Virus record (IMG/VR): IMGVR_UViG_3300027509_000002 | Coordinates: 1 to 64,000 of that record | Length of the DNA: 64,000 bases | Direction: 5' to 3' (one strand) | From: a virus | In this document: in pieces, positions 1 through 64,000 of the stretch | Numbering within the stretch: position 1 is the first letter of the stretch | Layout of the letters: each line of letters starts with the position of its first letter | Program-made: the position numbers and the translations under genes | Notes under the pieces: generated by a model | What the model was told of the DNA's origin: nothing | The model's database searches: none | The model's input: the letters and a program-made list of their open reading frames with translations, nothing else

Positions 1-137
1 AAGACACCTCTGATGGTGCAAGGCGAGTATTGAAGTTCATTTATCTTGAAACACTTCATGGAGGCACATCACAGTCATCAGGTGGAAATGATTACGAATG
101 GTATGTTGTAGAAGATAATTTATATACCGTTGACTAA
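1..137 (+). CDS. 3' end of an upstream CDS (partial, function unknown)
   Basis: Frame 3 is open from the window edge (..NDYEWYVVEDNLYTVD) to TAA 135-137. That stop overlaps the next ATG as TAATG. Confidence 0.4.
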   Translation, partial: DTSDGARRVLKFIYLETLHGGTSQSSGGNDYEWYVVEDNLYTVD

Positions 138-1051
138 TGAGGGTACTGGTAACATCAAATCACACTAATATTACAGGTGTAAATACCTTTTTATATACTT
201 TTATCGCTACATTGAAAAAAGAAATAAAAGATATAGAGATAGATTTTTATGTACCATTCTCTAATTATACCCCGTCTCATTTTGAAGATTATTTAGAACA
301 ATACATTGCAAACTTTTTCATTGTCTATCCACAAGAATCTGATTACGATTACATCTATTATTCTTACAAAAGCAATATTGAGTTTAGAAAAGATACATTT
401 GCCAAAAAGGGTTTTTTTGTGCACGGACTCATGAACCCTGACTATGCCATTAAAGATGACATGAATATCGACAAATCATTTGTCTTTGGAGAGAGATCTA
501 TGAAGCATACAGAGCACAAAGACAAGGTGCTCATTAGAAACTTTGTCGATCTTAAAAGATTTAAGCCTGTAAAACTAAACAAGGAATTGCATACTGTGGC
601 GATTTTTAGGCCAAGAAATAGAGATGTAGGATATATTAATCTTAAACAGGCATGTAAACAACTAGGGCTTTGTTTAAAGGTCATAGGAGGCATTGAAGAC
701 TGTTTTGGTAATGTAGCGAACTGGAATGTCGAAAAGGATCTTAGAGAGGCTGATTTGGTGGTTGCTACAGGTAGATGCATGCATGAAGCTATGGCAATGG
801 GTATTCCAGTAATAAATGGCGGATTATTTCCAAGTGAAGGATATATTGATTCAGAGAAAAAATTTCTTGAAGGATTGGAAACGAATTCTTCTGGATGGAT
901 TACACGGGCTTTAAAGCCATTAAACGAAGCATCAGTAGACGATATAGTGAAAGAATTAAGTAAATGGAAACATTCGGATGGAGCTCTTATGAGAAAGTGT
1001 GCAGAAAAGCATCTTAATCCAGCCTCCTTTATAAAAAAAATATTATTTTAG
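137..1051 (+). CDS. GT-B fold glycosyltransferase (family 1/4-like)
   Basis: C-terminal EADLVVATGRCMHEAMAMGIPVINGG resembles the EAMAxGxPV sugar-nucleotide binding region of GT-B enzymes. Confidence 0.55.
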   Translation: MRVLVTSNHTNITGVNTFLYTFIATLKKEIKDIEIDFYVPFSNYTPSHFEDYLEQYIANFFIVYPQESDYDYIYYSYKSNIEFRKDTFAKKGFFVHGLMNPDYAIKDDMNIDKSFVFGERSMKHTEHKDKVLIRNFVDLKRFKPVKLNKELHTVAIFRPRNRDVGYINLKQACKQLGLCLKVIGGIEDCFGNVANWNVEKDLREADLVVATGRCMHEAMAMGIPVINGGLFPSEGYIDSEKKFLEGLETNSSGWITRALKPLNEASVDDIVKELSKWKHSDGALMRKCAEKHLNPASFIKKILF

Positions 1052-1055
1052 AGTT

Positions 1056-1760
1056 ATGAAGTTAGTTTATACAAATGCAGATCAGCCCAAAGAGATTCAA
1101 AAGAATCCACTTGTTTCTTTAGGTGGGTATATATCAAGCACCACTATTCCAAGTGGCAGGGACAATAATATTTTTCCCTCACCAAGTAATTTTAATATTG
1201 AAAACAATAAGAAAGAAATTAGAATGGTGGCATTGCATAATACAAATGACACTGTGGCATCGGGTGTGAAAATGAAATTGATCTTTCCATCTGAAAGTAT
1301 TTTTTCTTATAATATTGCGGTGGTATCAGCAGGCGATTGCAAGGGTGAAGACAAATATGAATTGCTTGGCGGTACAGGAGATCTACCTTATTATTCTGAA
1401 CTATTGGGTGCTACAAGTGATGTAGAAATCGAACTAGGCTCTATTGAACCAGATAAATCTTTAGGTATTTGGATTCAAAGATGCATTAAGGCATCAAAAA
1501 AATGCAAAACATCAGCACTTCTGAATTCTGGTAACTGTGATGTATGGAAAAAGAAATACAAAGAATTAACCCAAGATACATCCGATGAATGCGAAAGTGA
1601 AGAGCTGGGTGATTTTATCTTACAGGTATCTTTTAATGAAGACCCCATAGAAGAAGTAGTGGATGAAAGCGAGAGCTCTATATCTATTTCTGATTCTAAC
1701 TCAACTTCTATTTCTGAATCTAATTCATGCTCTGACTCTGAATTCAATCTATCACTATGA
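1056..1760 (+). CDS. hypothetical protein with Ser/Glu-rich acidic tail
   Basis: ORF track. Tightly packed after the previous gene. The C-terminus ESESSISISDSNSTSISESNSCSDSE is low complexity. Confidence 0.5.
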   Translation: MKLVYTNADQPKEIQKNPLVSLGGYISSTTIPSGRDNNIFPSPSNFNIENNKKEIRMVALHNTNDTVASGVKMKLIFPSESIFSYNIAVVSAGDCKGEDKYELLGGTGDLPYYSELLGATSDVEIELGSIEPDKSLGIWIQRCIKASKKCKTSALLNSGNCDVWKKKYKELTQDTSDECESEELGDFILQVSFNEDPIEEVVDESESSISISDSNSTSISESNSCSDSEFNLSL

Positions 1761-2671
1761 GTGGTAAAAAATCGTACAAGTTTAACGCAGGTAAATACGA
1801 AGGAAAAACCTTTAAATGGGTTTTTGACAATGATCTTAAATACTTTAGATCTTTTGCTAAGCGTAAGGGATATGCAGAGCTCAGTGATGCAGCAAAGAAG
1901 TCATTCAATCAGTATTTAGCTACATCAGCTCTATTACCTGAAAAATTAAAATCCAAAGAAGTATCTAAGGATCTTGATAAAGATATTTTGCAGCAGGCCA
2001 TGGACATCTACTTTGAGTCAGGAAACTACTTTAAAGCAAAGACTTGGCTTAGTGAAAACAAATTAGCCAAAGGACGTTCTAGCGAGTATTTAGGGGTCTT
2101 AAAACAAATATATTCAGAAGCACTAGAGGGGGAAAAGAAAAGTTTAATTGAACTACATATCAATAGATATGAAGCCATGCAAAACAAATTACTAGACACC
2201 GAGATTGATTCGGATGGAGAACACTACGTCAAAAGATTATCTAATGTTTTAAATAAAGCAGTAGATGTCATGATTGCGAAGGAAAAAATGATGGGTTTAC
2301 ATACCAAAGTCTTTAAGGTGGAATTAAATAACTATTACGAACAACAAAAATCCATTGATGTTTCTAATTTAGATTTTACCAAACTATCAGCAGAAGAGCA
2401 AAATGAACTATTGACAATTTTTGGCAATATCGATTCAAATAAAGAGGGATTTGCTGTCATTACAGGTAGCAATAAACGAGACGATATAGTAGAAGATGTA
2501 GATTTTGAAGACGTAATTGAAGCACCCGTTGCCGATTCACCAGTAGAAGCAGAACCTCTATCTCCAAAGCCAGTAGGAGCACAGACACTACACGATGTAA
2601 AAAGATCTATAGCAAAAGCTGTGGAGCAAAAAATGAAAGATAAATTAGCATCAAAGGGAAAGAAGTTGTAG
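1757..2671 (+). CDS. hypothetical protein, paralog of the 28003-28473 product (small-terminase-like is only a guess)
   Basis: ATGA overlap with the previous ORF. It shares AKEKMMGLH..V.NN..DFTKLS with the 28003 product. Confidence 0.5.
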   Translation: MSGKKSYKFNAGKYEGKTFKWVFDNDLKYFRSFAKRKGYAELSDAAKKSFNQYLATSALLPEKLKSKEVSKDLDKDILQQAMDIYFESGNYFKAKTWLSENKLAKGRSSEYLGVLKQIYSEALEGEKKSLIELHINRYEAMQNKLLDTEIDSDGEHYVKRLSNVLNKAVDVMIAKEKMMGLHTKVFKVELNNYYEQQKSIDVSNLDFTKLSAEEQNELLTIFGNIDSNKEGFAVITGSNKRDDIVEDVDFEDVIEAPVADSPVEAEPLSPKPVGAQTLHDVKRSIAKAVEQKMKDKLASKGKKL

Positions 2672-2680
2672 ATTTGTTGC

Positions 2681-3643
2681 GTGAGAATTGATCCTGAGCA
2701 AATATTATCTCTATTAAGAAGAGTTAGACGACCTGATTCTAAGGGTAATGTGAGATCTGAGTGTCCTTTTTGCGGACAAGATGAATTCTATATTAATATA
2801 GAAAAAGAAAACTACCCATTCCAATGCTGGCGTAAATCCAAGTGTGGAGAATCTGGGTTTTTACCAAAATTATTAAAGGAGCTAGGTGAAACGAGTCTAC
2901 TGGATAACCTAAACACGGTCAATTTAGAAAATAAGCTGGAACTATTGGTTTTCGATAGTATTCAAAAAAATGAAGACATTGATCTATCTATTAAAGCCGA
3001 ATCACTGCCTTTAGGTTTTAAAAGAGTATATGAAGATGCCTATGCTACATCACGTGGCATTACCGACTTTAAAAAATACATTGTAGGGTACACAAATCTC
3101 ACTACCCGTCTCAGGAAATACATTGTAGTAGCCATTACACAAGATGAAGCCGTTTGTGGATATATAGCAAGGGACACTACTGGTCAGCAGCAGCCAAAGT
3201 ATTTAAACTCTATCACAGCATTTAGTAAAATACTATTTGGATTTGATGAAATAAATGGTGCTACAGAAACTTTAATTGTTGTTGAAGGCTTATTTGATAA
3301 AATAAACATTGAGAATCTATTAGGGCTTGATAAACAGCATGAAATTAAATGCGTATGTACATTTGGATGTAAAGTATCAGATGAGCAGCTTCATAGAATA
3401 AAAGAAAAAACAATGGTGAAGACTTTGATTCTCATGTATGACAATGACGTGCATCGAATGATCACTAAGGCGTACAATAAAACGTCACCACACTTTGAGT
3501 CAGTCATGATCGCTAACATACCATATTTTGATGTAGATGCAGGCGACATAAGTGCTAAGCAATTACAAACGGTCTTATCAGATCACATTATCACGGGTGA
3601 AACATACATCTCTAATACCATTAAAGCCAACAAATTAGCCTAG
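2681..3643 (+). CDS. DNA primase (zinc finger plus TOPRIM)
   Basis: GTG start. Cys4 finger CPFCGQDEF..QCWRKSKCGESG. TOPRIM acidic motifs IVVEGLFD and LMYDNDV. Confidence 0.75.
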   Translation: MRIDPEQILSLLRRVRRPDSKGNVRSECPFCGQDEFYINIEKENYPFQCWRKSKCGESGFLPKLLKELGETSLLDNLNTVNLENKLELLVFDSIQKNEDIDLSIKAESLPLGFKRVYEDAYATSRGITDFKKYIVGYTNLTTRLRKYIVVAITQDEAVCGYIARDTTGQQQPKYLNSITAFSKILFGFDEINGATETLIVVEGLFDKINIENLLGLDKQHEIKCVCTFGCKVSDEQLHRIKEKTMVKTLILMYDNDVHRMITKAYNKTSPHFESVMIANIPYFDVDAGDISAKQLQTVLSDHIITGETYISNTIKANKLA

Positions 3644-3648
3644 TTTAC

Positions 3649-3657
3649 TATATTTAT
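3649..3657 (+). promoter_or_regulatory. promoter-like TATATTTAT box
   Basis: One instance of the recurrent TAT(A/T)TTTAT 9-mer, 15 nt upstream of ATG 3672. Confidence 0.3.
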
Positions 3658-3671
3658 ATAATATAGAAACA

Positions 3672-4136
3672 ATGGCAAAGTCAAGAAATTTATCAATATA
3701 CGAACTCTTTGAGGTATTACAGCGAGAATATGTAATATGCGTGCTACGTTCTAAAATATATCCGTACCAAAAGCACAAGAAATATTGGGCATTTGTCGCT
3801 GAAAAGAAAAAAGATAAGATTTTAGACATAGCTAATAGAAACATGCTACCCAATATCTTTAGTTCACCAGATGTAAAGAAAAGCATTGAAATGATTATCT
3901 ATGGTAATTCTGGCTACCCTAACTTCATATACAAAGATGAAGAGCAAAGAAGCATGCAGGAAAAATGGGACTATGTTAATTATTTCAGTAAACTATCCGA
4001 AGTCACATTTGTACACGAAGGCAATACTTGCGTGGGCAGTATAGCTCAGTTTGATTTTACGAAAAAAAACATAGATATTCTCTATAAAGGTGAGATCATT
4101 TCATTAACGCCAGAAGATGTCACTAGGATTCTCTAG
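3672..4136 (+). CDS. hypothetical protein
   Basis: ORF track. Preceded by the promoter-like box. No recognisable motif. Confidence 0.5.
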   Translation: MAKSRNLSIYELFEVLQREYVICVLRSKIYPYQKHKKYWAFVAEKKKDKILDIANRNMLPNIFSSPDVKKSIEMIIYGNSGYPNFIYKDEEQRSMQEKWDYVNYFSKLSEVTFVHEGNTCVGSIAQFDFTKKNIDILYKGEIISLTPEDVTRIL

Positions 4137-4746
4137 TGATGCATTTATCAGAAAATCTACACTGAGCACAAATCTTTGAGGTAGAGCTAAAGTAAATGGA
4201 CTGACTCATGCACCAATCCATCCCTTGTTTTTCATTTAAAAACAATTTACGATCTGAATCTTTCACAGCATCGTAATTAATATCTTGTTCTTTGACTGGT
4301 GGATATACTCTATCTTTAATCTCTTTTTTTGAAATACCATTGTCTACACAAAAGACATGTTTTTCCTCCGCATAATCATATGTCGCATATCTACCCATCC
4401 ATGCATCTACAGAAGATTTCTTAAATAAGTCCGCAGGGGTTATTTTACCAAATACAGTGGGGGTAAATCTTTGTGGGTCATTTTTCTTATAGTACGTCAA
4501 TCTACCAAATTGGAATAAAATGTACGTAAACATCCATTCAAACCCAATAGAACCCCAATTAGATGTCTTTAGTACACTGGAAACCAGATACTTAGACTTT
4601 TTTGCATGTGCAGAAATAGCAAAATCATTAATGCAAAAATCTGCCTGTTTGTAGTATTTTTGGTAAATATACACATAAATGCGTATTAGATTACACATGT
4701 CTTCATGTACGTTATTCTTCAACTTGCTGGATTTGTCTTTTTTCAT
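4123..4746 (-). CDS. hypothetical protein
   Basis: ORF track. Last gene of the minus-strand arm, tail-to-tail overlap with 3672-4136. The start may be an internal Met. Confidence 0.45.
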   Translation of the reverse strand: MKKDKSSKLKNNVHEDMCNLIRIYVYIYQKYYKQADFCINDFAISAHAKKSKYLVSSVLKTSNWGSIGFEWMFTYILFQFGRLTYYKKNDPQRFTPTVFGKITPADLFKKSSVDAWMGRYATYDYAEEKHVFCVDNGISKKEIKDRVYPPVKEQDINYDAVKDSDRKLFLNEKQGMDWCMSQSIYFSSTSKICAQCRFSDKCITRES

Positions 4747-6112
4747 TAATTACTGAGTCCCAAAATAATTTACAAGTTTTATCTCCATCGTAAAACCTAC
4801 CCAAATGTAAAGATTGACAAATATTCATTGTCTGTCCAGATTTCCCTTCCCTAAATTTGTCTATATGCAATCGGGCTACTTGATTACTATATTCATCAGA
4901 AGTAGCATTGATGGTAATGAAGTAAGAAAATGGATACAATACGTTTTTAGCATCTGATATATTGTCTCGTGTTAGCACAAAATCAGGATTATTATATATA
5001 GCTGGCATGACATTATTGGATTGAGTGGCAGTTACCGTTGCACAGTCCAAGTCTTTAGATATATCAGTGATCATTTCAGCAAGATGTTTTCTTCTTTCTC
5101 TTTCATCTTTTCCACTATGCTTTTTTGTATAGGTTTCACCCGTTTGCAGTAGCTCTAAGTAGTCAAAACAAACTAAGTCTATTTTACCTATCTGGCGTTC
5201 AATATCAATCAAAATTCGCCTACATGAGTCAATGGTGACTTCATCAAAAGAATTAGAAGATATAACGGTAATGTCACCACCACCACCAGCCATTTTTTTG
5301 GCAGTAGAATACACAGCTTCCCGTTTATTATGATCAAGTTCACCCATAGCCATTTTTGCAATAGGTGTACCTGTCCAAGCTGCATCAAATAGAAGCATGG
5401 TCTGCTCTTTAGATCCCTCGAATGAAAAATACACAACATTCTTTTTTCTTGCAAACGCCTGAATACTGAGCCAACGCATCATGGTGGACTTACCAGCCCC
5501 ACTTCTACCCATTAGCAGACACGACTGTTTTCTTATTAATCCACCTCCTAAATAGTAGTCTAATTCGTTAATGCCAGTCGCAATTTTGTTAGAGTTTCCT
5601 TCCTCTGCTAGTTTAGACCTATATATTTGTCGTTCAGTAAAATTATTATATACGCCCTCATAGTCTTTTTTAACCATACTAAAAGATATGGCTTGTTCCA
5701 TTTTTCTATAGAATCTACCCAATGCTCTATCTCTATCTTCTGCACTGGTAGCTTTTTGGTATTCTTCTGTTTCAGTAGTGTGCGTATGAATAAATTTTGT
5801 GTGACGTAGCCATCCTTCAAAATCCTGAGCAATACTATAATGCCTATCTCTTACATCACATTGGTTAATGTCAAACAGGATCTTTACAACTTCTTCATCT
5901 TTTTCAAACTCCTGAGTCAATCCACCATACGTAGGCAACTGTCTACCATGAAGAGCAAAGTTATACTTTACATGCTTAAATAGTTTTTTAAATGCCTCAG
6001 AGGGTAAATATTCAAACTGCATGTGATCAATTAATAACCCCATGTAGTATTTGGATTCTATGCTGATTTTGAAAAGTTCAAATAGGAAGTCTTTTTGTAA
6101 AAATCTACTCAT
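4712..6112 (-). CDS. DnaB-like replicative helicase
   Basis: Walker A LLMGRSGAGKST and Walker B-like DLVCFDYLELL in a RecA-fold C-terminal half. Lies in a replication gene neighbourhood. Confidence 0.7.
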   Translation of the reverse strand: MSRFLQKDFLFELFKISIESKYYMGLLIDHMQFEYLPSEAFKKLFKHVKYNFALHGRQLPTYGGLTQEFEKDEEVVKILFDINQCDVRDRHYSIAQDFEGWLRHTKFIHTHTTETEEYQKATSAEDRDRALGRFYRKMEQAISFSMVKKDYEGVYNNFTERQIYRSKLAEEGNSNKIATGINELDYYLGGGLIRKQSCLLMGRSGAGKSTMMRWLSIQAFARKKNVVYFSFEGSKEQTMLLFDAAWTGTPIAKMAMGELDHNKREAVYSTAKKMAGGGGDITVISSNSFDEVTIDSCRRILIDIERQIGKIDLVCFDYLELLQTGETYTKKHSGKDERERRKHLAEMITDISKDLDCATVTATQSNNVMPAIYNNPDFVLTRDNISDAKNVLYPFSYFITINATSDEYSNQVARLHIDKFREGKSGQTMNICQSLHLGRFYDGDKTCKLFWDSVINEKRQIQQVEE

Positions 6113-6148
6113 TGTGTCGTGATTGTTTTTTTTAATAGGAATTGCAAT

Positions 6149-8062
6149 TTAAACAATTTGAGTAATACCATTTACTTTTTCAACAACTATTTTATTAACA
6201 TTATGGATGGTTTCTGGATCAACGTGCGTAATCAGTAGGATTGTCGAGTCTATATTTTTTATAGAATCCACCAAAGAAACAAAGCCCTCGGAATCGATTG
6301 ATTCTAAAACTTCATCAATGCACATTAAATTAAGTCCATAAGGAGCTACATTTTTATTAATAATTTTATTCAGTGCAGACATGCACGCAAAATCTACCTT
6401 AGCCTTTTCTCCACCACTAAATGAACCAAATGGCTCTTCACCAACTCCATTTCTGGCAATAGATACAGTAATCTTATCTTTTAGTTTACCAGAAGCCAAC
6501 ATCTTATAGCCACTAATAGAGACCCTGTGAGGGCATTGCATGGCCGTGAGCACGTCATTGGCCTCTTGTTGGATATAGGATAAGGAATTGTTGGCGATAG
6601 TGGTCTTAAAGCTCGTTATAAGGGATTGAGATGAAGCATAAAGTTTCACAATAGACGATTCTAGTTCCTGCACTTCTTTTTCGATAGACTCGTTCTTTGC
6701 TTCACAATACTTAATTTGATCACTAATTTTACCCTTGTCTGCATCCGCTATCATCTTCTGCAATGACTCAATCTGAGTTGTTTGACTCGCATGTATGCTT
6801 TTTAAAGAGGTTATTTCGGATTCAATGATCTGTAATGCATTTTGCCCTTCCTGCTGCCTCATACGCAAGTCTTGATGCTCTTTTTTAGCTAAATCTAACT
6901 CAGTGGTGTCAAAATTGGTCTTAATCTCCGATATTTTATCTTCATTAACCCTTATTTTGTTACGAATTTCTTCTAAAACACCCCTGATTTCATTACAAAA
7001 TGCCTCAGCTTCCCCTATATTTTTCTCCACAGTCTCGATAGGCGTAGATGCATCGTTAATGGAAAATGTATATTGACATTTGGGACACGTAGCCTGAGAA
7101 ACAAGTGATCCCTGCATCTTATTAACCATTGTAGTGGCTTCCAATAATGCCTCGTTAGACTTACGTGCCTGCTCATTTAATTTATCTATATTAACATGAT
7201 AATTGTGAATCTGCTGCTTTTGATCCAACAAGGTTTTTTGAGCTATCTGTTCTGCATAGTCACCTTTGGCCTTCACTTCTTCTGGATTAATAACGATCAT
7301 GGTAGAAGACATGCCCATTTTCACCTCTATGTCGGTTAATGTACCCTGTGATTTCTTTAGGAGCTCTTCTGCATCGTTTTGCCATTTCTGCTTTTGTTCA
7401 TCTATGGATTCCATGCTGGCCTTAAAGGCTATTATACTGGCATTGTTATTATCTATCTCATGTCTCTTATGAGCAATGTCTGATTTAATTTTATCGATGT
7501 CCGTCTTAATCATGTCGTCCACGGGATCAAGTACATCAATCTTAGAAAACCGATTAATTAATTCTTTCTTGACTTTATCAGATGCATTGAAAAAAGACGT
7601 GTATTTTTCTTTACTAATTAAGAAATAGTCATCGATCTCACTGGAACTGAGCTTTAGTTTTTCCAAAATGAATTTATCACTTTCGGTAATATTCATGTCC
7701 ACAAGATGCTCCTGTAAGTTACCATTGATAAATATTTTACACTTGTTAGATGACTTAGAAGCAAAGTATTTTTCTATTAACATTTCTTCATTAATAACGG
7801 TATTTTTTAACACCATTTTTATATAACCATCTGATTGTCCGTGTCTTACAATGTCTTTTTTATTAACGTTTTTAATCGTTTTTGTCGTTAACCCAAGTTT
7901 AATGCACTCCAACAGTGTCGATTTTCCACTACCATTAGAGTGTGCATCTGGATCAGTACTATTGATTCCATATATAAGGCTCAGTGCATTATTGTTAACC
8001 TGCCATACTTGATCAGCAATAGACATGATATTTGATATTTGTACTTTTTCAATATTCCACAT
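6149..8062 (-). CDS. SbcC/Rad50-like recombination ATPase (T4 gp46 type)
   Basis: Walker A SNGSGKSTLLECI. Long coiled coil with a central CPKC zinc hook. Signature FSGGEKAKV and Walker B LMCIDEVLESID. Confidence 0.85.
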   Translation of the reverse strand: MWNIEKVQISNIMSIADQVWQVNNNALSLIYGINSTDPDAHSNGSGKSTLLECIKLGLTTKTIKNVNKKDIVRHGQSDGYIKMVLKNTVINEEMLIEKYFASKSSNKCKIFINGNLQEHLVDMNITESDKFILEKLKLSSSEIDDYFLISKEKYTSFFNASDKVKKELINRFSKIDVLDPVDDMIKTDIDKIKSDIAHKRHEIDNNNASIIAFKASMESIDEQKQKWQNDAEELLKKSQGTLTDIEVKMGMSSTMIVINPEEVKAKGDYAEQIAQKTLLDQKQQIHNYHVNIDKLNEQARKSNEALLEATTMVNKMQGSLVSQATCPKCQYTFSINDASTPIETVEKNIGEAEAFCNEIRGVLEEIRNKIRVNEDKISEIKTNFDTTELDLAKKEHQDLRMRQQEGQNALQIIESEITSLKSIHASQTTQIESLQKMIADADKGKISDQIKYCEAKNESIEKEVQELESSIVKLYASSQSLITSFKTTIANNSLSYIQQEANDVLTAMQCPHRVSISGYKMLASGKLKDKITVSIARNGVGEEPFGSFSGGEKAKVDFACMSALNKIINKNVAPYGLNLMCIDEVLESIDSEGFVSLVDSIKNIDSTILLITHVDPETIHNVNKIVVEKVNGITQIV

Positions 8063-8065
8063 ATT

Positions 8066-9097
8066 CTATGATTTTAATGCTTTTTTAATGTAATTATGAG
8101 ATAAGTCGATAATTGATTGATCTATATCTGATGACGTTCCTGTAAAGGTCGTAAAGGCTTCTAAGAGATCACTTTCTTTATATTCTTTCAGTTCGGTTCT
8201 ATTTGATGTCTTGGTTTCATATCGCATATCAAACATGGTAAACTGTTCAAAATCTTTTTTATTCATATTCTTTAATTGATCTTCTGTGCCAGTAACCTTA
8301 ATACGCACATGATTATTTTCATGATTCTTAGATAAGTCTTTCATGGCTTTTTGCATGTCTTTTACATTGGATGCATCATATCCTATGGTATAGTACTCAG
8401 GGAAATCTAGTTTTAAAAACTCTAAAGAGCCATCTTCACTTAGAATATGTACACCCTTGTCATTATCTTCACCATAATTGGCTGGGTATAGTGAGCCTAA
8501 GTAATGAATCCTATCATTTATGGATGATTTATTGTGATAATGGCCTACATAAACGGAATCAAATCTATTAAAAAGATCTGCTGTAATGTTATTTTTAACA
8601 GACGTTCCACCATTGTTTTTCACTCCATTTACAGCTATGTGGGTGATCAGAATGTTTCTTTTACCCTCCACAATTTTCAGGTCAGAAAGTCTTTGCCAAT
8701 ACGATCCATCTTCTTTGAAGTACGGTAGCATATGAAAGACCATGTGTGCAGATATGTGATCAATAGAGTATTCAGGATCATAAACACTTAATGCTTCATG
8801 GTGTCTAAAAACATCAAGATAGCTCTCTGATTTTTCCAGATTGGTGCGATCATGATTCCCTGGGATTACATGCATGTGCAAGCCCCCCTCGTGTATTTGA
8901 TCAAGAATATAATCAAAGCATCGCAAAACAGAAAGAGACTGTGCTTTTCTGGCATTGAACATATCACCTCCATGTAATATATGTTTAATATCATATTTTT
9001 TGCAAACATCAATGATTTGATCAAACAGATTTTCAATTAAAGATATATTGGACTCTTTTATGTGTGTGTCCATCACAATAAGATATTTATTTTCCAT
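8066..9097 (-). CDS. SbcD/Mre11-like nuclease (T4 gp47 type)
   Basis: Phosphoesterase motifs VMDTHI, GGDMFN, GNHD, THIAVNG and GHYH. Start moved to MENKYL (ATG at 9097) from the longer track ORF. Confidence 0.85.
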   Translation of the reverse strand: MENKYLIVMDTHIKESNISLIENLFDQIIDVCKKYDIKHILHGGDMFNARKAQSLSVLRCFDYILDQIHEGGLHMHVIPGNHDRTNLEKSESYLDVFRHHEALSVYDPEYSIDHISAHMVFHMLPYFKEDGSYWQRLSDLKIVEGKRNILITHIAVNGVKNNGGTSVKNNITADLFNRFDSVYVGHYHNKSSINDRIHYLGSLYPANYGEDNDKGVHILSEDGSLEFLKLDFPEYYTIGYDASNVKDMQKAMKDLSKNHENNHVRIKVTGTEDQLKNMNKKDFEQFTMFDMRYETKTSNRTELKEYKESDLLEAFTTFTGTSSDIDQSIIDLSHNYIKKALKS

Positions 9098-9138
9098 GAC
9101 GGTAAAATTAGTTATTTTTAATACACAAAACCAGTACA

Positions 9139-9303
9139 ATGAAAAAAATAATATTTTTAATTATCGCTATTACCTTCACAACTGTTTCCTGCACTAAGGA
9201 TGCTAGTATCTATGGTAAGAAAAAATCTTCAATTAAGGGCAAAGCACATGCTGGTATGCATGATAGAGGCGGAAAAGCTGTTTGGTTTAATCACAGGCGT
9301 TAA
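9139..9303 (+). CDS. small lipoprotein, 54 aa (below ORF-track cutoff)
   Basis: ATG 9139, TAA 9301-9303. Product is MKKIIFLIIAITFTTVSCTKD.. with a lipobox Cys at residue 18. It fills the gap between two minus-strand genes. Confidence 0.5.
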   Translation: MKKIIFLIIAITFTTVSCTKDASIYGKKKSSIKGKAHAGMHDRGGKAVWFNHRR

Positions 9304-10331
9304 AACCCGATACCCTTTTTAGTCACGGATGTCTCTGCCTGAGAATCCATATTATATATATCACATAACCTCATGGGTTCTGTAGTCACGTAATCCACTC
9401 CTAATTTTTTCAATAAAGCATTAGCCTTGTCTGGAACTAAATCCTGTATCTCAGACTGCAACAATAAACGTCCTTTTCTTAACAAGGCGGTGTCAATATT
9501 ATTGATGTCACTATTGATAGTGCAAATGATCTTAATGTTTAATAAATCCTTCATCAATCCATCGGTAAGATTTAATATAGTACTCACATAAGGATTAACT
9601 CCCTGATCTCTTGATCCCAAGATGTTTTCAGCATCTTCAATAATGATAATAGAATTTTTTAAGTCTTCTAATGCAAAATCCATAAAGGATGGGTCAATGA
9701 ACATGTCAATCATATTGTTGGGCAAGAACACAAACTTTTTGGGCACTTCTTTTACAAGGGATCTAATGAGGCTGGTCTTTCCAGTACCAGGTTCAGAGTG
9801 AAAGATCACCAACGATTCCTTGTTTTCAGCTAAACTGCTTTTCAAAAACGCATAATCGACCAGCGTATCTTCATTATAATTTAATGAAATATCTGTAGAT
9901 TGTGTAATGACATCAAAATCAATTAAATAAAGCCCCATGTTACTCGAACCTACAATATGAACTGTATTTTTGTTATTGGGATCATTAGAAATATATGACT
10001 TTATTGACATAAAAATCTGATAACCCGAAATTTTTTCAGGAATAAACGTAAATGTACACCACGTTGTTTTTTTCTTATTGTTTAACGACATTGACATCAC
10101 CATGCCTTGCTCAAAAACCACTTTATTATTATCCAGTGATCGATATTCTTTTCGGACAGTATTGGTTCGCATTAACCTACGTCTCATTTTTTTCACCTCA
10201 CTGGTCTTGATCTCAAAATTGAGTTTGTGATAAACATACACATCGAATTCAGAAACCATTAAATAATGGGCATATTCATAATCGTCTGGATGTGGTGCGG
10301 AACTATTGCTTAAAAAACTCATGTACGTCAT
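9300..10331 (-). CDS. classical AAA ATPase
   Basis: Walker A HSEPGTGKTSL, Walker B IIIIEDAENI, second region of homology DTALLRKGRL. The start is probably MTYMSF. Confidence 0.75.
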   Translation of the reverse strand: MTYMSFLSNSSAPHPDDYEYAHYLMVSEFDVYVYHKLNFEIKTSEVKKMRRRLMRTNTVRKEYRSLDNNKVVFEQGMVMSMSLNNKKKTTWCTFTFIPEKISGYQIFMSIKSYISNDPNNKNTVHIVGSSNMGLYLIDFDVITQSTDISLNYNEDTLVDYAFLKSSLAENKESLVIFHSEPGTGKTSLIRSLVKEVPKKFVFLPNNMIDMFIDPSFMDFALEDLKNSIIIIEDAENILGSRDQGVNPYVSTILNLTDGLMKDLLNIKIICTINSDINNIDTALLRKGRLLLQSEIQDLVPDKANALLKKLGVDYVTTEPMRLCDIYNMDSQAETSVTKKGIGF

Positions 10332-10350
10332 ATTTATATTAGCAATATAT

Positions 10351-10387
10351 AAAAAAAATCCCCAAAACAAATTAATTGTAATGGGGA
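10351..10387 (-). terminator. Rho-independent terminator (minus strand)
   Basis: Minus strand reads TCCCCA, a 17-nt loop, TGGGGA, then T8. It lies just downstream of the 10414-11658 gene. Confidence 0.6.
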
Positions 10388-10413
10388 CTTATGAACAAGC
10401 AAACATGAATAAT

Positions 10414-11658
10414 CTATTGCTTGCCCAATTTTTCTCTTAATGTAGCTAAGTGATCTAATGTCTCATCAGCCGTTTTAGAAACTGATGTAGCTTCTGGTGC
10501 AATAATTGGTGCAGTTTCAGCTACAGGCGTTTTTAAAGCGTGTATGGCTACTCTAATGTCGTCATCTGACATTTCAGAAGACACAACAACTGGTAATTCA
10601 TTTGTCACAATATACGACTTCAATTCAACTCTATTCATAGTTGATGGATCAGTCATGTTTGTAACTGGCATTGGAGCGGTTGTTGTCGCTTCTGGTGCTA
10701 CTGCTGCCTGAGTCTTTACCTCATCCTTTGTTGGTGCATCTGGTATATAGTTTGCAAGCTCTTCTAATTTAGCTAAGAAATCAGGTCTTTTCAATAAACC
10801 GATATTTCTTTCCTCATCGTAATACTTAATACCCTCTAAAGCCCAATCAAAGTGATTTCTATTGTAAACATTCACATACACGTCATCTAAAGACTTCATG
10901 TCAGCTAATTGATTCATGATAGATGCTGGAACTGGATATTCAGTAACTCTCCTATCTGCACCAAGTTTTTTACAAAGCTCAGTTGTGTAGTAGTTTTTAA
11001 TATCATTTGGATTCGTTTTGATAATGATTGGTAAACCCAATACAGAATCAGAAAAAGGATCAGAATCACCTACGATTTGCCCCTCTGCCATTTCACTATT
11101 AGTAATGTCATGCACTCTCTTCACAATAGAAGGCTTTAGAGCTAAAATACCTACATCACCCCAAACTTCTTTACCCGTTGCATCAGTAGTGATTTGCACT
11201 GCATAAACAACGCCCTCAGTAGTCATATTCATAGACCAAAGTGGTTTTCTTTGAAATTTACCGATAACATCTGCCTCAATTGGCCCTCTGTCTCCTAAAA
11301 AATGCTCTGTAGTAACTAAGTGAGCCAAGTGAGCCTTATATAGTTCAATAGGGTCATTTGGAATATTAGCCCCATGCTGTACAGCATTATATAGTTTTTT
11401 TGGCTTCAATGCTATTTGATCAGTTTTTTCATTATTAATCCAAACTTCTGCTGCACGTTTTGTAAAATAGTGCTTAGACATTTGAATATAAGAACCTGAT
11501 TTTGAATCTGGATGTGCTGGAAGTATTCTAAACTTGTGCACCCCTGCATCTTTGTAACTAAGAAAGGTCAATTTTCCTTTTGAACCCCCCTGTGATTGTT
11601 TCATTTCACCAGCTATCTGATTTAAGATAGATAATGAAGAACCTTTTTGATCATTCAT
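10414..11658 (-). CDS. putative ssDNA-binding protein (tentative)
   Basis: The N-terminal pattern GKLTFLSYKDAGVHKFRILP recalls the gp32-type N-terminus. It has a low-complexity A/P/T linker and sits in the replication module. No zinc finger was seen. Confidence 0.3.
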   Translation of the reverse strand: MNDQKGSSLSILNQIAGEMKQSQGGSKGKLTFLSYKDAGVHKFRILPAHPDSKSGSYIQMSKHYFTKRAAEVWINNEKTDQIALKPKKLYNAVQHGANIPNDPIELYKAHLAHLVTTEHFLGDRGPIEADVIGKFQRKPLWSMNMTTEGVVYAVQITTDATGKEVWGDVGILALKPSIVKRVHDITNSEMAEGQIVGDSDPFSDSVLGLPIIIKTNPNDIKNYYTTELCKKLGADRRVTEYPVPASIMNQLADMKSLDDVYVNVYNRNHFDWALEGIKYYDEERNIGLLKRPDFLAKLEELANYIPDAPTKDEVKTQAAVAPEATTTAPMPVTNMTDPSTMNRVELKSYIVTNELPVVVSSEMSDDDIRVAIHALKTPVAETAPIIAPEATSVSKTADETLDHLATLREKLGKQ

Positions 11659-11678
11659 GTGTTTAAATTTATAATTTA

Positions 11679-11691
11679 TTATAAAAACAAA
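11679..11691 (-). promoter_or_regulatory. promoter-like TTTGTTTTTATAA box (minus strand)
   Basis: Exact 13-mer shared with 25298-25310, 20 nt upstream of the ATG at 11658. Confidence 0.35.
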
Positions 11692-11726
11692 ACTATTATA
11701 AAAGTTTTACAATAACTCGCTTTTTT

Positions 11727-12257
11727 CTATTTATTTTTTTTAATAACCTCATTTATTTGATTCTCAATGAGTTCTGCACTAAAATCTTCTGGCACGATAC
11801 TCTTAGATAGAGACAAAAGGGCATCGCCTTTAGCCTTTAAAGAAAACATAAAGCTCTTTGCAATGGAACATCCCTGTTCTGCATCAGCTATCTTTTTTTT
11901 GATCTCTGTATATCTAGGGTCTAATTTAACTGCATTTTCTAAATCATTTATGGTTGGTGCTTTAAACTTTACATTACCTTTTGAATCCGTAGTTTCTATA
12001 GTTAAAGCATCTTTCTTTTCTCCCCAAAGTGTACCAAATACAATATCCTCCTGTATCTTTAATAGTCGCAATTCCTTATCTGCCTGAGCCGATAAAATAG
12101 ATGCATTGTTTAAGGAAACGGGATTTAATAGTAATTCACCAACTACGTTGGCATGATCAATTGATATGATATTGTCGACATCGACATTTTCAGCATATCC
12201 CTCTGTTTTAAAATTAATTGTTTTTCCTCCTATTTCTATTGGTATAATATAGCTCAT
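11727..12257 (-). CDS. hypothetical protein
   Basis: ORF track, in the replication/recombination arm. No recognisable motif. Confidence 0.5.
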   Translation of the reverse strand: MSYIIPIEIGGKTINFKTEGYAENVDVDNIISIDHANVVGELLLNPVSLNNASILSAQADKELRLLKIQEDIVFGTLWGEKKDALTIETTDSKGNVKFKAPTINDLENAVKLDPRYTEIKKKIADAEQGCSIAKSFMFSLKAKGDALLSLSKSIVPEDFSAELIENQINEVIKKNK

Positions 12258-12261
12258 ATTG

Positions 12262-12564
12262 TTATTTGTTAAATGTGTTTATATAGTCTTGATCTTCTTT
12301 GTAGAACCAGAATCCAGGTTTCAGTTTAATCCATCCGCATGCAATACATACTTGCTGTAGTCTCAAATCGGCATTTTCTTCCCAAAAAGCCATCAGCTCT
12401 CTATGCACAGCAAAACACCGAATGGCATCCTGCTTAATATCTTCTAACTCTTCCTCAGTGTACTCTTCACCTTCACTAGCGTATAGCCAGACAAAATACA
12501 AGTACCAATCATCTGGTGTCTTTATTTTACTCTTAAACCACTCTATTCGTTTTATATCTCTCAT
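12262..12564 (-). CDS. hypothetical protein
   Basis: ORF track. Overlaps the upstream gene by 4 nt. Confidence 0.5.
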   Translation of the reverse strand: MRDIKRIEWFKSKIKTPDDWYLYFVWLYASEGEEYTEEELEDIKQDAIRCFAVHRELMAFWEENADLRLQQVCIACGWIKLKPGFWFYKEDQDYINTFNK

Positions 12565-13442
12565 AACTGATCTTTTAGTGATAAATATCTTGTTCCTTTT
12601 AAAAACTGCTGCATTTTAAATGGTCTGTGATAAGTATAATGGGCTTCTAAGAATATTGAATCTTCAAATTTCCCATTGAATGTCACAAGATCCCATGATT
12701 TTTGCATTTTATCAAAGGTAATAGAATCTTTGTAAAGAACATTGGCAATAGCCATCATTTTTTCTAAATCTAGTAATCCATCAGAAATAAAAGCCTCTTT
12801 TTTAGCAATAATCTTCTGCAATGCTTTAGGGCCAACGCCTTTTCTCACTACACGTGGTATATTGTCAGAAACATCACCCAAAAGGATTTTCTCTATGGTT
12901 ACATTTTCTGGAATAATGAGATGCTTACTAAAGTCATCTTTTTTATGAAATATATTGGTGTCAAATATCGAATCAGAGGTCACAAATAATCGATTGTTAC
13001 CCTTTTTCAAAGATAAAGAAGCAATATCTTTCTTTAAATATTGATGTAAGTCTTTATCATTAGATATAATGACACTGGGATCATATAGTTTGGTGCACAA
13101 ATATATAAGATCATCTGCCTCTAAGCCATCGTGCTTTAACGTAATGACTCCATTGCTCTTCAAGAACCATTCTACTTCATCTAAACAGTCGTAGAACCAT
13201 TTCTCTTTTTTCATGCCTCTATTGGCCTTGTAGTTCGGGTCTATGTCCTTACGGTAACTCCTACTGTCAAAACAACAAATCACTTTATCTACCTTTACAA
13301 ACATATTCACTATGTATGAAAAATCGATAAAGAACTTACGAACCATGTGATGTGCATTTTCTTCATCACTTTGATTCTGGTACGACTGCACCTTAAAAAA
13401 AGAACGATAATAGATATTGGATATGTCTACTAATAGATTCAT
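12561..13442 (-). CDS. 5'-3' exonuclease / flap endonuclease (T4 RNase H, Pol I 5'-nuclease family)
   Basis: PIN-like N-terminus MNLLVDISNIYYRSFF. Acidic clusters CCFDSRSYRKD, GLEADDLI and ISNDKDLHQYL. Helical arch region LLGDVSDNIPRV. Confidence 0.8.
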   Translation of the reverse strand: MNLLVDISNIYYRSFFKVQSYQNQSDEENAHHMVRKFFIDFSYIVNMFVKVDKVICCFDSRSYRKDIDPNYKANRGMKKEKWFYDCLDEVEWFLKSNGVITLKHDGLEADDLIYLCTKLYDPSVIISNDKDLHQYLKKDIASLSLKKGNNRLFVTSDSIFDTNIFHKKDDFSKHLIIPENVTIEKILLGDVSDNIPRVVRKGVGPKALQKIIAKKEAFISDGLLDLEKMMAIANVLYKDSITFDKMQKSWDLVTFNGKFEDSIFLEAHYTYHRPFKMQQFLKGTRYLSLKDQL

Positions 13443-13877
13443 CTAATCTTCACTAAGAATTGCGGTGTGATTGTCTATAGGTGTAGTATTCAGTGCCGTT
13501 GTGCCATCAGTCATAGAAAAACCATTTGTTCTACCAGTATCAATACACAATAAGGAATCGTTCATTTCAGACTTATTTTTTTCTTCCTCCCTCATGCATA
13601 TTGCCAGAATACCATAATTAATTAAATCCATTAGACTATCTTCAACAGGTTCGTTCTTCACTTCTGTTTTAGTAGCTAAATTATTGAGCCTCACAATTTT
13701 TGTATTCATAAAACGCAAAATAGAGCCATAGTCTGTATCTCCACTAAGTTTTGCGGTTAATTTAAAGTTACTTAATACATCACCTGATGCTGCATAGTCA
13801 TGCCCCTTTTTTTGTCGTAATTCGTGTAATTCTGAAAATATCCTTTCATATACTACTTTTTGCTCTTCACTTGTCAT
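13443..13877 (-). CDS. MazG-like / DUF1599-like all-alpha NTP pyrophosphohydrolase (tentative)
   Basis: Pattern KKGHDYA..NTKIVRL..EPVEDSLMDLINYGILA resembles MazG-type phage proteins. Overlaps dnaE by 4 nt. Confidence 0.35.
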   Translation of the reverse strand: MTSEEQKVVYERIFSELHELRQKKGHDYAASGDVLSNFKLTAKLSGDTDYGSILRFMNTKIVRLNNLATKTEVKNEPVEDSLMDLINYGILAICMREEEKNKSEMNDSLLCIDTGRTNGFSMTDGTTALNTTPIDNHTAILSED

Positions 13878-16800
13878 TTTATGATTAATTTACTCTGTTT
13901 ATATGATTGTATTTGTACGTTATCTGATCTAAAATCTTTTCTCAAAACGCCTTGAAAATTTACCAACTTACCCTTAGCCGATAATATTTTGTCTTTATTA
14001 GGAGATAAAAAATCATTCCATATAATAGCTTCAATTTTATTTGAATTCTGTTCTACAGTAATCTTACATATCTCACCTACTTTAGTGTTAAACACCCTTG
14101 TTTCTCTAACAATACCAATGACACTGGCTATCTTACCAATATGTTTTTTAGTAATGGAATTAATCTGCATTGGATTTGAAAGTGCACCACCAAGCCCTGC
14201 ATAATCGATAATAGCATAGCCACATAAATCCTTTTGCTTTATTGCAAATGCGGTATTGCTGCATAATCCAGACCCATTCATGAAATCTGTATAGTCATCT
14301 GAATGCATAGTGGCGTGCAACAATGAAGCCCGATTAGAATATTTCGTTCCAACATTCTCAACTTCATCAAATGCACCGCACAATATAAGATTGGTTAGCG
14401 TTCTCTTATCAATTTTTACCCTTGAAACAAAATCATTTAGGCTATAAAATAGCCCCTTTTTTCTTTCCTGAACAACTAAATCTACCTTTTTAACACCGAC
14501 ATACTTAATTGACGATAAAGACCAGTATATTGTATTGTTATCAAAATCTGTATAATAGCTATCACCAGATTTATTGATGTCTGGTGGCATTAGCTTCATG
14601 TGAGCGTTCACACTAATCTCATCTATAATGGATGACAAATTTCTATCGCTGGCATATTGTAGTGCAGTAGTATAGAATTCAAGTGGATAATAACTTTTGA
14701 GCCATTGCGTATAATACCCTGTAATACCGTAACATGCAGCATGAGACTTATTAAAGGCATATTCACCAAAATATTCAATATCTGTCCATAAAGTCGAGGC
14801 TTGTTCTTCTGTATATTGGGAACTAGACATAATGCCATCGATAAATTGATTTTTATACTTCATTAATAAATCAATCGATTTCTTTCCAATGGCTTTTCTC
14901 ATGTCATCAGCATCACCTAAAGTAAAACCAGCCAGATCCGTACAGATCTTCATTACCTGCTCTTGATAGCATAGAACCGAATGCGTTTCATTTAAAATAG
15001 ACTCAGATTTAGGATAATAATTTGGTGCTTCATCACCATTCTTAACTTTAATGTATCTAAGGTGCGATCCTGAGCCCATTGCACCAGGTCTGTACAGCGA
15101 TACCGTTGCAATAATATCTTCAATCGTATTAGGCTTCAATTGCATGCAATAATCCTTTAACCCTGCACCCGACAATTGAAATATATCTTCATTAAACCCC
15201 TTATGAAACAAGCTAAATACTTTTTTATCATTCAATGGTATATCTAGCATATTCAGATCAATACCCTTTGATTGCTTCACTAAAGACTTGATATTCATTA
15301 TCTTATCAAGCTGATTTAAACCCAATAAATCAAGTTTTAAAAAACCATGTCCCTCCAATGTATCTTTTTCCCACTCTGTCACATTATGTCCATCCACTTT
15401 TCTTACAGGCAAATAATCATATACGGTAGTAGGATTACCCTTAGCATCTTCACTAGGGACGATTACAATACCTGCTGCATGAATACCAAATGAACGGGGC
15501 TGCAATTCTAACTGCTCAATCATTTCAATGAGCTTGTGGTGCTTGTTAATTGCCTTTTTGAGTTTCGGTGCAGAAGCAGCAGCTTTAAATAAAGCCTGAA
15601 TTCCATTTCCTGCATCACTTGGGATCATAGCAGTTAGATAATTCGCATCTTTAAACTTTTCACCTCCATACTTAAATAAATCTTTACATAAAGATCGTAA
15701 CTTTAATGCCTGATTTGTTCCAATGAATGCGACATTATTTTCTCCATACTTAGAGAATATATGGTCAATGATTTCCTGTCTATGAGCAGATGGAACATCT
15801 TGATCAATATCTGGCAACGTACCCTTCATTAAACGTGCCTCATTTAAGAAACGTTCAAATAGTAAGCCGTAGGCAATCGGGTCTACTTCCACTATATCTA
15901 GCAAATATGCTATCAAAGATCCAGCAGCAGAACCCCTGCCAATACCAGTGAGTATCTTTTTACCTTTACAATAAAGAATAATGTCCTTTAGTATCAAAAA
16001 ATAGTCAATCACATTACCCTTAGATAACACCATCGCCTCTTTTTCAACTCGCTTCATATATACGGCTTCATCTAAGCCCATAGCAGACACTTTTCTTTGA
16101 AACCCTTCCATAACATAGTGCATAAAGAGATCACTGCTGCTAGAGGCCAATTGCTTTTCCTGTTCACTAAAAATGTACTTTGGTAAATAAGACTGTTCTT
16201 TAACTATGGTGTAGTTACAGTTGTCGCATATATCATTTGTGTTTTTAATGCCATCAGAAAACAACTGCATTAAGAGCTCTTTGTTTTTAAAAAGAGGTGC
16301 ACATTCAATAAATAATTCCTGAAAAGACTTTAGGTATTGGTTTTTGGATAAATTATAGAAACCAGAACCACCGATTTCATTTACCAATATCTTAGTAAAA
16401 GAATCTTCTTTGTCTAAATAAAATGCATCCTGTATTACAACGGGCTTAAACTCATCCATGTGCTTATCAAAGTAAGCCTTTAAATAATTAAGTCGCTTTA
16501 AATCGGTACTATTAGATTTAAACTCGGCAAAATCCACTTGATAATATACATCTGTCATAGAAGACAAGATAAACAGATTACTTAAATCAGTATCGGTGCA
16601 CACCACAATAAAGAGACCATCCATTAGTTTAAAAAAGTCGCCTTCATTGATATAGCCAGCATTCTCTTCTATGGATCTGTGAATGCTTAATAAATTTTTC
16701 CATCCCACTTTACTTTTACAATAAAGTTTTACGTCATATTTAATGTTTTTTGCCCCCATAACGGTGGCCTGCATGCCAATAATGGATTTTAACCCATACT

Positions 16801-17245
16801 GCTCACATGCACCTTGAAACTCTATTACGCCTGCCAATGTATTATGCTCGGCAATACCCAACGATTTATAGCCAGAGAATTTAGCCTTTTTACACCAATC
16901 CTGATAGCTTCTAGTGCCATTTAAAATCTCATACTTACCATGAACACCTAAAAAGGCGTAAAGTTCCTCAGAAGCCCCAATTGACATACCTATGTACTTT
17001 AAAGGCTGTATCTGAAAATATTCTTTACGACTATAATAGTATTTAGTGCCAAATAAAAACATATAGTAATCACACGACTCTAAGTCCTTTATGGTTTTCT
17101 CTGTGAACTGAATCTCAAATTGATCGTCAAAGGTAAAATCCTGCACACGATGTACATGCAAATATCTTTTACCATCTATCACGTAGACACTGCCCTGTTG
17201 TTCAAAGTCAATATTATATGTCTGTAGCCACTTAATAAGCCCCAT
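13874..17245 (-). CDS. dnaE: DNA polymerase III alpha subunit (DnaE-type replicase)
   Basis: 1123 aa. PHP region GIAEHNTLAGV, GRGSAAGSLIAYLLDI, palm motif LPDIDQD, HAAGIVI, and an OB-like C-terminus. Confidence 0.9.
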   Translation of the reverse strand: MGLIKWLQTYNIDFEQQGSVYVIDGKRYLHVHRVQDFTFDDQFEIQFTEKTIKDLESCDYYMFLFGTKYYYSRKEYFQIQPLKYIGMSIGASEELYAFLGVHGKYEILNGTRSYQDWCKKAKFSGYKSLGIAEHNTLAGVIEFQGACEQYGLKSIIGMQATVMGAKNIKYDVKLYCKSKVGWKNLLSIHRSIEENAGYINEGDFFKLMDGLFIVVCTDTDLSNLFILSSMTDVYYQVDFAEFKSNSTDLKRLNYLKAYFDKHMDEFKPVVIQDAFYLDKEDSFTKILVNEIGGSGFYNLSKNQYLKSFQELFIECAPLFKNKELLMQLFSDGIKNTNDICDNCNYTIVKEQSYLPKYIFSEQEKQLASSSSDLFMHYVMEGFQRKVSAMGLDEAVYMKRVEKEAMVLSKGNVIDYFLILKDIILYCKGKKILTGIGRGSAAGSLIAYLLDIVEVDPIAYGLLFERFLNEARLMKGTLPDIDQDVPSAHRQEIIDHIFSKYGENNVAFIGTNQALKLRSLCKDLFKYGGEKFKDANYLTAMIPSDAGNGIQALFKAAASAPKLKKAINKHHKLIEMIEQLELQPRSFGIHAAGIVIVPSEDAKGNPTTVYDYLPVRKVDGHNVTEWEKDTLEGHGFLKLDLLGLNQLDKIMNIKSLVKQSKGIDLNMLDIPLNDKKVFSLFHKGFNEDIFQLSGAGLKDYCMQLKPNTIEDIIATVSLYRPGAMGSGSHLRYIKVKNGDEAPNYYPKSESILNETHSVLCYQEQVMKICTDLAGFTLGDADDMRKAIGKKSIDLLMKYKNQFIDGIMSSSQYTEEQASTLWTDIEYFGEYAFNKSHAACYGITGYYTQWLKSYYPLEFYTTALQYASDRNLSSIIDEISVNAHMKLMPPDINKSGDSYYTDFDNNTIYWSLSSIKYVGVKKVDLVVQERKKGLFYSLNDFVSRVKIDKRTLTNLILCGAFDEVENVGTKYSNRASLLHATMHSDDYTDFMNGSGLCSNTAFAIKQKDLCGYAIIDYAGLGGALSNPMQINSITKKHIGKIASVIGIVRETRVFNTKVGEICKITVEQNSNKIEAIIWNDFLSPNKDKILSAKGKLVNFQGVLRKDFRSDNVQIQSYKQSKLIIK

Positions 17246-17550
17246 TATCCCTGTCTGCCGTGTTTGCGTTCAAAATATCTTCTGTCTTTACCTCCCAAAG
17301 TAGGCATAATTTCTTTCTTAAAGTGCTCAGTAGCTCTTTTTTTTGCTTCTGCTTTAGTACGTCCTTTTTTGTGTTTTCCAGAAATAATAGTAAAGGCGTG
17401 TCCATCACCCTGTTCTCGAACATCTACATTTTCCTTAGTACACTCTGGGCATACAGGGTTTTTTTCACGATTAGACCAAACATATTCTTTAAAATAATGC
17501 TCACAGTCATTACACTGAAAACTCTCTTCATATAGGGTTATTCTACTCAT
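17245..17550 (-). CDS. zinc-ribbon protein (FmdB-like)
   Basis: YEESFQCNDCEHYF..NPVCPECTK gives a CxxC..CPxC ribbon, followed by a basic tail. Confidence 0.45.
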   Translation of the reverse strand: MSRITLYEESFQCNDCEHYFKEYVWSNREKNPVCPECTKENVDVREQGDGHAFTIISGKHKKGRTKAEAKKRATEHFKKEIMPTLGGKDRRYFERKHGRQG

Positions 17551-18278
17551 ATTTCTTCAATTCTTTCTTTAGCTATTTCAAAATATTTATCATCCATTTC
17601 TATTCCTATGAAATTTCTGTTTAGATTCTTACACGCTACTCCTGTTGTTCCTGATCCCATACAGTTATCCAAAACAAGATCTCCTTCGTCACTAAATGAA
17701 CTAATTAGAAATTCCATTAAGCTTACTGGTTTTTGTGTGGGATGGAGCTGATCTTGTCTTCTCCATTTTTGTTGAAAAAATTGCACTGTCCCTGGGTATC
17801 TAAAGCCATAATTAACAGTCTCGCTATCGTTTGTTACCCCTAATTTATGATTATTAGGTTTACTGCCTTTATTAGCTTTTCTTTTCCTGTAGTAAGGCTC
17901 TCCTTTTATTAATTGAGGGTTGTACTTAACTTTTCCGCTACCAAATATCAGAATACTCTCATGCTTTGCAATTGGTCTATACTTAGCAGTAAAAGCACTT
18001 CCGCTTTTGCTTTTATGCCATACAATTTCATACTTATACATTTTTTCATTACTTAATGCAAGTTTGTAGGTGAATAATCCTGTACCAAACAAAGCAATAG
18101 CACCGCCCTTCTTTATAATTCTTTTGTATTGCTCCCACAGCAAATTATTAGGCATTGCATTATCCCAATCATTTGAAGTGCTGCCATAAGGTAAGTCACA
18201 GCAAATAAAATCAACACTATCGTCTGGAATGTTTTTCATTTCCTCTAAGCAGTCGCCTTTTATTAAATTAATTTTCAT
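17547..18278 (-). CDS. DNA methyltransferase, beta-class N6A/N4C, variant motif IV
   Basis: Motif IV reads CDLPYGS rather than DPPY. HPTQKP is present. C-terminal motif I is NCMGSGTTGVA. Confidence 0.8.
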   Translation of the reverse strand: MKINLIKGDCLEEMKNIPDDSVDFICCDLPYGSTSNDWDNAMPNNLLWEQYKRIIKKGGAIALFGTGLFTYKLALSNEKMYKYEIVWHKSKSGSAFTAKYRPIAKHESILIFGSGKVKYNPQLIKGEPYYRKRKANKGSKPNNHKLGVTNDSETVNYGFRYPGTVQFFQQKWRRQDQLHPTQKPVSLMEFLISSFSDEGDLVLDNCMGSGTTGVACKNLNRNFIGIEMDDKYFEIAKERIEEI

Positions 18279-19047
18279 TTATTCTGTTTTTTGCTATTTC
18301 AAAGTATTTGTCATCTTGTTCAATTCCTATGAAGTTTCTGTTTAAGTTCTTAGCTGCTACTCCTGTTGATCCTGAACCCATTGTGAAATCAAGCACTGTT
18401 TCACCTTCATTGGTGTAGGTTTTAATTAAGTATTCCATTAGTTCTACTGGTTTTTGTGTTGGGTGAACTCTTGCGTTTATATCAAATTTATAAGTTTTTG
18501 TTTTCGCCTGCGGTATTGGCACTGGATAACAAATTATACTAAATGGATTTCTAGTGCCATCGTCTTTTTTATATTTCCTTACAGATTTTGCATAGATCGT
18601 GTTTCCAAACTCTACTTCCTTAAAGGTTTTTCGTTTAGTTAAGAATTCTTTATCTGTCACTCCCCATTTCTGTGGTAAATATTGGTATTTAGAAGATTTA
18701 GAAAATACAATAATGTTTTCATGCACCTTAATATGCTTTTGTTTTGCCCCAAAGCCACTACCGCCCTTGTTTTTTAACCAAATAATGTCATCTCTAAAGT
18801 TTTTAATATTACTCATCCTTAATGCACTACTAAACGGCTCACTACCAAATAAAACAATAGCCCCGTTAGGTTTTATAATTCTATGCAACTGCTCCCACAT
18901 AGGCTCAAAAGGAATAACCGAATCCCACTTACAAGCAGTAGTTCCATAAGGAGGATCTGTGATAATAGCATCTACTTTTATTCCTAAATCCACCATGCCT
19001 TGCATAATTTCAAGGCACTCTCCTTTAAATAAATCTATATCACTCAT
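18268..19047 (-). CDS. DNA methyltransferase, beta-class N6A/N4C
   Basis: Motif IV TDPPYGT, HPTQKP, C-terminal motif I FTMGSGSTGVA. Paralog of 17547-18278. Confidence 0.85.
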   Translation of the reverse strand: MSDIDLFKGECLEIMQGMVDLGIKVDAIITDPPYGTTACKWDSVIPFEPMWEQLHRIIKPNGAIVLFGSEPFSSALRMSNIKNFRDDIIWLKNKGGSGFGAKQKHIKVHENIIVFSKSSKYQYLPQKWGVTDKEFLTKRKTFKEVEFGNTIYAKSVRKYKKDDGTRNPFSIICYPVPIPQAKTKTYKFDINARVHPTQKPVELMEYLIKTYTNEGETVLDFTMGSGSTGVAAKNLNRNFIGIEQDDKYFEIAKNRINEN

Positions 19048-19577
19048 ATCTCTTTACAAATTACGTCACGTACATACTTAGCTATCAATAGCGAATCACA
19101 TACATTGTCATTCGGGACTCTAGCTCTATCGCTTTTTCTTAAATCCGCATCTGGGAAATATTTCTGACAAGCCAATATCGACATCTGTTTATTGTCTTTA
19201 GTGGATCTACCAGTTTTTGATTTCTTAAAATAAAGCTGCGGTACTTCTTTAAACATTTCTTTTTGCCATGTTTTAGGTGCAATTAAGGCATATGGAAAAT
19301 TCATGGCTTCTAATATACCCTCTATTTTACCACAGGATTTACCCAATTGGAATGTCTGCTTTGCACCTACACTGTACATTGCATGTAAATCTTCACACCC
19401 CACAATTGTTTTCATGGGATCAAGGTTTTCTAATACATTAATTAACGAATCATATCTGTTAATTTTGGGGTCTCCAAGTAAAGGATATTTTCCAATAACA
19501 CCGTTGTCAGTTAATAAGGTGGCGAATCCCTGTTTACCAGGATCAATGCCGATAAACCAATTATAATTTTTTAGCAT
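19044..19577 (-). CDS. RuvC-like Holliday junction resolvase
   Basis: Acidic motifs WFIGIDPGKQG, GCEDLHAM and NDNVCDSLLIAKY match the RuvC-type catalytic layout. Confidence 0.6.
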   Translation of the reverse strand: MLKNYNWFIGIDPGKQGFATLLTDNGVIGKYPLLGDPKINRYDSLINVLENLDPMKTIVGCEDLHAMYSVGAKQTFQLGKSCGKIEGILEAMNFPYALIAPKTWQKEMFKEVPQLYFKKSKTGRSTKDNKQMSILACQKYFPDADLRKSDRARVPNDNVCDSLLIAKYVRDVICKEI

Positions 19578-19610
19578 TTAACAAATATACACTTTTTCAT
19601 TTAAGATCTG

Positions 19611-19626
19611 CATTGATTATATTTAT
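19611..19626 (+). promoter_or_regulatory. promoter-like box CATTGATTATATTTAT
   Basis: Exact 16-mer also present at 38933-38948. It ends 2 nt before GTG 19629. Confidence 0.4.
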
Positions 19627-19628
19627 TT

Positions 19629-19859
19629 GTGGACAAAAAGATTGATACAAAAGATAAGAACCTGAAAATCATGAAGATACTTCTGGATGCCATTGAAAGA
19701 AGCCCGACAACTGATTTTCAAAAAATTCTTTACTTTTCAGGCGTAACCAACTTAGTTGATTTAGAGCTAGAAAACGATGAAGTCATGCCCCTATTTGCAT
19801 CAGATGTGTATGAAAGTAGTGAACAAACACTAGAAAAAACAATGTCCTTTTGTAATTAA
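19629..19859 (+). CDS. hypothetical acidic protein (the only + ORF inside the minus arm)
   Basis: ORF track with a GTG start. ATG 19671 is an alternative start. Tail-to-tail with the terminase gene. Confidence 0.4.
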   Translation: MDKKIDTKDKNLKIMKILLDAIERSPTTDFQKILYFSGVTNLVDLELENDEVMPLFASDVYESSEQTLEKTMSFCN

Positions 19860-21325
19860 AGGAACATGTAGTCAAAATCGCCTTCCATCAATAGGTCTGT
19901 AACTCCATGCACAAATCCATCCACCATATCGTCATTAGTAGAATTGGGGAAAGTGCATAGTTGATCCATAAAAGCAGTAACATACGAACCCTTTATAACT
20001 CTAACCCTACGGGACTCTAATAGAGGTGAAATAGCATTTAGCCTAGTAATTTTGTCATCTTTAGGTGATGGCAGCTCTACAACGTTTAGCATAGTAGAAG
20101 CCCTTAATTGAGACACCACAGACTTACCAGAAGATTTGGGCTCTATCTTTACCTTTGAATTCTGATTGTATCTATTCGCTATACAAAACTGTGGAATATA
20201 TTTTACCAGCTCATGAAATTCTTTTCTAATCTCCTGAGCATTAGCTACATATACAATATTATCTTTCTTAAACATTACCAAAATACCCGTAGCATCGTTT
20301 TCTTGTTTAGCGGTTTCAGCAGTATCAAGGTAAAAATTCATGGGACTATTAATTAAGTCTAAGGTAACTGACTCTGCATCCACCATGTCGAACCAAGACC
20401 TTTTCACCATATTACCTTCATCTGGGGCTGGACGTTGTTGCAATTGTCCTGCTGCCTCTGATGAACCCATTTGTTTTTTATAGTTATTTAGCTCTATGCG
20501 ATCAAAACGATCTGGCCAAAATAATCCATCTATATAATTCTCTTCTAGTTCCTTTGGCGATAAAATGGCATGATCTTTTTCACTCGCTAATTCGGCTGGA
20601 ATACAAATGTGATCATAAAAAGATCGATTGTTGGCTAATAAAAACCCACTAAGGTCTTCTTCATGTAGTCGTTGCATAACCACAATTCTAACACCCACCT
20701 TGGGCTGATTCAAACGGTTATATAAAGTGCCAGTATAGAAATCATTTGCATTTTTACGTTCTACTAAAGATTTAGATTTTTTAGGGTTCAAGGGGTCATC
20801 GAGTATTATTATATCTGCCCCCTTACCAGTAACAGTACCACCAGTACCAACGCTATATCTGACTCCACCACCAGCAATGGTAATAGAACCAATGGCATCA
20901 GTAGTCACCTTCACCTTATCTCCATAAAATTCATGAAACCATGGTGAATTCATTAGCTGTCTTGATTTCTTGGCCAAATCCATAGCTAAATCAGCAGTAT
21001 AAGAAACACAGATAAATTTCATTGTAGGATCTATTGTCCAGCACCATATAGGAAACACAACTGATACAATTAGTGATTTGGCTGCTCTAAAGGGCATATT
21101 GATAATTATATCATTACCCTTTGCTTTATTGACATTTATTCTAAAGGCTTCATCTTGAAGAATATCACAGAGATATTTTATGTGCCAGTTGTCCGAGTAT
21201 ATTCCACCTGGGTGCAAGGCCAGATAAGCATCCTTAAAAAACTCATAGTATGATCTACTATATACCGTTCTTTTTAATTGCTTGAATACATCTTCATTTA
21301 TATACTTACCTATTTCAAAAGTCAT
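19856..21325 (-). CDS. terL: terminase large subunit
   Basis: ATPase motifs MPFRAAKS (Walker A-like) and GADIIILDDPLNP (Walker B). C-terminal nuclease acidic motifs YLDTAET and NDDMVDGFVHG. Confidence 0.85.
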   Translation of the reverse strand: MTFEIGKYINEDVFKQLKRTVYSRSYYEFFKDAYLALHPGGIYSDNWHIKYLCDILQDEAFRINVNKAKGNDIIINMPFRAAKSLIVSVVFPIWCWTIDPTMKFICVSYTADLAMDLAKKSRQLMNSPWFHEFYGDKVKVTTDAIGSITIAGGGVRYSVGTGGTVTGKGADIIILDDPLNPKKSKSLVERKNANDFYTGTLYNRLNQPKVGVRIVVMQRLHEEDLSGFLLANNRSFYDHICIPAELASEKDHAILSPKELEENYIDGLFWPDRFDRIELNNYKKQMGSSEAAGQLQQRPAPDEGNMVKRSWFDMVDAESVTLDLINSPMNFYLDTAETAKQENDATGILVMFKKDNIVYVANAQEIRKEFHELVKYIPQFCIANRYNQNSKVKIEPKSSGKSVVSQLRASTMLNVVELPSPKDDKITRLNAISPLLESRRVRVIKGSYVTAFMDQLCTFPNSTNDDMVDGFVHGVTDLLMEGDFDYMFL

Positions 21326-21638
21326 CTTTTTTAAAACTACCTATTTTTTCTAGCAACAACAAAGTGTCGAGTGCTTTATTTATACGATCTTGATCTTTAC
21401 CCTCTGACTTAAAGCTATGGATTTGTTCTACATGGTCACAAATGAGTCCAGCAAATGAATATTTGGTTTTATCTTTAATTTGTAAATATGCGACATACAT
21501 CATGGTATGGAACAATTCAAAATTTCCCTCTTCATTTTTACTTAAAGATGCCTTATAGATGCGTTCCACTTTCTTTTTAAAAAGGGGGTCTTTTATAAAG
21601 TCTTTTATTTCTAAAGTTATTTCATCTTCCTGTATCAC
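21315..21638 (-). CDS. hypothetical protein
   Basis: ORF track. Overlaps terL by 11 nt. Confidence 0.5.
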   Translation of the reverse strand: MIQEDEITLEIKDFIKDPLFKKKVERIYKASLSKNEEGNFELFHTMMYVAYLQIKDKTKYSFAGLICDHVEQIHSFKSEGKDQDRINKALDTLLLLEKIGSFKKDDF

Positions 21639-22162
21639 TTGATTCTCATATAAATTTCCATGTCAGAGGGGGCAGTCATGTTTCCATCAAAAAATGGCTT
21701 AATAAATCGTCTTAATTTAAACCTGCCCCGTTTACTCTTTTTTATAAAAATAACCTTTTTGTCTATAATGAAGCGATATGTGCCCCTTGTTTCATGTATT
21801 TTAAGGCCATATGGAATAAAGGTTTCTACTGATACACATTTTTCAACGATCTTAACACCATGGTCGTATACACAGCAATATAGGCTAATTTTGCCATCAC
21901 CATCACAATTCCATCCAAATCTAGCACTATTTTTACGCTGGCCTGAAAACAATCGAGATGTAAAACCAAATAAGGTATTTATGTCTTGATCAAATCGATT
22001 ATTGTATTTGTATAAACAAGAATCTGTAAACATGACATCACATTTAACCCTATATCCAAATATAAAGCCAAAAGAAAAAAAGGATCGTTTGCCTCTTTTT
22101 ATCTTAACGTCATTATTCCAGAAAAAAAGTATTCCTCTTAATCGATCTAAAATCTTAATCAT
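21635..22162 (-). CDS. hypothetical protein
   Basis: ORF track. 4-nt overlap with the downstream gene. Basic and aromatic-rich. Confidence 0.45.
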   Translation of the reverse strand: MIKILDRLRGILFFWNNDVKIKRGKRSFFSFGFIFGYRVKCDVMFTDSCLYKYNNRFDQDINTLFGFTSRLFSGQRKNSARFGWNCDGDGKISLYCCVYDHGVKIVEKCVSVETFIPYGLKIHETRGTYRFIIDKKVIFIKKSKRGRFKLRRFIKPFFDGNMTAPSDMEIYMRIK

Positions 22163-22403
22163 TTATAGTTGCCTTGCATTTCGCCAAAAGCATAGCACAA
22201 ACTTCATCTACGGTCTTGTACATATCCTTTTCTTGAAATAATTTTCCTTTTTCATTTGCATAAAAAATATCCTTTTTTTCTAATTTAACAGAAACAATAG
22301 AGGTTTTTTTAATACAATACATTTTATCACCATGATAAGTTGTTTCATATACATAAAAAAATTCGTCTGAGATCTGGTATGGTAGTGATTCTATAAGGTT
22401 CAT
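22155..22403 (-). CDS. hypothetical protein
   Basis: ORF track. Confidence 0.45.
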   Translation of the reverse strand: MNLIESLPYQISDEFFYVYETTYHGDKMYCIKKTSIVSVKLEKKDIFYANEKGKLFQEKDMYKTVDEVCAMLLAKCKATIND

Positions 22404-22433
22404 GTGTATTTGATTGTATATAAGTATAACAAA

Positions 22434-23126
22434 TCAAAACTCAAAAACACTACGGGGTTTAAATTCTTTTTCTACACCTGCACCAGCAGATCCACCTCGC
22501 ATTCTATTAATAAAGTACACTAACAGATCTCTAGTGGCATTTACATCGTTCATGGCCTCATGAGCATCAAACTCTTCTAAATTGGCTGCCCTACATGCTT
22601 TTGTGAGACTAAATCCATTTACATTGTCGTCATTTGCCCACAATACTCTAGCTAAAATCATGGTACACACAGAGTCAGGTGCAAAAAACTTCACCATATT
22701 TCCTCTTAACTGCCTAAAACAGTTACCTCCTGATATATGTTTGCTTAAATCTTCATTTACATGAGCAAAGGCATATGATAAAAATCCAATATCAAATTGC
22801 ACATTATGCCCCACAAGTACAGGCTTTTTCATCTTCGCCCCACATTCTTTAATCTGCTTAAAAATGGCTTGGATGTCCTTCACTACTTCCCCTATGTGCT
22901 TACCCTTCATTAAATCAGCAAGATTAGTATTGGTGTAATCCAATGCCTTTTGTTCACATACTAGATTATCGTATGGAATAACATATGTGCTGTATTCAGC
23001 AACAGTTTTAAAGTCTACTGAATTAATTGTTTTTACAGCTATTTGTGTAATCGGATTCTTATTTGAATCAAGCCCACCAGTTTCAACGTCAAAAATGATA
23101 AAATTATTTGCTTTTCCTAAATCCAT
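22434..23126 (-). CDS. DnaQ-like DEDDh 3'-5' exonuclease
   Basis: ExoI FIIFDVETGGLD, ExoII GHNVQFDIGFL, ExoIII HEAMNDVNAT. Confidence 0.85.
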   Translation of the reverse strand: MDLGKANNFIIFDVETGGLDSNKNPITQIAVKTINSVDFKTVAEYSTYVIPYDNLVCEQKALDYTNTNLADLMKGKHIGEVVKDIQAIFKQIKECGAKMKKPVLVGHNVQFDIGFLSYAFAHVNEDLSKHISGGNCFRQLRGNMVKFFAPDSVCTMILARVLWANDDNVNGFSLTKACRAANLEEFDAHEAMNDVNATRDLLVYFINRMRGGSAGAGVEKEFKPRSVFEF

Positions 23127-23127
23127 G

Positions 23128-23334
23128 TTAATTTTCTTTTAAGATATATACGTTCACTCCGTATTGATTAGTTTTAATAATTTCTACATCACCAAAATGC
23201 CTCGGTAATCTTTCATTTTGAATATACTTATAGACATCCACTTCTTTAAAAGAAGCCCCTGATTTTTTGACATATGTTTTATTCATGTGCTCTAAAAGAG
23301 TGGCAAATGTGTATTCGTTTTGTTTTAAAATCAT
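23128..23334 (-). CDS. hypothetical protein
   Basis: ORF track. Confidence 0.45.
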   Translation of the reverse strand: MILKQNEYTFATLLEHMNKTYVKKSGASFKEVDVYKYIQNERLPRHFGDVEIIKTNQYGVNVYILKEN

Positions 23335-23801
23335 TGTTTTACTTTATAACGGTTATATAATTCTTCTGAAACACCTCTAATATATTTCATATTGTTCTCA
23401 TAATCTAATAATTGGTCTCTTTTTTTTGGATTTTCCCATATCTTATGACACCCATTTGTTCCAATAAAATCCATGCAATGAAACTGTATGTTTTTTTCAT
23501 CGTATATGAGCTCAGGAAACCCAAAGCCCTTACAGTCTGCCCTAGAGATGAGATGAGAATGTGACAAGGCCGTGTGTCCACCACACCCTGTACAGACTCG
23601 TGATCTATTTTCATCTATATACTGACACGTTTTTTTATACATTGCTTCTATATCACGTTGTTTGGAGCTCACACCAATGCTTTTCTTTTTTGCCTTAGAA
23701 TCCAATCTTGATCTATTGCAAGAATTACATAAGAAGTGCCTCTTATTTACAATTGGGCGTTCGTGCTCACAAGCACTACATATATCAATTTTGTAAGTCA
23801 T
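23331..23801 (-). CDS. Cys-rich zinc-binding protein, NinG/HNH-like nuclease candidate
   Basis: CSACEH..CNSCNR and CTGCGGHTALSHSHLISR motifs. The family assignment is uncertain. Confidence 0.3.
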   Translation of the reverse strand: MTYKIDICSACEHERPIVNKRHFLCNSCNRSRLDSKAKKKSIGVSSKQRDIEAMYKKTCQYIDENRSRVCTGCGGHTALSHSHLISRADCKGFGFPELIYDEKNIQFHCMDFIGTNGCHKIWENPKKRDQLLDYENNMKYIRGVSEELYNRYKVKQ

Positions 23802-24051
23802 CTACTCTAATCCAGTTATATGTTTTAGCACCAATATTGGCTGCATGTTCATTCATTTTACGATACACATAGGCTTTATCAAAAGCACCGAATTCTTGAA
23901 AAGGTCTGTGACTGCATGCTTTAAACACATAGTATTTGTAAAACACCTCTTCTTTTTCTGTTTTACTATTGTAGGCTTTATCTTTTGTAAAAACAATAGC
24001 ATACTTCAATGCTTTTTTGCCCTTAAAAAAATCAATTATTTTATTCCACAT
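23785..24051 (-). CDS. hypothetical protein
   Basis: ORF track. Confidence 0.45.
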   Translation of the reverse strand: MWNKIIDFFKGKKALKYAIVFTKDKAYNSKTEKEEVFYKYYVFKACSHRPFQEFGAFDKAYVYRKMNEHAANIGAKTYNWIRVDDLQN

Positions 24052-24055
24052 ATTC

Positions 24056-25288
24056 TTAATTTATTACCATTTCGGCATTACTGTTAATAATATTACTTTT
24101 ACTGGCCTCTAGCATTTTTACATCGACATTTGTAAGCTGCGTATCATCTTCATTAAACAAGTGCCAAGACCTCTTTATTTTATGAAACTGGAAGCCTTCA
24201 ACTCGGCCAAATTTTCTAACATTGTTGGAAAAGTCCACAACAACTCCATATTTTTTATCAGGATGTATTCTGGTTATTCTACCAATAATTTGATAATACA
24301 AAGAAATTGAGGCCGTTGGTCTGGCCATCACAATGCAATCTAACTGTGGGTGATCAAAGCCCACAGATAGAATCGTTACGTTAATCACTATTCGTATATC
24401 CATAGACTTAAATCCACTTACAATACGATCACGTTCCTTTTTCTTTAATTTAGAGTGCAGTACCTCCGATTTCGGTATAATACTTTGTAGCTCTTCTGCT
24501 TTTTCAATGTCACTCACAAAGATCAATATACTCTTTCTATCTTCATTATCATTAATCTTACCTAAGATCTTCCACTTGATTGTCTCTTCATCGTACATGA
24601 TATTGATCGACTCCAACGTATATTCTGAGCCTATAGTGTTGTATTTCAGATACTTATTGTCAACTTCTACTATATCATACACAATTGGACTCCAATACTT
24701 TAGTCTAGTAACCTCCTGAATCTGAGCCACATAAAGAATATCTTTAAAGAAATCACCCCTTTTTTTGCTATGGCTGGTGAGCATCTTAGCATAACTAAAG
24801 GCTTGCATTTGAAACGAGCCTCTTTCCAGCTTAAAAGGTGTAGCAGTTAATCCAAGTACATTTGGTATTGCTGCCTCTGTTACAAATACCCTAAGCATGC
24901 CATCAGCTTCACGAGAAAACCTGTCACATTCATCCATAATGAGCTTAGTAAAACCCAATTCTTTAAACTCTGCACCCATTTTCTTTATACTCCCTAGAGT
25001 AGCAAAGGTAACGTCTGATATTTCTTTCTTGCCAAAGGAAGCAGAATAAACAGAAGCAGTTCCACCATTCATGGTATATTTTTCGTAATTTTGAGCCAAT
25101 AGTTCTTTAGAGGGTTGTAGCACTAAAACCTTACCATCTACTTTTTCTGCAATTTTTGCAATACAAATAGATTTACCGAATGCTGTAGGTAAAACAAGTA
25201 TAGATGGACGTGTTTTTTTCTTAGTATTTAAGAACTCAATGCCTATTCTAACTGGCTCTACCTGATTTTCTCTTAGTGTGATTGACAT
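24056..25288 (-). CDS. SF2 DEAD/DEAH-box DNA helicase
   Basis: Motif I LPTAFGKS, motif II IMDECDRF, motif III GLTATP, motif VI QIIGRITR. Confidence 0.85.
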   Translation of the reverse strand: MSITLRENQVEPVRIGIEFLNTKKKTRPSILVLPTAFGKSICIAKIAEKVDGKVLVLQPSKELLAQNYEKYTMNGGTASVYSASFGKKEISDVTFATLGSIKKMGAEFKELGFTKLIMDECDRFSREADGMLRVFVTEAAIPNVLGLTATPFKLERGSFQMQAFSYAKMLTSHSKKRGDFFKDILYVAQIQEVTRLKYWSPIVYDIVEVDNKYLKYNTIGSEYTLESINIMYDEETIKWKILGKINDNEDRKSILIFVSDIEKAEELQSIIPKSEVLHSKLKKKERDRIVSGFKSMDIRIVINVTILSVGFDHPQLDCIVMARPTASISLYYQIIGRITRIHPDKKYGVVVDFSNNVRKFGRVEGFQFHKIKRSWHLFNEDDTQLTNVDVKMLEASKSNIINSNAEMVIN

Positions 25289-25297
25289 TATAATAAT

Positions 25298-25314
25298 TTA
25301 TAAAAACAAATGTA
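25298..25314 (-). promoter_or_regulatory. minus-strand promoter elements (TACATTTG -7 box plus TTTGTTTTTATAA)
   Basis: The reverse complement reads TACATTTGTTTTTATAA. TACATTTG fits the Bacteroidota TAnnTTTG -7 consensus. It lies 9-24 nt upstream of ATG 25288. Confidence 0.45.
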
Positions 25315-25362
25315 AACTAAATTTATTTGTTTCACATTACTTTTTTATGTAAAATTTTTAAT

Positions 25363-25370
25363 TACTTTTG
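25363..25370 (+). promoter_or_regulatory. plus-strand TAnnTTTG -7 box (TACTTTTG)
   Basis: Perfect TAnnTTTG match pointing into about 490 nt with no long ORF before recA. Confidence 0.35.
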
Positions 25371-25487
25371 CCCTAGCATAAGATTATTGTTGGATATTAA
25401 CCAGAGGGTTTCACGACAGCTTTAACACCTAAATAGGTAGCGTTCCCTAATAAAACAGACCGATACTTTCTCTTAAATCAGATAAAT

Positions 25488-25643
25488 GGGTTTTCTAAAA
25501 GACTTGCTACCCGATCTGAGCCATACTTGATACCTTATTTATACAGTAATGCGTGGGAGCAAATCTTTCTTAGAGCCCCTATTTCTTCTCTTTATTAACT
25601 TAAAGGGGGGATTTAGGGGGGTTTCTTTAAAGAAAGACTTGCT
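25488..25643 (+). repeat. imperfect direct repeat GGGTTT(T)CT..AAAGACTTGCT, two copies
   Basis: Copies at 25488-25508 and 25618-25643. The exact 11-mer AAAGACTTGCT occurs at 25498-25508 and 25633-25643. Confidence 0.6.
25605..25621 (+). other. two G6 tracts (GGGGGGATTTAGGGGGG)
   Basis: G6 at 25605-25610 and at 25616-25621, in an otherwise AT-rich genome. Confidence 0.7.
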
Positions 25644-25693
25644 TTTTCTCACCTTCTTAGTTTCCTTTTTTCCAGTAATACACACATATATTA

Positions 25694-25709
25694 TTCTCTA
25701 AATAGAGAA
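25694..25709. promoter_or_regulatory. palindrome TTCTCTA-AA-TAGAGAA
   Basis: 7-bp perfect arms with a 2-nt spacer. Operator-like. Confidence 0.4.
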
Positions 25710-25760
25710 AAAAAGAGGTAGAACCAGTAGTGAACATTAATACTATTTAAAGGGAAAAAA

Positions 25761-25779
25761 AACCAAATATAATTTGGTT
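25761..25779. promoter_or_regulatory. palindrome AACCAAAT-ATA-ATTTGGTT
   Basis: 8-bp perfect arms with a 3-nt spacer, 82 nt upstream of the recA ATG. Operator-like. Confidence 0.45.
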
Positions 25780-25860
25780 AAAAAACTAATAGTTAAGTTG
25801 TTAGCAATTAGTTACCTACTTATAGTGCTATTTAGGATATTTATTATATATTGCAATAAT

Positions 25861-26817
25861 ATGAAGAAAGAATTGCAAAGTATTATAGATCAAGTATCTA
25901 GTAAAATGGGTAAAAACTCATTAATGGCATTAGGAGAAACTGCTGATACTAATATTGATGTTATTTCTACTGGTTCATTAGCATTAAATGAAGCATTAGG
26001 TATAAATGGGTTTCCAAAAGGTAGAATAGTGGAAATATATGGTCAAGAATCATCAGGTAAGACCACATTATGTATTCATGCTATAGCAGAATGTCAAAAA
26101 AATGGTGGAATATGTGCTGTAGTAGATGCAGAACATGCTTTTGATCCAGCTTATGCTACTAATTTAGGGGTTAATATAGACGATTTACTCATATCACAGC
26201 CTGATTGTGGTGAAGATGGATTAGATACTGTAGAAGAGCTTGTAAAGACTAATCAGGTGGATCTAATTATTGTAGATTCTGTATCTACTCTTACTCCTAG
26301 AAGTGAATTAGAGGGTAATATGGGTGATTCTTCTATGGGTGTACATGCTAGGTTAATGAGTCAAGCACTTAGGAAATTAGTAGCTATTGTACATAAAACA
26401 AAAACTTGTGTTATTTTTATTAACCAGATTAGAATGAAAATTGGTGTAGTATTTGGTAATCCAGAAACTACTACTGGTGGTAATGCATTAAAGTTTTATT
26501 CCTCTATGCGTTTAGAGATAAGAAAATCTACACCATTGAAAAAAGGTGAAGATGTGTATGGAAATAAGACAAAAGTAAAAATCGTAAAGAATAAACTAGC
26601 CCCACCTTTTAAGAAATGTGAATTTGACATTTTATATGGAACTGGTATTGACTATTTCGGTGAGATTTTAGATAAGGCCACTGTTTTAGGTATTGTTCGT
26701 AAAAAAGGAGCATGGTATAAATACAATGATAGTAATATTGGACAAGGTAGAGAAAGCACGGTAAATCTACTTAGAGATAATCCAGAATTAGTAGAGGAAT
26801 TAACAAGTAAGTTCTAA
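25861..26817 (+). CDS. recA: RecA recombinase
   Basis: [15 protein letters not shown] (Walker A), [10 protein letters not shown], and an L2-like [26 protein letters not shown]. Start set to ATG 25861, not the TTG at 25774. Confidence 0.9.
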
Positions 26818-27131
26818 TGACACCAGAAGAATTCTATTATAGAGATAAGGGCATGATGAGGCTATTGTTAGCTTTATTTGATATGGATGAAGATGATCAT
26901 GATTGTTTACAGGAAGGGTGTAGACATATAGACGATGCTACTCCAAGTGAACTAGATTCTTTACTTAGAGAACATGATTATTTACATAAATTCTCAGATC
27001 CAGAAACTACAGAGTATTTATCGAATTGTAGCTTACCTGTATTAGAAAAGGTAAGGGTTATTTTAGAAAAAAATGAAAGTTTTTTAGCATGTGCCGTTGT
27101 TAGGGATCTTATTAAAAAAGAAAACACATGA
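26817..27131 (+). CDS. hypothetical acidic protein between recA and the sigma factor
   Basis: ORF track. Overlaps both neighbours (ATGA-type coupling). Confidence 0.5.
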   Translation: MTPEEFYYRDKGMMRLLLALFDMDEDDHDCLQEGCRHIDDATPSELDSLLREHDYLHKFSDPETTEYLSNCSLPVLEKVRVILEKNESFLACAVVRDLIKKENT

Positions 27132-28003
27132 AAAAGATAGTCATTACACCCTCTATAACGAATTGGAGAATTAAGTCTGTGTATCGATACATGCAGGACC
27201 TACAAGACACTACTTCTAATACTAAAGCAGAAGAGCAGGCTTTATTTAAACGTCTTAGAGAGGATGGTGACGAGTCTGCTAGAGAGAATATTATAAAGTC
27301 TAACCTTAGATTTGTTATCACTGTAGCAAAGCAGTATCAGAATCAAGGTATATCTTTAGATGACTTAATTGCAGAGGGTAATGTGGGATTATTAGATGCC
27401 ATTGATAGATTTGATACGACTAAGGACTTAAAGTTTTTCTCGTATGCTGTATGGTGGATTAGATACTACATAACCTACGCCATAGCAAGACAAAGTAGAA
27501 TTGTTGCCTTACCTATGAATAAAATCAATAATATTGTGAAAATCAATAGACATATTGAAAGACGTGAGCAGGAATTAGGGAGAGCTGTGAAAAAAGGAGA
27601 TATAGAAGAAACTATTAAGCAAGATGTACCAACGATCACTACAGATGACTTCAATGTTTGTTATGGTGCTAGAGATAGATCTATTTCTTTAGATTCTACA
27701 CTATCTTCACAAGATGAGGTACATACGCTAGTAGATACAATGGAGAGTGAAGATATTTACTATAGAACAGAAGACCGTATCTTAAATAAGGACGTAAAGA
27801 CCAATCTCATGGAATTGTTAGAGACCTTACATGTCATTGAAAAAGATATTTTGTTGTGGCAATTTGAAATGAATAATCCATTCAAATGCATGAATGATAT
27901 TCTTATCACATATGCTTTAAGCAATAAGCAGTATAACTTTATTTACAATAGAGCTTTGGAAAAGTTAAAGAAATCAGGTAGGAGCTCACTCATTAAGAGA
28001 TAG
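27128..28003 (+). CDS. sigma-70 family RNA polymerase sigma factor
   Basis: Region 2 reads ENIIKSNLRFVITVAKQYQNQGISLDDLIAEGNVGLLDAIDRFD..FFSYAVWWIRYYI. A C-terminal region 4-like HTH is present. Confidence 0.85.
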   Translation: MKKIVITPSITNWRIKSVYRYMQDLQDTTSNTKAEEQALFKRLREDGDESARENIIKSNLRFVITVAKQYQNQGISLDDLIAEGNVGLLDAIDRFDTTKDLKFFSYAVWWIRYYITYAIARQSRIVALPMNKINNIVKINRHIERREQELGRAVKKGDIEETIKQDVPTITTDDFNVCYGARDRSISLDSTLSSQDEVHTLVDTMESEDIYYRTEDRILNKDVKTNLMELLETLHVIEKDILLWQFEMNNPFKCMNDILITYALSNKQYNFIYNRALEKLKKSGRSSLIKR

Positions 28004-28473
28004 TGGAGAAAAAAAAGACACATATCAGAGGCTTAGAGCAAAAAAAGCTGAATGACGATGTTATTTTGGACATTATGGACAAAAAAATTCGTGGTTACAC
28101 TATGAATGAGATGTTTTCTTGGTTCAATGAGCAATACCCAAAGCAATCGAAAGAGAACTTTAAGTCTTACTATAATCATGCCATTAGGAGAATTGTGCAT
28201 GTAGCATCTGAATTAACAGAAAATGTGATTAATCAGCATATTCACCTCTATGAGAAAATATATGGCGATTTTAGAGAGGTCAACAATGTAGATGGCATGA
28301 TGCGAACATTAAATGCTAAAGAAAAACTAATGGGGTTTCACTCCAATGTATATCAATTCAGTGTAAATAACATCTTAGGTGAAAAAGAAGAGGAATTAAG
28401 GTTCGATTTTTCTAAACTATCTTCTAAAGATCAAAAGAGAATATCAGAACTATTACAAAAAGCGGTTGTATAA
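28003..28473 (+). CDS. HTH-containing protein, small-terminase-like candidate, paralog of 1757-2671
   Basis: The N-terminus is HTH-like (DIMDKKIRGYTMNEMFSWF). AKEKLMGFH..V.NN..DFSKLS is shared with the 1757 product. It sits three genes upstream of portal. Confidence 0.35.
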   Translation: MEKKKTHIRGLEQKKLNDDVILDIMDKKIRGYTMNEMFSWFNEQYPKQSKENFKSYYNHAIRRIVHVASELTENVINQHIHLYEKIYGDFREVNNVDGMMRTLNAKEKLMGFHSNVYQFSVNNILGEKEEELRFDFSKLSSKDQKRISELLQKAVV

Positions 28474-28688
28474 TGACAAAGACTATTAAAAAAAGACGAG
28501 CAATACAATTAAAGATTGCTGACATGATGGATGACTCTGTTTATACAGACATCACATCAGAGGAATTACTAACTAAATTAAAATACAATATGGAACTAGA
28601 CCCACTATTGAAGGCCAACAAGCATGATGTAGAGGAAGTTCAGAATATTGTTCAATCATTGTGGCATAAAATAGAAGAAATCAAATGA
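28473..28688 (+). CDS. hypothetical protein
   Basis: ORF track. Start overlaps the previous stop. Confidence 0.5.
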   Translation: MTKTIKKRRAIQLKIADMMDDSVYTDITSEELLTKLKYNMELDPLLKANKHDVEEVQNIVQSLWHKIEEIK

Positions 28689-29140
28689 GCAAAAAGATAT
28701 TAATACCAGGCAAGGAAAACGTCATCAAAGAACAAGAACCCTTAATAGAAGATGCACAGGTCATAGCAGAGAACACAGAAGCTAAAACAGAAATGACAAT
28801 GGATCAAATTGTACAAGGGTACAAAGAAAAGGCATATGAGCTTCAAAAAGAGTTCCCTAATTGGTTTACGGTAACTCGTTTCATTAAAGATTTCTTTTCG
28901 CCTCCACCTAGCTTATCACCAAAGCAAAAAAAAGAGATGGAGAATCAAGCATTGGCAATTTTAGAGCAATTCAAATATATGAGTGTTATGGTGTCAAAGA
29001 ATGATACCAGTGATCAATTTAGGACTAAATATAAATTTGATATTGAGAAAAAAGAACTAAAGGTGCTTTTAGAAAAGGAGCTTGAAGAAACAAAAAGGCT
29101 TGTAAAAAGGCTAAAAGAGCGTTTAAAGGGACTATCTTAA
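28685..29140 (+). CDS. hypothetical coiled-coil protein
   Basis: ORF track. ATGA overlap with the previous ORF. Confidence 0.5.
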   Translation: MSKKILIPGKENVIKEQEPLIEDAQVIAENTEAKTEMTMDQIVQGYKEKAYELQKEFPNWFTVTRFIKDFFSPPPSLSPKQKKEMENQALAILEQFKYMSVMVSKNDTSDQFRTKYKFDIEKKELKVLLEKELEETKRLVKRLKERLKGLS

Positions 29141-29154
29141 ATGGCTGTATTTGT

Positions 29155-29163
29155 TATTTTTAT
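29155..29163 (+). promoter_or_regulatory. promoter-like TATTTTTAT box (context TTTGTTATTTTTATAAAT)
   Basis: 18 nt upstream of the portal ATG. Confidence 0.3.
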
Positions 29164-29180
29164 AAATAACCACACGTATT

Positions 29181-30776
29181 ATGGATAGCGAACAAAAAAA
29201 ATTTTCTTCTAAGATTGATGAACTGCGAGATAAAGAGGAAAAACTAAAAATTGAAAAATCTTTAGTTTTAAAAAATGCTCTACATAGTCAGGATGTAGTT
29301 GAAATCCAAAAGGCTCAAAATTACATTTCTTCTGTTTCTGATAAGAAAACGACTACTTCAAATAAGTCGTTACTTATTGATCCACAGGCTGTTACGTCAA
29401 ATGGTTTCTTAGATAAGAACTATCGTGTTTCCTACAATGTACTTAGAAATATGGCCAAAGTGCCAATTATTAAGGCTATTATTGAAACACGTAAGGAGCA
29501 AGTATTGTCTTTTTGTGAACCACAGAAAAACAAGTATTCTGTAGGGTTTGTTGTAAAGCCAAAAGATCATGACGAATCTAAAGACTTGTCCAAAGCACAG
29601 CAGTCACGAATTAAGGAATTGACATCTTTTATTCTTAACTGTGGTGACAAGGCGAATACATTTCATGGTGATACATTCAATTCTTTTACTAGGAAATTTA
29701 TGGATGACTCACTTACTTTAGATCAGGGTACATGGGAAAATGTTTATGCTAGAAGTGGTAAGGAGCTGGTGGAATTTATGGCTACAGATGGTGCTACATA
29801 TAGAATTGCCGATTCCTTTAATGACGAGTCAAGGCATAAAGAAAAATTGGTTAGAGGCTATCTACCGTATTACGTGCAGGTTTACAATGGTGCTATATCA
29901 GCCGAGTTTTACCCATGGGAGCTTACATTTGCTGTAAGAAACCCACAAAGTAACATATATAGCTTTGGTTACGGTAAGAGTGAGCTAGAAGATCTGATTT
30001 CAACTGTTACCAGTATCATTAATGCTGATTCGTATAATTCAAACTATTTTAAAGTAGGAGCTAATCCAAAAGGTATCTTAAAGGTATCTGGAAACATATC
30101 TACTTCACGTTTAGAGGAATTCAAGAATCACTGGCAAAGTCAGGTTGCAGGTGTACGAAATGCACACAAATTACCAGTTATAGAAGCTGATAAGATGGAC
30201 TTCATTAGTACGCAGACCAACAATAAAGACATGGAGTACGGCAAATACCAAGAGTATTTGATCAAATTGGCTTGTGCAGCTTATAAGATAGATCCATCAG
30301 AGGTAGGTTTTCCTATGAGTGGATCAAGTGATTCAGCACCAATGTTTGAGGGTAACAATGAAGCTAGATTAAAGTATTCTAAAGATAAAGGGTTAAAGCC
30401 TCTATTAAAGTTCTATCAGCATTATTTGAATAGAAACATAATGGAGATTAAAGATCCAAATTATGAGATAGAGTTTGTTGGTTTAGATGCTGAGACACCT
30501 GAGCAGGAGCTTGAAAAGAACATTAAAGAGGTTTCTAACTATAAAACAGTCAATGAGGTTCGTAAGTCCGTGGGATTAGATCCGTTAGACGATGGCGACA
30601 TTATTTTGAATCCAGTGATGCTACAAGCAAAGCAGATGGCCATGATGGGCGATGAAGAATCGAATGACTACATGGATGAGTCAGGAGATATGGGCATGGA
30701 TAGTTTAGGAGAGGAAGAAGAAAATCCATTTATGAAGGCCATACAGGTGGAAACAGATCGTATTTTAAGTGAGTAA
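29181..30776 (+). CDS. portal protein
   Basis: 531 aa. The core YFKVGANPKGILKVSG..EEFKNHWQSQVAGVRNAHKLPVIE..YQEYLIKLACAAYKIDPSEVGF is typical of portal families. Acidic C-terminus. Confidence 0.75.
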   Translation: MDSEQKKFSSKIDELRDKEEKLKIEKSLVLKNALHSQDVVEIQKAQNYISSVSDKKTTTSNKSLLIDPQAVTSNGFLDKNYRVSYNVLRNMAKVPIIKAIIETRKEQVLSFCEPQKNKYSVGFVVKPKDHDESKDLSKAQQSRIKELTSFILNCGDKANTFHGDTFNSFTRKFMDDSLTLDQGTWENVYARSGKELVEFMATDGATYRIADSFNDESRHKEKLVRGYLPYYVQVYNGAISAEFYPWELTFAVRNPQSNIYSFGYGKSELEDLISTVTSIINADSYNSNYFKVGANPKGILKVSGNISTSRLEEFKNHWQSQVAGVRNAHKLPVIEADKMDFISTQTNNKDMEYGKYQEYLIKLACAAYKIDPSEVGFPMSGSSDSAPMFEGNNEARLKYSKDKGLKPLLKFYQHYLNRNIMEIKDPNYEIEFVGLDAETPEQELEKNIKEVSNYKTVNEVRKSVGLDPLDDGDIILNPVMLQAKQMAMMGDEESNDYMDESGDMGMDSLGEEEENPFMKAIQVETDRILSE

Positions 30777-31125
30777 GCTAGGCATTAAGGACATATTGAT
30801 TATTGTCATGGCTATTGGACTCATTTATTTATTCTGGACAAATCGCAAGTTTGATAAGGAAAGAGATATGCGAAGCGAAGAAGTGCGAAAAGCAAAAGAA
30901 TCTGCTGCTTTTTTTGATGAACAGCTTATTTATTTGGATTCATTAATCGTATTAAATCAATCCCAATTTGAGCAAGCACAGATTGCCATAGATAGTTTAC
31001 AAACTAAAAAGAGAAAAAATGAAATCATATATGCACCTAAATACATTGAAATACGCAACAGTAATGCTACTACTATTGACAAGCTTTTTGAAGACATATT
31101 CACAAGGCACGGTATTGAGCACTAA
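30769..31125 (+). CDS. N-terminal TM plus coiled-coil protein
   Basis: GTG start overlapping the portal stop. TM segment ILIIVMAIGLIYLFW followed by a charged helical region. Confidence 0.45.
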   Translation: MSKLGIKDILIIVMAIGLIYLFWTNRKFDKERDMRSEEVRKAKESAAFFDEQLIYLDSLIVLNQSQFEQAQIAIDSLQTKKRKNEIIYAPKYIEIRNSNATTIDKLFEDIFTRHGIEH

Positions 31126-31459
31126 TGGTGATACATTAAAAGCATTTACCATGAATCAATCTAGGTTTTTGGCTGAAAGCGTAGTTCACTTAGAGCACTG
31201 CGAACAAGATTTGGCGATTTCAGACTCTATCATAGTTGAAAAAAATAAGCAAATTCTTAATGTCATGGATTTTTACCAATTCGAGAAAAATAAGTTTGAA
31301 GGAATGGAAAAGGTGGCAGGAAACTATATTGCTTTATCTCAAACATTAGATTTAGACAATAAGAAAAATACTAAAAAGATTAATAGAAAAAATTCTTGGT
31401 TAAAAATCATGTTTGGAGCACTTGTGGCACAAACAGTATACATAGTTGTTGGCAAATAA
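31019..31459 (+). CDS. protein with signal-like N-terminus and C-terminal TM
   Basis: Overlaps the previous ORF by about 100 nt in another frame. ATVMLLLLTSFLKTYSQG is signal-like. C-terminal TM is IMFGALVAQTVYIVVG. Confidence 0.4.
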   Translation: MKSYMHLNTLKYATVMLLLLTSFLKTYSQGTVLSTNGDTLKAFTMNQSRFLAESVVHLEHCEQDLAISDSIIVEKNKQILNVMDFYQFEKNKFEGMEKVAGNYIALSQTLDLDNKKNTKKINRKNSWLKIMFGALVAQTVYIVVGK

Positions 31460-31692
31460 TGATTGATCCACTTCAAATAGGAGGTTTTAAGGCATCTAAA
31501 GATGAAAATGGTAATTGGATATACAAGGCATCCACTAATGCCATTAAACCTAAGAAAAAGCCACAGTATAAAGATAAGCCACAGTTTCCAGTAATTGCTC
31601 AATATGAAGCGTTTGAAAAAAAGCAGATGGAACAGAATATTGAGGTGATGGCCAAGGAAATATTAAAATATTTAAAAAAGTATTCTAAATAA
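31459..31692 (+). CDS. hypothetical basic protein (77 aa)
   Basis: Start set to ATG 31459 (TAATG overlap with the previous stop) rather than the alternative start at 31396. Confidence 0.4.
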   Translation: MIDPLQIGGFKASKDENGNWIYKASTNAIKPKKKPQYKDKPQFPVIAQYEAFEKKQMEQNIEVMAKEILKYLKKYSK

Positions 31693-31697
31693 TCGTT

Positions 31698-32645
31698 ATG
31701 TCTAGTATCTTAAATCCAGATCAAATCAATGAATTGTTGTCTATTATAGAAAGACAAAACATTGTTATGTTTTCCAACAAGTTTGGCAAAGATTTTTTAA
31801 ATCAAGAGCAACAACTAATGCTAAATGCCATGGGTGTAGATTTAGAAAATCAATACGATGCTACAAAAGATGTCGCTAAGATGTCTTTTCATTTGGGTAT
31901 GTTAAGTGAAGTAATAAAAGATACCGATTTAGAAAACCTGAACTTTGAGCACTTAAAGGAATATATCTCATCAGGTAAAAATATTCCATTAAACAAGGAA
32001 CAGCAGTTTGCACTAAAGAGTATTAAAAACCAATATTTAGGAGACATAAAGGCTAATGGTAACAGAATATTCTCTGACATTAACAATGTACTGGTGAATG
32101 CTGAAAAAGAAAATAGAGATGCTTACGAGAAAATAATACGAGATGAAATAGAGCAGGGTTTTTTAGATAAGAAAACTGTTTCTGAAATTGCACGTGATTT
32201 AGCACGTATGACAGGTGATTGGAATCGTAACTTTAGAAGAATGGTGGATTTTATCATGCATACTGCATACTCAGAGGGCAGGGCAGAGTATTTAAGAATG
32301 GAATACGGAGACGATGTGTTAGTGTGGGTACGTGTTTTTAATGGAGCTTGTAAGATCTGTAATAAGCTATATAAGAAGCCGAGAACAGGAGAGCCTAAAT
32401 TATTTAAGTTGTCTGAATTGAGAGCCAATGGAAATAATATAGGGTTTAAGCAAAAGGATTGGAAAGAGGTTGTGCCACCAATGCATCCACATTGTAGATG
32501 CTTATTAGAAAGATATGACGGTAAGTATAAGTGGAATAAAAAAACAAAGGATTTTACAGACGAAAACGAGAATTGGAAACCGCAACGCACAATAGATAGG
32601 CCAAAAGCCACTATTACTATTGGGGATGTAACTTATAAAGTATAG
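31698..32645 (+). CDS. MuF / SPP1 gp7-like minor head (morphogenesis) protein
   Basis: The C-terminal signature VVPPMHPHCRCLLERY is typical of the Mu F family. It lies downstream of portal. Confidence 0.75.
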   Translation: MSSILNPDQINELLSIIERQNIVMFSNKFGKDFLNQEQQLMLNAMGVDLENQYDATKDVAKMSFHLGMLSEVIKDTDLENLNFEHLKEYISSGKNIPLNKEQQFALKSIKNQYLGDIKANGNRIFSDINNVLVNAEKENRDAYEKIIRDEIEQGFLDKKTVSEIARDLARMTGDWNRNFRRMVDFIMHTAYSEGRAEYLRMEYGDDVLVWVRVFNGACKICNKLYKKPRTGEPKLFKLSELRANGNNIGFKQKDWKEVVPPMHPHCRCLLERYDGKYKWNKKTKDFTDENENWKPQRTIDRPKATITIGDVTYKV

Positions 32646-32694
32646 TGGAGACTTATAAAAGGATAATCGGTTTATTAACTAAAACAAATGAATT

Positions 32695-33102
32695 ATGGGT
32701 ATAGTGTTATTTTTCGTATCAATCGCTTTATTGGCGTTATTGATAATTCCAGGTTTTGTAGCAAGTGTGATCATTATGATCGTACACGCAACAAAAGGAA
32801 AATTTTTAAAGATGTTTTGGAAACAAACGAATGATCTATTTATGGCAGGTGCTATAAGTGTAGATGTTTTCGGCAATGTTTTCTTTCAGCATTTATTTGA
32901 CATTGCTCTTATTAAAAAAGGAGGCTATCGCTTTGGTAGATTGGGTGAAACAATTTCAAGTGCTCTTGGTAAAAACAAAGAGCTAGACAAGCTAGAGTGG
33001 TTCGGCAAGTTATTAGCTAACACATTAGACTGGTTAGATCCAAATCACTGTATTAAGTCCATACAGCCCTTTGATGACGATGATCAACGAATTAGAAAAT
33101 AA
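32695..33102 (+). CDS. membrane protein
   Basis: N-terminal hydrophobic segment IVLFFVSIALLALLIIPGFVASVIIMIV. Confidence 0.5.
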   Translation: MGIVLFFVSIALLALLIIPGFVASVIIMIVHATKGKFLKMFWKQTNDLFMAGAISVDVFGNVFFQHLFDIALIKKGGYRFGRLGETISSALGKNKELDKLEWFGKLLANTLDWLDPNHCIKSIQPFDDDDQRIRK

Positions 33103-33113
33103 GCAATGCAATA

Positions 33114-33140
33114 AGAGGAAAGAAACATTCCTCTTTTTTT
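33114..33140 (+). terminator. Rho-independent terminator
   Basis: AGAGGAA, a 7-nt loop, TTCCTCT, then a T run. Confidence 0.65.
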
Positions 33141-33202
33141 ATACAAAAAATTCTTGAATAATAAAAATTTTATATATATTGACTTGTAATTAAAAAATTC
33201 GT

Positions 33203-34759
33203 ATGAAGTTCAAACAGTTAAAGCCCGAAGACATTAAATTAATTAAAGACACTCATTCGGATAATACGTTACCGTGGGATGAAAGATTAAGGACATTGTG
33301 TGACAAATTTGGGGTCACTCAAAGATCTATTAGGAGGTGGACAAGCAAATTAGAGTTAACTAAGCCCACTGCAAAAGACCCAAAGCAGTTAAAAGATGCT
33401 AAGAAAAAGAAATTCAATAAAAAATCTCAGTTTTTTATTATTACTTGGGCACAAAACGATACACCTGTGCACGATTTGTTTTTTGATAACATTACAGCAT
33501 ATGCGAATCACTTAGAAGCCGAGATACATGTGATGGCAGGCAGATACAAAAACCCTACATCTGTGTTCTCTGATAAGAATCATGATTCTTGGGCAAACAG
33601 GCTCACACCCTATTTAGATGCCAGCAGACACAATGTACATAAATATATGTCTATTATGAGTGATGTTAAGATCCAGCCTACAGCAGTCAATCCACTTTCG
33701 GGTATGGCAGCAATGAGTAAGGAGAATTCGTGCATATATGGACACCCAAAGGTACAGATGGAGACCTTACCTGTTTTAAATGGCATGCACCCAAAAATGA
33801 TGTTCACCACTGGATCATGTACTGTAGCTAATTATACGGATTCAAAGGCAGGCAAAAAGGGAGAATTTTATCATGAGCTTGGATTTGTGGTTGTAGAAAT
33901 AAAAGATAAAAAGAGGTTCTTTGTTCGTCAAGTGGTAGCAGACAAGAAAACTGGTGCATTTACTGATTTACATTCATATGTTTCTGCTGGATCAATACAA
34001 AAAAACGAAGCGGTTGATGCACTTATAATGGGTGATTTGCACATTGGAGACCATGATCAGCAGGTAATAGATGCTACAGATTCTATTATTGCAGATTTAA
34101 AGCCAAAATATATTATTGCACATGATATACAAGACGGTAAGTCTGTGAATCCTCATGAACAGGAAGATCCATTTTTGAGATATAAAAGAGAAATTAGCAA
34201 TGATAACGATTTAGAAAAAGAAATTGAAGCAATGCTGGACTTCTTAGCGAAATATGAAGATCAAAATGTCGTGATCGTTAGATCTAATCATGACGATTTT
34301 ATAGATAGGTATCTAAAAAAGCAGGATTGGAAAAAAGACATTAAGAACTCTTTGTCTTATATGAAGTATGCTCAGCTATTATTAGAAGACAAAGCCCCAA
34401 AGGGTGTCGTGCCATATTTAATAGAGCAAAGATTTCCTCACTTTAAAACACTTGGTTTAAACGACTCTTTTAGGGTTAATGGATGGGAACTATCACAGCA
34501 TGGCCACATTGGCTCTAATGGAAGCAGAGGGGGTATTCAGCAGTTCAGGAAACTAAATACTAAAATGATTACTGGCCACACGCATTCAGCACAAAGAAAA
34601 GATGGTGTAGTAACGGTTGGAACTTCTACAAAATTAAGAGTAGGTTATAATAATGGAGCAAGTGGATGGATTCATGCTCATGGGCTATTGCATCCAGATG
34701 GTAAGGTACAGCACATTTTCTTCTTTGATGGAGAATATACTATGTTATCTGCCAATTAG
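33203..34759 (+). CDS. HTH plus calcineurin-like metallophosphoesterase
   Basis: N-terminal HTH-like CDKFGVTQRSIRRWTSK. C-terminal motifs LIMGDLHIGDHD, AHDIQDG, VRSNHDDF, SQHGHIG and ITGHTHS. Confidence 0.7.
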   Translation: MKFKQLKPEDIKLIKDTHSDNTLPWDERLRTLCDKFGVTQRSIRRWTSKLELTKPTAKDPKQLKDAKKKKFNKKSQFFIITWAQNDTPVHDLFFDNITAYANHLEAEIHVMAGRYKNPTSVFSDKNHDSWANRLTPYLDASRHNVHKYMSIMSDVKIQPTAVNPLSGMAAMSKENSCIYGHPKVQMETLPVLNGMHPKMMFTTGSCTVANYTDSKAGKKGEFYHELGFVVVEIKDKKRFFVRQVVADKKTGAFTDLHSYVSAGSIQKNEAVDALIMGDLHIGDHDQQVIDATDSIIADLKPKYIIAHDIQDGKSVNPHEQEDPFLRYKREISNDNDLEKEIEAMLDFLAKYEDQNVVIVRSNHDDFIDRYLKKQDWKKDIKNSLSYMKYAQLLLEDKAPKGVVPYLIEQRFPHFKTLGLNDSFRVNGWELSQHGHIGSNGSRGGIQQFRKLNTKMITGHTHSAQRKDGVVTVGTSTKLRVGYNNGASGWIHAHGLLHPDGKVQHIFFFDGEYTMLSAN

Positions 34760-34760
34760 T

Positions 34761-34769
34761 TATTTTTAT
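34761..34769 (+). promoter_or_regulatory. promoter-like TATTTTTAT box
   Basis: Ends 4 nt before ATG 34774. Confidence 0.3.
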
Positions 34770-34773
34770 ATTA

Positions 34774-34995
34774 ATGGAAAAAGTTCAAGAACATATCCAC
34801 ACCGCATCTTGTAATTATCGTGCTACGACTCCTTTGTTTTGGAGAAAATTGGGTGATGCTTTGCTAGGCGTACATGCTACCATCACAGCAGCAGCCATTT
34901 ACAATGAAGAACATTGGTTGGCATATACTGCGTTAGGTATTGGTGTAGTGGGAAAGTTTTTAACAGACTTCTTTAAAGAAAAAAACGGACAATAA
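34774..34995 (+). CDS. small membrane protein (holin-like size)
   Basis: 73 aa with two hydrophobic segments, ALLGVHATITAAAIY and LAYTALGIGVVGKFL. Confidence 0.4.
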   Translation: MEKVQEHIHTASCNYRATTPLFWRKLGDALLGVHATITAAAIYNEEHWLAYTALGIGVVGKFLTDFFKEKNGQ

Positions 34996-35010
34996 ACAAT
35001 TTAATATACT

Positions 35011-35319
35011 ATGAAAGATTTAAGATTTAGAGGCGAAATAGGCTCAGATTCAATTAACGTAACATTTAGATGTAATACGTTCAGTGAAACACAGGATAAT
35101 TTAACCATTGTTGCTATCACTGAGGGTGAAGCATTTAATGCAAATGATATAAATTCAGATGTAGTTTTGAGACATTTTGGTAATTTCAAACCAGGATGGG
35201 CTTCTTTAAAAGATATGAAAGATTTTGCAACAGCAAATTCTTTAGATCTTTATATCTCTGATCCAAACGGAGACGGCAAGATCGTACTGGTAGATGGTTC
35301 TGCTAGTATCAGTGAGTAA
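35011..35319 (+). CDS. hypothetical protein
   Basis: ORF track. Confidence 0.5.
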   Translation: MKDLRFRGEIGSDSINVTFRCNTFSETQDNLTIVAITEGEAFNANDINSDVVLRHFGNFKPGWASLKDMKDFATANSLDLYISDPNGDGKIVLVDGSASISE

Positions 35320-35345
35320 TCACTAATCTGTTTTTTTATTTCATA

Positions 35346-35381
35346 AGGAGGGCTAGTTGTTCATGCAACTGCCCTCTTTTT
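35346..35381 (+). terminator. hairpin terminator
   Basis: AGGAGGGC, a 17-nt loop, GCCCTCTT, then T-rich sequence. It overlaps the 5' extension of the track ORF 35357. Confidence 0.5.
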
Positions 35382-35384
35382 ATT

Positions 35385-35393
35385 TATTTTTAT
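35385..35393 (+). promoter_or_regulatory. promoter-like TATTTTTAT box
   Basis: Ends 2 nt before ATG 35396. Confidence 0.3.
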
Positions 35394-35395
35394 AT

Positions 35396-35938
35396 ATGAT
35401 TTGGTATTTTACGCCTTACGGAATCGATAAGGACTTAGGAAAAGCATATAATCAATATGCTAAATTGGTAACAGACAAAGACGATTGGATTTGTTTTTTA
35501 GATGCAGACACGTGTATAGGGCTTGTGCCTAAGTTTGGGCATGTATTGCAGGAAATAGTAGACTTATATCCCGATACAGGCTTATTTACATCCTACGCCT
35601 CTAGGATTGGCAATAAGCAACAAAGATTTGCAGGTAAAATAAGTGAAGATCCAAACATATTGAATCATAAAAAAATAGCCAAGTCTCAGGTTCATCACTA
35701 TAAAACGAGAGTAAAAGAACTGAATAAGATTATTTCAGGGCATTTAATGATGGTTAAGAAGTCAACTTGGGATGCCATTGGTGGAGCACCCGAAGGAATT
35801 GGTATTTTATCCATTGACAATTGGATTAGTAAAAGAATATTGCGTTCAGGTAAAAATATTTTGCTCATGGAGGGCATTTATTTGTTTCACTTTTACAGAT
35901 TAGATACTGGAAAACAAGACAAAAGCCATTTACTATGA
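35396..35938 (+). CDS. GT-A (family 2-like) glycosyltransferase
   Basis: DxD motif WICFLDADTC, and LMMVKKSTWDAIGG typical of GT2. Start moved to ATG 35396, downstream of the hairpin. Confidence 0.5.
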   Translation: MIWYFTPYGIDKDLGKAYNQYAKLVTDKDDWICFLDADTCIGLVPKFGHVLQEIVDLYPDTGLFTSYASRIGNKQQRFAGKISEDPNILNHKKIAKSQVHHYKTRVKELNKIISGHLMMVKKSTWDAIGGAPEGIGILSIDNWISKRILRSGKNILLMEGIYLFHFYRLDTGKQDKSHLL

Positions 35939-36678
35939 AAGACATACCGTTAATAATCCCAAATTTTAACCAGCTTACTTATTTAAAGAATCTTATTACA
36001 TGGTTTCATTATTACTATCCAGAAAATAAGGTTTTTGTGATTGATAATTTATCTAATTATAAACCATTATTGGATTGGTATGGCGATAACAAGGATCACC
36101 GAATACATATAGTGAGATGCAGTGTTAATAATTGCGGTGTCAACTTAGAAACGTTTATTAAAAAACATATACATGGACAATATAAATACTACTGCATTAG
36201 TAATGCGGATATAATGCCACACCCTAATGTACCTGAGAACTTCTTAGAGATCTTTAAGGACACTTTAAATACATATCGGTTACATAGAGTTGGTTTTCAG
36301 CTTATATTAGATGATTTGCCTGATTTCATAGATAATAGAGTGGAGATCTTAAAGAATGAAAGAAAGTTTTGGAAGAAGCCCATGGATATAATACACAAAG
36401 GAAAAAAATATCGTGGGTATAAAGCACCTATCGATTTAACATTTGCCCTTTATACTGTTAAAAATGGTGGCTGGAAATTTAAAGATAGAACCAAATCGAT
36501 TTGGGAAAATTCATTGAGGTTGTTTAGAGCGTTCCATTTTGGATGGTATATTGATCCTAAAACACAAATTCAAGAAACAATTCAGTATTTTAAAAACGCA
36601 AAAACAAAATCTGATAAAGCGAAATTGAAGGGAAATCTAAAGGGTATTAATACATATAGGCCAAAAACATTCAGATGA
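35935..36678 (+). CDS. GT-A (family 2-like) glycosyltransferase
   Basis: N-terminal IPLIIPNFNQLTYLKNLI..VFVIDNLSNY matches the GT2 nucleotide-binding pattern. Confidence 0.5.
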   Translation: MKDIPLIIPNFNQLTYLKNLITWFHYYYPENKVFVIDNLSNYKPLLDWYGDNKDHRIHIVRCSVNNCGVNLETFIKKHIHGQYKYYCISNADIMPHPNVPENFLEIFKDTLNTYRLHRVGFQLILDDLPDFIDNRVEILKNERKFWKKPMDIIHKGKKYRGYKAPIDLTFALYTVKNGGWKFKDRTKSIWENSLRLFRAFHFGWYIDPKTQIQETIQYFKNAKTKSDKAKLKGNLKGINTYRPKTFR

Positions 36679-37403
36679 CAATCTCTTTAACAACTATTAC
36701 TTTTTATAAGATTTATCAAAATCTCATATTCCAAAAGCCTTTTCATTATACTAGATTTGGGGACGGGGACTTAATGATTATGCATGGTAAGGATGAAAAA
36801 TTTCATGATGCATCAGAGGATTTAACAAGGGAGCTGATAGAGTCTTTTTTAATAGAAGATCCAAAATACTTGAAGGCGTTAAGTGGAAATTATGAGAATG
36901 AGGAACACATGTCTAAGGGTGTTTTTGCACCCTTTGATAACAAATCGGAGCTTGAAGATATGGCTTTTGCATTAAATCCTGAGAGAACCCAATACGAGAA
37001 CCCAATAGCCCTACATTATTTTTACTGCTTTGAATACCCATTGTTCCACAGAATGATGTTAAAGTACATTAAGCCAGCAAAAAAGATGTTTATTGGCTGT
37101 GTAGATAAAGAGGTTGCAGAAACATTATTTGGTAAGATTGATATTTATGTGCGAACAGCCCCATATAATTCCTACAAAGACATAGATAGTTGGTATTTGC
37201 AGGTATTGGACGGGATGCACGATGTCGATCTTATTTTACCCTGTACAGGCATATCTACAAGGGTGGTGCAAAAAAGAATATATGAAGCAGGCTTTAAGGG
37301 GTCATCAATAGATTTTGGAAGCATTATTGATAGTTTTGCTGGTTTTCCTACGCGTAAATGGATCAAAAAATTGGGTTTACATGAAAATAGAAGAGAAGGA
37401 TAA
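36675..37403 (+). CDS. possible GT-D (DUF1792-like) glycosyltransferase
   Basis: YTRFGDGDLMIMHG recalls the RFGDGE motif. This is weak evidence. The gene is embedded between GT genes. Confidence 0.3.
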   Translation: MTISLTTITFYKIYQNLIFQKPFHYTRFGDGDLMIMHGKDEKFHDASEDLTRELIESFLIEDPKYLKALSGNYENEEHMSKGVFAPFDNKSELEDMAFALNPERTQYENPIALHYFYCFEYPLFHRMMLKYIKPAKKMFIGCVDKEVAETLFGKIDIYVRTAPYNSYKDIDSWYLQVLDGMHDVDLILPCTGISTRVVQKRIYEAGFKGSSIDFGSIIDSFAGFPTRKWIKKLGLHENRREG

Positions 37404-38193
37404 AAAATCTGGTATTTATTGCATTAAAAATGTAATAAATGGAAAAATGTATATTGGCAGTGCCACATACATAAGGTCTAGGTGGAATTTACATAGAAAA
37501 CAATTAAAGGAGAATATGCATCATTCTAAAAAACTCCAAAGAGCATGGAAGAAGTATGGCGGTAAAAATTTTTTATTTGAAATATTAGAGTATTGCAAAA
37601 TTGATTTTTTAGTAGAAAGAGAGCAGTATTTTTTAAACAATATTTTAAAAGCAGATGAAGATTCAAGGTATTTTGAAGACTATGGATATAATATTTTGAG
37701 AACCGCTAATTCTCTTTTGGGATTTAAGCATTCAGATGAAACAAAAAAGAAGATGTCTGATGCAAAGATTGGCTATATTCCTTGGAATAAAGGTAAGTCT
37801 GGGTTTACAGTGTTAGATGACACAAAAAGAAAAATAAGCAGCACTTTGAAGGGATATGTAAGACCTTCATTTACCAAAGAACATAGGAAAAAACTTGCCG
37901 AGGCAAATAAAAATAGATCATGCGACAGAAGTGCTATGTCGAAAAAAGGGAATAAAAAACGAATGTCAAATCCCAAATTTCTGAAACATTTAGAAAACCT
38001 AGTGACTATGGCAACAAGTGCAAAACAAAAAATAGTTTGGAAAATTGATCCATTAACTAATAAAGTGGTGGAGCAATTTGATTCAATCAATGAAGCAGGA
38101 GAGTCTATTAATAAGGGTGCTCGCAAATATATACGAATTTCGTCTCGAAAAAAGACGACATATAAGGGGTTTTTATGGAAAATAGAGAGTTAG
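37381..38193 (+). CDS. GIY-YIG homing endonuclease with NUMOD3 repeats
   Basis: GIYCIKNVINGKMYIGSATYIRSRWNLHRKQL, then HSDETKKKMSDAKIGYIPWNKGKSG. Start at ATG 37381. Confidence 0.85.
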   Translation: MKIEEKDKKSGIYCIKNVINGKMYIGSATYIRSRWNLHRKQLKENMHHSKKLQRAWKKYGGKNFLFEILEYCKIDFLVEREQYFLNNILKADEDSRYFEDYGYNILRTANSLLGFKHSDETKKKMSDAKIGYIPWNKGKSGFTVLDDTKRKISSTLKGYVRPSFTKEHRKKLAEANKNRSCDRSAMSKKGNKKRMSNPKFLKHLENLVTMATSAKQKIVWKIDPLTNKVVEQFDSINEAGESINKGARKYIRISSRKKTTYKGFLWKIES

Positions 38194-38927
38194 TTGATGT
38201 GGTTTTTAAACTTGGTATTGGGTCAAATTATGCAGATAGGGAGCTAAGATATGCTCTTAGGAGTCTATATCATTTTAAGGACTTAGGAAAGGTTTTTGTT
38301 GTTGGACATAAACCAAGTTGGTTAAATGATGAGAAGGTGATACATATTCCAGCCACCGATCCCTACAAAGCCTCAAAAGATTGTAATTTAATCAATAAGC
38401 TCATATTGGCATCAGTACATCCTGAATTGTCAGATCAGTTTCTTAATATGTCTGACGATCAAGTATTTTTAAGAGATATAGATGCATCTTTTTTTATAAA
38501 ACCCATATATGACAATACACCCATGTCCAAAGCATTAGAGCCCAATAAGGTTTTGAATAAATGGCAGAAGAGATTAAGAAATACCAAAAATGCTTTAGTT
38601 AAGAATCATTACAGTTATAATTGCTATGAAACCCATATGCCCTGTTTGATCAATAAGCATGATTTTATGACAACTATATTTAAATATGATTATGGATTTG
38701 ACATTGGATATGTGGGCAATACTCTGTATTACAATACTTTAAGGGCAAATGGGAGGTCTTTAAGGCCAATAGATCTTATCAGGTTAGGAAAGAAAACGTT
38801 AGCCTCACAGATCATTAGAGAAGCCACTGGAAAAGTCTTTTTGAACTACACCAATAAAGCCATGGATGAAAATCTTTTGAATGCATTAGATCATTTGTTT
38901 CCTAATAAATCAGTATATGAGAAGTAA
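38175..38927 (+). CDS. hypothetical protein, possible sugar/phosphosugar transferase
   Basis: Last gene of the GT island. NMSDDQVFL is a DxD-like motif. No firm family assignment. Confidence 0.25.
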   Translation: MENRELVDVVFKLGIGSNYADRELRYALRSLYHFKDLGKVFVVGHKPSWLNDEKVIHIPATDPYKASKDCNLINKLILASVHPELSDQFLNMSDDQVFLRDIDASFFIKPIYDNTPMSKALEPNKVLNKWQKRLRNTKNALVKNHYSYNCYETHMPCLINKHDFMTTIFKYDYGFDIGYVGNTLYYNTLRANGRSLRPIDLIRLGKKTLASQIIREATGKVFLNYTNKAMDENLLNALDHLFPNKSVYEK

Positions 38928-38932
38928 TTAGT

Positions 38933-38948
38933 CATTGATTATATTTAT
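38933..38948 (+). promoter_or_regulatory. promoter-like box CATTGATTATATTTAT
   Basis: Exact copy of 19611-19626. It ends 3 nt before ATG 38952. Confidence 0.4.
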
Positions 38949-38951
38949 ATA

Positions 38952-39452
38952 ATGAAAATCAGTGATCACATATCATATAGGGAAGCAATCAAATCAAATA
39001 CAGCAATTAGGTACGGAATCTTAAATTTACCAGATAAAGATCACATTGAGGCCATGAAATTACTTGCTGAGAAAATTTTTGAGCCAGTGAGAAAAGTCAA
39101 CAATAAGCCTATTGCAGTCACTTCATTCTTTAGAAATGAGCGACTTAATAGCATTATTGGTGGATCTAGTAGTTCACAGCACATGTCAGGTGAAGCAATG
39201 GATATAGATGCAGATATTTATTCCAATGGTATTACAAATGGCTGGATTTTTCACTATATTAGAAAAAATCTTGATTTTGATCAATTAATTGCCGAATTTC
39301 CAGATAAATATGGCCGTCCTAGATGGATTCATGTATCGTACTCGAAAAGAGGAAATAGAAATATGGCATTGGTGGCAAAGAAAAAGAAGTTTGGCAATAA
39401 AATAAAGACCGTATATGAAATATATGATCCTAAAAAACATTTAATTAAGTAA
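38952..39452 (+). CDS. peptidase M15 family endolysin (cell-wall peptidase)
   Basis: SSSQHMSGEAMDIDA and RWIHVSY form the H..D..H zinc site typical of M15 / VanY-like phage lysins. Confidence 0.7.
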   Translation: MKISDHISYREAIKSNTAIRYGILNLPDKDHIEAMKLLAEKIFEPVRKVNNKPIAVTSFFRNERLNSIIGGSSSSQHMSGEAMDIDADIYSNGITNGWIFHYIRKNLDFDQLIAEFPDKYGRPRWIHVSYSKRGNRNMALVAKKKKFGNKIKTVYEIYDPKKHLIK

Positions 39453-39453
39453 A

Positions 39454-39585
39454 ATGGCAAAGATTACTGTATCAGGCAAGCAAGTGTCTGCAAAAAAGAA
39501 AAGAAAAGGTGTACACTCTAAAAAGAAAACATCTAAAAATATCGGTGCAAAAAACTATAAAAAGCCCTCTGTAGGACAGGGATAA
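39454..39585 (+). CDS. 43-aa highly basic peptide (below ORF-track cutoff)
   Basis: Product is MAKITVSGKQVSAKKKRKGVHSKKKTSKNIGAKNYKKPSVGQG. It exactly fills the gap between the endolysin and the first giant ORF. Confidence 0.45.
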   Translation: MAKITVSGKQVSAKKKRKGVHSKKKTSKNIGAKNYKKPSVGQG

Positions 39586-39596
39586 AAAATAAAGAT

Positions 39597-41414
39597 ATGA
39601 GCAATATACTAGAATTTGGTGAAGAGTTTGATTATCAGGATATAAATGCCCCTAGACGGGAGCAAATGCAGAAGTCATTTATTCAAGATGAAGAGTCAAT
39701 TGAAAAGGGAAACGTGAAGGGTCATTGGAGAACCACTAAGTCTGGCAAAAAGGTGTTCGTGAAAGACCATAGCAATGCGAAAACCAAAAAAGATTCTTTA
39801 TCAGCAAAAGAAAAAAGAGGCATAGAAGAAAGAACAAAAGAGAGAGCTGAAAAAATTGATTATTTATCTGATTATGAAAAACAGCCTAAAGAAGTACAGG
39901 CTATCATGGAGACTCTATCAGAGGGTGATGAATATGGATCTGATTCACCAGATGGATTAGAAGCAGCTCAAAAGAAACTTGCTGCTATTGGCTGGAAAAT
40001 GGAATACGGATTAGATGGTGGAGTGCATACATTAGAGCCGATTCAAAACAAAAAAAAAGCACTGCCAAAATATGATCAGTCATCCATAGATCAGGCAGCT
40101 AAACATATTTCTAGTATGACGGGCACACGAGATTCTGCCGTGAAGGATTTTGCCTCTGAAAATAACATTGATATAATGAAATTGGCTACGTATGTGGGGT
40201 CAAAGAAAATAAAACCAATGGATTTTTCGACAGCTATTTCAGGAAACAAGGGTAATCCATATGCTACAAAAATTGTAGATGCACTCACCAAGTCTCATGA
40301 GGAAACCATCGAAAAGGGTGGCTCAAAGCAAATCACCATTACACACAACAAAACAGGAAAAGAATTAACTGGTAGGTGGGTAACAATTAATGGTTCACAC
40401 GTATTTGTTTCAGGCGGTGGAGTTGAAATAGGAGCTAAAGAGATTAAGAACTATAGTGAAGGAAAAGGTGGTTCAGGTAAGTCAGAAGACACTAAGGGTA
40501 AAAAGGCTCTAAAGGAAGTGCAGAATAAAGACGATTTTGCTAGAAAAAATATTTCTGGTGATGAGCGTAGAGCTTTAAAGTCTAAATACGATGGTATGAG
40601 CAAGGATGAGCGAGCAGGACGTACTTGGGAGGCTTATTTGAACGATGAGGCCAAGAAAAAAGGAGGCGATAGTTCAGAAAAGACATCAGAAAAGACATCA
40701 GGAAAGAAGTCGGAGATTGAGGCCGTTAAACCTGGTGAAACAGTAACAGAAAAAGACGTTAACCCAGTAGAAAAAAAAGACGAGTCTTATAAGAAAACCG
40801 ATAAGTGGAAGGCTTTACATTCAAATGACAAAAAATCTATAGAAGCAGCAAAGAATTTAAAACATCTTGATTTAGATAAACTCACGTCTTCTGAATATTC
40901 TGATTTACAGGAAATGTTTGTTATAGTGGAGATGGAAATGCCAAGATCAGAAATAACCGCAGGAGATGAGATTGCTTTTAGATTACAATATGCCAATGCC
41001 GATGAAAAATTTAATGGGGTTTCTTTAAAAGACATGTATAAACTAGATGCAGGCAACGCAGCCGATTCTAAAGCAATGAATAAATGGTCAGAGGCGAAAG
41101 AGAAGAAAGTAAACGATGCCCTAGATGCATTTGAGAAGGAGGTTCAGAAAGAAATAGATGAAAAAAATCAAGTGGTACAGCAGGTAGCTAAGGAGGGCGT
41201 GAATATGAAGAACATTGCATCCATTATCTCTTCATCAATAGCGATTGAATACTTCACAGAAGAACTCAATGAAGACATATTAAATCAGCTTACTGCATTA
41301 GACAAGAAATACAATAAGCCTGTAGATCCAAATCAGCAAAGAATGTTTAAATCAGTTCAATCTATCACAGATAGAATTGAAGGTATATCGGACAAACTTG
41401 ACAGCCTTATATAA
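39597..41414 (+). CDS. K/E-rich polyvalent-type virion protein 1 (605 aa)
   Basis: Low-complexity charged linkers. Two IEKG plus hairpin modules: GHWRTTKSGKKVFVKDH and GRWVTINGSHVFVSGG. Confidence 0.6.
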   Translation: MSNILEFGEEFDYQDINAPRREQMQKSFIQDEESIEKGNVKGHWRTTKSGKKVFVKDHSNAKTKKDSLSAKEKRGIEERTKERAEKIDYLSDYEKQPKEVQAIMETLSEGDEYGSDSPDGLEAAQKKLAAIGWKMEYGLDGGVHTLEPIQNKKKALPKYDQSSIDQAAKHISSMTGTRDSAVKDFASENNIDIMKLATYVGSKKIKPMDFSTAISGNKGNPYATKIVDALTKSHEETIEKGGSKQITITHNKTGKELTGRWVTINGSHVFVSGGGVEIGAKEIKNYSEGKGGSGKSEDTKGKKALKEVQNKDDFARKNISGDERRALKSKYDGMSKDERAGRTWEAYLNDEAKKKGGDSSEKTSEKTSGKKSEIEAVKPGETVTEKDVNPVEKKDESYKKTDKWKALHSNDKKSIEAAKNLKHLDLDKLTSSEYSDLQEMFVIVEMEMPRSEITAGDEIAFRLQYANADEKFNGVSLKDMYKLDAGNAADSKAMNKWSEAKEKKVNDALDAFEKEVQKEIDEKNQVVQQVAKEGVNMKNIASIISSSIAIEYFTEELNEDILNQLTALDKKYNKPVDPNQQRMFKSVQSITDRIEGISDKLDSLI

Positions 41415-42895
41415 TGGAGTTTTTTGACGACATAGAAAAAGCTCATGATCCCTCAAAAGGGGGTAAATTGGTTAAGAAAACCATTGTAGATAAAACTGGT
41501 AAAAGAACCACTAAGTGGGTCAGCAAGGAACAAGCATCTAAGATGCAGGGAGGCCAAAACACTGATCCAGAAGAAGCACCAGTAGATACTACTAAAATCA
41601 CTGACTTACCAAGTAACCACAAAGCTGCTTTAGAGGTTATTAAGGAGTCTATGGACAATGGGGACTTAGATCATGCCTTAGAGCTTGCCAATAAGCTACC
41701 AGACGAGGTAAAGGAATATATACCTAAAGAGGATTGGAAAAAGCTATTGACTAAACGTGAAGAAGAGTCGGAGCAGGATGCAGAAAATAAGTCAGAGCCT
41801 AAGTCAGAGACTAAGAAAGAGACTAAGCCGAAAAAAAAGAAAGATACAAAAGACGGTATTGAGTATGCAGATGAGGAAATAGTGGGGGCAATTGGCGATC
41901 AATCTAATGCCAAAATGGATGCAAAAATAGATGGAAAAGTAGTTGGTACAGTTTCTTATTCTATATATGAAGGCCAGCCATCAATCCAAATGATAGAGGT
42001 TGGTAAAGATCAAAAAAGAAAATCGATTGCCACTAACTTAATGAAAAATCTACAGAAGAAATATCCAGATGTAGAAATTGACTTGGGTGGCTTTATGACA
42101 GAGGAAGGATCTAATTTTATATCAAAGCTAGATCGAGAGTTTGTCCCCAATACAGCATATAGTGATACAGAAGAACTAATATCTCAGTTACAACAGCAAA
42201 GTGATAAAATCATTGAGGAAATTTCCAACAATAATTACACCAATGCTGATACATTAGATGACATTAGCGACACTATCTATGATTTGAAGGTGGAATTAGA
42301 GGAAGCTGAAAAAGGCAAATATATTATCAATACTAAGGATAAAAAAGTATTGACGGATAAAGAAATATTTGCCGAATATGACCAAGAAGTATCAAAATAT
42401 TCAGAAGATCAGGTTTATAGCTTAAATGAATATAGAGGTGCAGACTATAGAGATATTAATGCAGATCTTAGAGATGACAATGAACTTAATGAAGATAATC
42501 AGCGAATAGTGGACGACATAGATTCGGCCTTTATTCCATCAAAGCAAGATATGGTTCTTACTAGAGGCATTGCAGGTAAATCAGATGAAAAGATAAAGTT
42601 TTTTCTTGATTTAGAAGTAGGTGATGAATATACAGACAAGGGATATTCTTCAACTAGCGTAAGTGCTGATGCCGTAGATGGGTTTTTAGATAACATGTCA
42701 CCACAGTTTAGTAAATCTAAAATGGTTTTAACAATTGTGGCTAAAAAGGGTTCAAAAATTGTGCCTATGCAAAATGTGGGGTCTGAACACAGCAATGAAG
42801 AATATAAAAAGGAAAAGGAAATTTTATTACCAAGAAACAGCAAATTTAAGGTGTTATCTAAAACAAATGGTGCAATGAAAGTGCAGTTATTATGA
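41414..42895 (+). CDS. GNAT-like plus ADP-ribosyltransferase (R-S-ExE class) fusion protein
   Basis: The ART triad is LTRGI (R384), YSSTSV (STS 413-415) and EKEILLPRNSKF (E467-x-E469), preceded by YRGADYRDINADLR. The middle region VGTVSYSIY..KRKSIATNLMKNL is GNAT-like. Confidence 0.75.
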   Translation: MEFFDDIEKAHDPSKGGKLVKKTIVDKTGKRTTKWVSKEQASKMQGGQNTDPEEAPVDTTKITDLPSNHKAALEVIKESMDNGDLDHALELANKLPDEVKEYIPKEDWKKLLTKREEESEQDAENKSEPKSETKKETKPKKKKDTKDGIEYADEEIVGAIGDQSNAKMDAKIDGKVVGTVSYSIYEGQPSIQMIEVGKDQKRKSIATNLMKNLQKKYPDVEIDLGGFMTEEGSNFISKLDREFVPNTAYSDTEELISQLQQQSDKIIEEISNNNYTNADTLDDISDTIYDLKVELEEAEKGKYIINTKDKKVLTDKEIFAEYDQEVSKYSEDQVYSLNEYRGADYRDINADLRDDNELNEDNQRIVDDIDSAFIPSKQDMVLTRGIAGKSDEKIKFFLDLEVGDEYTDKGYSSTSVSADAVDGFLDNMSPQFSKSKMVLTIVAKKGSKIVPMQNVGSEHSNEEYKKEKEILLPRNSKFKVLSKTNGAMKVQLL

Positions 42896-45800
42896 AAGAC
42901 AGATTTATATCCCAAGACAGCAAAGGCTTAGAAAAAGAGATAAGTGTAAAAACAGAAGAGGTTGTTGAAAAAGGACATTCAAATACTAAACTGGTTAAGA
43001 AGCAGGTATTGGTGAATAGGAATGGCAAATCTTTTTATCAAACAGTATATGTTAACCCCGAAACAGGGGAGGAATCAGATACACCAAAAGGAGAAGAGAT
43101 TTCACCCGTTTTAAACGGTATGGAGATTATCAAGTATTCTGATAAAGCCATGCTTATAAAGGGCGATACTTATGTAAACAAAGAGGATTTAAGAGCAGTT
43201 AAAAAGGAAATCGGTGTTGGTAGCTGGAACGCTAAATTGCAGGGGTGGATATTTCCCATTAAATTCAAAGATACTATTCTTGGCTCTTTATGGTCAAAGC
43301 AAATGGAAAAGGGCAATGAAGAAAAAGCCAATGCCATAAAGAACCAAAAGAATGCATCACTTGAAACAGGTGATTTAGCCAGCATTGATGGCCAAGTTGG
43401 TGTTGTAGAAGAAGAAGTTTCAGATTCTAATGGGGTTAAATACAATATTTCTTTGGAGGATGGAAATAAATTGTCTGGCGTAAGCGAAAAAGCTATTTCT
43501 GTAGATCCTGAAACAGACGACAATAAGGTAGCCGAAGCCGTTAATGAAGCCAATGAATTTAATCGAAATAAGACGGCTAAAAAAATATATGGCATTAAAC
43601 CCATAGAAAATGTTCATGAATACACTCTTTCCGACTATTTAGGTTTACATGGAATAACTCAGGAAGAGATAGATAATGCAGTAGCTAAATTAAACTCAAA
43701 GAAGCCAGCTAAGAAACGATCTTCTTTTTCTGGATCATCTACTAGCACAAGATCAACGTCTGGTGAACCCAAAGAGCTCAGTAGGCAACAATTGATCAGC
43801 AAACTAATATATAAACACTATCAATCTGTACAGAAAGCGTTGAACGAAGGCAAATCGGTGTCAGAAAATGTATTGTCCATCTATCCAGATCTAACGCCAC
43901 AAGAGACAGAAGAAAAAGAAGAAGCGGTAGCGGAAGTACCAAAAGAAAAAGAAGCGATGTCAGAAGAGACAAAGCGTAAAATTTCTGAGGCATTGAAGGG
44001 TAAAAAAAGAGGGGGCAAAGAAGTAGAAGAGTGGAAAGAAAAACTATCTGCATTAGAAGTTGAGTTGGAGATCAATCAAAAGGAATTTTATGATTTTAAT
44101 AGGCCAGAATATTCCGATCCTGATTATAACGAACGAAATGTACAGCTTGGAGAGCTACGTACAAAAATAGACGGTCTTAAAAAGTCAATTCATGATACAA
44201 AAAATACCATAAAGGCATTAGAAAACGGAGGATCTATAATGTCTGTAGAAGATAAGTTGGGGAATATACATGATAATATTCCTAGCTTTATTGGAACTTC
44301 TACTGAGGATGTTATGTATGATGAAGATACTATACTAAATAAAGAAAAGCCAGATTTTATACCAGAAATGGACGAAGACTTGCTTGAAAGAGGGAAGTAT
44401 ATGCCAGATGCCATAAAAATCGGTGCTGATCAATATTTGGTGGCTACAAGAAAATATACTGAGAGTTCCAGAAAAACTGGTGAAAGAGGTTATGGAGAAT
44501 TCGTAAAAGAATATAATCCCAATGAACCAGGATATGCCGTTATGAGTCTTGATCAACTTGTTTTAACACAAGACTACTATATTACAAGAGCAAAGGCAAA
44601 AAATAAACAAAAAGCTGCCAAAGACAATCAAAGACAATTAGATCATTGGAATGGCTTATCTGATAAAAGAAAAGAGTATTATTTAATGCAGAGGGGACTA
44701 TATAGAAAACTATCTGCTAAAAAGAAAAAGGAAATTAGCTCAGAGCAATGGGATAGCATGTCATGGCAAGATAGAGAAGAGCATTATAAGCCAATTAAAA
44801 AATTTGGTGTAAAAAGAGTAAGTGTTTATTCTTCTGATAAAACAATGGCTAGTTCGTTTCACTCTATGTATGAAAGATTTACTGATCCAGAAGCAACTAG
44901 AGTTAATGGGGCTGGGAAAACTCTTAAAAGAGGCGAAGGTAGGGGATATGCTCATCCAATTGTTGTAAAAGAGTGGAATACTTTAAGAAATGATTTGGAG
45001 ATAAAATCCAACGATATTAGAATGTATCGTGAAGAATTGGGCGATGGTACTTTTTCAAAGGGAAGAGAAACAGCTTATGGAGACAGTGGTGTTTCCAATG
45101 CCCTTTTAGATTCTCATGGTCTTAAAGTAAAAAGGCAAAATGGAGATGAAATATCGCCAAAAGAAATAGATGAAATTAAGAGTTCTTGGGAAGATGTTAC
45201 GAAATCATTTGGCCCACTAAAAGAAAACGCCAAAGAATTTGGATTAAAAATATCTCATTCTGGGGATAAATTAATGCATGCCAGAAAAGCTCTTGGACTT
45301 TATACCCCAGCACACAAAGCAATTGGTGTAACTGCTAAGGTGGGTCAAGATCAATTTAGCTTTACCCTTGGTCATGAAGTCGCACACTGGATTGATAATT
45401 CATTAGGCAAAAAAGAGGGTAGAAGATTTGCATCTGATAATTTTGAGTCTACTGCTGGCCAAATAGCAAAGACACTTAGAGAAAAAATGAATGGTGAAAA
45501 GCCAAGTAAGTACTATAACAGTACTTGCGAGTGCTTTGCTAGAGCCTTAGAGCAATATCATGCTGTAGAAAGCGTTGGTGAAACTGCTGCTAGAGGCGAA
45601 TCAGGAAAGCCATATTTTGACATGGACTATTATGCATCTAAGTCGGTTTACGATAATGACATAAAGCCATTGATCGAGAAGTTTTTAGGTGAGAATAAAG
45701 AATTTTTTAAATCATTCGGAGCTATGGATATTACAAAAGGATTTATTAAGACATTAATGGATGCAGGATCAAAGTTTCTAGGATCTGATAAGAAAGAGAA

Positions 45801-46281
45801 AACTAAAGATTTTGCTGACTGTATTGTATTTAATAAAAAGGCAGAGGTGCTATTGTTGAAAAGAGCAGATAATGGGAAGTATTGGCTACCAGGTGGAAGC
45901 GTGGACACTGATGACACCAATCATGAAGTAGCAGCCTTTAGAGAGCTTGTAGAGGAAACCAATCTAATTCCAGACATACACGCCTTTAGTGATACAAAAG
46001 TGGCTAAGAATGGCGGTAATATTTACGTATATGTAGTAATGCCAGAAACAGAAATGGTAGTCTTAGATCCAGATGAACATACTGATTTTGGTTGGTATAA
46101 CATGTCAGAAATTGAAGATTTAGCTATTTTATTCGGATCTCATGATCTATTAAGAGAAATGGTAGGTAAGGCTAAGCACACTCTTTTTGACAGCGTTGCT
46201 CAGGCAGCATTTAACTCTGGACAAATAACAGAAGATGAGTACCTTAATGGTCTTAGTTTTCTAAAGAACGGACACCTATAG
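42892..46281 (+). CDS. 1129-aa polyvalent protein with HExxH metallopeptidase-like motif and C-terminal Nudix domain
   Basis: NUMOD3-like SEETKRKISEALKGKKRG. HEVAH at 45373-45387. Nudix box LPGGSVDTDDTNHEVAAFRELVEETNL starts at 45892. Confidence 0.7.
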   Translation: MKDRFISQDSKGLEKEISVKTEEVVEKGHSNTKLVKKQVLVNRNGKSFYQTVYVNPETGEESDTPKGEEISPVLNGMEIIKYSDKAMLIKGDTYVNKEDLRAVKKEIGVGSWNAKLQGWIFPIKFKDTILGSLWSKQMEKGNEEKANAIKNQKNASLETGDLASIDGQVGVVEEEVSDSNGVKYNISLEDGNKLSGVSEKAISVDPETDDNKVAEAVNEANEFNRNKTAKKIYGIKPIENVHEYTLSDYLGLHGITQEEIDNAVAKLNSKKPAKKRSSFSGSSTSTRSTSGEPKELSRQQLISKLIYKHYQSVQKALNEGKSVSENVLSIYPDLTPQETEEKEEAVAEVPKEKEAMSEETKRKISEALKGKKRGGKEVEEWKEKLSALEVELEINQKEFYDFNRPEYSDPDYNERNVQLGELRTKIDGLKKSIHDTKNTIKALENGGSIMSVEDKLGNIHDNIPSFIGTSTEDVMYDEDTILNKEKPDFIPEMDEDLLERGKYMPDAIKIGADQYLVATRKYTESSRKTGERGYGEFVKEYNPNEPGYAVMSLDQLVLTQDYYITRAKAKNKQKAAKDNQRQLDHWNGLSDKRKEYYLMQRGLYRKLSAKKKKEISSEQWDSMSWQDREEHYKPIKKFGVKRVSVYSSDKTMASSFHSMYERFTDPEATRVNGAGKTLKRGEGRGYAHPIVVKEWNTLRNDLEIKSNDIRMYREELGDGTFSKGRETAYGDSGVSNALLDSHGLKVKRQNGDEISPKEIDEIKSSWEDVTKSFGPLKENAKEFGLKISHSGDKLMHARKALGLYTPAHKAIGVTAKVGQDQFSFTLGHEVAHWIDNSLGKKEGRRFASDNFESTAGQIAKTLREKMNGEKPSKYYNSTCECFARALEQYHAVESVGETAARGESGKPYFDMDYYASKSVYDNDIKPLIEKFLGENKEFFKSFGAMDITKGFIKTLMDAGSKFLGSDKKEKTKDFADCIVFNKKAEVLLLKRADNGKYWLPGGSVDTDDTNHEVAAFRELVEETNLIPDIHAFSDTKVAKNGGNIYVYVVMPETEMVVLDPDEHTDFGWYNMSEIEDLAILFGSHDLLREMVGKAKHTLFDSVAQAAFNSGQITEDEYLNGLSFLKNGHL

Positions 46282-46333
46282 TATATAACACACTGTTTCC
46301 CAACAAGTTGTGTAAATAAGATATAATGTACAT

Positions 46334-46360
46334 GCATGTTCACGTGAGCGTGTCACATGC
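46334..46360 (+). other. GC-rich hairpin in an intergenic region
   Basis: GCATGT/ACATGC outer stem and CACG/CGTG inner stem with a 4-nt loop. No T tract follows. Confidence 0.5.
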
Positions 46361-46398
46361 CATATATAGTCTTTGTAATCGGTTAATAATGACTTAAC

Positions 46399-46407
46399 TA
46401 TTTTTAT
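46399..46407 (+). promoter_or_regulatory. promoter-like TATTTTTAT box
   Basis: 15 nt upstream of ATG 46422. Confidence 0.3.
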
Positions 46408-46421
46408 ACAAAGAAACTATT

Positions 46422-49019
46422 ATGGAATTCCTCAATTTTGATAAAGACAACAATACATTCTTATTCAAGAATGAATATGATCACATAATTAGAAAATCAG
46501 CAAGCCAAGTAATTGAGCAACATCCTGATTTAGCTATTGAGATCACAAAAAATATATTTGATTTTGTAGAAAAGGGTGCAAAAGCAAACGCTGGCGAAAT
46601 TAGAGAGCATGGTGGTGTAAAGATGCAAAAATTAGCATCTGGAAAATGGGCTAAGGTAGGTTCATCTAAGGGCAAATCAGATGCCAAGGGAAGCGAATCT
46701 ATCCAGAATGCCATCAATGTACGAGAAAAGGCTTTAAAGATGGCTAGAGATAGCGGTAACGAAGGCATTATTTCTAAACTATCTACGCAGTTAACGGATC
46801 TTAAAGCTCAATTGAAGGGTGCTAAAACTACTGTAGAGAAATCAGCAGAGCAGGATTTAGAAAAAGCTACATACAAAGATACTCCTGAAAATAGAAAGTT
46901 AGGTAGAGTTGGTAAAGAATGGGGTGGAAAGAAAGAAGGACAAAAAAACACTGATGGATCACAATCTAGTGGCAAGACCGTTAAAATATCTGAGAATTTA
47001 CGTTTGGAGGGCACACCAAATAAAGAGTTTGCCGAAGGAATTTTAAGTGCTCTTAGGTCATACCCAAAAGGGCATCATGCTAGGCCATTTATGCCAAATA
47101 AAGAATATGGTTCTGTTTATGGTGTAAAACTGACAACTCTTAAAGAAACGACCGAAAAAGATTTAGAAAGATTGGAGATTTTTGCTAGAAAAATATTGTC
47201 TGACGATCCCAATATAAAAGTTAAAAAATCAGACGATCAAGACATAGAGAAAGCACAGAAGTATATTAGACGAACTGGAACGCCAGGAAACTATAAGTAC
47301 GAATATGCTGATTCAAAATCAAATGTAAGAGGCCACAAAAATACTGTAGTAGAATCTGATGAAAATAAGATGAAAATCTTACAGGGTCAATTAGAAGAAG
47401 ATACTATCAAAAGAGCAAAGGCAAAAGAAGAGGGTAATTCTACCAAAGAAGCACATTTTGATCATGAAGTGAAAAGGCTTAGAAAAGAGATTGGAGAATT
47501 GAGAGCTAACGGTACAGACGAAAAAAAGGAATTAGAGGCACATAAGGAGAGCGATAAAAAGACTCCAAGCCCAGAAGCGGTCTTTAAGGAAGTATATGAC
47601 AAATATAACGCTAAGGATTATTTTGGGGAAAAGAGCCGCATAGAGTCAGCCGTTAAACAGTGGAAGTCTTTTCTTGAAAGAGGTGATGAAGGTGCAAAAA
47701 AATATACTAAAGAAGACGTAGTGCAGCATATGGAACGTGCCATTGCAGCCGAGGCAAAGCACACTTTTGATACACTAAAGACAGCTATTGATAGTAAAGA
47801 TATAAACAAGTTAAAATCAAGAGTTCGTTATGATCAGCCATATACAAAAGAGCTTTTCTCAAAATTAACAGGTATTAGTGTACCCAGCACAAATGCACAA
47901 ATTAATACCATGCTGGACCAATTTGCATCCGACAGTAAAAAAAAAATTGAAAAATCAGATAGCCAAGAAATAGAAAAGGCTCAAAAAAAAGGGTACTACA
48001 GAACCCTAAAAAGTGGCAAAAAAGTATATGTTAAGCCACATCAAGATTCGAGAACAAAGAAAGAGGAAAAGACATTTGTAATACGATCTAGGGTAAAGGA
48101 TGCCAACAATAAACTATTAGATGACGTGCATGTATCTGTGCAAGCCAACAGTGCACAGGAAGCAGAAGAAAAAGCAGCAGCTAAGCTAAGTGAAAATCCT
48201 GCATACCCTAAAGATGGCAGATTGGAATTAGTAGATGTAAATATTGCTGATTCAAAGAGTTTAGAGCAAAAAAGGGCTCAGGGTAAATTAGACTTACTAC
48301 GCAAAAGAATCACTAAAGAAGTTAAGAAGCTAGAACAAAAAGATCTATTGGATATAGAACGAAAAATGATAGAGAGCACAGTTAAAGAATGGCAGAATTG
48401 GGCAAAAGAGTATGAGAAAGCTGCCAATAGCACTCCACTTCCAATAAAGAATATGCCTGAGTTTATGAGCTATTTGAACAGCTTCTACGGTAAAGATGGT
48501 GTATATCCAAATAAAATGGGGGAAGATGTCAAAGAATCTGATGTGATTGATGCTATTAAATATGCTGCATCAAAAGGATATAATTTTGACAATGGTGACA
48601 GTATGGATCGTGAAACGGTTAGAGACATATTAACTGAGCGAAATCTGATTGATCCTAATTATGACAATAGCCATGCCAATGAAGAGAAAATAGTCGTTCC
48701 TGCTGATGAAGCACCGAAACAGCCAGACCATACAGTAGCAAAAACTATTTTACAGCAATTGGGTGGAAGTCAATTTACGGCTATGACAGGAGCAAAGAAC
48801 TTTGGAGCAGATGCAAATAAGTTAATGTTTAAAATAGCGAAAAATGCCAAAAACGTAACTCATGTTTCCATCACTTTAAACGGGAAAGATTTATATGACG
48901 TGAAATACATTAATGTTAGAGGATCTAATATAAAGACCATGAGCGAAAGCAATGATATTTATGCTGATATGTTAGTAAACGATTTTGAACAAAATACAGG
49001 AATGTACACAAGAATTTAA
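46422..49019 (+). CDS. K/E-rich polyvalent-type virion protein 4 (865 aa)
   Basis: Internal repeat KSD(D/S)Q(D/E)IEKAQK. The module GYYRTLKSGKKVYVKPHQDSRTKK matches the 39597 product. Confidence 0.6.
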   Translation: MEFLNFDKDNNTFLFKNEYDHIIRKSASQVIEQHPDLAIEITKNIFDFVEKGAKANAGEIREHGGVKMQKLASGKWAKVGSSKGKSDAKGSESIQNAINVREKALKMARDSGNEGIISKLSTQLTDLKAQLKGAKTTVEKSAEQDLEKATYKDTPENRKLGRVGKEWGGKKEGQKNTDGSQSSGKTVKISENLRLEGTPNKEFAEGILSALRSYPKGHHARPFMPNKEYGSVYGVKLTTLKETTEKDLERLEIFARKILSDDPNIKVKKSDDQDIEKAQKYIRRTGTPGNYKYEYADSKSNVRGHKNTVVESDENKMKILQGQLEEDTIKRAKAKEEGNSTKEAHFDHEVKRLRKEIGELRANGTDEKKELEAHKESDKKTPSPEAVFKEVYDKYNAKDYFGEKSRIESAVKQWKSFLERGDEGAKKYTKEDVVQHMERAIAAEAKHTFDTLKTAIDSKDINKLKSRVRYDQPYTKELFSKLTGISVPSTNAQINTMLDQFASDSKKKIEKSDSQEIEKAQKKGYYRTLKSGKKVYVKPHQDSRTKKEEKTFVIRSRVKDANNKLLDDVHVSVQANSAQEAEEKAAAKLSENPAYPKDGRLELVDVNIADSKSLEQKRAQGKLDLLRKRITKEVKKLEQKDLLDIERKMIESTVKEWQNWAKEYEKAANSTPLPIKNMPEFMSYLNSFYGKDGVYPNKMGEDVKESDVIDAIKYAASKGYNFDNGDSMDRETVRDILTERNLIDPNYDNSHANEEKIVVPADEAPKQPDHTVAKTILQQLGGSQFTAMTGAKNFGADANKLMFKIAKNAKNVTHVSITLNGKDLYDVKYINVRGSNIKTMSESNDIYADMLVNDFEQNTGMYTRI

Positions 49020-49029
49020 TATATATAAT

Positions 49030-50721
49030 ATGACACCAAAAAATAATTTTAAATTTTATATCAACGCTGATATATCCAAAGCCAAAAATGGCAAGGATAT
49101 GATCATTCAGGGTATCGCTTCTACATCTGCTAAAGATTCACAAGGCGAATTCCTAGATCCTAGAACATTTGATTTGAATGATTTTAACTGGATTAACTGG
49201 AATCACAAAGGAAAAGATGATCCATCTACAATTATAGGTGAACCAATACATGCAGAAGTCAATGAAAAAAATGAGCTCTTTATTAAGGGTCTATTATATG
49301 ACGATGTTCCAATGGCTAAGGCTACTTACAAATTAATGAAGGCATTACAGAAGTCACCAACTGGAAACAGGTTAGGGATGTCTGTAGAGGGTAGAGTAAT
49401 CGAAAGAGACTCTATGAACCCAGCTAAGATATTGAAATCAAAGATCACAGGCGTAGCGATATGCCCAGTGCCAGTAAACGGTGCTACATGGACTGAACTA
49501 ATCACTAAGGGATATACAGAAAATGAGACTCCGATATACGATATAGATCAATATGCAGATAAAGAGGTCGAAAAAGCGATGTCTATTGAAGGCACTACAG
49601 GAGCTTTAGAGAACGAAGGTATTGATCGTAAATTAGAACATGAATCGGTGGAGGGTACAAAGAAGAAAAAGAAGAAAAAGAACGGGGAAACGGTAGATTT
49701 AAAGGTGTTAACTAAATCGGAAGCCTATAAATCTATATTTAATTATTTTTATATCAACGATATAGCGAAAGCTAAACAAATTTATTCTTTAATAGAAAAC
49801 ATTAGTATTATGGACAAACAACAAATTACTAAAGAAACAATTGAAAAAGCACTTGAAATTATCAAGGTTGCTGATTCTGTAGTTTCTAGTAACGAGGATG
49901 CTACATCGGATGTAGTTGAAACATCAGAAGAGATAGAAACTACTGCCGAAGCTACGGAAGAAGTTGAAAAGTCTGAAACAGAAAACATTGAAAAAGGTGA
50001 AAAAACAAACGATGCACCTGACAATGTAGAAGAAAAAGAAGCGGTAGCTGAAAAAGATGAAGATTCAGAAGAAGAAGATGAAGATGTGGAAAAAAGCATC
50101 TATAAGTCGGCTTGCAATTATGCCAAAAAACTATTTAGTAAGGGCATGGATGAAGATGAAATCAAAAAGGCTATGAGTAAAGTATATTCTAAAGATGTAA
50201 CTACAAAGGCATGTGCTTCTGTAGATATGGGAGCAAACGCTGCTGCTAACATGGGAGGAATTACACCACAAGGTAGTATCAAAAAATCTGAAACCATCGA
50301 GTTAGAAAAAAGTTTTTCTGCTATGGCTGACAAATTTGAGAATCTTTCTAAATCTTTTGAAGAAAAATTTGATACAATCAAAAAATCTTATGACAATTTA
50401 TCAGAAGAGAATTCTACTTTAAAAAATAGAATCAAAGAAATTGAAAATACACCGACTGCACCAAAGTCTCTTATCTCTAAATCATGGGCTGAAAGGTTCG
50501 AGAGTAAAATAAAAGAGGGTGGTGATATAGAAAAGGGTGAAATCTATAGTTTAAGCAATAAACAATCAAGAGAGGATCTAATCAACAAGGCATTTGAAAT
50601 GGCTATTGAAAAAGGAGATGACGATCTTTCTCGAATCGTAAAAGGCTTAGAGGCCACAAAACAGATTGACGATAGAGGTCAGGCTAAATTAAAAGCGTTA
50701 GGAATCAACGTATTACCGTAA
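49030..50721 (+). CDS. prohead serine protease (HK97/S78-like) fused to an acidic scaffold-like domain
   Basis: The N-terminal IIQGIASTSAKDSQGE..NWNHKG..RLGMSVEGRV has a His/Ser layout like S78 proteases. The C-terminal half is E/D/K-rich coiled coil. Start at ATG 49030. Confidence 0.6.
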   Translation: MTPKNNFKFYINADISKAKNGKDMIIQGIASTSAKDSQGEFLDPRTFDLNDFNWINWNHKGKDDPSTIIGEPIHAEVNEKNELFIKGLLYDDVPMAKATYKLMKALQKSPTGNRLGMSVEGRVIERDSMNPAKILKSKITGVAICPVPVNGATWTELITKGYTENETPIYDIDQYADKEVEKAMSIEGTTGALENEGIDRKLEHESVEGTKKKKKKKNGETVDLKVLTKSEAYKSIFNYFYINDIAKAKQIYSLIENISIMDKQQITKETIEKALEIIKVADSVVSSNEDATSDVVETSEEIETTAEATEEVEKSETENIEKGEKTNDAPDNVEEKEAVAEKDEDSEEEDEDVEKSIYKSACNYAKKLFSKGMDEDEIKKAMSKVYSKDVTTKACASVDMGANAAANMGGITPQGSIKKSETIELEKSFSAMADKFENLSKSFEEKFDTIKKSYDNLSEENSTLKNRIKEIENTPTAPKSLISKSWAERFESKIKEGGDIEKGEIYSLSNKQSREDLINKAFEMAIEKGDDDLSRIVKGLEATKQIDDRGQAKLKALGINVLP

Positions 50722-50724
50722 TCA

Positions 50725-50735
50725 ATTATATTTAT
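50725..50735 (+). promoter_or_regulatory. promoter-like ATTATATTTAT box
   Basis: 11-mer shared with the 16-mer boxes, 24 nt upstream of the capsid gene ATG. Confidence 0.35.
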
Positions 50736-50758
50736 AAATAAACTTAAAGTTAACAAAA

Positions 50759-52222
50759 ATGAACAACACTTTAGACGATATGCAAAACGGATTCGCTGGT
50801 GACGGTGGGCAAGATGCAGAGTACTTATTGAAAGCTATGCAAGCTGGTCACATCACAGGACGTGAAACCGCAAATCAGTCTTTAACGCAAGAGCCGTTAA
50901 AAGCTGAATCTTTAGAAAAGACATTGAAATTATTAGATCACAGAACAAGTGATTTAAAATTAATCAATGCAATGCCAAAAATGACTGCTTATAACACAGT
51001 TGAAGAATTTATTCAGTTAGAGTCTTATGGTAATCAACGTGGAGGTTTTTACGGGGAAGGAGAACTTTCTGATGTAGAAGATTCTAAGTATGTAAGACGT
51101 GCTGAAAAGATCAAGTACTTACAAGTAACTGGATCTGTAACTCTTCAAGCACAAATGGTGAAATCTTTTGTTCCAGCAATGGCTAAAGAGGTTTCTAACA
51201 AAGTAATGTGGATTCAGCGTAGAGCGAATACCTTTATCACTAAAGGAAACGAGAATATCGTTCCAGAAGAGTGGAATGGTTTATATGCACAGCATGCTTC
51301 TATTGGAACTGGTAGCGGTTTCTTATATAATAACCTTGATGCGTATTACGGATCAGAAGTTGTTGTAGATTTAAGAGGAAAGTCTCTTAAACAAGAGGAT
51401 GTAGAAGACGGAGCAGTAAGAGTAGATGCTAATTTTGGTATTCCAACTCACTTATTTGCTGCACCAGTTGTAATCTCTGCTTTAGCAAAAGATTATTACA
51501 ATGATCAGCGTATCTTAATGAACGGTGGTGGATATGACGGTGTTATTGGAACAGTTCCAAAGGCTATTTCTACTACTATGGGTGACATCACTCTAGGAAA
51601 CGATAAATTCATGGCTGCTGAGCCTGCTAAGTTATCATCTAATACTGCTACAAGTGTGAAAGCACCTGCTGCCCCTGTAGCTGATGCTTCACCTGCACTT
51701 GCTACTGATGGTTCATCTGTACTTGAAGCTGGTGAAGATGGCCCAGTATTTTATGCTGTGTCTGCCATCAATAGATATGGAGAGTCTGCATTAACAGTTC
51801 AAGGAGCTGCTGTAACTCTTACAGTTGGATCATCTGTAGATTTAGATTTCTCTGCTGGTGTAGGATCTGCATTCGCTGCAACTGCATTTAGAGTATATAG
51901 AACTAAAGTAAACGGTGCGAACACTGGTAAGTTTTACCCAATCTTTGAAGTATCTGCTGCTGAATTAGCTTCTGGCTATGATAGTGCTGCACCTGGTCTT
52001 GCAAGAGACAGACATAGATTACTTCCTGACTGTGAAACTGCATTCTTAGCTGAGATGACAGAAGAAGCAATGAGCTTTAAGCAACTTGCACCTGTATCTA
52101 AGTTAGACCTTGCTGTAGTTGGATTGAGTAGATCTTTTGTAGCATTCTTATTTGCAACGCCTCAGTTGTATGCACCTAAGAAAATGGTTAAGTTTGTAAA
52201 CGTTGGGAAAACTCTTAACTAG
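50759..52222 (+). CDS. major capsid protein (HK97-fold type)
   Basis: 487 aa, immediately after the protease/scaffold gene. Locally higher GC and Ala/Gly/Val-rich. A strong terminator follows. Confidence 0.75.
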   Translation: MNNTLDDMQNGFAGDGGQDAEYLLKAMQAGHITGRETANQSLTQEPLKAESLEKTLKLLDHRTSDLKLINAMPKMTAYNTVEEFIQLESYGNQRGGFYGEGELSDVEDSKYVRRAEKIKYLQVTGSVTLQAQMVKSFVPAMAKEVSNKVMWIQRRANTFITKGNENIVPEEWNGLYAQHASIGTGSGFLYNNLDAYYGSEVVVDLRGKSLKQEDVEDGAVRVDANFGIPTHLFAAPVVISALAKDYYNDQRILMNGGGYDGVIGTVPKAISTTMGDITLGNDKFMAAEPAKLSSNTATSVKAPAAPVADASPALATDGSSVLEAGEDGPVFYAVSAINRYGESALTVQGAAVTLTVGSSVDLDFSAGVGSAFAATAFRVYRTKVNGANTGKFYPIFEVSAAELASGYDSAAPGLARDRHRLLPDCETAFLAEMTEEAMSFKQLAPVSKLDLAVVGLSRSFVAFLFATPQLYAPKKMVKFVNVGKTLN

Positions 52223-52245
52223 AACTTATTAACATATTAATCATT

Positions 52246-52270
52246 AAAGCCCTCTTATGAGGGCTTTTTT
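52246..52270 (+). terminator. Rho-independent terminator after the capsid gene
   Basis: AAAGCCCTC, loop TTAT, GAGGGCTTT, then a T run. Confidence 0.85.
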
Positions 52271-52273
52271 GTT

Positions 52274-52282
52274 TATTTTTAT
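52274..52282 (+). promoter_or_regulatory. promoter-like TATTTTTAT box (context TTTTGTTTATTTTTATATAT)
   Basis: 24 nt upstream of ATG 52306. Confidence 0.3.
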
Positions 52283-52305
52283 ATATAAAATTTAATATAA
52301 CAATC

Positions 52306-52779
52306 ATGGTAAAATTAAAATCATTGTCAAAAGGCACTACTGGTCAAGCAATCATACTTCCTTTAGTTGGACAAGTTGAATTCGATACAGATAACTGTAT
52401 TGAAATAGATGAAGAATTAGTAGATGATCTTTTAGGCTTACAGTTCGGTATAGAGCTTGTAAAAGAAGAAGATGAAGAAGCAAAAGAAGAAGAGGTTCAT
52501 GTAGATGAAACTGAAACTGTAGAAGATGCAACAGATGCCATTAATACAGGTATAGATCCATTAGACGAAATTGAAGTAACGGAAGAAGCTATCAAAGAAG
52601 AAGTAGAGTCTAAACAGATGACAGAAGAAGAAATTTTTGAATATCAACAATCTACATTACAAGAATACTCTGTAAAAGACTTACGTTCTTTGTTAGAAGA
52701 TTTCCCAAAAGAAGAAACAAAGAAGTTAAAAAATAAGTCAGCAATCGTTAATTACTTAGCGAAGAAAAACTTATCTTAA
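52306..52779 (+). CDS. acidic protein with C-terminal HeH/SAP-like motif
   Basis: E/D-rich centre. The C-terminus YSVKDLRSLLEDFPKEETKKLKNKSAIVNYLAKK resembles Rho-N/HeH DNA-binding motifs. Confidence 0.4.
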   Translation: MVKLKSLSKGTTGQAIILPLVGQVEFDTDNCIEIDEELVDDLLGLQFGIELVKEEDEEAKEEEVHVDETETVEDATDAINTGIDPLDEIEVTEEAIKEEVESKQMTEEEIFEYQQSTLQEYSVKDLRSLLEDFPKEETKKLKNKSAIVNYLAKKNLS

Positions 52780-53565
52780 ATGCCTACAATTAACCTACAA
52801 TCAAAGTCTAAAGAATCTACTGGTTTAATATTATCAGCAGCAGATATAAAAGAAAATTATTTATTTGGTGTTAGAATAGAAGATCAAGATGGAATTCCTA
52901 TTGGTGACGATATATTTGAAATGTATATCAAAGCTGCACAGGATGAAATAGAAAAGTATTTGAATCTGAAACTACAGAGACAAATATTTGAAGAGAATCT
53001 ATCCTTTAGGCATGAAGAGTGGGAGCATTGGGGATTTATTAAGACTACATACCCAGTTGTATGTAATCTATCCTTAAAAGGGTTCTTAGGGTCTACTAAA
53101 CAAGTAGAATACCCATTGGAGTGGATAACCACCAGAAAATCATCAGAAGACGGTTTATATCATAGAAGTATATACATGGTTCCTGTGTCTTCTGGTGGTC
53201 AAACTTCTAATATATTGTTCTCAGGCGTAATTCCTAGTTTAAACTACTATGCTTCAACAGATATTCCTTTTTATTGGAATTTAGCGTATGTAACTGGTTT
53301 TGAGAAGATTCCAGCCGATATATTAAATGTAGTTGGTAAATTAGCATCAATAAACTTGTTTCATATTGCAGGAGATCTTATATTAGGTGCAGGGATAGCC
53401 TCACAATCAATAGGCATAGATGGATTGAGTCAAAGCATAAGTACAACGTCCTCAGCAACTAACAGCGGCTATGGATCAAGAATTTTGGGCTATCAAAATG
53501 ATTTAAAGAAACAAATACCGTTGCTGCGTGATTTTTATAGAGGCTTTAACTTTACATCAGTATAA
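52780..53565 (+). CDS. virion structural protein (head completion / connector candidate)
   Basis: Assigned from its position after the capsid gene. No diagnostic motif. Confidence 0.3.
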   Translation: MPTINLQSKSKESTGLILSAADIKENYLFGVRIEDQDGIPIGDDIFEMYIKAAQDEIEKYLNLKLQRQIFEENLSFRHEEWEHWGFIKTTYPVVCNLSLKGFLGSTKQVEYPLEWITTRKSSEDGLYHRSIYMVPVSSGGQTSNILFSGVIPSLNYYASTDIPFYWNLAYVTGFEKIPADILNVVGKLASINLFHIAGDLILGAGIASQSIGIDGLSQSISTTSSATNSGYGSRILGYQNDLKKQIPLLRDFYRGFNFTSV

Positions 53566-54275
53566 TGAAAGTAGATCATGTTATATATTGCACCACTAAT
53601 TTAATCAATGGTAAAAAATACATTGGTTACAACAAATACAATGATCCAAAATATTTGGGTTCAGGTAAGATATTGAAGTGGGCGATAAAAAAACATGGTA
53701 AGGAGAACTTTAAGAAACAAATACTAGAATATTGTGAAACGCAAGAAAATGCAGATATAGCAGAACAGTATTGGATTGATTACTTTGGTGCAGTAGAGTC
53801 AGATGTATTCTATAATATGGCTAGAGGGGGTCTAAAGCCTAATTTTGGGGATATATGGAATAAGGGGAAGTCAGGTTGTTATTCCAAGGAAACAATAGAA
53901 AAAATAAGGCAGGGAAGTATTGGGAACACAAATGCATCTGGCAAAAGAACCTTGGAACAAAGAAAACGTATATCAGATGCTACTAAAAAAGCTAGGGCAA
54001 GAATGCCATGGGAGGTTAAACAAAGGGGAGGTTTTGCTTGCAAGGGTACACCTAAGCCACCTAGAACCAAGGAATATGTGGCAAAAATGAAAGCATCTCA
54101 TACAGGCAAAATCCCATGGAACAAAAAGAATTTAAAGAGGTACGACTTAGAGAATAAGTTAATTCGTATATATGAGTTGGCCAGAGATGTTAATCAGGAT
54201 GACATCAAATTATTTGATTTAAACACTGTAGTAGATAAAGATATTGTTTTTGAAAATAGTTATTGGAGATTTTAA
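53565..54275 (+). CDS. GIY-YIG homing endonuclease with NUMOD3 repeats
   Basis: VIYCTTNLINGKKYIGYNKY and LGSGKILKWAIKKHG, then YSKETIEKIRQGSIGN and HTGKIPWNKK. TAATG overlap with the previous gene. Confidence 0.85.
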   Translation: MKVDHVIYCTTNLINGKKYIGYNKYNDPKYLGSGKILKWAIKKHGKENFKKQILEYCETQENADIAEQYWIDYFGAVESDVFYNMARGGLKPNFGDIWNKGKSGCYSKETIEKIRQGSIGNTNASGKRTLEQRKRISDATKKARARMPWEVKQRGGFACKGTPKPPRTKEYVAKMKASHTGKIPWNKKNLKRYDLENKLIRIYELARDVNQDDIKLFDLNTVVDKDIVFENSYWRF

Positions 54276-54278
54276 TAT

Positions 54279-55091
54279 ATGGCTAATAATAAGAAAATAG
54301 AGATTCAAAGTACACCAACGGGTATTAGTAAGCCAAGGCCAGATTTCAGAAAAGGAGATTTTGAGATAGCCATACATCAAAAGGGTTATAACGTACTGCA
54401 CGAGAAAGCACTACATTGCCCCTGCAAAAGTAAATCAGTAGGTGGACAATTAAGTGACTGTCAAAATTGTGGAGGTACAGGATGGGCATTTATCAATCCA
54501 GTAAAGACTAGATTCATTATACACTCAATGAATCATTCTACTGAGTATAAAGAGTGGTCAGAAGAAAATAGAGGCACTGCAAGTATATCTACAAGGGATA
54601 TAGAAGAAATATCATTTATGGATCGTGTAACGGTCTTACATGGCATTTCTATATTTAATGAGGTTAGATATTTAAAGATGAAAAATGACTTATTGTTTTT
54701 CTCACTTACTTATCCAGTAAAGGAAATAGAATATCTAGCATTATTTGAATCACCTACACTACCATACTTACAGTTAACAGAAGATGAAGATTATACAATA
54801 GAGAATAACTTCATATTTTTAGATGAAAAGTTTAGAACCTTGGTAGAAGGAAATGAACAAGCGGATCAAATATCTATAACAGTTAGGTATAAACATAATC
54901 CACAGTATCACATTATCGATATTCCAAGGCATACAATGTTAACGAACATAGATAAAGGACAAAGAGAACAATCAGATATAGTAATGCCAATCCATGCAAT
55001 TGGTAGATATACACACTACGTACTAGATACGGAAAATATAAATGGAGATCGTATAATAGATAATAGCTTACCGATAGAAGAAAGTTGTTAG
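54279..55091 (+). CDS. structural protein with DnaJ-type zinc finger
   Basis: HCPCKSKSVGGQLSDCQNCGGTGW contains CxC..CxxCxGxG. Confidence 0.35.
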   Translation: MANNKKIEIQSTPTGISKPRPDFRKGDFEIAIHQKGYNVLHEKALHCPCKSKSVGGQLSDCQNCGGTGWAFINPVKTRFIIHSMNHSTEYKEWSEENRGTASISTRDIEEISFMDRVTVLHGISIFNEVRYLKMKNDLLFFSLTYPVKEIEYLALFESPTLPYLQLTEDEDYTIENNFIFLDEKFRTLVEGNEQADQISITVRYKHNPQYHIIDIPRHTMLTNIDKGQREQSDIVMPIHAIGRYTHYVLDTENINGDRIIDNSLPIEESC

Positions 55092-55092
55092 T

Positions 55093-55878
55093 ATGGTTAT
55101 ACCAATTACATTAGACTTGGTAGATATAGCTAGAGAGATGTCACTTGATAAGAAGCAAGTGGATCAAATGATAGACTATTCTATGAGCGAGATAGCGAAA
55201 GAATTTGAGGCAAGGTGGAGGGCAACTGCATCCAGAGAATTAACGTCCACTAGAGGGGCTTATTTGAGCTCATTAAGTGTAGTTGATGAAGGTTTATTAA
55301 AATCTGCTGTGGTATTAGACTACAGCCAAGAGAAAATAGTTAGAATGATTGAAGAGGGTGCAACAGCTTTTGACATGAAACTAAGTTTTGCTCAATCCGA
55401 TAAGAAAGTAGAAAAAGAAGATGGGGGCTGGTACTTAACAATACCATTCAGTGTAGGATCAACAGGAACAACAAAAGAAAACTTTAGTACCATAATGCCT
55501 AAAAAGGTATATGATATAGCAAAGACAAAAGAGTTCGGTCAGAGTGTTACTAAAAGAGACTTAGAAGATATTCCAGACGGCATACCAGAACCAAAGCCAA
55601 AGCCAAGATTAGAGATACCTAAAACCAATGCATTTAAAGATTATGAACGCAAGGGAAGTATATATGAGGGTATAACAAGAACAAAGGATAAGGGAACAGG
55701 CAATGGAACTTATACATCGTTTAGGAGGGTTAGTGATAATTCGGATGAGGGGGCGTGGATTCATCCAGGCATGGAGGCAAAGAACTTAGCCGAGAAAACC
55801 TACAATGAATTCAAAGGTACAATGAGCAATACATTAACAGATATTATAGACAACGCATTGTTTAATTTAAAACTTTAA
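55093..55878 (+). CDS. hypothetical structural protein
   Basis: ORF track, in the structural operon. Confidence 0.4.
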   Translation: MVIPITLDLVDIAREMSLDKKQVDQMIDYSMSEIAKEFEARWRATASRELTSTRGAYLSSLSVVDEGLLKSAVVLDYSQEKIVRMIEEGATAFDMKLSFAQSDKKVEKEDGGWYLTIPFSVGSTGTTKENFSTIMPKKVYDIAKTKEFGQSVTKRDLEDIPDGIPEPKPKPRLEIPKTNAFKDYERKGSIYEGITRTKDKGTGNGTYTSFRRVSDNSDEGAWIHPGMEAKNLAEKTYNEFKGTMSNTLTDIIDNALFNLKL

Positions 55879-55892
55879 TATATATTAGCCCC

Positions 55893-56006
55893 ATGGATAA
55901 GATAGTAGAAAGTGTATGTATGGTGTGTAAGCATAGATGGATAACCTTTAAAGGCATACATATATGTAATAAGTGTAAAGGGAAAAGTAAAGTAAAAAAG
56001 AAATGA
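55893..56006 (+). CDS. 37-aa zinc-ribbon peptide (below ORF-track cutoff)
   Basis: Product is MDKIVESVCMVCKHRWITFKGIHICNKCKGKSKVKKK. ATGA overlap with the next ORF. Confidence 0.4.
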   Translation: MDKIVESVCMVCKHRWITFKGIHICNKCKGKSKVKKK

Positions 56007-56299
56007 AGAAGCAAATAAGCATGTATTTCATAGTATTAATGGCCAGTACACCAATGACATTAATAATAACTACATATAAGACTCATAGTGTAGCTACAGT
56101 AGATGAATTCTTACAAGAAAATTACTTTGAAGTATTAGAAGTAGGAGAGGGTGATCATGACTGCGAATGTGATGAAATATTCACAACAAAGTTTACAGCT
56201 ATTACACCTGTAAAGAAAGATACAGTAGAGGGCTGCGTGTGTGAAGGCATAATACGTGGTAAAATTATAAAAATGAATCAAGTCATTGATAATCAATAG
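56003..56299 (+). CDS. hypothetical protein with N-terminal TM and CxC pairs
   Basis: ORF track. MYFIVLMASTPMTLIITTY is hydrophobic. Cys pairs at DCECDE and GCVCEG. Confidence 0.4.
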   Translation: MKKQISMYFIVLMASTPMTLIITTYKTHSVATVDEFLQENYFEVLEVGEGDHDCECDEIFTTKFTAITPVKKDTVEGCVCEGIIRGKIIKMNQVIDNQ

Positions 56300-56367
56300 G
56301 ATAGAATATATAGTTTTATAATAAATTATAATAAAACTTTTTTTAAGAAACTCACAATCACACAGTT

Positions 56368-57123
56368 ATGCTCACATTAGTACCAGAAATAATTATTCAC
56401 GACACCATAGAAAAGGTATTAGCAGCCGTCAAGAATGACTTAAATAATACGGTCAAAGAAGAAGATACGATCCTATTTAAGCTATTAGCAGATCAGAAGT
56501 TGGAACGCTACAGTTTATATGAGCAAGCTAAGACAGTGTTTAATAAGGAATCAGATGACGTTAGAAAGATAGCCGTTAATGTTATGTTCAATAGAAACAA
56601 AATGTCATCACCAACTATCCACATAACCCTACCATCAGAAGATGAGGTTACAAAGACATTAGGGTTGGGTATGGGAGAATATGAGTCAGCGTTCTTTTCA
56701 GATGAGGGAGAAAATGCTGGAAAGTATAGAGAAACGTATTCTAAGCGATTTAAGGGTAGTTTTAATGTTGTGATAACCTCAGACAACGTAAATGAGATAA
56801 TATTGATCTATTACGTGCTTAGAGCACTTATCATTGGTGCATTGAATCATTTTTATGGGTATTGTATGTATAACTTTCATTTAGGAGGTCGAGACATGAT
56901 GCTTAATCCAGATTTAGTGCCAAAGCATATATTCATGAGATCATTAACCATTAGTTTTGAGTATAATACAGGAGCAGTAAGTTTACATGCGAATGAATTC
57001 TTTAATGGGTGTTTAAGCACCGTAACAGGTGAAATAGATGCAGAGGCTACCAATGGCGTTCCATTTCCAGTAGTAGAACCAGATGTAGATCCAGAAGATG
57101 AAGCTCACTGTGATCCTGAGTAA
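56368..57123 (+). CDS. hypothetical structural protein
   Basis: ORF track. Last gene before the tandem terminator hairpins. Confidence 0.4.
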   Translation: MLTLVPEIIIHDTIEKVLAAVKNDLNNTVKEEDTILFKLLADQKLERYSLYEQAKTVFNKESDDVRKIAVNVMFNRNKMSSPTIHITLPSEDEVTKTLGLGMGEYESAFFSDEGENAGKYRETYSKRFKGSFNVVITSDNVNEIILIYYVLRALIIGALNHFYGYCMYNFHLGGRDMMLNPDLVPKHIFMRSLTISFEYNTGAVSLHANEFFNGCLSTVTGEIDAEATNGVPFPVVEPDVDPEDEAHCDPE

Positions 57124-57145
57124 CAAATGACACATATATATAGAT

Positions 57146-57190
57146 GAGACAGAGATAGTCTCTTAAAAGGGCTTATTTGAGCCCTTTTTT
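57146..57190 (+). terminator. tandem hairpins, the second a Rho-independent terminator
   Basis: First hairpin is GAGAC, a 7-nt loop, GTCTC. Second is AAAAGGGCT, a 6-nt loop, AGCCCTTTT, then a T run. Confidence 0.75.
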
Positions 57191-57243
57191 ATTTCCTAAC
57201 TAATTGCTTGCGTGGCACTTTACTTTTTTATAGATTTGTTTTC

Positions 57244-57495
57244 ATGGTAGGAGAAAAAAGATATTTTGAAAAGAACGGAGTCGTTTACGAAGTAGAAGTA
57301 ATGTTCCAGACGAGCCCTAATGGCTATCATGTAATAGATCGTAAGGCTAGTACACGTAAAAAGGTCAAGTCATGGACAGTAAGACCCCATTCATTACATG
57401 AACAGAACTCAACAATGTATAATCGATACATAAAGCAAAAGAAACTTAAAAGGTATGCACAGAGGCGTAATAATCTTTATTTAAGCAAAAAATAA
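57244..57495 (+). CDS. hypothetical basic protein
   Basis: Start moved to ATG 57244 (MVGEKRYF), downstream of the terminator. Confidence 0.4.
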   Translation: MVGEKRYFEKNGVVYEVEVMFQTSPNGYHVIDRKASTRKKVKSWTVRPHSLHEQNSTMYNRYIKQKKLKRYAQRRNNLYLSKK

Positions 57496-58292
57496 TGAGA
57501 TCAGAACCAAACTTACATTTCAACTGTAATATAGAGCAAGGTCATAAGCAATTTGTCAGTCAAAGTGCATATCGTGAGCATGGCATGTATCATTCATTGA
57601 TCAGTCATGAAATGGCCAACGGTCATGGACACATACTTAGTCATGGACATTATCCACCAGAATATGACATTAAAGGTTATAATGGATGGCCAGAATATCC
57701 AGATGTATCTAAGCTAGATATTCATTGTAAGGTCACAGGGGACACCCATGATCGATTATGGGCAGAGGAAAGAGAGCGTATCAGGTTAGAAGAAAAACGG
57801 TATTGGCAAGAGATGGCTGAGGCAGAAAGAGCTGAGGAACGTAAAAAAGCAAAGTTAGCAAGGCAAAAAGAAAAGAGAGCTAAGGCTAAAGAAGAGAGGA
57901 AAGCTACTAAGAAGATTATTAAAGAGACTAAAAAGAAGCCTAAAAGAATTATTGAGGAATTTAACCATAAGGTAGAAGTACAAAGAAAAGACCCTGAGCC
58001 AATACCAGAATATAGGCCAATCGAAAGACCTGAGCCAATCGAAAAGCATACGCCAAGGCCAGAACCATTTTTTAAGATAGAACGGTTAACGAATATAGAG
58101 GAAAGAATAAAGAAGCGTACCCAAAGATATGCTGATATTGAATATCAAGGCGGCTTAGATCGTATCGTATTAAATAAGCCAAGGTTTTGGTCAGCAGAAA
58201 CAGTATCTATTAGCAACAAAAATAAAAAATGGAAAGATGAACTAAATGACTTGACAAGGAATTGGAAGTTTGGTAGCTTAGTAGAAGATTAA
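57495..58292 (+). CDS. His-rich / charged / Pro-Glu repeat protein
   Basis: Contains HGMYHSLISHEMANGHGHILSHGHYPPEY, a K/E/R block, and PEPIPEYRPIERPEPIEKHTPRPEPF. Confidence 0.5.
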   Translation: MRSEPNLHFNCNIEQGHKQFVSQSAYREHGMYHSLISHEMANGHGHILSHGHYPPEYDIKGYNGWPEYPDVSKLDIHCKVTGDTHDRLWAEERERIRLEEKRYWQEMAEAERAEERKKAKLARQKEKRAKAKEERKATKKIIKETKKKPKRIIEEFNHKVEVQRKDPEPIPEYRPIERPEPIEKHTPRPEPFFKIERLTNIEERIKKRTQRYADIEYQGGLDRIVLNKPRFWSAETVSISNKNKKWKDELNDLTRNWKFGSLVED

Positions 58293-58305
58293 TATATTTG
58301 ATCAA

Positions 58306-58845
58306 ATGAAAAAGGAATATAAAGAAATAGATTTGGCTGCTGGATATACCATAGAAGATGCTATGAGAGAGCTTAAATCATTAGATGGACTATATAAAGC
58401 TGAATTCAATGGCGTAATGCTATACAATGACGTAGATCATTTAGATTCAGCATATATGAAGATCACTGGTAAAAACAAAGCTGATCACGATGCATACGTG
58501 AATAGGCAAATGGAAAGTCGAAAGCGAATCAAAAAAGAACACATTATGTCAATTCCAAGCCTAACTAAACAGTGGTTAGATAAAGGCAAAGCGGTTTTAG
58601 ATGAAAAATATATGGAGTATTGGACTGAATGCGTACCAATACGATTAGGAGACTTATATAATGGAATGGAGCTAGGTATGTGCTTAGCTATAATCAAGCC
58701 CTTAAACGAAGGATGTGACATGAAAGAAGCAAAGAATATAATAGACGAACAAGGTCACTCAGGAATGTCTTATGGATTGGTTAGATCAATGGTAAGATCA
58801 TTCTGCGATAGAGGTGAAGAATTTTATAAAAACACACAATATTAG
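58306..58845 (+). CDS. hypothetical protein
   Basis: ORF track. Confidence 0.5.
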   Translation: MKKEYKEIDLAAGYTIEDAMRELKSLDGLYKAEFNGVMLYNDVDHLDSAYMKITGKNKADHDAYVNRQMESRKRIKKEHIMSIPSLTKQWLDKGKAVLDEKYMEYWTECVPIRLGDLYNGMELGMCLAIIKPLNEGCDMKEAKNIIDEQGHSGMSYGLVRSMVRSFCDRGEEFYKNTQY

Positions 58846-58847
58846 TT

Positions 58848-59069
58848 ATGACTAGAAAAGATTTAAAGAAACACTGGCATATTTTAAAGGCATTAAAAAA
58901 GGGATGGGTTGAGCCGAGTGATGTTGAGTATTATGCAGACTATGGATGGAGGGGTAAAAATAGTTTCTTCTCACTTTTTTGTGCTATGAATAACAAATTC
59001 AAGTTAAGACTAACCAAAGCAGGCAAAGAAAAGATTAACAAAGCTAAAAAAATAGATTATGGCAAATAG
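58848..59069 (+). CDS. hypothetical protein
   Basis: ORF track. Confidence 0.45.
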   Translation: MTRKDLKKHWHILKALKKGWVEPSDVEYYADYGWRGKNSFFSLFCAMNNKFKLRLTKAGKEKINKAKKIDYGK

Positions 59070-59262
59070 AGAAGAATTAAGATTTAAAGTAAATGATAAG
59101 GTTATGGATAAAGAAAGGGGTGTTGGCAAGGTTGTTTCTACCAATGTTAGCAATACATACCCAATATGTGTTAAATTTGGCGAAAACTTGTACCATACTT
59201 TCACAGAAAATGGGCAAATAAATGAGTTGGAAAACACCGTATTAGTAAAAATGAAGAAATGA
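59059..59262 (+). CDS. hypothetical protein
   Basis: ORF track. Overlaps both neighbours. Confidence 0.45.
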   Translation: MANREELRFKVNDKVMDKERGVGKVVSTNVSNTYPICVKFGENLYHTFTENGQINELENTVLVKMKK

Positions 59263-59504
59263 AAAATAAAATTAAAAAAATAATAGCAAGGATTTTTGGA
59301 ATTAAAATAGATAACGGAGTTACAAACATTGTTATAAAATATACGGATTTAGAAACCATTGACTTGACTGGTCTTAATTTAGCAGATGGATGTGAGGTAG
59401 ATTTAACTCAAAACTTTAGACTCCAAAATATTATTGTTCCAAAACAAAATGAGCATGGAGGAATCAAAATAGAGTTAAATGCAATTAAGAAAATAAGCAC
59501 ATGA
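59259..59504 (+). CDS. hypothetical protein
   Basis: ORF track. ATGA couplings at both ends. Confidence 0.45.
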   Translation: MKNKIKKIIARIFGIKIDNGVTNIVIKYTDLETIDLTGLNLADGCEVDLTQNFRLQNIIVPKQNEHGGIKIELNAIKKIST

Positions 59505-59671
59505 AAAATAAAATAATAATAGGATGTGTGGCGTGTTTTTTATTAAGTGGATGTAGTGAATCAACCTTAAATGAATCTAGGCTTACTAACATAAAGGATT
59601 TAAACTTTGGGCACTTATTGACATTGGTAATTATTCACGGGTTTATGACATCAAGAAAAATAGAGAAATGA
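59501..59671 (+). CDS. small lipoprotein, 56 aa (below ORF-track cutoff)
   Basis: Product starts MKNKIIIGCVACFLLSGCSES with lipobox LSGC. ATGA overlaps with both neighbours. Confidence 0.5.
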   Translation: MKNKIIIGCVACFLLSGCSESTLNESRLTNIKDLNFGHLLTLVIIHGFMTSRKIEK

Positions 59672-60084
59672 ATAACAAAGAAAAAAGAATAAAGTACTTA
59701 GAATTAAAATTAGACGCCATCTGTGATCATTTGAGGCTTTACGTAACACAAAAGTCATTAATGAGTGATGAGTTCACAGTAATTGAGCGACCTGAAATAG
59801 AAGAATTTGATTTGTCAGCACTGAAAGGCTATGGAGAATGTAATTTATCGGATGGGTTTGATTTAAGTGGGTTGCCACAAAAAATAGAATGGAAGGTAGG
59901 AGAAAAGGTTTGGGATTTTGTTTATGGTTGGGGGGTTGTTGATTATTTAGCAAAACAATCAAATTATATTGAAGTTGACTTTGAAAGTGAATGCACTTCT
60001 ACATCCTATGAACTTAATGGAAATATGATAGGAGCAACAAACAGAACCCTATTCAAAAAAGAAATGAAATTAGTTGAGAAATGA
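59668..60084 (+). CDS. hypothetical protein
   Basis: ORF track. Confidence 0.5.
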   Translation: MNNKEKRIKYLELKLDAICDHLRLYVTQKSLMSDEFTVIERPEIEEFDLSALKGYGECNLSDGFDLSGLPQKIEWKVGEKVWDFVYGWGVVDYLAKQSNYIEVDFESECTSTSYELNGNMIGATNRTLFKKEMKLVEK

Positions 60085-60539
60085 AAGACATCAAATACTG
60101 GAAAGAAAACGCAGAAGAGGATTATCGAACAACGCCAATAAGCGTATTGAAATATATCACGAAGCTAGAGTCATTGGTTAATGATAGAAACTCTAAGATA
60201 TTGAATTGGTGGTCTAAGACAAGAGATGAGGTGTTTAGTGAGCACATGGAAAGATTCAAGAGTCTAAAGCCAGTGCATATTCCTCAATGCGATAACGAGA
60301 ATCCAATGAGCTATGATATAGAAGAGGCACGAAAAATGATGCTAAAGCCATATAGATGTATAGGATGTAGAGGTGTATTGAGTGCAACAGATGAGCAAAG
60401 GGCTACGGGGTTTATAATAGGAAATCCAAATATAGGACAGAATCAGGTTACAGCAGTCTGTACATGTCCAGAGCCATTTTTAACACATGAAGATTGGTAT
60501 AAATATTTAGATAAAATGACAGATGGAAAAACAATATAG
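60081..60539 (+). CDS. hypothetical protein
   Basis: ORF track. Cys motifs at CIGCRG and CTCPEP. Confidence 0.5.
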   Translation: MKDIKYWKENAEEDYRTTPISVLKYITKLESLVNDRNSKILNWWSKTRDEVFSEHMERFKSLKPVHIPQCDNENPMSYDIEEARKMMLKPYRCIGCRGVLSATDEQRATGFIIGNPNIGQNQVTAVCTCPEPFLTHEDWYKYLDKMTDGKTI

Positions 60540-60543
60540 AGTA

Positions 60544-60663
60544 ATGCTTTTTATGGACGACACATATCAAGTAATAAACACGATAGATAATTCAACAGCT
60601 TTTCAGGGCAGTTTATCAGACTGCAATGCATGGTTACAGTTAAACGATAAAGGATATATATGA
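60544..60663 (+). CDS. 39-aa peptide (below ORF-track cutoff)
   Basis: Product is MLFMDDTYQVINTIDNSTAFQGSLSDCNAWLQLNDKGYI. It fills a gap and is ATGA-coupled to the next ORF. Confidence 0.35.
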   Translation: MLFMDDTYQVINTIDNSTAFQGSLSDCNAWLQLNDKGYI

Positions 60664-60926
60664 GCCAGTGTAATCACAGAATAGGAGAGTTTGACGACAT
60701 GGATTTATATGTGGATAACTATATAATATTATTGAAGGAGGGTGCTTGCATGAATGCAGGAATAAATGAAGTATATAAGCATACTGCTTTTAAAAAGAGT
60801 ACAGAAGATCCATTAGAGTTCATGGATGGTAGGTTAGGGTATATAATTAGAAACAACTATTGCCCCAATTGCGGAGAAAAGCTAAATTGGAAAACATTAA
60901 AACAAAAGCTACAGGAGTCGTTATGA
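60660..60926 (+). CDS. hypothetical zinc-ribbon protein
   Basis: ORF track. An N-terminal Cys plus CPNCGEK. Confidence 0.45.
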   Translation: MSQCNHRIGEFDDMDLYVDNYIILLKEGACMNAGINEVYKHTAFKKSTEDPLEFMDGRLGYIIRNNYCPNCGEKLNWKTLKQKLQESL

Positions 60927-61144
60927 GCAAAAAACATTCAGATTTAGAAATAGCACACTTTAAGTCATTTACAATACATGAAAAAATGGACGTATTTGTT
61001 GATTTAAAGCGAGAGGGGAAATTTACAAAGCGTAAAAACAACGAACTGCTAATCAATGGAGTGGTAACAGAGCTGATTGAAGATTATTCATTTTTGTTAA
61101 ATTTCTTTAAATCAGAAAAGGAAAAACAAAATGATCCAGTGTGA
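60923..61144 (+). CDS. hypothetical protein
   Basis: Start moved to ATG 60923 (MSKKHSD), ATGA-coupled to the previous stop. Confidence 0.4.
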   Translation: MSKKHSDLEIAHFKSFTIHEKMDVFVDLKREGKFTKRKNNELLINGVVTELIEDYSFLLNFFKSEKEKQNDPV

Positions 61145-61568
61145 CAAGTGCGGTAAGATACATGGTACAATAGAAGAAGCTCAAAAGGGCTATAAGATGG
61201 CGGATGGTGGCATTGTTAAGGGTATATCCAAGGCATCCGTTGTTCCAGTGTGCCAATGTGCATTAGATGTCGGTACAAAGAACATGCAGAAAATAGAGTC
61301 TATCCATCAAGATAGATTGAGCATGAAGGCATCTATGGATAACTATAAGAATAAGCGAAGCAAGTCCGATTTCACCAATGAAGACGATTATTCTAAATTC
61401 AGAGCTTATGAAGTAGTAATAGAAAGCAATGCTAGGGACATACATGAGCTACAAAAGGACTTAATGGTATCTAAGGAACATATTGCCACATTAGAAGAGA
61501 AAGTGTCTTATTTAACGTGGTTTGCGTTTTTAGCATCACTAGCTTTGTTATTTTTGGTACTGTATTGA
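61131..61568 (+). CDS. tail-anchored membrane protein
   Basis: N-terminal CDKCGK. C-terminal TM LTWFAFLASLALLFLVLY. Confidence 0.45.
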   Translation: MIQCDKCGKIHGTIEEAQKGYKMADGGIVKGISKASVVPVCQCALDVGTKNMQKIESIHQDRLSMKASMDNYKNKRSKSDFTNEDDYSKFRAYEVVIESNARDIHELQKDLMVSKEHIATLEEKVSYLTWFAFLASLALLFLVLY

Positions 61569-61589
61569 AATAATCTGTATATTTGAGAC

Positions 61590-62105
61590 ATGGAAACAGT
61601 AAAAGATGAATTAAGCAGAAACAGCAGAGCAGTAATTAATGCACATGCAGCAGGATATAAAGTAACCAAGGAAGGAGAACTAATATCTTCTACAGGGGTT
61701 CAACGAGTATGTAAAGAAGCAGGTAGAGGAAATCACCTATATAAAGAAATATCTTTCAGAGTAGATGGCAAGCATGCAAGACTTAGGGTGCATAGGTTGC
61801 AAGCATTCCAGAAGTTTGGAATGAAAATGTTTGAAAAAGGTATGGTTGTAAGACACCTAAACGGCAATCCATTGGATAATTCGTTTGACAATATTGCCAT
61901 TGGCACTGCTAGTGAAAACATGATGGACAGACCACAGGCGGTAAGACAGGCTCATGCAGAACATGCAGCATCTTTTAACACTAAACATGCACATGAATCG
62001 GTATATGCATACTACTGCGGTGTTAGGTCATATAAAAAAACAATGGAGAAATTCAATATTTCAAGTAAAGGAACATTGAATCATATCATTAAGAAATTTA
62101 AGTAA
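61590..62105 (+). CDS. HNH (HNH_3-type) homing endonuclease
   Basis: RLRVHRLQAFQKFG..VVRHLNGNPLDNSFDNIAIGTASENMMD gives the H-N-N/H motif. Confidence 0.75.
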   Translation: METVKDELSRNSRAVINAHAAGYKVTKEGELISSTGVQRVCKEAGRGNHLYKEISFRVDGKHARLRVHRLQAFQKFGMKMFEKGMVVRHLNGNPLDNSFDNIAIGTASENMMDRPQAVRQAHAEHAASFNTKHAHESVYAYYCGVRSYKKTMEKFNISSKGTLNHIIKKFK

Positions 62106-62111
62106 AGATAT

Positions 62112-62256
62112 AATCAAATGGTGGAATTGGTAGACACTGAGTTAGAGAGAGGAAAGACCGCATGTATTAAGGTTTGAAACTTTACCTTACTAACAATATG
62201 TTTTGCACTGAAATACATTAAGTGTAAGATTGTAGGTTCGAGTCCTACTTTGATTA
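62112..62256 (+). tRNA. non-canonical tRNA-like gene (Leu-type D arm, 145 nt)
   Basis: Acceptor AATCAAA/TTTGATT with discriminator A, and U8. D arm GTG-GAATTGGTAGA-CAC. T arm GTAGG-TTCGAGT-CCTAC. There are 94 nt between the D and T arms, and I could find no 5-bp/7-nt anticodon arm by hand. Confidence 0.5.
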
Positions 62257-62294
62257 CAACTGACACCTCCTTTTATCTGGATTGAGTTTTGACT

Positions 62295-62317
62295 GCTAGG
62301 AAAGACTAGCTTTTTTT
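62295..62317 (+). terminator. Rho-independent terminator after the tRNA-like gene
   Basis: GCTAG, loop GAAAGA, CTAGC, then T7. Confidence 0.75.
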
Positions 62318-62333
62318 AACTTTAAACAACACA

Positions 62334-62591
62334 ATGAAATATTTAATTATACCAGCAATACTTTTCAGCCTTAACGCAAAAGCTCAAAGAGTGAGTGATC
62401 CATGCATGTATAATGACTCAGTAGTTTATGTAGATACAGAAGTAGTGTATAATGATACAATACAGCTATCGACTAGAATCTTTAATGACTCAGTGGCATA
62501 CAAAGAGTATATACAAATGCTTATGAGACAGGAAGAGGATGTGATTAAAAATCTATATTATTACAACGGACGGCCAATTATGGCTCATTAA
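62334..62591 (+). CDS. small secreted protein
   Basis: Signal peptide MKYLIIPAILFSLNAKAQ. Confidence 0.5.
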   Translation: MKYLIIPAILFSLNAKAQRVSDPCMYNDSVVYVDTEVVYNDTIQLSTRIFNDSVAYKEYIQMLMRQEEDVIKNLYYYNGRPIMAH

Positions 62592-62892
62592 CATTGTTCT
62601 TTTGGGCCAGTAAGGCATGCAGTACTGGTGAATCATAGTGGCCATTGACACCAACTTCAATCACATATTCTGTATAGTCAGTCCAATATCCTCTAAAAAT
62701 AAAAGTGTCTTCATCATATTGATCAGCAACAAACGAAATACTATAAGGATCAAAAGTCTCTTCAATCATTAATCTGTTTCCATCTTCTAAGTGTACTACA
62801 TGAAAAACAGTATTATCATCAACAACGGTGTGTTGAAATTCTGAAAAATTATTGAAAGTTGCAAGCATCATCATTACTAAAAGGCTATCCAT
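62578..62892 (-). CDS. hypothetical protein (lone minus-strand ORF)
   Basis: ORF track. Converges on 62334-62591 with a 14-nt overlap. Confidence 0.4.
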   Translation of the reverse strand: MDSLLVMMMLATFNNFSEFQHTVVDDNTVFHVVHLEDGNRLMIEETFDPYSISFVADQYDEDTFIFRGYWTDYTEYVIEVGVNGHYDSPVLHALLAQKNNVNEP

Positions 62893-62955
62893 GGTATTAT
62901 GGTTTATTTGGTTTATATTAGTCTTACACGTAAAACAAAGATAAAAGGTTACATT

Positions 62956-63138
62956 ATGATAAGCAAAATTTTCTGGAATATATTCGCATCCCTCACCACA
63001 TTATTTGTCGTTTACCTTGTTTTGGCTTTTGTAGCTGGAACAATTGATTGCTTGGATTGGAATATATGGGTCAGGCTTGCATATGCTTTTGTATTTTTAA
63101 GAGTTGTATTTGTATTCGTAACAAGTGTAGCAGAGTAG
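62956..63138 (+). CDS. small two-TM membrane protein
   Basis: Start moved to ATG 62956. Product starts MISKIFWNIFASLTTLFVVYLVLAFVAG, and RLAYAFVFLRVVFVFV follows. Confidence 0.45.
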   Translation: MISKIFWNIFASLTTLFVVYLVLAFVAGTIDCLDWNIWVRLAYAFVFLRVVFVFVTSVAE

Positions 63139-63140
63139 AT

Positions 63141-63470
63141 ATGAAGAACGCAAGACTATATGTACCAAAGATACAGTCGCTATATGCGATATTCTTTGAC
63201 GGTAAGAATGAAAAGGAGCTGATCGAGTTTGTAGGTGAATACCATGACATTGTTCGTGCAGAGATGGCAGATATTAAAAAATTGATGTTTCTGGATGCTG
63301 ATGACAAATTAATAGCAGTGGCACTGGAAGGGTGCTATACCATTAAGCATATGCACGGTCAATTTGAAATGATGGGTGAACAAGAATTCAAAAGTAGATA
63401 CGAGATAGTGCCTACGTGGGATGATCTAAGAAATAATTTATTTAGGGCAGAGCATAATGTATATGTGTAA
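63141..63470 (+). CDS. hypothetical protein
   Basis: Start moved to ATG 63141 (MKNARLYV), 2 nt after the previous stop. Confidence 0.45.
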   Translation: MKNARLYVPKIQSLYAIFFDGKNEKELIEFVGEYHDIVRAEMADIKKLMFLDADDKLIAVALEGCYTIKHMHGQFEMMGEQEFKSRYEIVPTWDDLRNNLFRAEHNVYV

Positions 63471-63520
63471 AATTGATAAATACATATTAATGTATTAACT
63501 TTGAAGCAAAATTTAACACA

Positions 63521-64000
63521 ATGGAAGATAAAATACATGAATTAATAAAGATAGCTATGCCCATTAGTATAGATGACAAAGGTAGACAAGTAACCTCTGC
63601 AAGAGACCTATATACTTTCCTAGAATTGAAGGAAAGATTCTCAAAATGGATGGATCGCATGCTGAGCTATGGATTTTCGGAACACACTGATTATCAGCGT
63701 GTGTACCATTTGGTACACCCGACAAAAGGAGCACCATCAGTAAAGAAATTAGACTATGCTCTTACATTAGATACCAGTAAGCATATAGCTATGGTTCAAA
63801 AGACACCAAAAGGTAAATTAGCAAGACAGTATTATATCGATATAGAAAAAAAGCATAGAACACACCAGCATGCATTACCACAGACTTATGCAGCAGCTCT
63901 TTTTGAGGCAGCTAAAATGGCAGCTAGAAATGAAGAGCTAGAAAAAGGACTAACGGAGTGTAGACCGTTTTTAAATTATGCAGAAGCGTTCATGGGTACT
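63521..64000 (+). CDS. AntA-like antirepressor domain protein (5' partial, runs off the window)
   Basis: Open frame from ATG 63521 to the window end. ARDLYTFLELKERFSKWMDRMLSYGFSEHTDY matches the AntA/AntB N-terminal pattern. Confidence 0.6.
   Translation, partial: MEDKIHELIKIAMPISIDDKGRQVTSARDLYTFLELKERFSKWMDRMLSYGFSEHTDYQRVYHLVHPTKGAPSVKKLDYALTLDTSKHIAMVQKTPKGKLARQYYIDIEKKHRTHQHALPQTYAAALFEAAKMAARNEELEKGLTECRPFLNYAEAFMGT

Follow-up and report, generated by a model that had tools for sequence, protein, structure and literature searches.

A 24-residue element that occurs twice in the window (the whole 64,000-nucleotide stretch analyzed here, best read as a Flavobacteriia-type myophage) is itself best read as a genuine cationic beta-hairpin that folds on its own and is portable from protein to protein. 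The four giant ORFs A to D, located between the portal gene and the protease-scaffold and capsid genes, carry at least five different short basic beta-modules, all in the same position behind a candidate prohead protease site. We consider it somewhat probable that A to D are packaged cargo, made as polyproteins that the prohead protease cuts into fragments each starting with a small basic module, and that the hairpin binds DNA.

Copy 1 of the hairpin, GHWRTTKSGKKVFVKDHSNAKTKK, is encoded at 39720..39791 (ORF A aa 42-65 in translation; all features described here are on the + strand), exactly where the first-pass annotation placed it. For copy 2, GYYRTLKSGKKVYVKPHQDSRTKK (47991..48062; ORF D aa 524-547 in translation), the peptide reported there is real, but the interval given, 47989-48060, is 2 nt off, being out of frame with a stop inside. 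The reported likeness also stands, with 15/24 identical residues by recount instead of 14/24, and 20/35 once the preceding D..IEK....KG is counted in. The best 24-mer BLOSUM score within A to D was 86, compared with 43.8 ± 3.5 (maximum, 54) in 100 whole-protein shuffles (z of about 12); when copy 2 alone was shuffled with its own composition kept, scores were 9.7 ± 5.8 (maximum, 45), with 0/5000 shuffles reaching 86. Because nucleotide identity is only 57% and the codon is shared at 8/19 identical residues, the conservation is at the protein level and does not reflect a recent DNA duplication. AlphaFold (AF2) modeling of the module, which had been proposed as a check, gave a confident beta-hairpin, with strands at aa 42-46 and 52-56 of copy 1 (pLDDT 85-87) and disordered flanks. 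The hairpin consensus is V-K-G-H-ar-R-T-x-K-S-G-K-x-V-x-V-K-x-H (ar, aromatic), and copy 2 scores 49 bits against the hairpin core HMM.

No model in Pfam or NCBIfam covers the hairpin, and the hairpin HMM identified no copy in 82 sister loci. Near-identical copies of the hairpin are present in P0073, P0089, and P0084, and the C-terminal ~30 profile positions of phrog_10678, a family of unknown function, correspond to the hairpin (copy 1, E = 6.8e-7; copy 2, E = 1.8e-3). Matches to phrog_10678 include P0073, an Excalibur-like protein of L083, and a replication-module protein of L085; A and D have the hairpin alone in common with this family, the remainder of both proteins being unrelated to it. 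The hairpin recurs in the polyvalent blocks of other phages behind lineage-specific pre-motifs: L095 encodes five copies in three proteins, each past (L/F/Y)LIK↓S (arrows mark known or predicted cuts), and copies in L086 lie past LxLFGG, with L083, L084/L085, and L086 carrying the hairpin without a Lys-type pre-motif. It is also found in lysogeny-module and replication-module phage proteins, and a Lys-rich protein of Bacteroides phage BS162P1 has it at the very N-terminus. Secreted SH3_3 or Excalibur proteins carry the hairpin in Polaribacter, Tenacibaculum, and metagenome-assembled genomes; the closest database copies either follow a Ser-rich linker at the C-terminus of a signal-peptide protein or come immediately past the signal peptide. 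No known nucleic-acid-binding fold was detected in the hairpin by comparison with the cold-shock domain (hhalign, 0.2%) or in Pfam.

The four looser copies listed in the first-pass annotation are all present where implied, namely at A aa 259-274 (40371..40418, within the module containing GRWVTINGSHVFVSGG), B aa 18-38 (41465..41527, a basic module), C aa 33-60 (42988..43071, LVKKQVLVNRNGKSFYQTVYVNP), and D aa 281-295 (47262..47306). Against the hairpin core HMM (10 sequences), they score just -4 to +3.8 bits. Profile comparison indicates that, among them, only A aa 259-274 is demonstrably related to the hairpin (hhalign for its family, 90%; E = 1.7e-6); the B/C-type module reaches 11.7% in profile-profile comparison, and D aa 281-295, scored against the core HMM, gives 3.8 bits. 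The copies in B, C, and D aa 281-295 appear to represent other families of short basic beta-modules. The four ORFs have in common the position of the cassette, not one homologous 24-mer, and a single module marking all four is too strong a claim. The acidic-x-hydrophobic-EK-(A/G) motif noted ahead of each copy was confirmed for all six copies, and two further sites in D, K51 and K148, are followed by yet other modules. In many phages, each module type sits at a fixed distance of 3-11 aa past the site. The charge past the sites is +3 to +6 in the cargo proteins and -1 to -7 in the scaffold.

ORF A (605 aa; 39597..41414 in the ORF list), a putative cargo precursor with two cassettes, matched no Pfam family above threshold; its subdomains have modular homologues in 113 representative proteins. 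Its bipartite pre-motif, MQKSFIQDEESIEK↓G (aa 24-38, 39666..39710; IEK at nt 39699-39707; predicted cut after K37), is modeled by AF2 at low pLDDT (~55). The second cassette (40308..40466) comprises IEK↓GG and a ~50-aa beta-module (aa 241-290) with GRWVTINGSHVFVSGG, modeled by AF2 as three strands (pLDDT 68-75); this family is kept in P0047, P0054, P0098, P0101, P0116, P0025, and P0072. ORF B (493 aa; 41414..42895) combines GNAT (PF00583, 6.2e-5) and ADP-ribosyltransferase (ART; PF03496, 6.4e-16) domains and starts with a 9-aa leader, MEFFDDIEK↓A (IEK at nt 41432-41440), ahead of the basic module at 41465-41527. ORF C (1129 aa; 42892..46281) combines zincin-like (HEVAH) and NUDIX domains (Pfam NUDIX, 4.6e-13; phrog_22901, 5e-61). 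Its leader ends in VVEK↓G (nt 42964-42972) before the LVKKQVLVNRNGKSFYQTVYVNP module (42988-43071), and both site and module are kept in the orthologue from L017 (DLEK↓ADKSNLVKKKIWVTRGGKTFQQNVWVNP) and in L028. ORF D (865 aa; 46422..49019), with six predicted sites and four cassettes, has no full-length homologue among 5.8 billion proteins, and a search for full-length orthologues of A and D found none. Cassette 1 of D (46566..46676) consists of VEK↓G and a GEIREHGGVKMQKLASGKWAKV-type module (aa 52-85) that also lies past a site in L022, L025, L026, L049, and MA9V-3. Cassette 2 (46833..46937) consists of VEKSAEQDLEK↓A and the YKDTPENRKLGRVGKEWG module, the NRKLGRVG type, which is found 8-11 aa past the site in L017 (twice), L022, and L058. 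Cassette 3 (47244..47306) consists of VKKSDDQDIEK↓A and the KYIRRTGTPGNYKYEY module, a type shared with L040 and L032. The bipartite pre-motif IEKSDSQEIEK↓A of D is at 47946..47978, with predicted cuts after K511 and K519.

The motif ahead of all copies is hydrophobic-E-K-(G/A/S), often in the bipartite form hydrophobic-x-K-S-x(4-5)-hydrophobic-E-K-(G/A). The simple form occurs 11 times in A to D (1.87 ± 1.41 in shuffles) and eight times in the protease-scaffold protein (0.43 ± 0.66 in shuffles), and the major capsid and portal proteins each have a single site at the N-terminus; the bipartite form occurs six times in A to D (0.08 expected) and, across the whole window, in A, C, D, and E only. 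In 58 related loci, the motif exceeded the expectation from composition 11-fold in the protease/scaffold zone, 4.2-fold in the head ORFs upstream of it, and 1.7-fold downstream, and the control motifs hydrophobic-KE, -DK, and -ER showed no enrichment. In HK97 gp5, the S78 paradigm, the established maturation cut is TFNK103↓S104, and the delta domain contains IQK↓A, LTK↓S, EKK↓S, and LIK↓S. Because the motif is enriched clade-wide in scaffold, capsid, portal, and cargo proteins and matches the known HK97 S78-family cut after Lys (FNK↓S), we read acidic-x-hydrophobic-E-K-(G/A/S) as the putative recognition and cleavage site of an HK97-type (S78) prohead serine protease cutting after Lys. Cutting itself is predicted from the motif statistics, and some of the hydrophobic-x-K-S...hydrophobic-EK signature may reflect a structural (helical) leader instead of a cut site. 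The idea that the hairpin is a protease docking site holds in spirit but for a different element, since it is the preceding motif, not the hairpin, that behaves like a protease site.

The portal, protease-scaffold, and capsid genes of the window were identified by PHROGs. The prohead protease (S78-type N-domain) is fused to an acidic scaffold (48985..50721; phrog_1028, 1.5e-31), and none of the eight sites in this protein is followed by a basic module. Its protease domain is below a Pfam hit and has no sequence match in PDB; 6/19 protease domains of the clade match Peptidase_S78 (PF04586), and H59/S118 are invariant in the clade. The major capsid protein (ORF 50759-52222), 58.6% identical to its Chryseobacterium phage MA9V-3 counterpart and distantly SPO1-like, contains the predicted maturation site LEK↓T at aa 52-54 (50912..50920). 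This site is part of PLK(A/V)ESLEK↓T, which is invariant in capsid proteins across the clade, and ESLEK↓T aligns to ESLER↓S of SPO1 gp6.1 (PDB 9vel). In the portal protein (29181-30776), the predicted site is IEK↓S at aa 24-26 (29250..29258), and its counterpart in the L011 portal is LEK↓A at aa 28.

Under the model that we favor, A to D would be precursors of "polyvalent" cargo that is packaged in the capsid, in analogy with Alt and the internal proteins of T4. The S78-type protease would cut them after the Lys of hydrophobic-E-K-(G/A/S), the same site being used in the scaffold and at the capsid protein and portal N-termini. Cleavage would free acidic peptides (leaders and linkers) and divide A to D into roughly a dozen fragments, nearly all of which would have a small basic beta-module starting 1-19 residues past the cut; the 24-residue hairpin would be one such module. 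It would bind polyanions non-specifically, inside the head the packaged DNA, and binding would retain the cargo fragment, neutralize charge, and let the fragment leave with the genome. The DNA-binding tether suggested in the first-pass annotation fits best in this broader form: as a generic cationic element, the hairpin probably binds polyanions (DNA), with the ligand and function inferred. The nearest cellular copies are on secreted proteins, where DNA is not an obvious ligand, and this counts against DNA binding.

A capsid-targeting signal, with the hairpin or other post-site modules docking the precursor on the scaffold or on the interior of the capsid protein while the procapsid assembles, as do the T4 CTS or encapsulin cargo-loading peptides, appears unlikely. 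The hairpin marks cargo proteins adjoining head genes and is present in all of the giant polyvalent proteins of L095 and L086, there is the T4 precedent (PMC9026906), and a small Nudix protein of MA9V-3 carries a C-terminal module past IEK↓S, like a removable tag that would be cut off. However, precursors contain up to four cassettes where one address would be enough, and the five or more unrelated module types at the same position in one phage are hard to square with a single specific docking site; as a CTS, the conserved N-terminal leaders (..IQKSF..hydrophobic-EK) would be better candidates. Both a capsid-specific address and a protease exosite are disfavored because the hairpin is also present in lysogeny- and replication-module proteins, outside the virion modules, and in ordinary chromosomally encoded secreted bacterial proteins, and it further occurs in phages with a different head-gene context.

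Rather improbably, the hairpin could be a cationic envelope or membrane anchor (binding LPS, phospholipid, or peptidoglycan) that helps ejected fragments associate with or cross the host envelope and anchors cellular SH3/Excalibur proteins to the surface. The closest copies on signal-peptide proteins agree with this role, and the physico-chemistry of the hairpin resembles that of cationic beta-hairpin peptides, but its hydrophobic face is limited to V/F/W/Y at every other position, and some copies come from contexts of a cytoplasmic type, namely a replication module, an SNF2 helicase, and a C5-methylase polyvalent protein. We give still less weight to a substrate-presentation element or exosite that would bind the prohead protease and bring the adjacent scissile bond into place: the hairpin is always on the P' side, with a fixed, short (1-4 aa) spacing from the pre-motif in three phage lineages, but the eight scaffold sites, the capsid site, and the portal site are followed by acidic sequence without a hairpin, the same site precedes many different modules, and a cleavage-type pre-motif is missing ahead of the copies in L083/L085 and in cellular proteins. 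That the similarity is a functionally meaningless by-product of K/G/V-rich low-complexity composition, which the first-pass annotation had raised against its own proposal, has practically no likelihood, being refuted for the two strong copies by the composition-preserving shuffles, the near-identical copies in unrelated proteins of other phages and bacteria, and the confident AF2 hairpin, even though the proteins are Lys-rich and the hairpin HMM gives no score to most looser copies.

The closest precedent is CTS/Alt/IP processing in T4, where the prohead protease gp21 processes internal proteins and Alt (PMC9026906). Both systems would package basic proteins and an ADP-ribosyltransferase in the head (PMC9026906), although packaging is a proposal here, and inject the cargo with DNA, again as proposed here; both have short N-terminal propeptides (7-19 aa) ending in a protease consensus common to cargo, scaffold, and capsid protein, with the 9-aa leader before the ART domain of B resembling the 7-aa propeptide of Alt. 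Unlike T4, the window has an S78, HK97-type protease instead of gp21, a hydrophobic-E-K↓small site instead of L/I-x-E↓, giant multidomain polyprotein precursors with internal sites, and a conserved small basic beta-module starting each predicted fragment. The HK97 gp4 (Peptidase_S78)/gp5 pair belongs to the same protease family and shares the cut, predicted here, after Lys with a hydrophobic P3 and a small P1' (FNK103↓S104), as well as multiple similar sites in the degraded part, but HK97 has no packaged cargo proteins, and the clade studied here nearly always has Glu at P2 and often has the motif doubled, 8-9 residues apart. In phiKZ, 201phi2-1, and SPN3US, many head and ejection proteins, along with portal and capsid, are likewise cut at a short consensus, several times per propeptide, as in SPN3US, where propeptides are cut at multiple places (PMC10052503); there, however, the consensus is (A/S/G)-x-E↓, the protease is T4-like, and no conserved module has been reported at the new N-termini. 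Like polyvalent proteins (Iyer et al. 2017, PMC5512222), A to D unite disparate enzymatic domains (GNAT, ART, zincin-like peptidase, NUDIX) in single large polypeptides adjoining head genes, and LPD1/RadC/SNF2/C5-MTase polyvalent proteins carry the hairpin as well, although the window proteins have no LPD domain match in Pfam. Processing of polyvalent proteins was proposed to occur mainly by embedded zincin-like peptidases (PMC5512222), and a text search of that paper found neither the hairpin nor a Lys-type prohead protease site described. The cassettes are probably the way in which this virus cuts and holds the proteins that are injected with its DNA.

Four large ORFs (A to D) lie between the portal gene (29181-30776) and the gene of the protease-scaffold fusion (48985-50721), next to which an HK97-fold major capsid protein is encoded (50759-52222); all three genes were assigned using PHROG profiles. 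Compared with the capsid proteins of other phages, the one encoded here shows 58.6% identity to Chryseobacterium phage MA9V-3, ~39% to Bacteroides DAC phages, and ~33% to SPO1-like phages, and it can be aligned with SPO1 gp6.1 (PDB 9vel) and phi812 (5lii). No recognized enzymatic domain was found in A (39597-41414, 605 aa) or D (46422-49019, 865 aa). B (41414-42895, 493 aa) contains GNAT and ADP-ribosyltransferase (ART) domains, and C (42892-46281, 1129 aa) contains a putative zincin-like metallopeptidase (HEVAH; weakly DUF6782-like), NUDIX, and NUMOD3, that is, at least two disparate biochemical activities per polypeptide in both. The NUMOD3 motif, by which homing endonucleases bind DNA, occupies aa 356-372 of C (43957-44007; Pfam E = 3.3e-4, just above threshold). 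A to D adjoin the portal and head morphogenesis genes, a virion-packaging context, and their domain architecture and position match those of packaged "polyvalent" proteins (PMC5512222). LPD domains, a further mark of such proteins, were not found in A to D. Megablast found nothing matching the region among 50,697 phage genomes, and full-length homologs of A and D were not found, with full-length D retrieving D itself and two partial hits only. Related loci were retrieved with an alignment of capsid proteins; the protease or the capsid protein as a single query found none.

The first-pass annotation described a basic 24-residue hairpin recurring in all four ORFs, with two close copies identical at 14 positions. 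Copy 1 (A aa 42-65) is located exactly as described, at 39720-39791. The copy 2 peptide is present as well, but the coordinates proposed for it were out of frame, the true position being 47991-48062 (D aa 524-547), and the likeness is strong, with 15 identities rather than 14 between the 24-mers and 20 of 35 when the preceding D..IEK....KG is counted too. This similarity is not compositional: shuffling of the whole A to D proteins gave a best 24-mer BLOSUM score of 43.8 +/- 3.5 (maximum 54) against the observed 86, and shuffling of copy 2 alone, with its own Lys-rich composition kept, gave 9.7 +/- 5.8 (maximum 45), none of the 5000 shuffles reaching 86. The DNA of the two copies agrees at 57% of positions, which rules out a recent duplication, and they use the same codon at just 8 of 19 identical residues, indicating that the likeness is kept at the protein level. 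AlphaFold2 (AF2) modeling of A aa 20-80 from a six-sequence alignment predicted strands at aa 42-46 (GHWRT) and 52-56 (KVFVK) with a TKSGK turn (pLDDT 85-87), so that in the model "hairpin" is a fair name. The confident portion of the models is this 18-residue hairpin; the flanks, including the IEK site, have pLDDT ~55. The hairpin HMM scores 48.7 bits for A aa 39-65 and 49.0 bits for D aa 521-547. The hairpin has a net charge of ~+9 over 27 residues, with alternating aromatic/His/Arg side chains, and the core of a 15-sequence alignment reads x-V-K-G-H-x-R-T-T-K-S-G-K-x-V-x-V-K-x-H (invariant K3, R7, K10, and G12).

The looser copies reported in A aa 259-274, B aa 18-38, C aa 33-60, and D aa 281-295 score about -4 to +3.8 bits against this HMM, with no significant match for those in B, C, and D (-3.9 to +3.8 bits). 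The copy in A is part of a longer region (aa 241-290) that represents a distinct family of ~50 aa with good conservation, hydrophobic-EK↓(G/A)xKPxxKEGEPITITNRxTGKxxTGxWRTxxGNKVFVSxDG (the arrow marks a predicted cut), for which AF2 predicts a three-strand meander. In profile-profile comparison, the G.WRT..G.KVFV hairpin of this family (aa 256-272) is related to the 24-mer core (hhalign 90%, E = 1.7e-6). The B/C modules are of the type LVKKxVWVxRxGKxFxQxVWVNP, kept in the C ortholog of locus L017 and in L028, with no clear relation to the hairpin (hhalign 11.7%), and D aa 52-85 are of the GEIREHGGVKMQKLASGKWAKV type (GE.R..G..Y.K..G.W family), unrelated to the hairpin (0.5%). Two further distinct families, both present in other phages too, are represented by D aa 149-172 (NRKLGRVG type) and D aa 281-295 (KYIRR..G..G.Y.Y.Y type). 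Thus, the idea of one module in four ORFs holds for the strong copies in A and D and for the relative in A aa 241-290, but not for B, C, and D aa 281-295; A to D contain no fewer than five sorts of short, basic, beta-rich module rather than a single one.

As the same annotation noted, an EK-type motif precedes the modules: hydrophobic-E-K-(G/A/S) occurs 1-19 residues upstream of every one. The motif is mostly doubled, as hydrophobic-x-K-S-x(4-5)-hydrophobic-E-K-(G/A), for example, MQKSFIQDEESIEKG, LTKSHEETIEKG, VEKSAEQDLEKA, VKKSDDQDIEKA, and IEKSDSQEIEKA. A to D contain 11 single motifs against 1.87 +/- 1.41 expected and 6 bipartite motifs against 0.08 expected, and 8 single motifs lie in the acidic scaffold portion of the protease-scaffold protein (0.43 +/- 0.66 expected). 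The capsid protein has one motif (AESLEK↓T, aa 54), the portal has one (KIEK↓S, aa 26), and the other ~60 ORFs of the window have virtually none. Relative to composition, enrichment of the motif across 58 related loci is 11-fold in the zone of protease and scaffold, 4.2-fold among upstream head ORFs, and 1.7-fold downstream, with the control motifs hydrophobic-KE, -DK, and -ER flat. The capsid site PLK(A/V)ESLEK↓T is invariant among capsid proteins of merely 43-63% overall identity, and SPO1 gp6.1 has ESLER↓S at the aligned position. Sequences upstream of the sites are acidic, and downstream charge is +3 to +6 in A to D and -1 to -7 in the scaffold. Presence of the motif in scaffold, capsid protein, portal, and internal proteins corresponds to the substrate range of a prohead protease, for which T4 (PMC9026906) and SPN3US (PMC10052503) are precedents, and cleavage after Lys is predicted. 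A literature search for a capsid cleavage site of SPO1-like phages or Herelleviridae, or for this motif, returned nothing usable.

The protease of the window matches phrog_1028 "head maturation protease" (E = 1.5e-31), and its gene is located beside the scaffold and capsid genes. Among the aligned protease N-domains of the clade of related phages, 6 of 19 match Pfam Peptidase_S78 (PF04586; best 8.4e-5), the window copy falling below the Pfam detection threshold for S78, and His59 and Ser118 are invariant. Sequence and profile searches of the domain against PDB gave no match. In HK97, the S78 paradigm, mature gp5 begins at Ser104, with FNK↓S as the known maturation cut. HK97 gene 5 (L099, 1029-1400) reads TFNK103↓S104LGS, and within the delta domain, which is degraded, lie IQK↓A, LTK↓S, EKK↓S, and LIK↓S, making five hydrophobic/x-x-K-(S/A) motifs when FNK↓S is counted. 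The consensus shared by scaffold, capsid N-terminus, and internal proteins in the window resembles this hydrophobic-x-K↓S pattern, and we infer a rule with hydrophobic P3, Lys at P1, and a small P1', which would be the HK97 rule with P2 fixed as Glu.

With the TTG listed as its start (48985), the protease-scaffold ORF shares 35 nt with the 3' end of D. From the ATG at 49030, the protein begins with MTPKNNFKFYINADISK↓AKNGKDMIIQGIASTS, similar to the conserved clade protease N-terminus FNFFVPL..EK↓GG...IKGIASTD, and this ATG is probably the true start. Nearly all clade proteases contain hydrophobic-(E/x)-K-(G/A/S) at aa ~15-20, directly ahead of the catalytic domain, with K17 nearly invariant (49030-49090 in the window, 12330-12400 in L001 from MA9V-3, and 22974-23050 in L095). 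The resemblance to the LIE-9 site near the N-terminus of T4 gp21 suggests, by analogy, that clade proteases undergo N-terminal autoprocessing.

Cleavage at the predicted sites would remove leaders of 37, 9, 27, and 51 aa from A, B, C, and D, respectively, and would split A into two fragments, C possibly into two, and D into four to five, nearly every one starting with a basic module; the sole exception would be an optional cut in C after K140. These leaders end in hydrophobic-EK, so that all four ORFs have a predicted short N-terminal propeptide finishing at the protease consensus, as in a T4-type capsid targeting sequence. Conserved leaders of many clade proteins (M..(I/F)QKA..RIL..Y; ..IQKSF..) are better candidates for T4-like targeting propeptides. 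Processing of T4 CTS/Alt/IP and of giant-phage propeptides works similarly, but the system proposed here differs in its S78 protease, its Lys-type site, giant polyvalent precursors with internal sites, and conserved mini-modules at the predicted new N-termini. For polyvalent proteins, processing by embedded zincin-like peptidases has been proposed in a study that does not mention the hairpin (Iyer et al. 2017, PMC5512222).

Other small modules follow such sites elsewhere. Sister phages (L011 12874-13365, 14132-14503, and 18810-19412; L019, L026, and L029-L033) encode a module that is conserved to a very high degree, hydrophobic-EK↓GGEGS(K/R)GGx(I/V)IGHTKSGKP(I/V)Y....H..YKDF(T/S)..DH, often in small proteins amid tail genes and behind a conserved leader, M..(E/I)(I/F)QKAQ..RIL..YGE...LLEK. 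This module is absent from the window; its identity with the hairpin family is unproven, given that its HMM misses the window copies and the hhalign probability of 24% is suggestive only. The metagenomic protein P0072 (929 aa) contains four different post-site modules in series (NRK..VG, HKYTK, GGEGSRGGKIVGHTKSG, and GEPITITHNKTGKQITGHWRT), each behind hydrophobic-EK or KK, and is a clear example of cassette shuffling, a cassette being a site with its following module. Another post-site motif, hydrophobic-EK↓GGY(M/F)AKGG, is repeated several times per protein in P0079, P0083, and P0114. The 235-aa NUDIX protein of MA9V-3 (L001 11616-12323) ends with GIEK↓SNISIGEVKEFGGMMHIFTLSGWKYYSK, so that cleavage would separate the module from the enzyme.

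With A as the query, exhaustive phmmer searching of 1.84 billion representative proteins identified hairpin copies in unrelated proteins: P0073 (ILNK↓STVKGHYRTTKSGKKVFVKEHVDKRTKK), P0089 (WIQK↓GNVKGHYRTTKTGKRVFVMQHTDSRTRK), and, in two copies, P0084, a 1347-aa GNAT/RadC/LPD1 polyvalent protein. Pattern scans added copies in viral loci L083-L086, genomic loci L088-L091, and metagenomic loci L102-L112; the one in L087 is a probable chance match within an RNA-polymerase-like ORF. The recurrence is real and reaches well past the window. No covering family was found in Pfam-A (nothing at E<=10), NCBIfam, or PDB sequences, the sole library match being the C-terminus of phrog_10678 (unknown function). 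The match to "Pizza" designed propellers is a trivial VYV.DH match, and a resemblance to the RNP1/RNP2 hairpin of cold-shock domains (K-G-F-G-F-I ... V-F-V-H-F) was rejected, with an hhalign probability of 0.2%.

In the independent phage L095, a block with genes for an SNF2 polyvalent protein, InPase, and an LPD1 polyvalent protein comes after the portal gene. Three proteins there contain five hairpin copies in total, every copy directly behind (G/L)(L/F/Y)LIK↓S, and the protease start reads ...ELIEK↓S, as in the clade of the window. The L086 hairpin protein, encoded beside LPD1, has LxLFGG before the hairpin. With these pre-motifs differing and the hairpin kept, the former is seemingly lineage-specific and the latter conserved. 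Peptide MNLQKSVEAILNKS occurs twice in L092 (3-500 and 1436-1894), at the C-terminal end of an upstream ORF (...PTMNLQKSVEAILNKSKAK-stop) and as the N-terminal leader of hairpin protein P0073, with an ORF (nt 497-1423) in between. A variant with Cys residues behind the second strand, EVKGYWRTLKSGKKIWVRPCTKCKGRG, is present in a ~258-aa ORF of human-gut contigs (L109-L111, 52-190 kb).

The first-pass annotation had proposed capsid targeting as one role of the hairpin. Its distribution outside heads argues against a capsid-specific function: it forms the end of chromosomally encoded proteins that have a signal peptide and SH3_3 or Excalibur domains, in Polaribacter, Tenacibaculum (an ordinary chromosomal locus), and other bacteria, as well as the end of an Excalibur-like protein near a repressor and an integrase (L083); it is found within a protein of a replication module, encoded shortly before an SNF2 helicase (L085), at residue 7, as the start of a Lys-rich protein of Bacteroides phage BS162P1, and, preceded by a Ser-rich linker or signal peptide, in many small metagenomic proteins. 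A small signal-peptide protein of an Armatimonadetes MAG (L091 7173-7751) consists almost wholly of two tandem units (AVKGYTRTMKNGKKVAVKGYTRP...), which shows the unit itself to be an internal repeat of V-K-G-(H/Y)-T-R. The charge and alternating side chains of the hairpin suit a generic polyanion binder, as do its portability and the way other small basic modules can take its place, and in a filled head, that polyanion would be DNA. A role as DNA tether or escort, with DNA as the putative ligand, is accordingly favored over capsid targeting, a protease exosite, and envelope anchoring, although we put it forward tentatively, at somewhat less than an even chance.

A broader and clearly less likely proposal is that the lineage-specific protease site and the conserved cationic beta-hairpin together form a portable "cargo cassette" by which diverse tailed phages assemble, dice, and DNA-tether injected polyvalent effectors, the hairpin being a minimal DNA-escort domain, hitherto undescribed, that passed to phages from secreted proteins of bacteria or in the opposite direction. 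Such a cassette, if real, could programme foreign-protein delivery by phage heads. If the main reading is correct, with cargo proteins cut at the predicted sites ahead of basic modules, a small uncatalogued cationic hairpin would mark where fragments of cargo begin in several lineages of phages, besides decorating secreted bacterial proteins, and site and module together could serve to recognize injected effectors in metagenomic data and to engineer protein cargo for delivery by phages. Likewise, a large uncultured clade of Bacteroidota myophages would have the testable cleavage rule hydrophobic-E-K↓G/A/S, from which the mature capsid, portal, scaffold, and cargo proteins of the clade could be predicted, and giant "polyvalent" proteins could be processed by an ordinary prohead protease, besides embedded metallopeptidases.

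Follow-up and report, generated by a model that had tools for sequence, protein, structure and literature searches.

The question raised by this locus is what a single phage protein may do with an HExxH motif and a Nudix box, encoded directly behind the gene of an ADP-ribosyltransferase (ART). The window, the whole analysed stretch of 64,000 nucleotides, belongs to a ~99-kb Bacteroidota-type myovirus, and all the features given below are located on its plus strand. The gene under study (42892..46281) codes for a polyvalent protein of 1129 aa; the start codon (ATG) and the stop codon (TGA) of the ART gene ahead of it overlap as ATGA.

The HExxH motif alone was weak evidence for a peptidase, since 4.7% of shuffles of the 1129-aa protein yield one by chance. 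The motif is found within a domain of approximately aa 705-945 (45004..45726), which is supported by its match to phrog_22901 (E 5e-61), a homologue alignment, an AF2 model and Foldseek. In the alignment, H789, H828, E829, H832, D835, Y874 and E880 were invariant in 28/28 homologues. His789 (45256..45258) terminates the beta strand LKISH, and the next four residues belong to the stretch HEVAHWID (45373..45396), with D835 three residues past the HExxH motif. Y874 and the helix that carries E880 occupy 45511..45561; the helix string CECFARALEQYH (aa 879-890, nt 45526-45561) also contains the invariant A883 and R884. The string LGHEVAHWID had been placed at nt 45373-45387 in the earlier note; these coordinates fit HEVAH (aa 828-832), and the full string corresponds to nt 45367-45396.

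The AF2 model of the domain (pLDDT 90.2, pTM 0.88) showed a beta-sheet, the HExxH helix and the Glu helix in the expected order, with HEVAHWID on helix 130-152 and CECFARALEQYH on helix 189-206 of the model. In this confidently predicted zincin fold the motif is on the active-site helix, in agreement with the zincin site suggested earlier; H828, H832 and E880 are the predicted zinc ligands, E880 being the third, E829 would be the general base, and Y874, H789 and D835 appear to line the pocket. A Foldseek search with the model gave anthrax lethal factor as top match, followed in order by the Bacteroides peptidase 4l7a, IrrE, PPEP-1 and selecase, with a probability of 0.96-1.00 for the first 24 matches and TM-scores of only ~0.45 against lethal factor. 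Viral structures matched in BFVD were MuF-fused, "Lethal factor" and PolyVal proteins. No Pfam peptidase family reached its curated cut-off with the domain, the weak Pfam matches being nearly all to zincin families, and a sequence-profile search with it found no solved structure. Judged by the conserved predicted ligands and the modelled fold, the HExxH region is a real gluzincin of the lethal-factor-like type.

This peptidase domain was found in 560 clusters (50% identity), at any position of proteins of 320-3108 aa. The homologues of the 1129-aa protein (n=31, 958-1733 aa) carry variable accessory modules, and ART-PolyVal, NUDIX, Kinase-PolyVal, InPase and 2H modules are swapped among them, in agreement with the designation as a polyvalent protein. 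The family core is of about 945 aa, with the peptidase domain as its C-terminal end, where the majority of homologues stop. Its conserved N-terminal part (approximately aa 34-260, 42991..43671), with the invariant columns KYSDK..GDTY..GW.FP, matched no known family and gave no Pfam match in 21 members; the ~700-aa core around the peptidase, NUMOD3-like motif included, matches no Pfam family. The NUMOD3-like motif reported in the earlier note is present in the string SEETKRKISEALKGKKRG (aa 357-374) and was delimited as EETKRKISEALKGKK (aa 356-372, 43957..44007); it scored 21.0 bits with the NUMOD3 model (PF07460, cut-off 20.4), was matched in 16 of 21 homologues, and has E359, K361-I364 and E366-L368 as invariant residues. 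The motif could represent a DNA-binding helix. Polyvalent proteins commonly combine enzymes that have no relation to each other (PMC5512222), and the 1129-aa protein is an ordinary example of those phage polyvalent proteins already described in the sense of Iyer and Aravind, which are presumed to be packaged in the phage head and injected.

The position of the peptidase bears on its target. In multi-module homologues it is located between modules, which fits a processing of the polypeptide itself. It could instead be a weapon, that is, an injected lethal-factor-like endopeptidase directed at specific proteins of the host, for example defence or transcription factors, and not at its own chain, one possibility named by Iyer et al. 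(PMC5512222). The closest solved folds, anthrax lethal factor and PPEP-1/Zmp1, are narrow-specificity toxins or effectors; no other part of the family is as conserved as the peptidase, and in many members it closes the chain, so that no module follows which it could set free. The location between modules speaks for processing, and one enzyme could have both roles; we consider a purely host-directed peptidase a possible but less probable reading.

Downstream of the peptidase, the Nudix hydrolase claimed for the C-terminus was recovered as a domain of approximately aa 965-1099 (45784..46188; local HMM span 965-1099), with 49.8 bits for Pfam PF00293 (cut-off 21.1, E 4.6e-13). Its AF2 model had a pLDDT of 81, with low values (56-65) in the substrate-determining loops, and gave 453 PDB matches with Foldseek at E<=1e-3, the top 50 of which were all Nudix proteins. 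The Nudix box GGSVDTDDTNHEVAAFRELVEETNL (aa 1001-1025, 45892..45966) is contained in the longer string LPGGSVDTDDTNHEVAAFRELVEETNL (aa 999-1025, nt 45886-45966), which is 171 aa past HEVAH, close to the distance of about 170 aa noted before. The REx2EE residues R1017, E1018, E1021 and E1022 are intact, and so are the GG pair and the invariant E1062 (DEH) downstream of the box. Both deviations described earlier are real: D1008 replaces the first Glu and one residue is inserted, changes restricted to the present copy among 14 aligned relatives; in addition, the final Gly is replaced by N1024, and Asn is also found there in several relatives. The predicted folds are those of a zincin and a Nudix enzyme, and neither domain lacks conserved metal ligands across homologues. 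The protein ends in a helical tail AQAAFNSGQITEDEYLNGLSFLK (46195..46266; helices 139-163 and 169-180 in the Nudix model), SHOCT-like by eye and with no Pfam match; a like tail is found behind the stand-alone Nudix protein of Chryseobacterium phage MA9V-3.

This type of Nudix domain was present in 11 of the 175 family members with the peptidase, at the N-terminus in 10 of them and at the C-terminus only here, and it is a mobile accessory module added after the conserved core. The present copy is the most divergent of the group: besides the two box changes, one loop is shortened by 5 residues, and its Pfam score is the lowest (49.8 bits against 58-80), so its activity could be weakened. As the sole C-terminal copy among the 11, it might even be a decaying or non-catalytic remnant, perhaps fused through the loss of a stop codon, with the protein acting only through its conserved core. 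The intact catalytic residues make this very improbable, as do a reading frame open over 184 aa and the record of an identical 1129-aa protein on 5 contigs; Asp, moreover, should be chemically able to stand in for Glu as a second-shell or metal ligand.

For the substrate of the Nudix enzyme, a profile search against solved structures gave as best matches the MutT-related 3grn, NudG, MutT and NudI (2.7e-23 to ~8e-15) and BdRppH (9.6e-16), all of which outscored ADPRase and NudC by 7-13 orders of magnitude, NudC and an ADPRase being nevertheless among the significant matches in the profile and Foldseek searches. The ADPRase signature, a Pro 15-16 residues past the Nudix box, is absent, and so is the NudC signature SQPWPFPxS. 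No orthology can be claimed for the domain, because all NCBIfam equivalog scores were far below cut-off. By its sequence it is of the minimal type, nearest to MutT, NudG, NudI, RppH and Ap4A-type enzymes and further from ADP-ribose and NADH pyrophosphatases; (d)NTP-like, dinucleoside-polyphosphate or RNA-5'-end substrates are therefore no less likely than ADP-ribose or NAD.

Among these substrates, the RNA 5' end would suit an RppH/Dcp2-like pyrophosphohydrolase or decapping enzyme that is injected and sets off the breakdown of host mRNAs and other transcripts as infection starts. The top Foldseek match of the Nudix model was the Dcp2 Nudix domain (E 4.6e-9), with BdRppH at 2.7e-8, and decapping Nudix enzymes are known from eukaryotic DNA viruses (PMC9503650). 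The Foldseek E-values were nearly flat over all Nudix subfamilies, however, and the best NCBIfam match was NudB (7.9e-12) and not RppH, which like YtkD matched weakly (1e-4 to 2e-4), as did the Pfam Nudt16-like family (0.012). With subfamily scores far under the curated cut-offs and no RNA-binding extension identified on the Nudix domain, we regard a decapping role as unlikely.

The ORF directly upstream (41414..42895) codes for 493 aa, with a GNAT acetyltransferase domain (23.7 bits) and an Alt/VIP2-type ADP-ribosyltransferase (Pfam ADPrib_exo_Tox, E 6.4e-16), so the neighbouring ART gene of the earlier note was confirmed. The motifs LTRG (aa 382), STS (aa 413) and EKE (aa 467) are at the positions expected of an R-S-ExE triad, and the gene is translationally coupled at both ends (TAATG at 41414, ATGA at 42892). 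Its ART is homologous to the C-terminal ARTs of two proteins with the same peptidase upstream (P0014 and P0035). From the adjacency it had been proposed that ART and Nudix form one NAD+/ADP-ribose module, in which the Nudix enzyme, acting together with the ART, would hydrolyse ADP-ribose, NAD+, NAD-capped RNA or immune signals derived from ADPR. The coupling of the two genes favours this reading, and two family members (P0008 and P0025) carry this Nudix type and ART-PolyVal in one polypeptide. In vitro, ADPR, NAD and NAD-caps are substrates for hydrolysis by T4 NudE.1 (bioRxiv 10.1101/2024.04.04.588121). Head-packaged Nudix, Macro and NADAR proteins have been proposed to counter ADPR-derived signals, and an NAD/ADPR role in general has already been put forward for Nudix proteins packaged in phage heads (PMC9503650).

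The co-occurrence, however, was not significant: among the 175 proteins with this peptidase, an ART was on the same polypeptide in 2/11 with the Nudix domain and in 11/164 without it (Fisher p=0.19). Seven other Nudix-bearing members have no ART at all, and around one of the Nudix-bearing genes (P0016, Nudix+2H) no Pfam-recognisable ART was found in the flanks covered on the contig (~8 kb on the upstream side, 1.3 kb on the downstream side). With tblastn, only four of 50,697 phage records were matched at E<=1e-5, T4 not among them. Together with the common joining of unrelated enzymes in polyvalent proteins, the missing ADPRase and NudC signatures and the MutT-like nearest solved relatives, these results do not support a Nudix enzyme working together with the neighbouring ART, and the NAD+/ADP-ribose unit is left as a possible but less probable alternative.

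The surroundings of the gene are those of a head module, because a portal gene (29181..30776) and a gene for a MuF-like minor head protein (31698..32645) are found upstream, and the genes for a head maturation protease (48985..50721; phrog_1028, E 1.5e-31) and the major capsid protein (50759..52222; phrog_752, E 4.5e-61) downstream, in the order portal, MuF, polyvalent gene, protease and capsid. Two further genes of the same cluster, in which genes are linked by overlapping start and stop codons, code for proteins of 605 aa (39597..41414), with no known domain, and of 865 aa (46422..49019); these two have a short motif in common, and the linker motifs NRKLGRVGKEWG and KYIRRTGTPGNYKYEY of the latter resemble those between modules in the long homologues. 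A capsid-like gene follows that of P0025 two genes further on, with an unannotated 474-aa ORF between them; on contig L001, by contrast, the homologue is located between packaging and replication genes and not beside protease and capsid genes. For ART and Nudix proteins of phage heads packaging has been proposed (PMC9503650).

On balance, the protein is probably a phage polyvalent effector, with a lethal-factor-like gluzincin core and an appended Nudix domain, which is packaged in the head, injected and processed by its peptidase. From the gene position, we infer that the protein and its three large neighbours would be assembled into the capsid and ejected with the DNA. Modules of the polypeptide could then be set free or activated through cleavage by the metallopeptidase, which perhaps also cuts the neighbours or proteins of the host, and the freed Nudix enzyme would hydrolyse nucleoside-diphosphate-X compounds through its REx2EE metal site in the first minutes of infection.

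Phage T4 Alt is built into the capsid in the same way and enters the cell together with the DNA. The neighbouring ORF shares with it the Alt/VIP2-type ART, the R-S-ExE-type motifs and the head-module location; here, the ART is fused to GNAT within a four-gene cluster of large proteins. The nearest sequenced phage is MA9V-3 (capsid protein 58.6% identical), the stand-alone Nudix protein of which (XQU63093.1, 235 aa) is 27% identical over 172 aa, helical tail included, and has its gene in the corresponding place, directly ahead of those for the head protease and the capsid; that Nudix is, however, a separate gene with a canonical box, and tblastn detected no homologue of the peptidase core in MA9V-3. 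With the head-packaged phage Nudix proteins and T4 NudE.1 (PMC9503650; bioRxiv 10.1101/2024.04.04.588121) the present protein has in common the head-gene setting or fusion, the predicted injection and the catalytic EE pair of the box, but it is not close to NudE (T4 was absent from the tblastn records above) and its Nudix domain is fused to a peptidase-bearing polyvalent core rather than to MuF or portal. The compact domain of ~135 aa without extra substrate domains is that of MutT-type Nudix enzymes (3grn of Methanosarcina mazei, NudG 2rrk, MutT 1mut, NudI), and relatives of the present domain give sub-threshold NUDIX_4 matches, whereas the viral, fused setting is different.

For the peptidase, the best structural match was the catalytic domain IV of anthrax lethal factor (MEROPS M34; E 7e-4, probability 1.0), with PPEP-1/Zmp1 also among the closest known systems. 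In lethal factor H686/H690 are followed by Y728 and E735 (PMC3496994), so that the second His and the third-ligand Glu are 45 residues apart, against 48 here, and the Tyr precedes the Glu by 7 residues, against 6 for the invariant Tyr here. The identity is 12-15% (TM ~0.45), lethal-factor domains I-III are absent, and the Pfam ATLF model gave weak matches in only 2/28 members. A remote homology to lethal factor was also described for the polyvalent MPTases (PMC5512222; PF18818 MPTase-PolyVal, PF18796 LPD1), although PF18818 does not recognise the present domain (weak matches in only 3/28 members), LPD1 is matched below threshold and through the Glu helix only (19/28 members), and the matching PHROG 22901 is labelled as of unknown function. 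The HExxH helix and the downstream Glu helix on a three-stranded sheet are the same, and so is the occurrence in very large phage proteins of many domains, the genes of which lie among head genes. The His at the strand end and the Asp three residues past HExxH, which characterise the phage-type clade of polyvalent metallopeptidases (PMC5512222), are both found here, and the HExxH domain fits that clade.

The polyvalent protein of the window (1129 aa) is encoded on the plus strand at nt 42892..46281, with the HEVAH motif at aa 828–832 (nt 45373–45387), the peptidase-domain string CECFARALEQYH, which contains E880, at aa 879–890, a NUMOD3-like string at aa 357–374 and a Nudix string at aa 999–1025 (nt 45886–45966). 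The earlier note had placed LGHEVAHWID at nt 45373–45387; the motif is present and the range covers HEVAH alone, which was the sole slip of that note. A lone HExxH arose by chance in 4.7% of shuffles of the window protein sequence, and therefore this motif required corroboration. No corroboration was needed for the Nudix domain, since it was matched by PF00293 at aa 975–1075 with an E-value of 4.6e-13 (49.8 bits, cut-off 21.1).

In an alignment of the peptidase domain from 28 homologues, residues H789, H828, E829, H832, D835, S848, Y874, E880, A883 and R884 were invariant, and likewise the KRQNG strand. C879 and C881, which flank E880 in the sequence CECF, were rejected as ligands because neither position is conserved among the 28 homologues. 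The AlphaFold2 model of aa 690–945 (pLDDT 90.2, pTM 0.88) contained, in this order, three short strands, the first of which ends in H789, the long HEVAHWID helix, a short helix and the E880 helix; the HExxH residues and E880 are carried by helices 130–152 and 189–206 of the model. A sequence-only search of all PDB chains with the peptidase profile gave no peptidase, the sole match being a spurious one to a dynein light chain (E 0.11), so that a fold search was needed. Foldseek against PDB returned anthrax lethal factor first (1yqy, E 7e-4, probability 1.0, TM ~0.45), the first 24 matches, to lethal factor, being at probability 0.96–1.00, followed by the Bacteroides putative zinc peptidase 4l7a, IrrE, PPEP-1/Zmp1 and selecase, all of which are HExxH+Glu enzymes. 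The ligands of lethal factor are H686, H690 and E735, with E687 and Y728 as catalytic residues (PMC3496994). The gap between H690 and E735 is 45 residues, as compared with 48 between H832 and E880 in the window protein, and the Tyr is located 7 residues ahead of the Glu in lethal factor and 6 residues ahead (invariant Y874) in the window protein. Among predicted viral structures the best match was S5VLA8 (TM 0.87, 44% identity), an unnamed entry, and next came "head morphogenesis" proteins fused to MuF, phage proteins bearing the label "Lethal factor" and PolyVal ART proteins.

In the 28 homologues no curated peptidase family, including PF18818 and PF07737, reached its gathering threshold. The matches below threshold were nearly all to zincin or polyvalent families, namely LPD1 (19/28), DUF6782 (15/28), DUF3810 (10), M91 (7), M48 (6), M78 (4), MPTase-PolyVal (PF18818, 3/28) and ATLF (PF07737, 2/28). 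PHROG 22901, which matches the domain, is labelled "unknown function". The phage-type MPTase clade, compared here by its description, has a His at a strand end and an Asp three residues past HExxH (Iyer et al. 2017, PMC5512222); in the window protein the strand LKISH terminates in H789, and D835 is the third residue past H832; H789 and D835 are both invariant. The invariant ligands in 28/28 homologues, the zincin fold of the model and the match to lethal factor bear out the zincin site proposed at this HExxH in the earlier note. The domain is thus a gluzincin of an already described kind, predicted from its sequence and model to be a zinc-binding peptidase. A minor point which is new is the existence of a large peptidase clade without a curated model: searching 1.84 billion representatives with the profile gave at least 560 clusters with the HExxH domain (287 at E<=1e-30), in proteins of 320–3108 aa and at any position, yet the Pfam matches lie below threshold and the PHROG bears the label "unknown function". 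The alignment of the 28 homologues would allow an annotation model to be made.

The Nudix string starts 171 aa beyond HEVAH, in agreement with the distance of about 170 aa estimated earlier. Its box reads G1002-x5-D1008-x8-R1017-E-L-V-E-E-T-N-L, with REUXEE intact; as compared with the canonical GX5EX7REUXEEXGU, the first Glu is replaced by Asp1008, one residue is extra and the last Gly is Asn. The intact REx2EE, the Asp and the extra residue had all been correctly noted before. In an alignment of 14 sequences GG, R1017, E1018, E1021, E1022 and E1062 were invariant and the first box Glu was found in 13; these 13 relatives keep both this Glu and the canonical x7 spacing, and the window copy alone (n = 14) shows Asp1008 and the one-residue insertion, together with a pre-box loop 5 residues shorter. 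In the AlphaFold2 model (pLDDT 81) the Nudix helix (aa 1011–1023) carries R1017 to E1022, and Foldseek gave 453 PDB fold matches at E<=1e-3, the best 50 being all Nudix proteins. Sequence and model together confirmed the Nudix fold and catalytic site, and catalysis is predicted.

The fold matches, at about 1e-8, did not discriminate between subfamilies (Dcp2, MutT 3grn, Ap4A hydrolases, BdRppH, GDP-mannose hydrolase and NudC). The subfamilies were ranked by a profile search against PDB sequences, in which the MutT-related 3grn (E 2.7e-23) was followed by NudG (1.2e-17), MutT 7syc (1.1e-16), NudI (1.5e-16), BdRppH (9.6e-16), Ap4A hydrolases (about 2e-14 to 4e-14), ADPRase 4kyx (1.2e-13) and NudC (2e-10). 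All NCBIfam subfamily matches were far under their cut-offs, the best being NudB with 44.9 against 103 bits, and no orthologue was assigned. The ADP-ribose pyrophosphatase signature described by Dunn et al. in 1999 is reportedly a conserved Pro 15–16 residues past the Nudix box. Within 26 residues past the box of the window copy Pro occurs at +2 and +26 alone, and in no relative, of 14 aligned, is there a Pro at either +15 or +16. The NudC signature SQPWPFPxS, which follows the box in a subfamily that also has an N-terminal zinc-binding domain, was found nowhere in the 1129-aa protein. On these sequence grounds ADP-ribose and NAD are not favoured as substrates. The ApnA hydrolase subfamily has a Tyr 16–18 residues past the box; Tyr is present at +20 and +22 in the window copy, and most relatives have a conserved Tyr between +19 and +21. 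The best fold and profile matches of the domain include Ap4A hydrolases.

A close-homologue search with the Nudix domain only gave 2 matches. More copies were recovered by applying a local HMM, for which an initial four copies served as the seed, to the proteins fetched with the peptidase, among which seven further copies were found. This Nudix type is thereby present in 11 of 175 peptidase-bearing proteins, N-terminal in 10 and C-terminal in the window protein only; the unique C-terminal placement and the atypical box are further minor points of novelty. One of these proteins, P0071 (1448 aa, metagenomic), combines a Nudix of the same type and the peptidase with the catalytic core of a eukaryotic-type topoisomerase IB at aa 1211–1415 (Pfam E 8.9e-20).

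A search of 5.8 billion proteins yielded 31 relatives of the 1129-aa protein. Most of them are 958–993 aa long and stop a few residues beyond the HExxH domain (...ENKEFLKS), so that the Nudix is missing from them and their coverage of the query is about 82%. In the long relatives (1395–1733 aa) the common core has differing modules on either side: ART-PolyVal and NUDIX in P0008 and P0025, NUDIX and 2H phosphoesterase in P0016, Kinase-PolyVal in P0019, and PF20106 and InPase in P0014 and P0029, with an additional C-terminal Alt-type ART in P0014. No Pfam family was found in the N-terminal 700 aa of 21 members searched. The NUMOD3-like motif pointed out in the earlier note scored marginally above the PF07460 threshold (21.0 bits, cut-off 20.4) as a single copy in the window protein; it was matched in 16 of 21 homologues with the motif residues invariant, and is a predicted DNA-binding motif. 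The observation made in that note is real and its domain-level reading correct. The window protein contains at least two unrelated domains (peptidase, Nudix, NUMOD3 motif), and its homologues carry ART-PolyVal, Kinase-PolyVal, InPase, 2H or topoisomerase IB modules. Module shuffling of this sort defines the "polyvalent proteins" found in phages and conjugative elements (PMC5512222), a class which gains here a well-delimited example with a conserved 945-aa core, a lethal-factor-like peptidase and attached effector modules.

The source of the window is a metagenomic contig of ~99 kb whose major capsid protein shares 58.6% identity with its counterpart in Chryseobacterium phage MA9V-3, with more distant kinship to Bacteroides DAC phages and SPO1-like myoviruses. 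The head module, on the plus strand throughout, starts with the portal gene (29181) and the MuF-like gene (31698), followed by a phrog_1745 "DNA transfer protein" gene (33203–34759, E 4e-153, with a weak metallophosphoesterase match), a glycosyltransferase-like gene (35357–35938), an inserted GIY-YIG-type homing endonuclease gene (37315–38193, phrog_314, E 1.4e-31) and an endolysin/peptidase-like gene (38952–39452), which may encode a virion-associated lysin. Directly downstream are the four large ORFs of 605 aa (39597–41414), 493 aa (GNAT+ART, 41414–42895), 1129 aa and 865 aa (46422–49019), and then the head protease (48985) and major capsid protein (50759) genes, which places the 1129-aa gene downstream of portal and MuF and upstream of protease and capsid. 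TAATG and ATGA overlaps join the first three of the large ORFs. The ART of ORF493 is homologous to the C-terminal ARTs of P0014 and P0035, both of which carry the same peptidase upstream, and the linker motifs of ORF865 resemble those parting modules in the long homologues; from these sequence similarities the cluster looks like a polyvalent protein divided among genes.

In other genomes the gene of P0025 is two genes upstream of a capsid-like gene, with an unannotated 474-aa ORF between them. Phage MA9V-3 has a stand-alone Nudix of 235 aa, 27% identical to the window Nudix including the helical tail, encoded between a 1459-aa ORF and the protease. In the related 104-kb phage contig JGI Ga0452209_000275 the homologue of the 1129-aa protein is near the terminase and does not adjoin the capsid genes. 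The same contig contains a split DNA polymerase III alpha (15674–21157; the PHP/pol3_alpha and finger/HHH parts are encoded by two genes that flank a methylase) and an adenylosuccinate-synthetase-like gene (22584–22982), which may be PurZ-like. In the window, genes change from the minus strand (4.1–25.3 kb) to the plus strand (25.8–64 kb) at about 25300–25800, where the sign of the GC skew flips, which resembles a boundary of divergent transcription or replication. An AT-rich spacer of 140 nt (46282–46421) 3′ of the Nudix-bearing gene, with inverted repeats seen by eye (ACACA...TGTGT), interrupts the series of large ORFs, which elsewhere overlap, and is the only gap of any size there. When 39.3–49.1 kb was scanned for promoters and terminators, the counts were at or below the shuffle expectation, the scan being a generic one with Bacteroidota promoters outside its coverage.

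ORF605 and ORF865 gave no BLAST matches at 1e-4 to the 177 collected proteins, short linker motifs alone being shared. An 18-residue motif, KGHWRTTKSGKKVFVKDH, at aa 41–58 of ORF605 (39717–39770) recurs in near-identical form, KGYYRTLKSGKKVYVKPH, at aa 523–540 of ORF865 (47988–48041); beyond it the two ORFs show no detectable likeness, and the motif may act in both as a signal for binding or packaging. ORF865 further contains NRKLGRVGKEWG at aa about 157–168 and KYIRRTGTPGNYKYEY at aa about 280–295. Similar motifs are located at module boundaries in P0014, P0019, P0025, P0029, P0030 and P0031, were found neither in shuffled controls nor in more distant family members, and may be linkers, cleavage sites or targeting signals. 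The N-termini of ORF1129 (42892–43060) and ORF493 (41414–41540) are alike (IEKA...LVKKxxVxxxGKxxxxxV), and the equivalent stretch comes after the peptidase domain in P0045, P0048, P0049, P0052 and P0071. An HMM of KKxVxVxRxGK run against all six-frame segments of the window recovered just the two source instances, so a packaging signal common to all four ORFs was not demonstrated.

The adjacent ART and Nudix had been proposed to form a functional NAD+/ADP-ribose module. A phage Nudix able to act on NAD, ADPR and NAD-caps is known in T4 NudE.1 (bioRxiv 10.1101/2024.04.04.588121). Among the peptidase-bearing proteins an ART in the same polypeptide was found in 2/11 with the Nudix and 11/164 without it (Fisher p = 0.19), a comparison on a small sample and of low statistical power, since the 175 proteins are partly fragments and single polypeptides were counted, neighbouring genes not systematically. 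None of the seven further Nudix-bearing members shows an ART, one having the topoisomerase IB core instead, and no ART was found in the flanks examined of the P0016 gene. With the ADPRase and NudC signatures absent as well, the coupling is unsupported, not refuted.

To the observed domain identities, conserved catalytic residues, modularity and head-module position a mechanism may be added by analogy with T4 Alt, P1 DdrB and N4 vRNAP (reviewed in PMC5512222 and PMC9503650), in which the large proteins would be packaged in the head and then ejected, the peptidase would process the multi-domain polypeptide and/or cut host proteins, and the Nudix would act early on an NDP-X substrate. The occurrence of the Nudix at the N-terminus, at the C-terminus or as a stand-alone gene offers a natural experiment on the need of such effectors for proteolytic release, and the identity of its substrate would reveal what kind of host nucleotide or RNA has to be removed by a Bacteroidota phage at entry. 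A highly unlikely extension is a self-unpacking counter-defence cassette of three enzymes, in which the Nudix, once injected, and the ART expressed with it would have their targets in common. NUDT16 and RppH trim protein ADP-ribose to phosphoribose in vitro. In one possible version the Nudix would likewise trim ART-installed protein ADP-ribose to phosphoribose, a modification which, if formed, would resist host ADP-ribosylhydrolases; in another, the Nudix would destroy immune messengers derived from ADPR just as the DNA enters. Both versions would have the lethal-factor-like peptidase free the Nudix and the ART from their carrier inside the cell.

Current views are not overturned by any of these findings. 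The window protein is like the polyvalent proteins of Iyer et al. 2017 in its multi-domain make-up, module shuffling and position among head genes, and is presumably a head-packaged polyvalent effector of an already known kind, in which the MPTase is lethal-factor-like and the Nudix an accessory module.

Follow-up and report, generated by a model that had tools for sequence, protein, structure and literature searches.

Phage tRNA genes are usually accounted for by codon supply and, more recently, by evasion of anticodon nucleases, and an RNA that is complete as a tRNA but for its codon-reading part is explained by neither. Such a gene lies on the plus strand near the end of the 64,000-nt stretch of viral DNA analysed here (the window; positions 1 to 64,000 of the IMG/VR record IMGVR_UViG_3300027509_000002), and it raises the question of what a tRNA frame without a decoding arm is for. 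The gene is 145 nt long (62112-62256). Its 5′ acceptor strand AATCAAA (62112-62118) is paired at 7/7 Watson-Crick positions with TTTGATT (62249-62255), which is followed by the discriminator A73 (62256). U8 (T8 at 62119), G9 and a tRNA-Leu-type D arm, GTG-GAATTGGTAGA-CAC (62121-62137), make up 62119-62137, and U48 (62231), the Levitt-pair partner of A15, precedes the T arm GTAGG-TTCGAGT-CCTAC (62232-62248), which aligns to the T arm of the Rfam tRNA model. A preliminary description had listed the acceptor, U8, both arms and the discriminator A, together with a D-to-T spacing of 94 nt; all of these are present in the sequence, and the spacing is exactly 94 nt (62138-62231). CCA is not encoded, the bases directly 3′ of A73 being CAA.

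This frame is far beyond chance. All 51/51 frame positions are intact (acceptor 7/7, D stem 3/3, T stem 5/5 and the remaining frame bases), with U8, A14/A15, G18G19, U48, the T loop and A73 kept. A search for the 19-mer TGGTGGAATTGGTAGACAC at <=3 mismatches gave one site in the window and none in 100 shuffles, and the D-loop string GGAATTGGTAGA is likewise present once in the window and in 0/100 shuffles; of only two T-arm-like hairpins in the 64 kb, that of the tRNA-like gene alone has a complementary partner for its acceptor. The D loop is specific to tRNA-Leu: among the loci that we fetched, GGAATTGGTAGA is present in 17/37 canonical tRNA-Leu genes compared to 1/217 other canonical tRNAs, and the form of the frame (7-bp acceptor, G18G19 D arm, TΨC-loop T arm and discriminator) matches that of the canonical tRNA-Leu genes in these loci. 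The acceptor stem is A/U-rich yet perfectly paired in a genome of 34% GC, which argues for long residence under pairing selection; its terminal A1-U72 pair is atypical for a tRNA. The cloverleaf frame forms in an unconstrained folding ensemble, where pair probabilities are 0.58-0.89 in the acceptor, 0.83 in the D stem and 0.75 in the T stem.

The middle of the gene bears no resemblance to a tRNA. There is no 5-bp stem with a 7-nt U33/R37 loop 1 nt past the D stem, as a canonical anticodon arm would have, and the length of 145 nt is outside the canonical tRNA range of about 72-93 nt. ARAGORN with default settings called no gene at the locus and Rfam gave no match there at its gathering threshold; the best score of the tRNA model (RF00005), 18.2 bits against a cut-off of 29, came from the 3′ part only. 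Folding predicts two arms in this middle. Arm 1 (62138-62199), at the anticodon-arm position, consists of a TGA linker, a GTTAG/CTAAC helix (62141-45 with 62190-94; probability 0.64) and an AATAT linker. Its helix, absent from the preliminary description, encloses about 44 nt of uncertain fold, and the arm contains the purine tract AGAGAGAGGAAAGAC, for which no antisense target was found within the window. Hairpin H2 (62200-62230), at the variable-arm position, has a 10-bp stem, GTTTTGCACT/AGTGTAAGAT, including G-U pairs, and the 11-nt loop GAAATACATTA, with a pair probability of about 1.0; seven of its loop bases, AAUACAU, form the complement of AUGUAUU at 62162-68. Three helices folded by hand earlier lie where they had been placed and fared differently in the ensemble, since TGCACT/AGTGTA stood and extends to the 10 bp of H2, while TAAGGT/ACCTTA reached a probability of about 0.1 and GAGTT/AACTT of 0. 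The insert exceeds its shuffles in structure (z = -2.77), the MFE z-score of the whole molecule is only -1.49, and the mean structure z over 25 class-B inserts is -1.08 versus shuffles.

Several known kinds of element were considered for this locus. The excess over a tRNA is about 60 nt, and a search for Intron_gpI at E up to 10 gave no match in 61900-62500, consistent with the earlier remark that it is too short for a group I intron, whose catalytic core is typically about 200 nt or more. Neither an Rfam search of the locus (E up to 10) nor one of 20 related loci (E up to 0.5) gave a ribozyme, intron, tmRNA or Y-RNA-like match inside any insert. A tmRNA identity was rejected, as the gene has U3-A70 rather than G3-U70 and none was returned by either the tmRNA mode of ARAGORN (-m) or Rfam. 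An attP reading was also rejected, because the 5′ and 3′ tRNA parts are both present and complementary. Transposon signatures were sought: there are no flanking direct repeats, and no terminal inverted repeat apart from the acceptor stem. A minus-strand ORF (62114-62266; 50 aa, GTG start) that exactly overlies the RNA gene is regarded as spurious.

The RNA gene follows a free-standing ORF of the HNH_3 homing-endonuclease type (61590-62105, plus strand, 171 aa; Pfam HNH_3, E 9.8e-10); the position and the Pfam match agree with the earlier claim that such a gene ends 6 nt upstream. A candidate Bacteroidota-type promoter lies upstream of the HNH gene on the same strand (61540-61585), with the -7 motifs TAGCTTTG, TATTTTTG and TATATTTG. 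Within 60000-63500, TAnnTTTG, which we take to be the Bacteroides -7 consensus, occurs in only three places, all of them in this candidate promoter, and no sigma-70-like promoter signal rose above shuffles. The tRNA-like gene has no promoter motif of its own, and the candidate promoter would drive it and the HNH gene as one transcript. A terminator had also been proposed for the gene, and a terminator-like hairpin, GCTAG-GAAAGA-CTAGC followed by T7, was found at 62295-62317 on the plus strand; the 9-mer AGGAAAGAC of the insert recurs in its loop. The 286 homologues of the HNH protein are all at <=57% identity. Several of these relatives adjoin tRNA or tmRNA genes (L030/31, L032 and L095), although among 12 from IMG/VR and 3 closer ones few have a tRNA or tmRNA and none has a Leu-frame element beside it.

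The surroundings of the gene are an accessory block of orphan ORFs that is missing from relatives. No relative of the window phage was found among GenBank phages at the DNA level, nor in IMG/VR by way of the ORF at 56368-57123, and the flanking 145-aa ORF is an orphan without homologues. In relatives identified through a structural gene (60% and 51% identity), that gene runs straight into tail genes and the region is absent. The closest GenBank phage, Chryseobacterium phage MA9V-3, has no Leu-like element. The accessory region as a whole is missing from the closest relatives, so the lineage can do without it; for the same reason the comparison that the preliminary description had in mind, an ordinary tRNA-Leu at this place in related phages, is inapplicable. 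A tmRNA is encoded by the related phages MA9V-3, L095 and L240. There is no other tRNA in about 67 kb of the phage, and a scan of the 25 larger ORFs found neither an RNA ligase nor another enzyme acting on RNA.

Frames of this type recur in other phages. We defined a class by a 7/7 acceptor, U8, the D loop GGAATTGGTAGA, U48, a 5-bp T stem, a TTCRANT loop and usually A73, around a middle of 26-100 nt other than a canonical anticodon and variable arm, and the window element has every one of these features. A broader pattern scan gave at least 123 distinct phage or metagenome elements in at least 96 insert clusters, a sample rather than a census, as the patterns fix the D loop and the T loop. Acceptor pairing is 7/7 in 33 of 52 pattern-matched sequence families, whose sequences differ; among these 33, U8 and U48 are each present in 33/33 and A73 in 29/33. 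Across the class the acceptor stems covary, the middles are unrelated, and the frame is alignable, though partly fixed by the search patterns. The class is large and nearly phage-only: a scan of 185,579 cellular genomes with a narrower pattern gave only 2 matches. One is from Parabacteroides and is the same sequence as an IMG/VR viral contig; the other is a contig of a MAG, with a tRNA array like that of a phage. Some of the phage or metagenome elements are true tRNA-Leu(UAA/CAA) genes with small, themselves tRNA-like introns (L004, L011, L044, L086, L005, L020, L061, L071 and L077), in which removal of the 35-71-nt inserts restores a CUUAAAA or CUCAAAA loop and a Leu-type variable arm, whereas most elements, including that of the window, have no anticodon arm. 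The invariant frame AGTCAGG…CCTGACT alone encloses 71 distinct middles, which are 26-88 nt long, fall into 63 families and lie in unrelated genomic contexts; a canonical anticodon arm was found in 0/71 of these middles, and no cultured phage with the frame turned up in 50,697 GenBank records.

Many class members stand within ordinary tRNA arrays, and no recurrent partner protein family was found among 72 flanking ORFs, which included 2 GIY-YIG, 1 I-HmuI-like and 1 RNA ligase ORF; no relative of the window HNH protein lies beside another class member. The relatives L037 and L039 are about 95% identical in the variable region, and the hairpin loops at their anticodon position have 7 and 8 nt. 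No homologue of the window insert was found, its best alignment among 95 other insert clusters (z 3.06) being at chance level, and for that reason neither arm 1 nor H2 has covariation behind it and selection on the window copy is deduced from the class only. An apparent similarity to a six-member cluster sharing AGGAAAGAC and TTGAAAC, and another to L124, were rejected as not above shuffles.

The reading that we favor, at a probability of about one half, is that the locus encodes a non-decoding, stable RNA derived from tRNA-Leu, in which the frame has been kept and a 94-nt two-armed filler has replaced the anticodon and variable arms. LeuRS identity needs A73, A15-U48, G18G19 and A20a, and dispenses with the anticodon and the variable arm, such that a tRNA-Leu without its anticodon arm is still charged (PMC9976931). 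This agrees with the earlier statement that LeuRS relies on A73 and tertiary elements over the anticodon. All such elements (A73, A15-U48, G18G19/A20a and an intact D/T corner with U54-A58 and G19-C56) are present in the window element, and the RNA is plausibly leucylated, although the identity rules are those of E. coli and Aquifex and may not hold in Bacteroidota.

From this anatomy we infer the following course. The HNH and tRNA-like genes would be co-transcribed from the Bacteroidota-type promoter near 61.55 kb as far as 62295-62317, RNase P would cut at 62111/62112, the 3′ trailer would be trimmed after A73, and host enzymes would add CCA, as with CCA-less tRNA genes. The RNA may then fold into an L-shape in which a bacterial LeuRS would read A73, A15-U48 and the D-loop/T-loop corner; since the anticodon and variable arm would be ignored, the RNA would probably be leucylated, and with no anticodon loop positioned at the right distance it would not decode on the ribosome. 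Its function would lie in the frame, through the binding or titration of LeuRS or other frame-reading enzymes or, alternatively, through donation of Leu outside translation or by giving the HNH transcript a handle for its processing, with the middle as a poorly constrained spacer or cargo. Among the possibilities first listed for the locus, those of a chargeable tRNA mimic and a stable RNA are thus strengthened by the intact Leu-specific frame and the LeuRS elements, and those of an intron and a decoy have lost ground.

Known systems resemble this RNA in part. The T4 species 1 RNA (rnaC; its neighbor is rnaD) is a stable RNA of about 140 nt from the tRNA region, beside the homing endonuclease gene segB, and in predicted folds its arm order (terminal stem, long arm, hairpin of about 10 bp, T arm) is that of the window element, with a consensus T arm, CCGGG-TTCGAAT-CCCGG. 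The T4 analogy drawn earlier therefore holds at the level of architecture as far as the predicted arm order goes. However, rnaC has no D arm and an imperfect terminal stem where the window element has a complete Leu-type frame, the two share no sequence similarity, and T4 is an E. coli phage with a full tRNA array. The likeness to tmRNA lies in an acceptor and T arm around a large non-tRNA insert, and in aminoacylation without an anticodon; tmRNA differs in its G3-U70 (Ala identity), pseudoknots, tag ORF, lack of a D stem and length of more than 250 nt, the window element having U3-A70, a full Leu-type D arm and 145 nt. Ponchon and Dardel reportedly found that foreign RNAs put in place of a tRNA anticodon arm are processed and stabilized in bacteria. 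In the laboratory, a tRNA-Leu without its anticodon and variable arms was leucylated if A73 and the D/T corner were intact (Larkin et al. 2002, as cited in PMC9976931). The window element has exactly this minimalist tRNA-Leu or tRNA-scaffold design but is natural, whereas those constructs are artificial, and no natural widespread counterpart of the tRNA-scaffold design was found in the literature searched.

In our estimate it is unlikely that the element is instead a relic, either decaying or neutral, of a tRNA-Leu gene that insertion or recombination has destroyed and that now travels without function in a mobile HNH cassette. Promoter, HNH gene, RNA gene and terminator do form a self-contained unit in the accessory block, the association of HNH relatives with tRNA and tmRNA genes makes co-conversion of flanking RNA genes plausible, and both the isolated insert and the lack of another tRNA in the phage would suit a relic. 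What this reading leaves unaccounted for is that decay has spared every position of the frame around a middle that is not tRNA-like, that the acceptor has the A/U-rich composition of the phage, not the GC-rich one of a recent host capture, and is still perfectly paired, that the insert is more structured than its shuffles, and that dozens of independent elements combine an intact, covarying frame with a non-tRNA middle.

We consider it quite unlikely that the element acts only in cis as tRNA 'punctuation', a processing or stability signal at which an RNase P/Z cut would fix the HNH mRNA 3′ end and thereby control expression of the endonuclease, the same kind of element freeing a downstream mRNA in other phages. 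The start of the gene 6 nt past the HNH stop without its own promoter motif would fit such a role, as would a same-strand ATG 5-40 nt downstream of about half of 22 AGTCAGG-frame loci inspected by eye, and the conservation of only those frame features that RNase P/Z reads while the middle varies freely. Nevertheless, the Leu-specific D-loop nucleotides, U48 and A73 are retained though RNase P/Z has no need of them, the window element is followed by a terminator and not by a cistron, and the many class members within ordinary tRNA arrays are at odds with this role.

A further possibility, which we regard as improbable, is an interrupted tRNA, of the 'enigmatic phage tRNA intron' kind, from which host RNase P/Z-type cuts or another endonuclease followed by a ligase would remove one or more small inserts to give a decoding tRNA, for example a tRNA-Leu or one using the loop UUUGAAA (anticodon UGA). 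The tRNA-Leu(UAA/CAA) genes with 35-71-nt inserts in other phages lend it some credit, as do the Lak megaphages of Prevotella, whose oversized 'pseudo-tRNAs' carry conserved 'enigmatic introns' (Devoto et al., 10.1101/356790; PMC6784885). By their published description the Lak phages are, like the window phage, Bacteroidota phages with overlong tRNA genes; their inserts belong to no Rfam class, are removed in an unexplained way and in one case are themselves tRNA-like, and our class A loci are alike in this. The Lak cases are, however, read as introns whose predicted excision gives an anticodon, whereas an exhaustive single-deletion search of the window element found no canonical anticodon arm under strict rules and only four poor 4/5-bp solutions under relaxed ones, although the same search resolved every class A locus (a tRNA with a small excisable insert). 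The earlier suggestion of an unusual insertion or intron thus finds no support in this copy. The statement that no 5-bp stem with a 7-nt U33 loop exists was also incorrect, since TAAGG-TTTGAAA-CTTTA at 62168-62184 carries a U as its second loop base and has counterparts of U33 and A37; at -0.2 kcal/mol and a pair probability of 0.01, this hairpin is nonetheless very weak, and it is out of place, 30 nt past the D stem and 47 nt ahead of the T stem. On hand inspection a possible nested acceptor, AGAGAGG/CCTTACT (6/7 pairs; chance expectation about 0.3), abuts the hairpin; it is the sole candidate and leaves exons that form no arm. True introns differ from the insert, which contains no CCA and in which no acceptor-like stem stops where an exon junction would be plausible, and the lack of a ligase among the larger ORFs is a further difficulty. 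Frames with middles down to 26 nt also have no anticodon arm, indicating that the class is independent of splicing. In its intron search ARAGORN called a tRNA-His(atg) with a 53-nt intron, which was rejected as its anticodon stem has two non-pairs, and a run on about 5,000 deletion variants was uninformative because the program accepts almost any middle given perfect outer arms. A decoy for anticodon nucleases, as once proposed for the locus, is unlikely because no anticodon loop is presented.

If the favored reading of a non-decoding RNA is extended to the class, a tentative possibility is that phages, especially those of Bacteroidota, have a family of leucylatable, anticodon-less tRNA-Leu chassis with exchangeable RNA modules, a natural 'tRNA scaffold' with a purpose outside decoding, of which the window element would be one divergent member. 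The frame would engage host RNase P/Z, the CCA-adding enzyme and LeuRS, and the purposes might include titration or reprogramming of LeuRS, supply of Leu-tRNA to non-ribosomal transferases, or a sink for defense toxins that attack the acceptor end.

Annotation pipelines miss elements of this class, as in the window, or call them as tRNAs of arbitrary isotype, and if they are mere processing signals or relics, tRNA counts and codon-usage inferences in phage genomics would have to be corrected. If these RNAs are charged, they would be natural minimalist tRNA-Leu molecules, and their non-translational use would be a new interaction between viruses and the translation apparatus of their hosts, which might also offer a way into two older puzzles, the T4 species-1 RNA, for which an explanation has been lacking since the 1970s, and the 'enigmatic' megaphage tRNAs of excessive length.

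The element at 62112-62256 (+) was read base by base within 61500-62700, and its anatomy matched the preliminary description throughout. The acceptor stem AATCAAA/TTTGATT (62112-18/62249-55) has 7/7 Watson-Crick pairs and is followed by U8 and G9, the D arm GTG-GAATTGGTAGA-CAC (62121-37), a 94-nt middle (62138-62231), the T arm GTAGG-TTCGAGT-CCTAC (62232-48) and A73 (62256), with CCA not encoded. Its described neighbours were also borne out: the HNH_3 ORF (61590-62105, +; E 9.8e-10) stops 6 nt 5′ of the RNA gene, which has its own terminator-like hairpin and T7 run at 62295-62317 (+). The D-arm 19-mer (up to 3 mismatches) occurs once in the window and in 0/100 shuffles, and of only two T-arm-like hairpins in the 64 kb, that of the element alone has an acceptor partner. 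ARAGORN with default settings called no gene at this site and Rfam reported nothing there at gathering threshold; the Rfam tRNA model scored 18.2 bits, covering the 3′ part only. Acceptor stem, D arm and T arm form an intact, Leu-like frame that lacks an anticodon arm; whatever goes beyond these two points we infer.

The cloverleaf frame emerges from unconstrained folding: base pairs have probabilities of 0.58-0.89 in the acceptor, 0.83 in the D stem and 0.75 in the T stem. Where an anticodon arm would stand, a helix GTTAG/CTAAC (62141-45/62190-94; probability 0.64) bounds a 54-nt arm (arm 1, 62138-62199 with its linkers), and a 10-bp hairpin with an 11-nt loop (H2, 62200-62230; probability ~1.0) lies one nucleotide 5′ of the T stem. 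Two of the helices previously folded by hand fared less well, TAAGGT/ACCTTA reaching a probability of only 0.1 and GAGTT/AACTT 0. The statement that no 5-bp stem with a 7-nt U33 loop exists is not entirely correct, since TAAGG-TTTGAAA-CTTTA (62168-84) qualifies; this hairpin is misplaced, at -0.2 kcal/mol and a probability of 0.01. Compared to shuffles, the insert alone folds better (z = -2.77), and the value for the whole molecule is z = -1.49. AUGUAUU in arm 1 (62162-62168) could pair along its whole length with AAUACAU of the H2 loop (62212-62218; duplex -3.6 kcal/mol), a possible pseudoknot or kissing contact that is statistically non-significant alone. The 64-kb window has just two copies of the 9-mer AGGAAAGAC (0.53 expected), one in the insert (62150-62158) and the other, 148 nt away, in the terminator hairpin loop (62298-62306); they could represent a shared protein-binding motif or a trace of duplication.

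An unusual insertion or intron had been considered for this gene. We took each possible contiguous segment out of the 94-nt middle and checked whether the remainder offered a stem of 5 bp, a 7-nt loop carrying U33/R37 and a variable region of acceptable form. No deletion gave a solution under strict rules and relaxed rules gave four poor 4/5-bp solutions; the same procedure cleanly resolves genuine intron-bearing tRNA genes of other phages. An ARAGORN intron call at the element was ruled out because its stem is mismatched, and no group I, ribozyme or tmRNA signal was found for the element. Together these results disfavour the intron reading for this copy, and the insertion or intron is thus not supported here.

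The element belongs to a larger class of phage Leu-type frames with non-canonical middles. A scan with the pattern GGAATTGGTAGACAC-N(70-110)-GGTTCGAGTCC returned 21 loci from IMG/VR, 50 from metagenomes and 2 from 185,579 GTDB species genomes; of these two, one is from Parabacteroides and matches an IMG/VR viral contig exactly, and the other is on a MAG contig whose tRNA array is phage-like. Acceptor pairing was 7/7, with differing covarying sequences, in 33 of 52 sequence families, which carry U8 (33/33), U48 (33/33) and A73 (29/33); tandem tRNAs account for most of the remaining families. The D-loop string is specific to Leu, occurring in 17/37 canonical tRNA-Leu versus 1/217 other tRNAs. 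A looser pattern found at least 119 IMG/VR loci and raised the total to at least 123 distinct elements whose acceptor (7/7) and T stem (5/5) are fully paired; their inserts fall into at least 96 unrelated clusters. No homologue of the window insert was found among the other clusters, so arm 1 and H2 are without covariation and selection on the window copy is without direct support. In class B, which includes the window element, an anticodon arm is not recoverable by removing a segment; typically a capped stub or long arm stands 3′ of the D stem and further hairpins precede the T stem, and compared with shuffles the inserts tend to be more structured (mean z = -1.08, n = 25 inserts). The HNH neighbour is not a feature of the class, and the flanking genes examined contained no recurrent partner protein. 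The heptamers ACATTAA and CATTAAA are enriched in insert families (5/34 vs 0.18-0.35 expected; 0/200 shuffles), in the comparison loci L006, L038, L046, L050 and L004-type and at window 62215-62221; across the whole window ACATTAA shows no enrichment, and in class A, the intron-bearing tRNA-Leu genes, the motif derives from the CCA|UUAAAA junction.

One invariant frame recurs with many different middles: acceptor AGTCAGG/CCTGACT, D arm GCGGAATTGGTAGACGC and T arm ACAGG-TTCGAAT-CCTGT, found as AGTCAGGTGGCGGAATTGGTAGACGC … ACAGGTTCGAATCCTGTCCTGACTA in L096-L267 (e.g. L223 3374-3449, L227 2116-2207 and L114 2397-2522). Among the matches listed from a loose scan, 22 elements carried 19 unrelated inserts, and their flanks showed DNA similarity in 0/231 pairs upstream and 1/231 downstream. 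An exact-frame scan with a shorter gap, pooled with earlier matches, gave at least 73 distinct elements in unrelated genomic contexts; their middles (26-88 nt) comprise 71 different sequences in 63 families, and a canonical anticodon arm is absent from all 71. Rfam rates these elements 'tRNA' at 38-44 bits, their ARAGORN isotypes are arbitrary, and the frame was not found in GenBank phages. Because the middles go down to 26 nt, this family is independent of splicing; its conserved part is the frame. An ATG lies 5-40 nt 3′ of the element on the same strand in roughly half of the 22 loci inspected, L227 and L228 differ by a compensatory change in the T-arm-adjacent hairpin (GAGAG/CTCTC to GATAG/CTATC), and L240 has a tmRNA (1454-1826) 150 nt from its element.

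The class A genes are real tRNA-Leu(UAA/CAA) genes, in which taking out 35-71 nt restores a CUUAAAA/CUCAAAA loop and a Leu-type variable arm; insertion is at 32/33 or 34/35 and the exon junction is canonical in every case. Their small introns (49-71 nt) are themselves tRNA-like in L004 1327-1459(-), L011 7383-7516(+), L044, L086 864-998(-), L020 1697-1845(+), L005 1617-1769(+), L061 and L071. Those of L004, L011, L044 and L086 start with G and have a 7-8-bp acceptor-like stem covarying between loci, and that of L020 is an entire mini-tRNA, D and T arms included. In several, N73 or N73-CCA directly abuts the 3′ exon (ACCA|TTAAAA, ACCA|AAAA, TCCA|AAAA, GCCA|AAAA); L005 ends at the discriminator without CCA, and the fit is less exact in L061 and L071. 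These features point to RNase P and an RNase Z-type cut as the means of excision, the anticodon-loop nick then being sealed by a ligase. Identical inserts occupy differing frames (L195/L211 and L050/L172), and L075 and L076 each carry the same insert in two tRNA types side by side. These homologous modules, at L075 1299-1439(-) and 1448-1577(-) and at L076 1921-2061(-) and 2203-2338(-), lie in one Leu-like framework and one of a different tRNA type (L075) or Met-like (L076); the L075 module is ~55 nt with roughly 75-80% identity between copies. Inserts are thus modular or mobile between tRNA genes.

The window comes from a phage (34% GC; 98,979-bp contig, ENA metagenome assembly) with portal, terminase, major head protein, large DNA polymerase and RecA, and 58.6% identity of its major head protein to that of Chryseobacterium phage MA9V-3 points to a likely Bacteroidota host. 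The RNA gene sits among small orphan ORFs that form an accessory block. In structural-gene relatives (60% and 51% identity) the homologue of ORF 56368-57123 directly adjoins tail genes, no tRNA-like gene is present, and MA9V-3 synteny ends at the same point; the element is dispensable for its phage lineage. TAnnTTTG, the Bacteroides-type -7 promoter motif, occurs within 60000-63500 solely at 61540-61585, just 5′ of the HNH start, so that candidate promoter, HNH gene, RNA gene and terminator look like one cassette. Relatives of this HNH adjoin tRNA or tmRNA genes in 4 of ~15 contexts inspected, namely a permuted tmRNA gene (L095 959-1355) and tRNA genes (L030/L031 2914-2986, L032 3537-3621), at 40-51% identity; a further gene in L032, tRNA-Lys(CUU), is interrupted by a 35-nt hairpin intron (loop ACATTAAC). 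MA9V-3 (L034), the closest GenBank relative, encodes a circularly permuted, two-piece type tmRNA (22766-23124(-)) and two aberrant tRNAs (38402-38490(-), 38123-38219(-)), one with a 24-nt 'anticodon loop', the other of 97 nt with G3-U70, a CAACGUU loop and a tRNA-Gln annotation. Eight nt 3′ of the RNA gene, 62264-62273 reads CACCTCCTTT (minus strand AAAGGAGGTG), which resembles the 16S rRNA 3′ end (anti-Shine-Dalgarno region). Some 1.3-3.1 kb past the window end (L088 18945-20756), the same contig carries a phage two-component system, with a response regulator, a PAS/HisKA/HATPase_c histidine kinase and a second response regulator consecutive, adjoining an AntA/ANT anti-repressor-type gene.

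E. coli LeuRS requires A73, the A15-U48 Levitt pair, G18G19/A20a and the D/T corner; it needs neither the anticodon nor the long variable arm, and truncated tRNA-Leu without an anticodon arm is still charged (PMC9976931). All these identity features are present in the window element and their positions are those invariant across the class, and we thus propose that it may be a non-decoding tRNA-Leu mimic. The RNA would be co-transcribed with the HNH gene, released by host RNase P and 3′-end enzymes, supplied with CCA and probably leucylated, and would be unable to read a codon. It could titrate LeuRS or other frame-reading enzymes or donate Leu outside translation; it could also be a decoy for acceptor-end-directed toxins or a mere processing handle. 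Of the earlier suggestions, a mimic or stable RNA is favoured by the intact Leu-like frame and the LeuRS features, with charging predicted from sequence. Three rivals together retain appreciable probability: an unrecognised form of splicing, a relic carried by a mobile HNH cassette, and a role purely as a processing signal. A decoy for anticodon nucleases is unlikely.

RNAs of comparable kind are already known. T4 rnaC (species 1 RNA) adjoins segB and a tRNA and folds into a terminal stem, long arm, 10-bp hairpin and consensus T arm, the arm order predicted for the window element; unlike the latter, it is without a D arm, and the two have no sequence similarity. Lak megaphages of Prevotella reportedly carry oversized pseudo-tRNAs with 'enigmatic introns', one itself a predicted tRNA (10.1101/356790; PMC6784885). 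Class A reproduces and extends this observation, and the Lak introns may be the same thing as its tRNA-like introns. In the literature, of which our coverage is incomplete, no account was found of tRNA-Leu frames that lack an anticodon and have hypervariable middles. Modest as evidence when taken alone, this single locus opens onto a large, phage-specific RNA class.
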